20,000 nt of DNA from an uncultured virus (IMG/VR IMGVR_UViG_3300021959_000013) (Duplodnaviria; Heunggongvirae; Uroviricota; Caudoviricetes). Position numbers and translations under genes: made by a program. How positions within the stretch are numbered: the first letter of the stretch is position 1; the number at the start of each line of letters is the position of its first letter. Below the pieces are notes generated by a model that made no database searches, was not told the DNA's origin, and saw only the letters and a list, made by a program, of their open reading frames with translations. The stretch is taken from IMG/VR virus record IMGVR_UViG_3300021959_000013; one strand, given 5' to 3'. Below, piece after piece: positions 1 to 20,000 of this stretch.

Positions 1-3000
1 TATAGGACTGGTGCTATCAGAGTAACAAAACAAGGTACAGCATTAACTCAAGGATTGGCCGCTGCAGATTTTAAAGTTCCTAACTATGCTTTAAAAGTAA
101 CACTAAATGGTTCACCTACAATACATTCATCTTTTGTAGAAAATGCAACTCTTACTCAGTCAGGTGGATTCTCTGGTGTATTATTATCAGCAGATTCTAG
201 TATATTAAGATTTAAATCTACTAACGGTGTATCATTTAACACTGGCCAAAATTTAACTCTTGGTAGTAATAGTATTGTTGCAGCAAGAATATCATCTCAA
301 AATACAATCGATGCTGGTCATGGTACATTAATAGAATTAATAACAGGCGCAACATCAGGTCATGTTATTGTAGTAGATTCAACAAGTTTAGTAGATGCAG
401 TTAACGAATTACAAGACGATGTAGGTGTCGTAGAAAATTTAACAACAAGCGCAGGTAGTTTAACTCTTGCAGTTAATGAACATGATGCAGAGCTTGGAAC
501 AATTACATCTGGAGCAATGGGAACATCAGCTTCAACTGTAAGTACAGCAATTGCAGAACACGAAGGTCAAATAGGTAATATGTCCTTAACTGGTTTATCA
601 GCTACAGATTTATCTGCAGGATTAAGAGAACTTAGAACTGAATTAGGTAATCATGCTTCACTTGATACAAACGTAAAAACTTCAGCTGTTGTTGCAATTA
701 ACGAATTAGAAACTGCAATCAGAGGAAGTGCTAGTAATTATACACTAAGTACAGCAGCAAGTAATTTAGTAGCAGCAATCAACGAATTAGACGCTTTACA
801 AGGTAACGTTGATATAAGCGCTATTGCTTCTACAGTTACTGCAGCTTTAGCTCAATTACATACAGAAATAGGTGATGTTAATATTACCACAATTGCTTCA
901 GGTAATAATAGTATTACTGGAGCTTTATCTCAATTACATACAGAATTAGGAAGCGCTACTTTAGCAACAAGTTCAAATACTCATACAGGTGCTATTAACG
1001 AATTGCATGGAGAAATAAATTCAAACGATACTGATATAGCTACAATTAATACTAAACTTGGTACAATTACAGCAGGCGCATTTGGAACAACAGCTTCAAC
1101 AGTAAGTACTGCAATTAACGAATTACATACTGATGTCGATGCAAGATTATTCTTAACATCTGGTTCAGAACAAACCGTTAATTCAGACGTAAAAATAGGT
1201 AGTGGAAAAACTCTTGATTTATCAGATGGTACATTATTATTATCTAGTGGAGGAGCAGGTTCGGTTGCAAGTTTAGGTTCAGCTTTTGTTCAATTAGATG
1301 CTAACTTAACTTCATCTCCAATGGGATTAAGAGTAGATAGAGACCATATTACTCCATCCGGTTCTATGACTAACCATGATGTAGAATTACAATGGGATGA
1401 AACACAAGTAAGTTCAAATGCTAAAAGAGCATGGAGATTGAAAGGAATGGCAGCAAACGGTTCTGCAAATACTGCAGATATCGTAACATTCTATAATGCT
1501 GAAGATTTAGTTCATGCAAATACAATAGCTGGAACAAATGGAATAAAAGCTACGTGGAATGGTGGAACTGAAGATTTTGATTTTACTTTAACAGCTGACC
1601 CAGAAATTACTTTAGGCGGAGATTTAAGTGGAGCAGCAACTTTAACAAATTTAGGTGATGCCACATTAACAGCAACTATCGTAGCAGGGTCTGTAGAAAA
1701 TAGTATGTTGGCTTCAAATGCAGTTACTAATGTAAAGATTGCAGATTCAACTATTGCAAATGCTAAATTAGCAAATAAAGGAATAAGTATCGATGCTGAT
1801 TCAGGCACAACTCATCTTATTAATTTAGGTGAAACACTAACAGTAACTGGCCAGTCAGGAGAAGTAGATACTACTATTTCAAATAATACTCTTACAATTG
1901 GATTACCAAGTAATGTCACAATAGGAAATAACTTAATTGTTACTGGTGACTTAACAGTTCAAGGTACAAATACAATATTAAATACATCAACACTAGAAGT
2001 AGAAGATACTTTAATACTTGCCGGTAGCAATTTAGGTTCAACCGAACCATCAACTGGCGGATTCGGTCTTGAAACAAAAGTTTTTGCAGGAGTTCATAGT
2101 AATGCTGCTGCTGGAGTAACAGGCGCTCACTCATTAGTATATAACTTTGCGACTGACCAATGGGAAGCTGATGGTAACCAAATATTAGATACTGTTAATA
2201 GTTTAATTACTCCACAAATAAAAACAAATAATGGAACTTCTGGTAATTTAACACCAACTGATTTAACAGGTACAAGAGATTTAGACTTTATTGCGGGTTC
2301 TGGTATTACAATTGCTGGTGCTTTAAATAGTACAGATATTGATATTACAATTACAAACTCAGATAAAGGTTCATCACAAACATTCTATAAAACATTTACA
2401 ACAGACGCTGGTTCCAATGTAGTTGCTAGCGCCAATAATGATTCAATTGAAATAGAAGGTGGTACAGGATTAACTACTACAGGTTCTGCAGATAAGGTTT
2501 CAATAAAATTAGATAACACTGCAGTAACTCCAAATAGTTATGGTAGTGGTTCAGCTATTCCAACATTTACTGTAGATGCTCAAGGCCGTTTAACAGCCGC
2601 AGGTAGTGTTTCAGTTGATACTTACAGTGGATGGAATTTAACTGTAGGCGGAGTTGCAAGAGGTTTAATATCAGAAGATGAAATTGTTTCATTTACTGGT
2701 GGAAATGCTATTGATGTAGCTTACAGTGCTACAAATAATAACATAACGTTTAATCATGCTGATACATCAGGTGCAGCCAATGTAGATAATAATGGTACTA
2801 ATTTTGTACAAGATATGACTTTTGATGCGTATGGTCATGTTCAAAGCGTGACTTCAGCTGGATTTACATTAGGTAATGGAACATTAACAGTTCAGGGTAC
2901 TGGAGTCCTAGGTGGAACAGGAACATTTACAGCTAACCAATCTACAGCTGGTACAATATCAATTACACATGATGCTGTAAGTAAATCAAGTACTACAAGT

Positions 3001-3909
3001 ACAGCTACTCCTGGATATGGCTCAACATTTACAGCAATTGATTCAATTACAACAAGTGCTGAAGGTCATGTCACTGCAGTTAATACAAAAACCGTTACAA
3101 TTCCTGCTTCTGATAATACAAATACTCAATTAAGTGTTGCACAAGTAAGAGCAGCAGTAGAGGCTGCAAGTGATTCAAATGTATTTACTGATGCAGACCA
3201 TACTAAATTAAATGGTGTTGCAGCAGGCGCAACAGCTACTAACGCTACTGACCAAAATTTTACAACCACATTAAAGAATAAATTAGATGGTATAGCAGCA
3301 GGTGCAACAGCTACTAACGCTACTGAACAGAATTTTACAACTGTTTTAAAAAATAAATTAGATGGTATAGCAGCAAGTGCAACGAATACAGCTGCACCTC
3401 ATTATACTAGTGCAATTGGTTCTTCTGATGTTACAACTGCATTAGGATTTACACCATATAATTCAACTAACCCAAGTGGTTATACAACATATAGTGCTAA
3501 CCAAACTTTAAATAATAACTCTAATGTTCACTTTGAAGGTTTAATGGTTGGGCAAACAAGTTCTGCTACTGCAAATACCATACGTTGTGTTGGTGATGTT
3601 GTTGCTTTCTATTCATCAGATGAAAGATTAAAAGATAATATTACACCAATCGAAAATTCATTAGAAAAGGTTGGCCAACTTAAAGGTTATGAGTTTGATT
3701 GGAACGATAATCAAGAAGTTTACGAAGGACATGATGTTGGTGTTATTGCTCAAGAAGTAGAAAAAGTAGTACCAGAGATTGTCGAAACAAGAAAACATGA
3801 TGGCTATAAAGCTGTTAAATACGAAAAATTAGTTCCTTTATTAATAAATGCAATTAATGAATTAAAAGCTGAAATTGAAGAACTAAAAAGTATAAATAAG
3901 AAGGTATAG
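1..3909 (+). CDS. Long tail fibre / whisker-like structural protein with C-terminal Peptidase_S74 intramolecular chaperone (5'-truncated)
   Basis: Frame 1 is open from base 1 (YRTGAIRVTKQGTALTQGLAAADF...), so the TTG at 55 is probably not the true start. About 10 helical A(I/V)NELxxxxG repeats, then G/S/T-rich beta repeats, then C-terminal SDERLKDNI...GVIAQEVEKVVPEIV...VKYEKLVPLLINAINEL, typical of an S74 chaperone. Confidence 0.85.
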   Translation, partial: YRTGAIRVTKQGTALTQGLAAADFKVPNYALKVTLNGSPTIHSSFVENATLTQSGGFSGVLLSADSSILRFKSTNGVSFNTGQNLTLGSNSIVAARISSQNTIDAGHGTLIELITGATSGHVIVVDSTSLVDAVNELQDDVGVVENLTTSAGSLTLAVNEHDAELGTITSGAMGTSASTVSTAIAEHEGQIGNMSLTGLSATDLSAGLRELRTELGNHASLDTNVKTSAVVAINELETAIRGSASNYTLSTAASNLVAAINELDALQGNVDISAIASTVTAALAQLHTEIGDVNITTIASGNNSITGALSQLHTELGSATLATSSNTHTGAINELHGEINSNDTDIATINTKLGTITAGAFGTTASTVSTAINELHTDVDARLFLTSGSEQTVNSDVKIGSGKTLDLSDGTLLLSSGGAGSVASLGSAFVQLDANLTSSPMGLRVDRDHITPSGSMTNHDVELQWDETQVSSNAKRAWRLKGMAANGSANTADIVTFYNAEDLVHANTIAGTNGIKATWNGGTEDFDFTLTADPEITLGGDLSGAATLTNLGDATLTATIVAGSVENSMLASNAVTNVKIADSTIANAKLANKGISIDADSGTTHLINLGETLTVTGQSGEVDTTISNNTLTIGLPSNVTIGNNLIVTGDLTVQGTNTILNTSTLEVEDTLILAGSNLGSTEPSTGGFGLETKVFAGVHSNAAAGVTGAHSLVYNFATDQWEADGNQILDTVNSLITPQIKTNNGTSGNLTPTDLTGTRDLDFIAGSGITIAGALNSTDIDITITNSDKGSSQTFYKTFTTDAGSNVVASANNDSIEIEGGTGLTTTGSADKVSIKLDNTAVTPNSYGSGSAIPTFTVDAQGRLTAAGSVSVDTYSGWNLTVGGVARGLISEDEIVSFTGGNAIDVAYSATNNNITFNHADTSGAANVDNNGTNFVQDMTFDAYGHVQSVTSAGFTLGNGTLTVQGTGVLGGTGTFTANQSTAGTISITHDAVSKSSTTSTATPGYGSTFTAIDSITTSAEGHVTAVNTKTVTIPASDNTNTQLSVAQVRAAVEAASDSNVFTDADHTKLNGVAAGATATNATDQNFTTTLKNKLDGIAAGATATNATEQNFTTVLKNKLDGIAASATNTAAPHYTSAIGSSDVTTALGFTPYNSTNPSGYTTYSANQTLNNNSNVHFEGLMVGQTSSATANTIRCVGDVVAFYSSDERLKDNITPIENSLEKVGQLKGYEFDWNDNQEVYEGHDVGVIAQEVEKVVPEIVETRKHDGYKAVKYEKLVPLLINAINELKAEIEELKSINKKV
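385..1140 (+). repeat. About 10 degenerate coiled-coil repeats (xxxA[IV]NE[LH]xx[ED][LI]G) in ORF1
   Basis: SLVDAVNELQDDVG, SLTLAVNEHDAELG, TVSTAIAEHEGQIG, DLSAGLRELRTELG, SAVVAINELETAIRG, NLVAAINELDALQG, TVTAALAQLHTEIG, SITGALSQLHTELG, THTGAINELHGEIN, TVSTAINELHTDVD. Confidence 0.85.
3205..3384 (+). repeat. In-frame 75-bp (25-aa) tandem repeat, about 2.4 copies
   Basis: KLNGVAAGATATNATDQNFTTTLKN / KLDGIAAGATATNATEQNFTTVLKN / KLDGIAASAT; units start with AAATTA at 3205, 3280 and 3355. Confidence 0.95.
3616..3906 (+). other. Peptidase_S74 autocleaving chaperone domain (ORF1)
   Basis: S-D-x-R-L-K motif (SDERLK), GVIAQEV, terminal coiled coil. Confidence 0.9.
3891..3898 (+). promoter_or_regulatory. 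T4-type late promoter (gp55 sigma -10 box)
   Basis: Exact TATAAATA in the last codons of ORF1, 16 nt upstream of ATG 3915, followed by SD-like AGAAGGT. Confidence 0.8.
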
Positions 3910-3914
3910 ATTAA

Positions 3915-4253
3915 ATGGCAATATACTCTAACATAGTAATCGATCAAGGAGCTGATTACGCAGCTTCAATTGATGTAACTGATGCCGATGGAGATGCTTT
4001 AAACTTAACAGGTCATACAGGAAAAGGCCAAATAAGAAAAACATACTCATCAACAACTGCTGTAGATTTTGCAGTATCAGTAGCAAATCCGGCTACTACG
4101 GGAGTATTAAACATTAGTTTGACAAACGTTCAAACTAATGCTATGAAAGCCGGTCGTTATGTTTATGATATAGAAATAACTGCTGGGTCAGGTACAAAAA
4201 CAAGAGTTTTAGAAGGACAATTAGAAATTACACCGGGAGTTACGCAAACATAA
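3915..4253 (+). CDS. Small beta-sandwich virion structural / fibre-attachment adaptor protein
   Basis: 112 aa. The pattern NIVIDQGADY...LNLTGHTGKGQIRK...GVLNISLT..QT..MKAGRYVYDIEI...TRVLEGQLEITPGV resembles a widespread phage structural family (BppU N-terminal / LtfC-like), recognised by eye. Confidence 0.7.
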   Translation: MAIYSNIVIDQGADYAASIDVTDADGDALNLTGHTGKGQIRKTYSSTTAVDFAVSVANPATTGVLNISLTNVQTNAMKAGRYVYDIEITAGSGTKTRVLEGQLEITPGVTQT

Positions 4254-4468
4254 TGGCGAATATAAAAGCTAAAATAAAACGAAACCCAAATAAAATAGTA
4301 GCGCAAACCTTAAAAGTAGGTAACGTTGCTTTAACAGATTTAACAGATGTGAATGCTCAGGGATTCTCCGATGGTGGTGTTTTGATATATAATGGTTCAA
4401 CAACAAAATGGGATGCAACAACAACAATTGGAAACATCAATACTAATATAACTGGAGGCACATACTAG
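4253..4468 (+). CDS. Small structural/linker protein ending in GGTY
   Basis: 71 aa; TAATG overlap with the previous gene; LTDLTDVN...DGGVLIYNGSTTKW fibre-type motif; C-terminus ITGGTY. Confidence 0.75.
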   Translation: MANIKAKIKRNPNKIVAQTLKVGNVALTDLTDVNAQGFSDGGVLIYNGSTTKWDATTTIGNINTNITGGTY

Positions 4469-5955
4469 TGGCTAATTTAACAAGAATAAAAATATTAACT
4501 ACGGGCTCAACAACCACTGCTCCGGCTAATATCAAAACAGGTGAGCTGGCATACTCTTATGTAACCGGTACTCAAGCAAATAACGGTGATAGACTTTATG
4601 TAGGTACAGGCGCAGAATCAGGTGGGGTTGCATCTTCTGTAGACCTAATAGGCGGTAAGTATTTTACATCATTATTAGACCATGTTCATGGAACAACAAC
4701 AGCCAGTAGCGCTTTAATTGTTGATGCTAATAAGCATGTATCTGATTTAAATATCGGAAGTTTAGCACTTGAAGCTTCAGGTGGTTCTGGACAAGTTGTA
4801 ACAAGTATTGTTACTTCAATGCCAGGTTCTCCAACTGATGCTCAGTTAATTACAGCACAAGGTGTTAAAGAATTTGTTGATACATTAGACTTATCAGTTT
4901 CTGGTGATAGTGGTTCAATTGCAGTAGATTTGTTTACTGGTGCTGCTTCTAACGAAGAAACATTAGGTATTATAGGTACTGCTAACGAAATTGAAACTGC
5001 AGCATCAGGTAATAATGTCCAAATAGGTTTACCGAATAATGTAACAATTACTGGTGAATTAGATGTTGCAACTTTAGATGTCGCTACATCAGCCGCAATC
5101 GCATCTGCTACAATCGAAGATTTAACAAACAATAGAGTTGTTATAGCAGGTACTGGTGGAGAACTTGAAGATGACGCTAACTTTACTTTTGACGGTACAA
5201 GTTTAAATGTTGGTGGAGCAAACTTCTCAGTTGCTCATGCATCTGGTAATACAGTTGTTGGTGGAACATTACAAGTAAACGGAAATGTTACTTTAGGCAA
5301 TCAATCATCTGATACAGTTCAAACACAAGGTAATTTAACAGTTGGTGGAAACTTAACTGTACAAGGAACAACAACATCAGTTAACTCAACAGAAACAACA
5401 TTAACTGACCCAATGATAGAATTGGCTAAAGATACATCATCAGCCGATGGTCTAGACAGAGGAGTAAGATTTAAATGGCATAATGGTTCAGCAGTTAAAG
5501 ATGGTTTCTTTGGTTTTGATATACAAACACAAAGATTCTCATTTACTCCAGATGAAGATTTAAGTGGAGGCGACGATGCTTCATCACCTTGGGGTGACTT
5601 AAACATTGGAGACATTTATGGTACTGGTGCTACACTCGACAATGTAAGAGTCGGTGTTACTGCAGCAGGAGAAATAGATACAAGTTCAGGCAATTTAACT
5701 CTTGACTCAGCTGGTGGTACAGTTGTTGTTGATGATAATTTAAATGTCACTGGAACAGTTACGTTAACAAATGATTTGGCAGTTACCGAGGGTGGTACTG
5801 GAGTTTCAGCATTTACAGACAATGGTGTATTATATGGAGATGGGACTAACGCTTTAGACGTTACAGCAGCTTCAAGTGCAAATGGTTCTATATTACAAGC
5901 TAACTCTGGAGCAGCTCCTGCGTTCTCTAATATCATTGATGGCGGAACATATTAA
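4468..5955 (+). CDS. Fibre/structural protein with N-terminal 'GELA' (Mtd/hyaluronidase N-terminal-like) domain, ending in IDGGTY
   Basis: 495 aa; GTG start overlapping the TAG of the previous gene; SD GGAGG at 4454-4458; RIKI...P.NIKTGELAYSY...RLYVG; GNLTVQGTTTSVNST module. Confidence 0.8.
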   Translation: MANLTRIKILTTGSTTTAPANIKTGELAYSYVTGTQANNGDRLYVGTGAESGGVASSVDLIGGKYFTSLLDHVHGTTTASSALIVDANKHVSDLNIGSLALEASGGSGQVVTSIVTSMPGSPTDAQLITAQGVKEFVDTLDLSVSGDSGSIAVDLFTGAASNEETLGIIGTANEIETAASGNNVQIGLPNNVTITGELDVATLDVATSAAIASATIEDLTNNRVVIAGTGGELEDDANFTFDGTSLNVGGANFSVAHASGNTVVGGTLQVNGNVTLGNQSSDTVQTQGNLTVGGNLTVQGTTTSVNSTETTLTDPMIELAKDTSSADGLDRGVRFKWHNGSAVKDGFFGFDIQTQRFSFTPDEDLSGGDDASSPWGDLNIGDIYGTGATLDNVRVGVTAAGEIDTSSGNLTLDSAGGTVVVDDNLNVTGTVTLTNDLAVTEGGTGVSAFTDNGVLYGDGTNALDVTAASSANGSILQANSGAAPAFSNIIDGGTY

Positions 5956-5963
5956 TATAAATA
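5956..5963 (+). promoter_or_regulatory. T4-type late promoter
   Basis: Exact TATAAATA immediately after the TAA at 5953-5955. Confidence 0.8.
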
Positions 5964-6007
5964 TATTATAATATAGTTTATAAACTTCCTTATATAAGGA
6001 TTGAAAA

Positions 6008-6013
6008 AAGGAG
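6008..6013 (+). promoter_or_regulatory. Shine-Dalgarno sequence for the TTG start at 6020
   Basis: AAGGAG with a 6-nt spacer to TTG. Confidence 0.8.
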
Positions 6014-6019
6014 CCAAAA

Positions 6020-9000
6020 TTGGCAAGAAATACGAACATTAAGTTAAGGCGTTCGGCAACAGCCGCTGCTATTCCAACAACAAGTAATTTAGACCTAGGT
6101 GAGTTAGCGCTTAATACTAACGACGGTAAGTTATATATGAAAACTACCGAGGGTAGTTTAGATAGCGTTATTCAGGTCGGCTCCGCAACAGATACTTATT
6201 TTAAAATAAGAAAAACTGTCAATCAAAATTTTACTGTCACAGTTGCTTCAAAAACTACAGACCACGTTTATAATGGCTTAGGTTCAAGCAGTGGTTATAT
6301 TATTAATGGTATTGAATCACCTCATTTAAATTTTGTACCAGGTAATTCATATCAATTTGACCAATCAGACGGCTCAAACTCAGGCCATCCTTTAAGATTC
6401 TATTACGATGCTGCAAAAACGACAGCATATACAGCAGGCGTAACAACAAACGGAACTGCTGGTAGTTCAGGAGCATATACAAAAATTGTTCCAACTAAAG
6501 ATACTCCAATGGTTCTTTATTACCAATGTACTGCTCATGGATATATGGGTGGTTCAGTCAGTTTTGCTACAAGAAATTTAACTGGATTTGATACTGATGA
6601 ACTAGGAGAAGGTTCAAGTAATTTATACTTCACGAACGCACGAGCGCGCGGAGCAATATCAGTTACAGATTCTGGTGGAGATGGTTCTCTTGCTTATAAT
6701 AGTTCAACAGGTGTTATAACTTATACAGGGCCAAGTGCATCGGAAGTAAGAGCTCATTTTTCTGCAGGAACTGGTATAGGAATATCAGGTGGTACAATAT
6801 CCACATCAATAACACAATATACAGATGCTCTTGCAAGGGCAGCAATATCAGTCACTGATTCCGGTGGAGATGGAAGTTTAGCATACAATAATTCAACTGG
6901 TGTTATAACATATACCGGTCCTTCTGCCGCTGAGGTAAGAGCTCATTTATCAGCTGGAACTGGTGTAACATATTCAGGTGGTCAAATAAGTATTGGCCAG
7001 GCAGTTGCAACAACTTCAAATGTACAATTTAATAACGTACAGGTAGATGGAACATTAACATCAGACGATATCACATCAACAAATATAGCTGCTACTGGTA
7101 ATTTAACTGTATCTGGTAATTTAACAGTTAATGGAACTACTACAACTTTAAATACTGCAACGCTTGATGTTGAAGATAAAAATATAACTCTGAATAAAGG
7201 TTCAGGAGATACATCAGGTTCAGCAAATGGTGCTGGTATTACAATACAAGATGCCGTTAATAGTTCAACAGATGCCACTATATTATGGAATACAACTAGC
7301 GATGCATTTGATTTTTCACACCCATTAACAATTACAAGTACAACAACTAATGATACTTTATTATTAACAACAACTGAAGCTTCAAGTTCTGCAGCTCCAG
7401 TATTAACCTTTAAAAGAAATTCTGGTTCACCGGCTGATGCAGATTATTTAGGACAACTTAAATTCAAAGGTGAAAACGATGCTGACCAAGAAGTTGTATA
7501 TGCAAAAGTCACAGCTAAAATACAAGACGCTTCTGATGGAAGTGAAGATGGTTTATTAGAATTTGCAAATAGAAAAGCTGGTTCAAATGTTATTACAGCT
7601 AGATTGCGTTCTGATTCATTACAATTATTAAATGGTACGAGCCTAGTAGTTGCAGGATTAACTTACCCGACAAGTGATGGCACAAGTGGCCAGGCTCTCG
7701 TAACTGATGGTTCAGGTAATTTATCATTTAGTACAATATCTAGCGGTGGTGGAACAGTTACTGAAGCATTTAAAAATATTGCTGTAAGTGGTCAAACAAA
7801 TATTGTTGCTGACGCGGCGACAGATACACTTACATTTGCAGCAGGTTCTGGTATTCAATTAACAACTACTCCAGGAACTGATACTCTTACAATTACATCA
7901 ACAGCTACAGGTTCGGTTACTGAAGCATTTAAAACTATTGCAGTTTCAGGCCAAACAAACATAGTTGCTGACTCAGCTACAGACACACTTACATTAGCTG
8001 CTGGTAGTAATATGACTATTACTCAGGATGCTAGTACAGATACAATTACATTCGCTTCATCAGGTGGTGGTGGCGGTCAAAGTGCATTATATAAAGAATA
8101 TGTATATACACCAGGAAGTAATACAACAACCTTTAGTGGTAGTGATGCAAACGGAAGTACATTATCATATACAGTTGGTTATATAAGCGTATATTTAAAT
8201 GGTGTATTATTAAAACCTACAACTGACTATACAGCAACAAATGGAACTTCTGTAGTATTAGTTAATACTGCGGTAAGCGGTGATGTAATACAAATTGCCA
8301 CATTCGTACAAATTGTAGGCTCTGGTGATTCAGCAATAACTGCAGTAACATATAGTGGTTCAGGTACTATAACACTTAGTGCTAATCCAAATCATGAAAA
8401 CAATACACAACTTTACATCGATGGTGTTTATCAAAATAAAGATACTTATTCAGTCAGTGGTACAACATTAACATTTTCTACTACACCACCAGCCGGGGCA
8501 TTAGTTGAAGTTGTTATTGGAAGCAGAAATGTAACTGTCGATGATGTAGAAGGATTAACAGTCAATGGTGATTTAACTGTTGATACAGATGTATTGTATG
8601 TAGATTCTACAAATAATAAAGTTGGTATAGGAACGACTAATCCAGGAGAACTATTAGAAGTTAATAGTGATGGCTCTGATGCTGATGGTGCAGTATTACT
8701 CTTAAAGCATGCAAACAATAATACTACTGATGTAATTTCTACAATAAAATTTGCAAATAATGCAGGTTCAGTAGCTAATATTCAAGCTGGAACTTTAGGT
8801 TCTAACAGCACTGGATATATTACTTTTAATACAGATATTACTAATACTTCAGCTGAAAGAATGCGAATTCATAGTAATGGTTATGTTGGTATCGGAACGG
8901 CTTCACCAACTGCTACTTTAACAGTTGGCGCTTTATCTAGCGGTCAAACAGGTAATGTAGTTATTAATAACGAAGGCGGTAATATAGCAACCTTAGAAGT

Positions 9001-10285
9001 TTTATCAAGAACGAATAGGTCAGTTTTAAAAATAGCTGATAATGACACTATTGGTTATATGAGTGCTGAAAATGGCTTATTAAGTATAGGTAGAAATTCA
9101 GGACTTAATGCAGCTAACATTAATATTGATAGTTCAAACAGGGTGGGTATAGGTACAACTTCGCCTGCGGTTGGTTTAGATGTTGGTTCTAAAACAGATG
9201 CAATAAGAGTTCCAAATGGAACAACAGGTCAAAGACCAACTGCAGCTTTAGGACAATTAAGATATAATACAACAACATCAGAATTTGAAGGATATGCTGC
9301 TGGTGCATGGGGTAAAATAGGCGGTGGCGGAGATTCATTCGGAACCATTGCTGTTGCAGGCCAAACAAATATAGTTGCAGAACAAGAAAATGATACACTT
9401 ACAATAGTAGGGGCAGGTGGTATTACAGCCACAACAACTGCAGGGACAGATACACTTACATTAACTGGCCAAACTTCAGTCAATCCATTTACAACAGATT
9501 TCTTTACAACTGCAAATAATTCAACCACAGCATTTACCTTAAGTGTTACGCCACCAAGTGAAGATAACTTAATAGTATTTATGGAAGGTGTATATCAAAA
9601 TAAAAATTCATATACATTAAGTGGTACAACATTAACATTAGATGCAGCTCCAGCTTCTGGTACAGAAGTAGTAGTTCATATAATACAAAATGGTGTTGTA
9701 GGAGCTGGACATGTTGTTGATGAATTTACTGGAAATGGTAGCACAGCAGCTTATACATTATCAGTTACTCCTTTAAATGAAAATAATACTTTCGTATATT
9801 TAGATGGTGTGTATCAAGAAAAATCAACATATAGCGTAAGTGGTAACACATTAACATTTCCAGCAAATATAACAAGTGGACATAGTATAGAAGTTATCAC
9901 ACCACAACTTACAGAAATAAATCAACCGGCCGTTGGGTCGATTGATAATGTTAATATGTTTAGTGGCTTACAAGCTTCAGAGATAACATCAACAACTGTA
10001 GCATCGACAAGTGCAACGACAATTGCAACACATGCTGTAGCTACATATAGGTCAGTTAAATATAATGTACAAATTACCCAAGGCAGTAATTATCATACTA
10101 CTGAAATAAATGTTTTGCATAATGGTACTACAGCTTATATAACAGAATATGGAACAATTTTTAGTGGTTCTTCTTTAGCAACATTTGATGCTACAATTAG
10201 TAGTGGTAATTTATTATTACAAATAACTATGGGAAGTGCAAATTCAGCAACAATTAAGGTAGTTTCAACGGCAATACCTGTATAA
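6020..10285 (+). CDS. Large multidomain virion fibre/scaffold protein (GELA N-domain, cupredoxin-like domain, internal repeats, four small beta-sandwich domains, conserved-looking C-domain)
   Basis: 1421 aa; TTG start with a good SD; IKLRRS...LDLGELALNTNDGKLY; GHP...YYQCTAHGYMG; VPNGTTGQRP...GQLRYNTTTSEFEGY; four (V/L)Yx[DN]GVxQ/L...Y.VSGTTLTF-type domains; C-terminal YRSVKYNVQI...EINVLHNGTTAYITEYG. Confidence 0.85.
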   Translation: MARNTNIKLRRSATAAAIPTTSNLDLGELALNTNDGKLYMKTTEGSLDSVIQVGSATDTYFKIRKTVNQNFTVTVASKTTDHVYNGLGSSSGYIINGIESPHLNFVPGNSYQFDQSDGSNSGHPLRFYYDAAKTTAYTAGVTTNGTAGSSGAYTKIVPTKDTPMVLYYQCTAHGYMGGSVSFATRNLTGFDTDELGEGSSNLYFTNARARGAISVTDSGGDGSLAYNSSTGVITYTGPSASEVRAHFSAGTGIGISGGTISTSITQYTDALARAAISVTDSGGDGSLAYNNSTGVITYTGPSAAEVRAHLSAGTGVTYSGGQISIGQAVATTSNVQFNNVQVDGTLTSDDITSTNIAATGNLTVSGNLTVNGTTTTLNTATLDVEDKNITLNKGSGDTSGSANGAGITIQDAVNSSTDATILWNTTSDAFDFSHPLTITSTTTNDTLLLTTTEASSSAAPVLTFKRNSGSPADADYLGQLKFKGENDADQEVVYAKVTAKIQDASDGSEDGLLEFANRKAGSNVITARLRSDSLQLLNGTSLVVAGLTYPTSDGTSGQALVTDGSGNLSFSTISSGGGTVTEAFKNIAVSGQTNIVADAATDTLTFAAGSGIQLTTTPGTDTLTITSTATGSVTEAFKTIAVSGQTNIVADSATDTLTLAAGSNMTITQDASTDTITFASSGGGGGQSALYKEYVYTPGSNTTTFSGSDANGSTLSYTVGYISVYLNGVLLKPTTDYTATNGTSVVLVNTAVSGDVIQIATFVQIVGSGDSAITAVTYSGSGTITLSANPNHENNTQLYIDGVYQNKDTYSVSGTTLTFSTTPPAGALVEVVIGSRNVTVDDVEGLTVNGDLTVDTDVLYVDSTNNKVGIGTTNPGELLEVNSDGSDADGAVLLLKHANNNTTDVISTIKFANNAGSVANIQAGTLGSNSTGYITFNTDITNTSAERMRIHSNGYVGIGTASPTATLTVGALSSGQTGNVVINNEGGNIATLEVLSRTNRSVLKIADNDTIGYMSAENGLLSIGRNSGLNAANINIDSSNRVGIGTTSPAVGLDVGSKTDAIRVPNGTTGQRPTAALGQLRYNTTTSEFEGYAAGAWGKIGGGGDSFGTIAVAGQTNIVAEQENDTLTIVGAGGITATTTAGTDTLTLTGQTSVNPFTTDFFTTANNSTTAFTLSVTPPSEDNLIVFMEGVYQNKNSYTLSGTTLTLDAAPASGTEVVVHIIQNGVVGAGHVVDEFTGNGSTAAYTLSVTPLNENNTFVYLDGVYQEKSTYSVSGNTLTFPANITSGHSIEVITPQLTEINQPAVGSIDNVNMFSGLQASEITSTTVASTSATTIATHAVATYRSVKYNVQITQGSNYHTTEINVLHNGTTAYITEYGTIFSGSSLATFDATISSGNLLLQITMGSANSATIKVVSTAIPV
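6653..6982 (+). repeat. Direct duplication with 189-bp (63-aa) period in ORF5
   Basis: AISVTDSGGDGSLAYNSSTGVITYTGPSASEVRAHFSAGTG (from 6653) versus AISVTDSGGDGSLAYNNSTGVITYTGPSAAEVRAHLSAGTG (from 6842); most differences are synonymous. Confidence 0.95.
7757..8062 (+). repeat. Direct duplication with 159-bp (53-aa) period in ORF5; third copy near 9332-9470
   Basis: VTEAFKNIAVSGQTNIVADAATDTLTFAAGS (7757) / VTEAFKTIAVSGQTNIVADSATDTLTLAAGS (7916) / DSFGTIAVAGQTNIVAEQENDTLTIVGAG. Confidence 0.9.
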
Positions 10286-10288
10286 ATA
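10281..10288 (+). promoter_or_regulatory. T4-type late promoter
   Basis: Exact TATAAATA overlapping the last codon and stop (GTA TAA) of ORF5. Confidence 0.8.
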
Positions 10289-10320
10289 GAATAATAAAAC
10301 GATGGAGAGTGAAATCGTAA

Positions 10321-12870
10321 ATGGCAAATAAAAATTTCGAAATAAAAAACGGTTTAACAGTAGCAGGTACTGAGCGTATCACTGCGGCTGGTGCCGGTTC
10401 ATTAACAAACCTTACATTAAGTGGAAACTTAACTGTTCAAGGTACTACTGTCACACTAGATGCTAGCACTTTACAAGTAGCAGATAAAAATATCGTTTTA
10501 AATTACCACGCATCTAATGATACCTCAAGTGCTGCCAATGGCGCAGGTATTACAATTCAAGACGCAGTTGATGGGTCAAATGACGCAACATTAACATGGG
10601 ATACCAGTCTTGATAAATTTGATTTATCGCATGGTTTACACATAGGTGATTCAGCCGCAATAGGAACTACAACAACTCCAGCTTTACAAATAGGTGGAAC
10701 AACAACATATCGTTTAGGATTATATACATCCGCTGAAGGTGGTGTTATTGAAAATAAAAATGGCGATGATGGTTTACAATTTAAAGTAAAAACTGCTGGT
10801 GAATCTATGAGAATAGATGGCGGAACAGGCAACGTTGGTATCGGAACAGCTTCTCCAGCTGCTAAACTTCATGTAGCAAATGCAGCAACAGAAGAATATA
10901 TTTTTGAAACTACAAGCAACAACACAAGGTCACAAGTAGAAGTTAAGTCAAAAGATAGTTCAGGTAATGCTGTTCAAACAAGATTATCTAGTATGGGTGA
11001 CGGTGCTTATGGAATGCTTTATACGCTTACGAATCATAATTTAACCTTTGGTACAAACAATGCTGCTCCTCAAATGAATTTAGATACTTCAGGAAAACTT
11101 GGGATTTCAACTACCGCTTCATTAAGTGGGAGTGATTATGGAATGCTTACCATTAAAAAGACTGGTAGTAATATATTTGGTGACAGTGCTATTACAATAA
11201 ATTCAGCAGACACAAACCAATCAACACTTGCATTAGGATTAACTAGTTCTCTTGCATATGTTGATTCTACAGAAAGCGGAAGTGGTACTGTATTACCTTT
11301 AGTATTTGCCACAGGTTCCGCCGAAAGAATGCGTATTAGTCCTTCCGGTGGTGTAGAAATAGGAGATGGAACAAACTATGGATATGTAAAAGTCATAAAT
11401 GATAGTGCAGTTGTACAATACTTAGATAGGCGTGGGTCAGATGGAGTTGTATTAGAAATTAGACATGCTGATTCAAAGGATGGTCAAATAAATACTCTAT
11501 CTGGAAGAATGGCAGTAGGGTCTGGTGATACAGGAATATTCTTTGATAGTACGAGAGATTGTCTTTCTCCTTTTAGTATGACATCTAATGATGGTAGAGG
11601 AGACCTTATTGATATAGGCAGAACTGGTGTAAAATTTAGGGACCTCCACCTATCAGGAACAGGGTACTTTGGAACCAGTGTACAAATAGCTGATTCTGCC
11701 AAGTTGGTAACTAAAACAACTAATGGTGAAGTAATAAGATTTGAAAGAGCAGGTGATTCGCTCAGATATTCTTCAATCCATGCAAATAGTACAGATGCTG
11801 GAGGTGCTTTTATACAATTTAAAGTACATACAGGAGCTAGTGCTACTTCACTAGCTGATGTAATGACTCTAAAGGGTAGTGGAAATGTTGGAATTGGCAC
11901 AACGACTGCAGCAGACCGCCTTCACATATCTGGTGGTAATATATTACTAGAAAATGCTTTAGAACTTAGATCGAAAGATACTGGCGGAAGTGTTAGAACA
12001 ATTACAAGAGTAAATAGCTCTAACGAATTAGAGTATGGTTGGTCAGGTGCTGGCCCAGTTAAATTCATGGGTGGTGGTTCATATACCGAGCGCATGAGAA
12101 TACACACAAATGGAAATATTGGTATTGGAACAAATGCTCCTGTATCTGAATTAGACATTTTTAATTCAACAAGTCCAACTATAAGTTTAGGCTACAATGG
12201 TGGTGGTGGAAATGGTGGAACTATAGATTGGAACTTAAACGTAGTATCAAGTCCTTTAACTGCACAAATAAAAGCAATAGATGATGGTAACTATAGAATG
12301 AATATGATATTTTCAACTAAAACATCAGCATCAGCCAGTTCTGGAATGTCAGAAAGAATGAGAATTACTAGTGCTGGAAGTTTTATAATTGGTAATACAG
12401 CTGAACCAACGGGTAGTAACGGAGGTGGTTCAGGATTTATCACAGATAGTGCAGGTAGAAAAAATCTGATATTAGCAACAACAAGTACAAGTCTTATTGA
12501 TATAGCAAACTTTAGAAACCCAAATGGTACTGTAGGAACTATAAGAACTAATGGGTCAAGTACATCATATTACACCTCATCAGACTATAGATTAAAAGAA
12601 AATGTAGTTACAGATTGGGATGCAACAACAAGATTAAAACAATTAAAACCTTCAAGGTTTAACTTTATAGCAGACGGTGATACTACTCTTGACGGTTTCT
12701 TAGCTCACGAAGTACAAGACATAGTTCCTGAAGCTACACACGGAACAAAGGATGAACTTGATAGCGATGGCAATCCTGAATATCAAGGTATCGATCACGC
12801 AAAACTTGTGCCGCTTTTAACTAAAGCACTACAAGAACTAGAAGCAAGAATAACAGATTTAGAAGGATAA
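10321..12870 (+). CDS. Tail fibre / receptor-binding protein with C-terminal Peptidase_S74 chaperone
   Basis: 849 aa; repeated ERMRI...GNVGIGT linkers; SDYRLKENV...GFLAHEVQDIVPEA...YQGIDHAKLVPLLTKALQEL (about 12580-12867). Confidence 0.88.
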   Translation: MANKNFEIKNGLTVAGTERITAAGAGSLTNLTLSGNLTVQGTTVTLDASTLQVADKNIVLNYHASNDTSSAANGAGITIQDAVDGSNDATLTWDTSLDKFDLSHGLHIGDSAAIGTTTTPALQIGGTTTYRLGLYTSAEGGVIENKNGDDGLQFKVKTAGESMRIDGGTGNVGIGTASPAAKLHVANAATEEYIFETTSNNTRSQVEVKSKDSSGNAVQTRLSSMGDGAYGMLYTLTNHNLTFGTNNAAPQMNLDTSGKLGISTTASLSGSDYGMLTIKKTGSNIFGDSAITINSADTNQSTLALGLTSSLAYVDSTESGSGTVLPLVFATGSAERMRISPSGGVEIGDGTNYGYVKVINDSAVVQYLDRRGSDGVVLEIRHADSKDGQINTLSGRMAVGSGDTGIFFDSTRDCLSPFSMTSNDGRGDLIDIGRTGVKFRDLHLSGTGYFGTSVQIADSAKLVTKTTNGEVIRFERAGDSLRYSSIHANSTDAGGAFIQFKVHTGASATSLADVMTLKGSGNVGIGTTTAADRLHISGGNILLENALELRSKDTGGSVRTITRVNSSNELEYGWSGAGPVKFMGGGSYTERMRIHTNGNIGIGTNAPVSELDIFNSTSPTISLGYNGGGGNGGTIDWNLNVVSSPLTAQIKAIDDGNYRMNMIFSTKTSASASSGMSERMRITSAGSFIIGNTAEPTGSNGGGSGFITDSAGRKNLILATTSTSLIDIANFRNPNGTVGTIRTNGSSTSYYTSSDYRLKENVVTDWDATTRLKQLKPSRFNFIADGDTTLDGFLAHEVQDIVPEATHGTKDELDSDGNPEYQGIDHAKLVPLLTKALQELEARITDLEG

Positions 12871-12873
12871 ATT

Positions 12874-15099
12874 ATGGCAACTAAAATAAAATTGATAGCA
12901 GATGATGCGATAAATGCAACTCACTTAGATTCTTCTGCGTCTCCACAATTTACAAATTTAACTCTGACTGGTAATTTAACAGTACAGGGTACAACTACTA
13001 CACTTGATACTACTAATTTACAAGTCACAGATAAAAATATAGTTTTAAACTATGGAACAGGAGATACTTCATCAGGAGTTGATGGAGCTGGTATTACAAT
13101 ACAGGATGCAGTTAATAGTTCAACTGATGCAACTATTTCATGGGTTGCTAGTAGTGATGAGTTTGCTTTTTCACACCCAGCTTCAATAGTTAATACTGTT
13201 GGTGGAGATACAGTATTAAATCTAACAGGGTCATACGGTTCAGGTAATAATGTTGCTTTTTTAGGATTTGCAAGAGTTGGTGGTGCAGTTGCAGGAGATA
13301 TTAGATATACCGATGCAACTACTGATATGGAAATTGGTACATCAACTGCTCATAAATTCTCATTAAAGACAAGCAATACAAAAAGATTAACTGTTGATTC
13401 TGCTGGTAAGGTTGGTATTGGTATTGTTGCTCCAACTACAGCTTTGCATGTTTCATCAGGTGATGGTAGTGCAGAATTAATATTACAAAGAACTGGAGCA
13501 CAAGCTTCAATATGGGGACTGAAACCATATAATGCTGATTTCTATATTAGAGAAAATGGTACAGACAGAATTACTGTTAAAGCTGGTGGTAATGTTGGAA
13601 TTGGAACGACAGACCCTGGCACTAAACTGGATATAGAGGGTGGTAGTGGTGGAGTAAGTGTTCGTGTAAAAGGTGATGTAGGTGGAGGTGCTTACTATTA
13701 TGGGTATATGTTTGATGGTACTAATGTAAGAGGAACTACTCAAACAAATATATTTTATTCTGGAAGTGCGATAGCAGCAAGTACAACAGTTGCAGAATAT
13801 GCAGGTCTAAGAATTGATGCACCTAATGTATCAGCATCAGGAGCTGTGGTTACAAACAATTATGCCATATACTCAAGCGGAACAGCACAGAAAAGTTACT
13901 TTGCAGGCAAGATTGGAATTGGTACGTCTAGTCCTAGTACTCCTTTACACGTTTATAGTAATACATCAGGAGTTATAGCCACTATATCAGGACCAAATAA
14001 TTATAACTCAGAAACAGGCATATCTTTAGCTATAGATAGAGCAAAAATATCAGGAGTTTTAAATGGAAGCGGGGGTACTCCGGGTGCTTCTTTACGTTTT
14101 CACACAATGCCTAATAGCGGAAGTTTAACAGAAAGAATGCGTATTGATTCTTCAGGAGATGTACTTATAGGGCAAACATCACAAACTGGATATGGTTTTG
14201 CACAAAAATTAGTAGTAGGTGATGGCGATAATAATGATGGTATTACTATTCAATCAGGTTCAACTCATCAAGGAAATTTAGCTTTTAATCATTCTGATGG
14301 TACGACTGCTCATGGAAGAATAAGTTATCAGCATGGTACTAACTATATGCAGTTCTTTACTAATAATACAGAAAGAATGCGTATTGATTCTTCAGGCACT
14401 GTTTATATTGGTCCAAATGGAAGTACTGCTGACCCTAGAATAACCAGACACTCAAATGGATATGATTATGTAAACAGTGGTAATAATAGGTGGTTAAAGG
14501 TAGGTGCTAGCAGCGGACACACTAATGTTGCTTTCCAAGATGGAGCGAGTGGAATCACAGTTTTTGAAACTGGTGGAACAGAGATGATGAGAATTGATAC
14601 TGACTATGTCGTACCTAAAATGAATTTTCATTTTGCTAATAATAACATTTATGCTGTATCTACCACAGGTGATGAACATTCATTATCAAATGGGGTTATG
14701 ATATTAAAACAGCAAATTACTGTCAGGGCAGGAAGTAAAATAATAGTTTGGTACGATAGTGGTCAAATACTTAATAACAATCAGGGTGGTAATGGTTCAA
14801 CTAATAGTAATCCACAAATTGCTATATATGTTGATTCAAATAGTTCAGCTCCTAGTAGAGGCTCTGCGAATATGATTAATAACAACACAGACCATGTTAT
14901 GTATCCGGCCGGGAATATAGGAAATGCTAGGGCTAAAATGCATGGTCATGGAGCAACTGGAACAATATCATCAGGGGGAACATATTACATTTATATGTAC
15001 GGTGGTTCGTACAATAATGGACAATTTACATTTAATTACCAAAACTCTTCAGGTAATACCAGAGGGTCGAGTATTATTTGGGCGGAGGTTAAAGCATAA
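12874..15099 (+). CDS. Tail fibre / receptor-binding protein without S74 domain; globular beta-rich C-terminal tip
   Basis: 741 aa; SD-like AGAAGGA upstream; N-terminal module shared with ORF5 and ORF6; ERMRIDSSG/GNVGIGT linkers; C-terminus ...SSIIWAEVKA. Confidence 0.85.
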   Translation: MATKIKLIADDAINATHLDSSASPQFTNLTLTGNLTVQGTTTTLDTTNLQVTDKNIVLNYGTGDTSSGVDGAGITIQDAVNSSTDATISWVASSDEFAFSHPASIVNTVGGDTVLNLTGSYGSGNNVAFLGFARVGGAVAGDIRYTDATTDMEIGTSTAHKFSLKTSNTKRLTVDSAGKVGIGIVAPTTALHVSSGDGSAELILQRTGAQASIWGLKPYNADFYIRENGTDRITVKAGGNVGIGTTDPGTKLDIEGGSGGVSVRVKGDVGGGAYYYGYMFDGTNVRGTTQTNIFYSGSAIAASTTVAEYAGLRIDAPNVSASGAVVTNNYAIYSSGTAQKSYFAGKIGIGTSSPSTPLHVYSNTSGVIATISGPNNYNSETGISLAIDRAKISGVLNGSGGTPGASLRFHTMPNSGSLTERMRIDSSGDVLIGQTSQTGYGFAQKLVVGDGDNNDGITIQSGSTHQGNLAFNHSDGTTAHGRISYQHGTNYMQFFTNNTERMRIDSSGTVYIGPNGSTADPRITRHSNGYDYVNSGNNRWLKVGASSGHTNVAFQDGASGITVFETGGTEMMRIDTDYVVPKMNFHFANNNIYAVSTTGDEHSLSNGVMILKQQITVRAGSKIIVWYDSGQILNNNQGGNGSTNSNPQIAIYVDSNSSAPSRGSANMINNNTDHVMYPAGNIGNARAKMHGHGATGTISSGGTYYIYMYGGSYNNGQFTFNYQNSSGNTRGSSIIWAEVKA

Positions 15100-15455
15100 T
15101 GGAAAGTTTAATACAAGAAGAAAAAGATATTTACAGTGGTTATCCAACAGCTTTAGGAAATTTAAAACCAGGAGCAAGTTGGAGTATATCAGAAAATGAT
15201 TACGATACTTTAGTGTGGCATGACACTAACACACTTACAATGCCAACTAAAGCACAATTAGACGATGAAGTCACAAGGCTAAAAGCTGAATGGGATTCGA
15301 AACAAATAGAAGTAGGTATTAAAAGAAAAGTAGAGTATCCTCCAATAGAAGATTTTGCTGATGCGATGTATTGGAGCAGTAAAGGCGATGATAGTAAATT
15401 AACATCATATTATGCAGCATGTAAGGCAGTAAAAGATAAATATCCTAAGGGATAA
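15099..15455 (+). CDS. Probable tail-fibre assembly / fibre-associated protein (XkdW/Tfa-like role)
   Basis: 118 aa; TAATG coupling to the S74-less fibre; L.PGASWSI...W...PTKAQLDDE..RL...R..EYPPI.D..DA.Y...AVKDKYPK pattern seen in small proteins that follow fibres in marine phages; function inferred from position. Confidence 0.6.
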   Translation: MESLIQEEKDIYSGYPTALGNLKPGASWSISENDYDTLVWHDTNTLTMPTKAQLDDEVTRLKAEWDSKQIEVGIKRKVEYPPIEDFADAMYWSSKGDDSKLTSYYAACKAVKDKYPKG

Positions 15456-15477
15456 ACAGCAAACGAAAACTCAGGGG

Positions 15478-15485
15478 TATAAATA
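15478..15485 (+). promoter_or_regulatory. T4-type late promoter
   Basis: Exact intergenic TATAAATA, 5 nt before ATG 15491. Confidence 0.85.
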
Positions 15486-15490
15486 GATAA

Positions 15491-18487
15491 ATGGCATTAA
15501 CAAAAGTAAAGGGACATATATTAGCTGATGATTTAGCACTTGGCGGTAATCCGACAACGAGTACTCAATCAGCGTCAGATAATAGTACAAAAATAGCAAC
15601 TACAGCATATGTAACTACTGCACTCGCAAACTTATCTGATTCAGCGCCTTCTACATTAAATACTTTAAATGAGTTAGCTGCAGCTTTAGGCGATGATGCT
15701 AACTTCTCTACAACTGTAACAAATAGTATAGCAGCTAAAGCACCTTTAGCCAGTCCTACTTTAACTGGAACACCAAAAATAAATGTAGGTACAAATAAAA
15801 ATATTATTTTTAGTGGTGGCATTGGAGAAATAGGAAGTGTACCAGGTTTTCAAGGTATAAATGACGCAGGTAGCGCCAATACAGATATTGGTATGAGAGG
15901 AACTACTATTCGATTTGCTACAGGTTCATCAGAAAGAATGCGTATAGATAGTGCTGGTAAAGTTAGAATTGGAGCTACTTTAGGTTTAAATCATTTATTA
16001 AATCTTCAAACAGCTAGTACAAGTGGATTAGCTCAAATGGAATTTAGAAATACTGCTGCAGGTTCACAAATAGGAATGCCAGCAAATACAAATGCTCTTT
16101 CTATCTTTACTGCTGATGCAGAAAGAATGCGTGTTGATTCTTCAGGCAATGTTGGTGTTGGTGAGACAAGCCCAGTACATAAAGTAGAAGCTAAAGGCAC
16201 AGATGCCGCGCTGGTTGTACATAACGATAACAACTCAAGAGGTGGTATTGTTGCTCTTGCAAGTCAATTGGTAGGTTTCACTTCAACTTCTGTCAATGAT
16301 GATTTAGTATTTGGACATGCAGGTAATCCAATTGCTTCAAGTGCTTTCAACGAGAAGATGCGTATTGATAATGGAACTGGTAATGTTGGTATTGGAGAAA
16401 CAACTCCACTAGGTAAATTACATGTTAAAACAGCAGATAGTGGTGCTAGTGTTAATTCAAATGCTGATGAGTTAGTTATTGAAGGTTCAGGTACTGCGGG
16501 TATTACTATACTTTCAGGAACAACTGGAGACGGCAATTTATTCTTTGATGATAGTGGTGGTTTTGCTAGAGGAAAATTATCTTATTCTCACAATGGAGAT
16601 TATTTAAGTCTATCAAGTTCAGGTGCTTCTATATTTTATAATGGTGGTTCAGAAAGAATGAGAATTCTTAGTGGAGGCAACGTTGGTATTGGAACGAATA
16701 ATCCAAGTGCTAAATGTCATCTTTATACTTCTACCTCAGACGCTATTAATTTAGGTATTCAAAACAGTCAAAGATATTGGAAAATTGAAACTGTTAGTGA
16801 AAAATTAAGTATTGCTGATGTCAGCGCAGGTGGAACTGCAAGAATGACTTTTGATACAGCAGGCAATGTTGGTATCGGAACTACATCACCACCATCTCCT
16901 CTTAGTATTTTTGGTACAGGCACAAGTAGTCCAACTGCAGCAAACGCTCAACAATCATACGATAATGCAATCTTTAGAATAAATAGCTTTGCTAATTCAA
17001 GTGTTGGTTTAAGTATAGGTTCTACAGGAAGTAATGTTACTCATATTCAAACAAGTTATAATGAAGGAACTACTTCACCTTTGACATTAAACCCTTTTGG
17101 CGGAAATGTTGGAATAGGAACGAGTAGTCCACAAGGCTTGATTGATTTAACAGTTTCACAGGCTAAAACTACGACAAGTGGTGCAACATTTGCTCAATTA
17201 GGAAAAACAAATGAATCTTCAGGCTATGCAGCTTTACAATGTGAAGTAAAAGGTGGTGCATCAGCAGCAGATAGAAAGTGGGAGTTTCAAACCATAGAAC
17301 AAGGAGTAGCCAACGCAGGGAGTATTGTATTTCAGCCTGCTGGTGGAAAGGTTGGAATTGGAACTGTTCCAACAATGCCTCTAAGTGTACAAGCCGCATC
17401 TAATGCATATGCTATATCTATGCACGGTAGAAGTGATGGTTACTCTGAACTTTATGGCGCCAGTAATGACGGTTCTACAAAGTATTCCTTCTTACAATCA
17501 CATTCAGCACAAACAAAATTATATACACTAGTTAATACACCACTCCTATTTGGTACAAATAGTACTGAACGCATGAGGATTGATTCTTCAGGACGTGTTG
17601 GTATAAGAAATGATGGGCCAGGAGATTTTCACGCTCAAGCAGATGACTTAGTTATTGGTGATAGTTCTGGACATTCTGGTATGACATTTAGGTCAAGTAC
17701 TACAGATGCTGGAAACATATTTTTTGCTGATGGTACAAGTGGGTCTCAGGCTTATATGGGCTCAATACAATACTTCCATGGAGCAGACTCTAGTAATAAT
17801 CTTAGTGAAAGAATGTCTTTTGGTTGTAATGGCGGTTCTGAAGTTTTAAGACTTAGTAGAACTACAAACATCGCTTATACATCTGATGGTTTGTTTAATT
17901 CCAATGCAAGACCTTCAAGGTGGCAAGCTACTGGCTCAGGTGCATTATTACTTGGATATAGAGATAGTGGTTCAGGGTTATATTCAGCTGCGTTGGCTTT
18001 AGAATACGACGCGGTTAATGGTTTAGGTAATACCCAATACGTTGATGGCATTTTAATGAGAGATACCGCATCAGGAACATTACATCTTAGAATTGAAACC
18101 AATGGTAATGTTAAAAATACAAATAACTCTTATGGTTCAACATCTGATTCAAGACTAAAAACAGACATAGCTGATGCTGCTTCACAGTGGGATGATGTCA
18201 AGGCTTTAAGAGTAAGAAAATATAAATTTGGTACTGCACCAGCCGGACATGACTTTTTACAGATAGGAGTAATAGCGCAAGAGTTAGAAGCTTCAGGAAT
18301 GAGTGGTTTAGTATCAGAATCAGAGCCAGATGATGCACAAATAAAATATGCTCCAGAGTTGGTAGGTAACCAAGTTAAAACCGTAAAGTATTCAGTTCTT
18401 TATATGAAAGCAATTAAAGCATTGCAAGAAGCTATGACAAGAATAGAAACATTAGAAAGTAAAGTAGCTACATTAGAGGGAGAATAA
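15491..18487 (+). CDS. Tail fibre / receptor-binding protein with C-terminal Peptidase_S74 chaperone
   Basis: 998 aa; N-terminal DNSTKIATTAYV...SAPSTLNTLNELAAALGDDANF (P2 gpH-like fibre motif); many ERMRI/GNVGIG linkers; SDSRLKTDI...GVIAQELE...VKYSVLYMKAIKALQEAMTRIE (about 18143-18484). Confidence 0.9.
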   Translation: MALTKVKGHILADDLALGGNPTTSTQSASDNSTKIATTAYVTTALANLSDSAPSTLNTLNELAAALGDDANFSTTVTNSIAAKAPLASPTLTGTPKINVGTNKNIIFSGGIGEIGSVPGFQGINDAGSANTDIGMRGTTIRFATGSSERMRIDSAGKVRIGATLGLNHLLNLQTASTSGLAQMEFRNTAAGSQIGMPANTNALSIFTADAERMRVDSSGNVGVGETSPVHKVEAKGTDAALVVHNDNNSRGGIVALASQLVGFTSTSVNDDLVFGHAGNPIASSAFNEKMRIDNGTGNVGIGETTPLGKLHVKTADSGASVNSNADELVIEGSGTAGITILSGTTGDGNLFFDDSGGFARGKLSYSHNGDYLSLSSSGASIFYNGGSERMRILSGGNVGIGTNNPSAKCHLYTSTSDAINLGIQNSQRYWKIETVSEKLSIADVSAGGTARMTFDTAGNVGIGTTSPPSPLSIFGTGTSSPTAANAQQSYDNAIFRINSFANSSVGLSIGSTGSNVTHIQTSYNEGTTSPLTLNPFGGNVGIGTSSPQGLIDLTVSQAKTTTSGATFAQLGKTNESSGYAALQCEVKGGASAADRKWEFQTIEQGVANAGSIVFQPAGGKVGIGTVPTMPLSVQAASNAYAISMHGRSDGYSELYGASNDGSTKYSFLQSHSAQTKLYTLVNTPLLFGTNSTERMRIDSSGRVGIRNDGPGDFHAQADDLVIGDSSGHSGMTFRSSTTDAGNIFFADGTSGSQAYMGSIQYFHGADSSNNLSERMSFGCNGGSEVLRLSRTTNIAYTSDGLFNSNARPSRWQATGSGALLLGYRDSGSGLYSAALALEYDAVNGLGNTQYVDGILMRDTASGTLHLRIETNGNVKNTNNSYGSTSDSRLKTDIADAASQWDDVKALRVRKYKFGTAPAGHDFLQIGVIAQELEASGMSGLVSESEPDDAQIKYAPELVGNQVKTVKYSVLYMKAIKALQEAMTRIETLESKVATLEGE

Positions 18488-18744
18488 TGCAAATAAATAC
18501 ATTAACAATACCATATAATTCAAGTGATGTCAATGAATTGCAGAATTTGCATGGGTTTACAACATATCACATGGATATGGAAGAAAGAAAAATTACAGTA
18601 ATTAGTGGAGAAGGTTGGAAATTTCAATACGAAGGAGAATCAGAAATTGACTTAACAAAAGATTTAGTGATTACTATACCAGCTATGAAATCGCATAAAA
18701 TAAAAAAAGGTACAACTGATTTGGTTGTAACTGTAGAAATTTAG
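18487..18744 (+). CDS. Small cupin-like protein
   Basis: 85 aa; TAATG coupling, SD GAGGGAG; YHMDMEERKITVISGEGW...ITIPAMKSHKIKKG matches the two cupin motifs (HxD...E..x.V..G.G and IP....H). Confidence 0.6.
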   Translation: MQINTLTIPYNSSDVNELQNLHGFTTYHMDMEERKITVISGEGWKFQYEGESEIDLTKDLVITIPAMKSHKIKKGTTDLVVTVEI

Positions 18745-18745
18745 G

Positions 18746-18753
18746 TATAAATA
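18746..18753 (+). promoter_or_regulatory. T4-type late promoter
   Basis: Exact intergenic TATAAATA, 5 nt before ATG 18759. Confidence 0.85.
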
Positions 18754-18758
18754 GATAT

Positions 18759-20000
18759 ATGGCATATTCAAAAAATAGAAGATTAGCAGAAATAGTATCA
18801 GATACTTCAGGTAATTTATCTGTTGAAGGTCTTGTAGTACCTACACAAAGTAGTTCAGATAATGATACCTCTGCGGCTTCAACAGCATTTGTTCATGCTC
18901 ATATTGATGCAGTATTGGATAGCGCTCCTGGAACATTAAATACACTTAATGAAATTGCAGCAGCTCTTAACGATGATGCTAACTTTAACACAACAGTAAC
19001 AAATGCAATCGCAGCAAAATTACCATTGGCTGGTGGAACATTAACAGGTAATTTAACTGTTCCATATTTAGCAACTACTAGTTATATTGATTTAAACAAT
19101 AGTGGCAATAGAGGAAAAATTGGTTGGTCAGGTAATCATACATATATTGCAACAACATCTTCAGTTGGTTCAATTATTTTTAAAAATAATGTTGGTTCAA
19201 CGGCTTCACCACAAACGGGTGGAGATACCTTACTAACACTAACAGATGGTGGTAACGCTACATTTCCAGGAACTATAACATCAGCTGGTTTAAGTTCAAG
19301 TAGTTCAAATACTGGAACTAATCCTGCAGCTAATGGACATATTGCAAGTGAACTTCAGTTTTATAATGGAAGCGCTACAGACAATAATCTAAACGGCATT
19401 GGATTTTATAATTCAAATAGTGCTGTTGATGCTAGAATTGCAGGCGTACATAGAAGTCACTCTTCAAGACATGGTGAAATAGCATTTTTGATGCATGATG
19501 GTTCAGCTTTAACAGAAAGAGTTCGTTTTAATAAAGATGGCAACGTTGGAATTGGAGAAACAAATCCAAACTCTCCACTACATGTAAAAACCACAGACCA
19601 AAGTATACAAATAAGAAATACAGGAAACGCTAATGTAGGTCTTGAAATATATAGAAACAGTGATGGAGCAAAAGGTGCTTCATTTGCGTGGGGTAATGGT
19701 AACGCTAACTTAGAAATAAAAAATTACAGAAACGATGGACAAAGTACTGGGCCTTACGCAAATATAGATTTCTTTACGGGTGGCACAGACGCTGATAGTC
19801 CAGACTTTAATCCAACAAGAAGAATGAGAATTCAACAAACAGGTGAAGTTGGAATTGGACAAGATGACCCAGTTACAACTTTACACATTGGAGATGGTGC
19901 TTCTCACTATGTAAGAATAGAAAATGCAGGGAGTGGAGATATTTCGTCAGGGTATCAAATATATAGAGGAAGTTCTGTTGGAATGAGCCTTTATGATAAC
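18759..20000 (+). CDS. Further tail fibre / receptor-binding protein (3'-truncated, missing from the ORF track)
   Basis: Hand translation is open for 414 codons to the window end: MAYSKNRRLAEIVSDTSGNLSVEGLVVPTQSSSDNDTSAASTAFVHAHIDAVLDSAPGTLNTLNEIAAALNDDANFNTTVTNAIAAKLPLAGGTLTG...ERVRFNKDGNVGIGETNP...RRMRIQQTGEVGIG. Confidence 0.9.
   Translation, partial: MAYSKNRRLAEIVSDTSGNLSVEGLVVPTQSSSDNDTSAASTAFVHAHIDAVLDSAPGTLNTLNEIAAALNDDANFNTTVTNAIAAKLPLAGGTLTGNLTVPYLATTSYIDLNNSGNRGKIGWSGNHTYIATTSSVGSIIFKNNVGSTASPQTGGDTLLTLTDGGNATFPGTITSAGLSSSSSNTGTNPAANGHIASELQFYNGSATDNNLNGIGFYNSNSAVDARIAGVHRSHSSRHGEIAFLMHDGSALTERVRFNKDGNVGIGETNPNSPLHVKTTDQSIQIRNTGNANVGLEIYRNSDGAKGASFAWGNGNANLEIKNYRNDGQSTGPYANIDFFTGGTDADSPDFNPTRRMRIQQTGEVGIGQDDPVTTLHIGDGASHYVRIENAGSGDISSGYQIYRGSSVGMSLYDN

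What the first reader, a model, noticed from the sequence alone, without database searches (positions are those of the whole stretch)
3915..10360. Possible daisy-chain assembly code: C-terminal GGTY peptides always precede a 'GELA' N-terminal domain
Seen: ORF3 ends ITGGTY and ORF4 ends IDGGTY. The gene directly after each (ORF4, ORF5) starts with a homologous domain: RIKILTTGSTTTAPANIKTGELAYSY...RLYVG versus NIKLRRSATAAAIPTTSNLDLGELALNTNDGKLYMK. No other gene in the window has either feature. Inference: the GGTY tail is a plug that docks into the next protein's GELA socket, so gene order encodes a linear chain (adaptor ORF2 > ORF3 > ORF4 > scaffold ORF5 > fibres). In ORF3 the Gly-Gly codons double as the SD (GGAGG) for ORF4. 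In ORF4 they are GGC GGA with no coupled gene, which argues for selection at protein level.
Basis: partly seen in the sequence, partly recalled or inferred. Interest (0 to 1): 0.7.

Follow-up and report, generated by a model that had tools for sequence, protein, structure and literature searches.

The report
T4-type clip joints chain phage fibre
In this marine phage, neighbouring tail-fibre genes end in a short tag and the next gene starts with a matching small domain, the same pairing found where two parts of phage T4's long tail fibre join, so the proteins most likely clip together end to end into one long fibre.

Summary
Observation confirmed. ORF3 ends ITGGTY, ORF4 ends IDGGTY, and the next genes start with homologous 'GELA' domains. 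The pairing is general: IDGGT[YF]-stop genes precede a GELA gene in 65 of 122 viral cases versus 18 of 446 other genes, and in 59 of 86 versus 30 of 405 in prokaryote genomes. The peptide persists without the Shine-Dalgarno (GGAGG 13 of 117 uncoupled, 78 of 102 coupled). The GELA domain is the N-terminus of T4 gp37, and T4 gp36 ends DFGYY; gp36 is reported to bind that region (PMC3004832). Six of 14 internal GELA-like stretches follow an ID-G-like remnant. ORF5 ends in a gp9-like fold before a gp34-like start. Best reading: known T4 joint types reused in series; docking itself is inferred, since the complex prediction never ran. Gene order is a tendency, not the code: P-SSM2's second socket lies about 112 kb away. 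This scan reported the same system before on other DNA. New variant of a known kind.

The parts
3915..4253 (+). ORF2, 112 aa, LtfC-like adaptor (likely anchor for the ORF3 N-terminus; inferred)
   Evidence: phrog_3304 'L-shaped tail fiber protein assembly' E=5.7e-28; Pfam LtfC E=0.0037, below cut-off; an ORF2-like gene lies directly before the small plug gene in 77 of 79 cases
4253..4468 (+). ORF3, 71 aa linker ending in plug 1
   Evidence: no Pfam family; atlas neighbours unnamed
4448..4468 (+). Plug 1, ITGGTY-stop; the Gly-Gly codons also give GGAGG (4454-4458) 9 nt before the ORF4 start
4468..4659 (+). Socket 1: ORF4 N-terminal GELA domain, long-loop type, lacking the conserved Arg
4468..5955 (+). 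ORF4, 495 aa fibre segment with socket at the start and plug at the end
5935..5955 (+). Plug 2, IDGGTY-stop (GGC GGA, no GGAGG)
6020..6193 (+). Socket 2: ORF5 N-terminal GELA domain, short-loop type; same family as the T4 gp37 N-terminus; Mtd_N-like
6020..10285 (+). ORF5, 1421 aa fibre/scaffold with three DUF4183 stretches
9953..10285 (+). ORF5 C-terminal beta-sandwich with the fold of the T4 gp9 fibre-connector domain (third joint, socket side)
   Evidence: model pLDDT 90.3; Foldseek top hit 1qex E=4.4e-5, TM 0.74; phrog_967 in 5 of 12 members
10321..10356 (+). ORF6 N-terminal peptide KNFEIKNGL, resembling the T4 gp34 start (third joint, plug side)
   Evidence: this start follows 13 of 14 complete ORF5-like genes; aligned with T4 gp34, invariant Phe and Gly shared

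Best explanation
These genes build one jointed tail appendage from separately encoded, presumably trimeric segments. Shown from sequence: each upstream protein ends in [ILVF]-[D/N/T]-G-G-x-[YF]-stop, and its partner starts with a ~55-residue beta domain of the T4 gp37-N/Mtd_N kind. Inferred: three C-terminal peptides of the upstream trimer dock on the trimeric N-terminal cap of the next protein, joining the segments end to end as gp36 joins gp37 in T4. Proposed chain: LtfC-like ORF2 holds the ORF3 N-terminus (inferred from the DT57C LtfC/LtfA structure); ORF3 plugs into ORF4; ORF4 plugs into ORF5; the gp9-like C-terminal domain of ORF5 takes the gp34-like start of ORF6. Order comes from plug/socket flavour rather than from gene position: here joint 1 has lost both the plug Asp and the socket Arg, which would keep ORF4 from chaining onto itself (inferred from essentially one lineage).
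For: Orthologous loci: all 143 socket proteins among 804 ORFs are N-terminal; 137 have a plug gene directly upstream and 6 two genes upstream; 143 of 146 plug genes have a socket next or next but one, the other 3 have no downstream gene in the locus (these loci are related). Motif-first viral loci with a profile built only from the orthologous loci: 65 of 122 versus 18 of 446; with an iterated profile 70 of 122, plus 11 next but one. The 124 plug proteins fall into 32 groups with no BLAST link in their last 100 residues, 19 of which have a socket next (15 with the independent profile). Prokaryote genomes: 59 of 86 versus 30 of 405. Scrambled control 0 of 2. Peptide kept without GGAGG (13 of 117 with gap >15 nt, 78 of 102 coupled). 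T4: among 566 six-frame ORFs, one plug-like end (gp36) and one socket (gp37); the review PMC3004832 says trimeric gp36 binds the N-terminal region of gp37 (passages). Pelagiphage Mosig has 2 plugs and 2 sockets among 416 ORFs; P-SSM2 has 3 plug-like ends and 2 sockets among 770. Fusions: 6 of 14 internal GELA-like stretches in 150 representatives are preceded by [IVL]D[GCA] (background 3.9% per 8-residue window, P about 8e-6). ORF5 C-terminus has the gp9 fold.
Against: 41 of 122 viral plugs have no socket within two genes by the iterated profile (some are profile misses or short flanks). The largest exception group (19 proteins, mostly a 77-aa podovirus-type protein) has a socket next in 1 of 19, and a socket elsewhere in only 3 of 10 contigs searched; the 7 blanks are 15-54% complete. 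An unrelated-looking ~128-aa Clostridium protein also ends IDGGTF without a socket next. S-CBS2 has 4 sockets for 2 terminal plugs and BPP-1 has a socket (Mtd) but no terminal plug. The T4 plug differs at two of six positions (DFGYY), and my plug pattern was widened after seeing it. The fusion motif and window were also chosen after viewing; none of 120 longer homologues had an internal socket. Covariation across 199 pairs (45 effective) did not rank the Asp-Arg pair. Several lineages carry IDGGT[YF] at both joints. The Fisher tests do not correct for relatedness.
Confidence: 0.8

Rival explanations
1. The joint is real but promiscuous: any plug fits any socket, so ORF4-type proteins (socket plus plug) self-polymerise or several mounts share one fibre, and the architecture is not a fixed ORF3>ORF4>ORF5 chain.
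For: Both joints carry IDGGT[YF] in L095, L100, L111, L138 and others; G002 has two plug genes and one socket; very short proteins carry both ends (L124 84 aa, L129 73 aa).
Against: In the window's orthologues joint 1 never has Asp at -5 (0 of 54) and joint 2 always has (46 of 46), with long- versus short-loop sockets. In motif-first loci non-Asp plugs meet long-loop sockets in 12 of 15, Asp plugs in 13 of 87.
Confidence: 0.1
2. The tail is only a trimer-closing or folding element of each fibre end, and the GELA domain an independent trimerisation cap; they co-occur because fibre genes cluster.
For: The socket model's weak structural neighbours include collagen XV/XVIII trimerisation domains; fibre genes do cluster in these loci.
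Against: Other genes in the same clusters precede a socket in only 18 of 446 cases; near one-to-one genome counts; plug remnants sit directly before fused sockets.
Confidence: 0.07
3. The motif is a by-product of a Shine-Dalgarno sequence and stop-start coupling for the next gene.
For: GGAGG is strongly favoured when the next gene is coupled (78 of 102), as at ORF3/ORF4.
Against: With a gap over 15 nt the same peptide uses GGAGG in 13 of 117, close to the 10% background for a first GGA in Gly-Gly (394 of 3817). Asp, Ile and the terminal aromatic are not explained by an SD.
Confidence: 0.02

Closest known systems
Phage T4 long tail fibre, gp36-gp37 joint
   Same: gp37 starts with the same domain (E=1.9e-7 with the orthologue-only profile; single match in the genome, E=3.9e-14); gp36, the gene directly upstream, ends D-F-G-Y-Y-stop; gp36 trimers bind the gp37 N-terminal region (PMC3004832, passages).
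   Different: Used twice in series here; ORF3 and ORF4 matched no PHROG annotated as gp35 or gp36; Gly-Gly instead of Phe-Gly; the chain starts from an LtfC-like protein. No solved chain of the gp37 N-terminus was found by the profile.
Bordetella phage BPP-1 Mtd (Pfam Mtd_N, PF18454) on the Bbp9 fibre
   Same: 24 of 66 family members match Mtd_N at E<=0.1; the family profile finds Mtd at E=3.1e-4; the fibre gene bbp9 lies directly upstream.
   Different: Bbp9 has no terminal plug but two internal look-alikes (YDFG, IDYG), which would fit the two Mtd trimers per fibre cited as unpublished cryo-EM data in PMC2408619 (passages); this link is my inference. Window sockets score below the Pfam cut-off.
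T4 gp9 / gp34 N-terminus joint
   Same: ORF5's last 110 residues fold like gp9; ORF6 starts like gp34; gp34's N-terminal end attaches to gp9 (PMC3004832).
   Different: The domain sits at the far end of a 1421-aa fibre instead of on the baseplate; sequence support against gp9 itself is weak (hhalign probability 3%, E=0.015; no PDB profile hit).
T5/DT57C LtfC collar with LtfA
   Same: ORF2 matches phrog_3304; LtfC takes N-terminal strands of the fibre by beta-augmentation (PMC10713586, passages).
   Different: Here a 71-aa linker rather than a long fibre follows; the ORF2-ORF3 contact and the site on the virion were not tested.
JBD30 baseplate hub C-terminus docking into the gp54 trimer
   Same: A C-terminus docks into the N-terminal part of a trimeric receptor-binding protein (PMC11445458, section 14 part 1); a 373-residue JBD30 baseplate chain, which I take to be gp54, was the top but weak structural hit (Z 3.4, rmsd 4.4, 50 aligned).
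   Different: The receiving site there is an alpha-helical bundle; an analogy of principle only.

Membership tests
T4 gp36-gp37 type joint | N-terminal domain homologous to the gp37 N-terminus | tested here: met
T4 gp36-gp37 type joint | Upstream protein ends in D-x-G-x-aromatic-stop as gp36 does | tested here: met
   ORF4 IDGGTY versus gp36 QDFGYY; ORF3 has Thr for Asp, so it meets the pattern only in part
T4 gp36-gp37 type joint | Trimers bound end to end in the virion | not tested
   the complex prediction was never accepted by the queue; virion data are outside these tools
T4 long tail fibre (gp34-35-36-37 with gp38) | gp35 knee and gp36 body in T4 order | tested here: not met
   ORF2-ORF5 match no PHROG annotated as gp35 or gp36 at E<=0.001; only the joint elements are shared
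Pfam Mtd_N (PF18454) | Score at or above the gathering cut-off of 26.3 bits | tested here: not met
   ORF5 15.7 bits, E=0.015; ORF4 no match at E<=0.1; relatives reach E=1.3e-16
Pfam Mtd_N (PF18454) | Fold of the Mtd N-terminal cap | tested here: inconclusive
   model pLDDT 87.9; Foldseek no match at E<=0.001, HylP E=0.72, Mtd E=2.2; 1yu0 Z 2.4, rmsd 3.0, 47 aligned
T4 gp9-gp34 type joint | gp9-like beta-sandwich | tested here: met
   (1qex, E=4.4e-5, TM 0.74)
T4 gp9-gp34 type joint | Partner starts with a gp34-like N-terminal peptide | tested here: inconclusive
   short motif only: Phe and Gly invariant in 12 of 12 aligned rows including gp34
LtfC collar proteins | Profile match above the curated cut-off | tested here: inconclusive
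   PHROG E=5.7e-28 but Pfam 18.3 bits against 27; no PDB sequence match

The most novel reading that the evidence does not exclude
The [D/N/T]-x-G-x-[YF] tail and the GELA cap form one of the commonest protein connectors of tailed phages (32,201 clusters at 50% identity carry the cap). It would unify T4 gp36-gp37, Mtd on BPP-1 and fibres of marine T4-like, podo- and siphoviruses and Bacillota prophages. It would also come in orthogonal flavours (Asp/Arg versus Thr/no Arg, long versus short loop) that act as a real assembly code, fixing the order and number of segments independently of gene position.
Probability: 0.35. Interest if true: 0.75.

Novelty: new variant of a known kind. Interest (0 to 1): 0.5.

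Why it matters
It names the residues that probably join gp36 to gp37 in T4, a joint for which I found no solved chain and no residue-level description in the papers searched. It gives a specific, cheap test (delete five or six residues). It lets fibre architecture be read from gene ends across tens of thousands of unannotated phage proteins, including partners encoded far apart. If the flavours are orthogonal, a six-residue tag with a 55-residue cap is a compact connector set for building ordered protein fibres. The principle (fibres joined end to end from separate genes) is known from T4, and this scan has reported the same system several times, which limits surprise.

Tried and rejected
No whole genome is held for the window. 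PDB sequence searches with ORF5-N, ORF4, ORF2, the ORF5 C-terminus and two profiles gave nothing significant. Fold searches with the socket monomer gave only weak matches. No internal sockets in 120 longer homologues. Mutual-information analysis of plug against socket columns gave top pairs I could not interpret. Two planned scans (T4-type DFGYY-stop; the motif without a stop) could not be run as patterns; a scrambled control was run instead. Literature searches listed no paper describing the motif; 'daisy chain' with tail fiber and phage, and the literal motifs, gave 0 papers. The library lacks most subscription papers. For the 2026 T4 cryo-EM preprint 10.64898/2026.03.06.709160 I saw passages and section 6: it calls the distal rod (gp36)3-(gp37)3 and lists a map of it, without describing this interface; its extended data, which I did not see, may show the joint. 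PMC9206674 (passages), PMC12143355 (passages) and 10.64898/2026.05.12.724579 (passages) did not describe the pairing. Rejected: pure Shine-Dalgarno origin; strict gene-order code.
Full report
Setting. The window is a run of same-strand tail-fibre genes at about 36% G+C, with S74 chaperone domains in three ORFs and PHROG tail-fibre matches. In related contigs the gene order ORF2-like, small linker, ORF4-like, ORF5-like is kept. The cultured pelagiphage Mosig, filed under Kyanoviridae, has the same order. I infer a marine T4-like phage; no genome of its own is held.

Observation. All stated features are present. The two N-terminal domains are only weakly alike pairwise (E=0.005). A profile seeded from them and their orthologues found 143 proteins among 804 ORFs in the window and 79 loci, every match N-terminal.

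Is the pairing more than synteny? In those orthologous loci 137 of 143 sockets have a plug gene directly upstream and 6 have it two genes upstream, but the loci are kin. I therefore started from the motif. After removing duplicates and 5 plugs with no next gene, 65 of 122 plugs are followed by a socket under the orthologue-only profile, against 18 of 446 other genes. Under a profile iterated on these loci it is 70 of 122, plus 11 next but one, against 33 of 452. The 124 plug proteins form 32 groups unlinked by BLAST over their last 100 residues with the motif removed; 19 groups have a socket next, 15 by the independent profile. In prokaryote genomes, 124 matches minus 31 not at an ORF end and 7 duplicates left 86, of which 59 precede a socket, against 30 of 405 other genes. 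Several of the 9 such loci I listed sit among genes that look like prophage tail genes by eye. A scrambled pattern gave 11 matches in a complete scan, 9 not at ORF ends, 0 of 2 before a socket. The cap is very widespread: 32,201 clusters at E<=0.001.

Protein or RNA selection? GGAGG occurs in 78 of 102 plugs with a coupled next gene, 8 of 27 with a gap of 4-15 nt and 13 of 117 with a gap over 15 nt (6 odd cases set aside); background is 394 of 3817.

What the socket is. 24 of 66 diverse members match Pfam Mtd_N at E<=0.1; ORF5 scores 15.7 bits, under the 26.3 cut-off. The model is a small beta domain (pLDDT 87.9) with only weak structural matches to HylP, Mtd and collagen trimerisation domains. 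gp37 residues 1-47 match the orthologue-only profile at E=1.9e-7, and gp36, directly upstream, ends VQDFGYY-stop. Genome-wide, T4 has one plug-like end and one socket among 566 six-frame ORFs (pattern widened after seeing gp36). PMC3004832 (passages) states that trimeric gp36 binds the N-terminal region of gp37. So the one case where the partners are known agrees with the prediction. BPP-1 Mtd matches the family profile at E=3.1e-4. Its upstream fibre has no terminal plug but two internal look-alikes, and PMC2408619 (passages) cites two Mtd trimers per fibre; connecting these is inference.

Fusion evidence. Among 150 representatives, 14 internal GELA-like stretches were found; 6 are directly preceded by [IVL]D[GCA] and one by ISG. 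The background gives P about 8e-6 (motif and window chosen after viewing). I read these as plug and socket genes fused with loss of the terminal aromatic and the start, which puts the two ends side by side. None of 120 longer homologues from another search had an internal socket.

Is gene order the code? Only loosely. In P-SSM2 a 75-aa plug gene precedes a 527-aa socket-plus-plug gene, and the second socket starts about 112 kb further on; one more plug-like end there is probably chance. Mosig has 2 and 2, with an unrelated gene inserted at the second joint. S-CBS2 has 2 terminal plugs, one near-terminal look-alike and 4 sockets. G002 has 2 plugs and 1 socket. For the 77-aa podovirus-type plug protein a socket was found elsewhere in 3 of 10 contigs; the 7 blanks are 15-54% complete. 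For 10 other exceptions, 6 contigs held a socket, in two cases only the plug protein's own. No locus showed more than two consecutive joints within the flanks fetched.

Is there specificity? In the orthologous loci joint 1 has no Asp at -5 (0 of 54) and a long-loop socket; joint 2 has Asp (46 of 46) and a short loop (46 of 46). In motif-first loci non-Asp plugs go with long loops in 12 of 15 and Asp plugs in 13 of 87. In the window's lineage the joint-1 socket has also lost the conserved Arg: 32 of 33 T/I/S/G plugs pair with non-K/R sockets, and 126 of 135 D/E plugs with K/R. That suggests an Asp-Arg contact, but the 32 weigh as about one sequence, and covariation did not rank the pair. Some lineages use the same plug at both joints.

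The other links. ORF2 matches the LtfC-type PHROG and precedes the small plug gene in 77 of 79 cases. In DT57C, LtfC takes N-terminal strands of the fibre (PMC10713586, passages); a like contact with ORF3 is inference. 13 of 14 complete ORF5-like genes are followed by an F-x-[VI]-K-[NH]-G start that aligns with the gp34 start. How ORF7, ORF9 and ORF11 attach is unexplained.

Verdict. The feature is real and general. It works most likely like the T4 gp36-gp37 joint, reused twice in series and followed by a gp9/gp34-type joint (confidence 0.8; docking geometry, stoichiometry and site on the virion inferred). It is not a T4 long tail fibre, and the window's caps are not formal Mtd_N members. I found no paper naming the motif pair (searches listed under Tried and rejected), but the scan has noted it before on other DNA. 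New variant of a known kind; interest 0.5.

Noticed in passing
L048, L051, L053, L055-L064, L090, L102, L117, L121, L123, L141; Mosig L220:11995-12726; P-SSM2 L219:14995-17194: A second recurring C-terminal motif, A-[IL]-A-x-A-[IL]-[AV]-[LF]-G(G)-stop, usually followed by a ~110-119 aa gene starting MASxFKNAG, MANxF or MAxPNIVNV; a candidate further joint type, often ending the socket-bearing protein. In about 12 other loci the same tail precedes a ~226-272 aa gene instead.
   Followed up: partly
L084, L116, L125, L132, L135, L136, L150, L157 and others; G002: A 66-84 aa protein starting MSNY/MxDY and ending IDGGT[YF] in podovirus-like contigs, with no socket next door; G002 also has a 509-aa plug protein before its single socket gene, so one fibre may be mounted at two sites.
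   Followed up: partly
L205:4599-6125 (BPP-1 bbp9): Two internal D-[FY]-G sites (YDFG, IDYG) in the fibre gene upstream of mtd; candidate side sockets for the two Mtd trimers per fibre.
   Followed up: partly
L285, L292, L301, L313, L321, L322 and others (Acholeplasmataceae/Bacilli-labelled genomes): Conserved cassette: gene ending DGGEF, a 257-aa gene without socket, a 283-aa socket-plus-plug gene, a 226-aa socket gene. The first plug skips one gene.
   Followed up: partly
L289, L293, L334, L354, L360, L373, L393, L398 (Clostridium-type genomes): A ~128-aa protein with an N-terminal hydrophobic segment ends IDGGTF before a membrane-protein-like gene, with no socket next: apparently an independent use of the same tail. 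Its resemblance to NusG domain II proteins is recalled, not tested.
   Followed up: no
L060, L061, L063, L064, L048, L050, L090, L121, L202; Mosig L220:11786-11995: Small genes of 46-78 aa are inserted between plug gene and socket gene at the second joint.
   Followed up: no
window 12874-12920, 15491-15530, 18759-18800: The further fibre genes start with their own short N-terminal motifs (MATKIKLIAD, MALTKV, MAYSKNRRLA); the first two types recur in related loci. They may dock on ORF5's DUF4183 repeats; untested.
   Followed up: no
window 1-3909: ORF1 is open at the window's start, carries repeated AINEL-type segments and a C-terminal S74 domain; orthologues start with MAxxxETR-like motifs directly after a large gene and a ~70-aa gene.
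   Followed up: no
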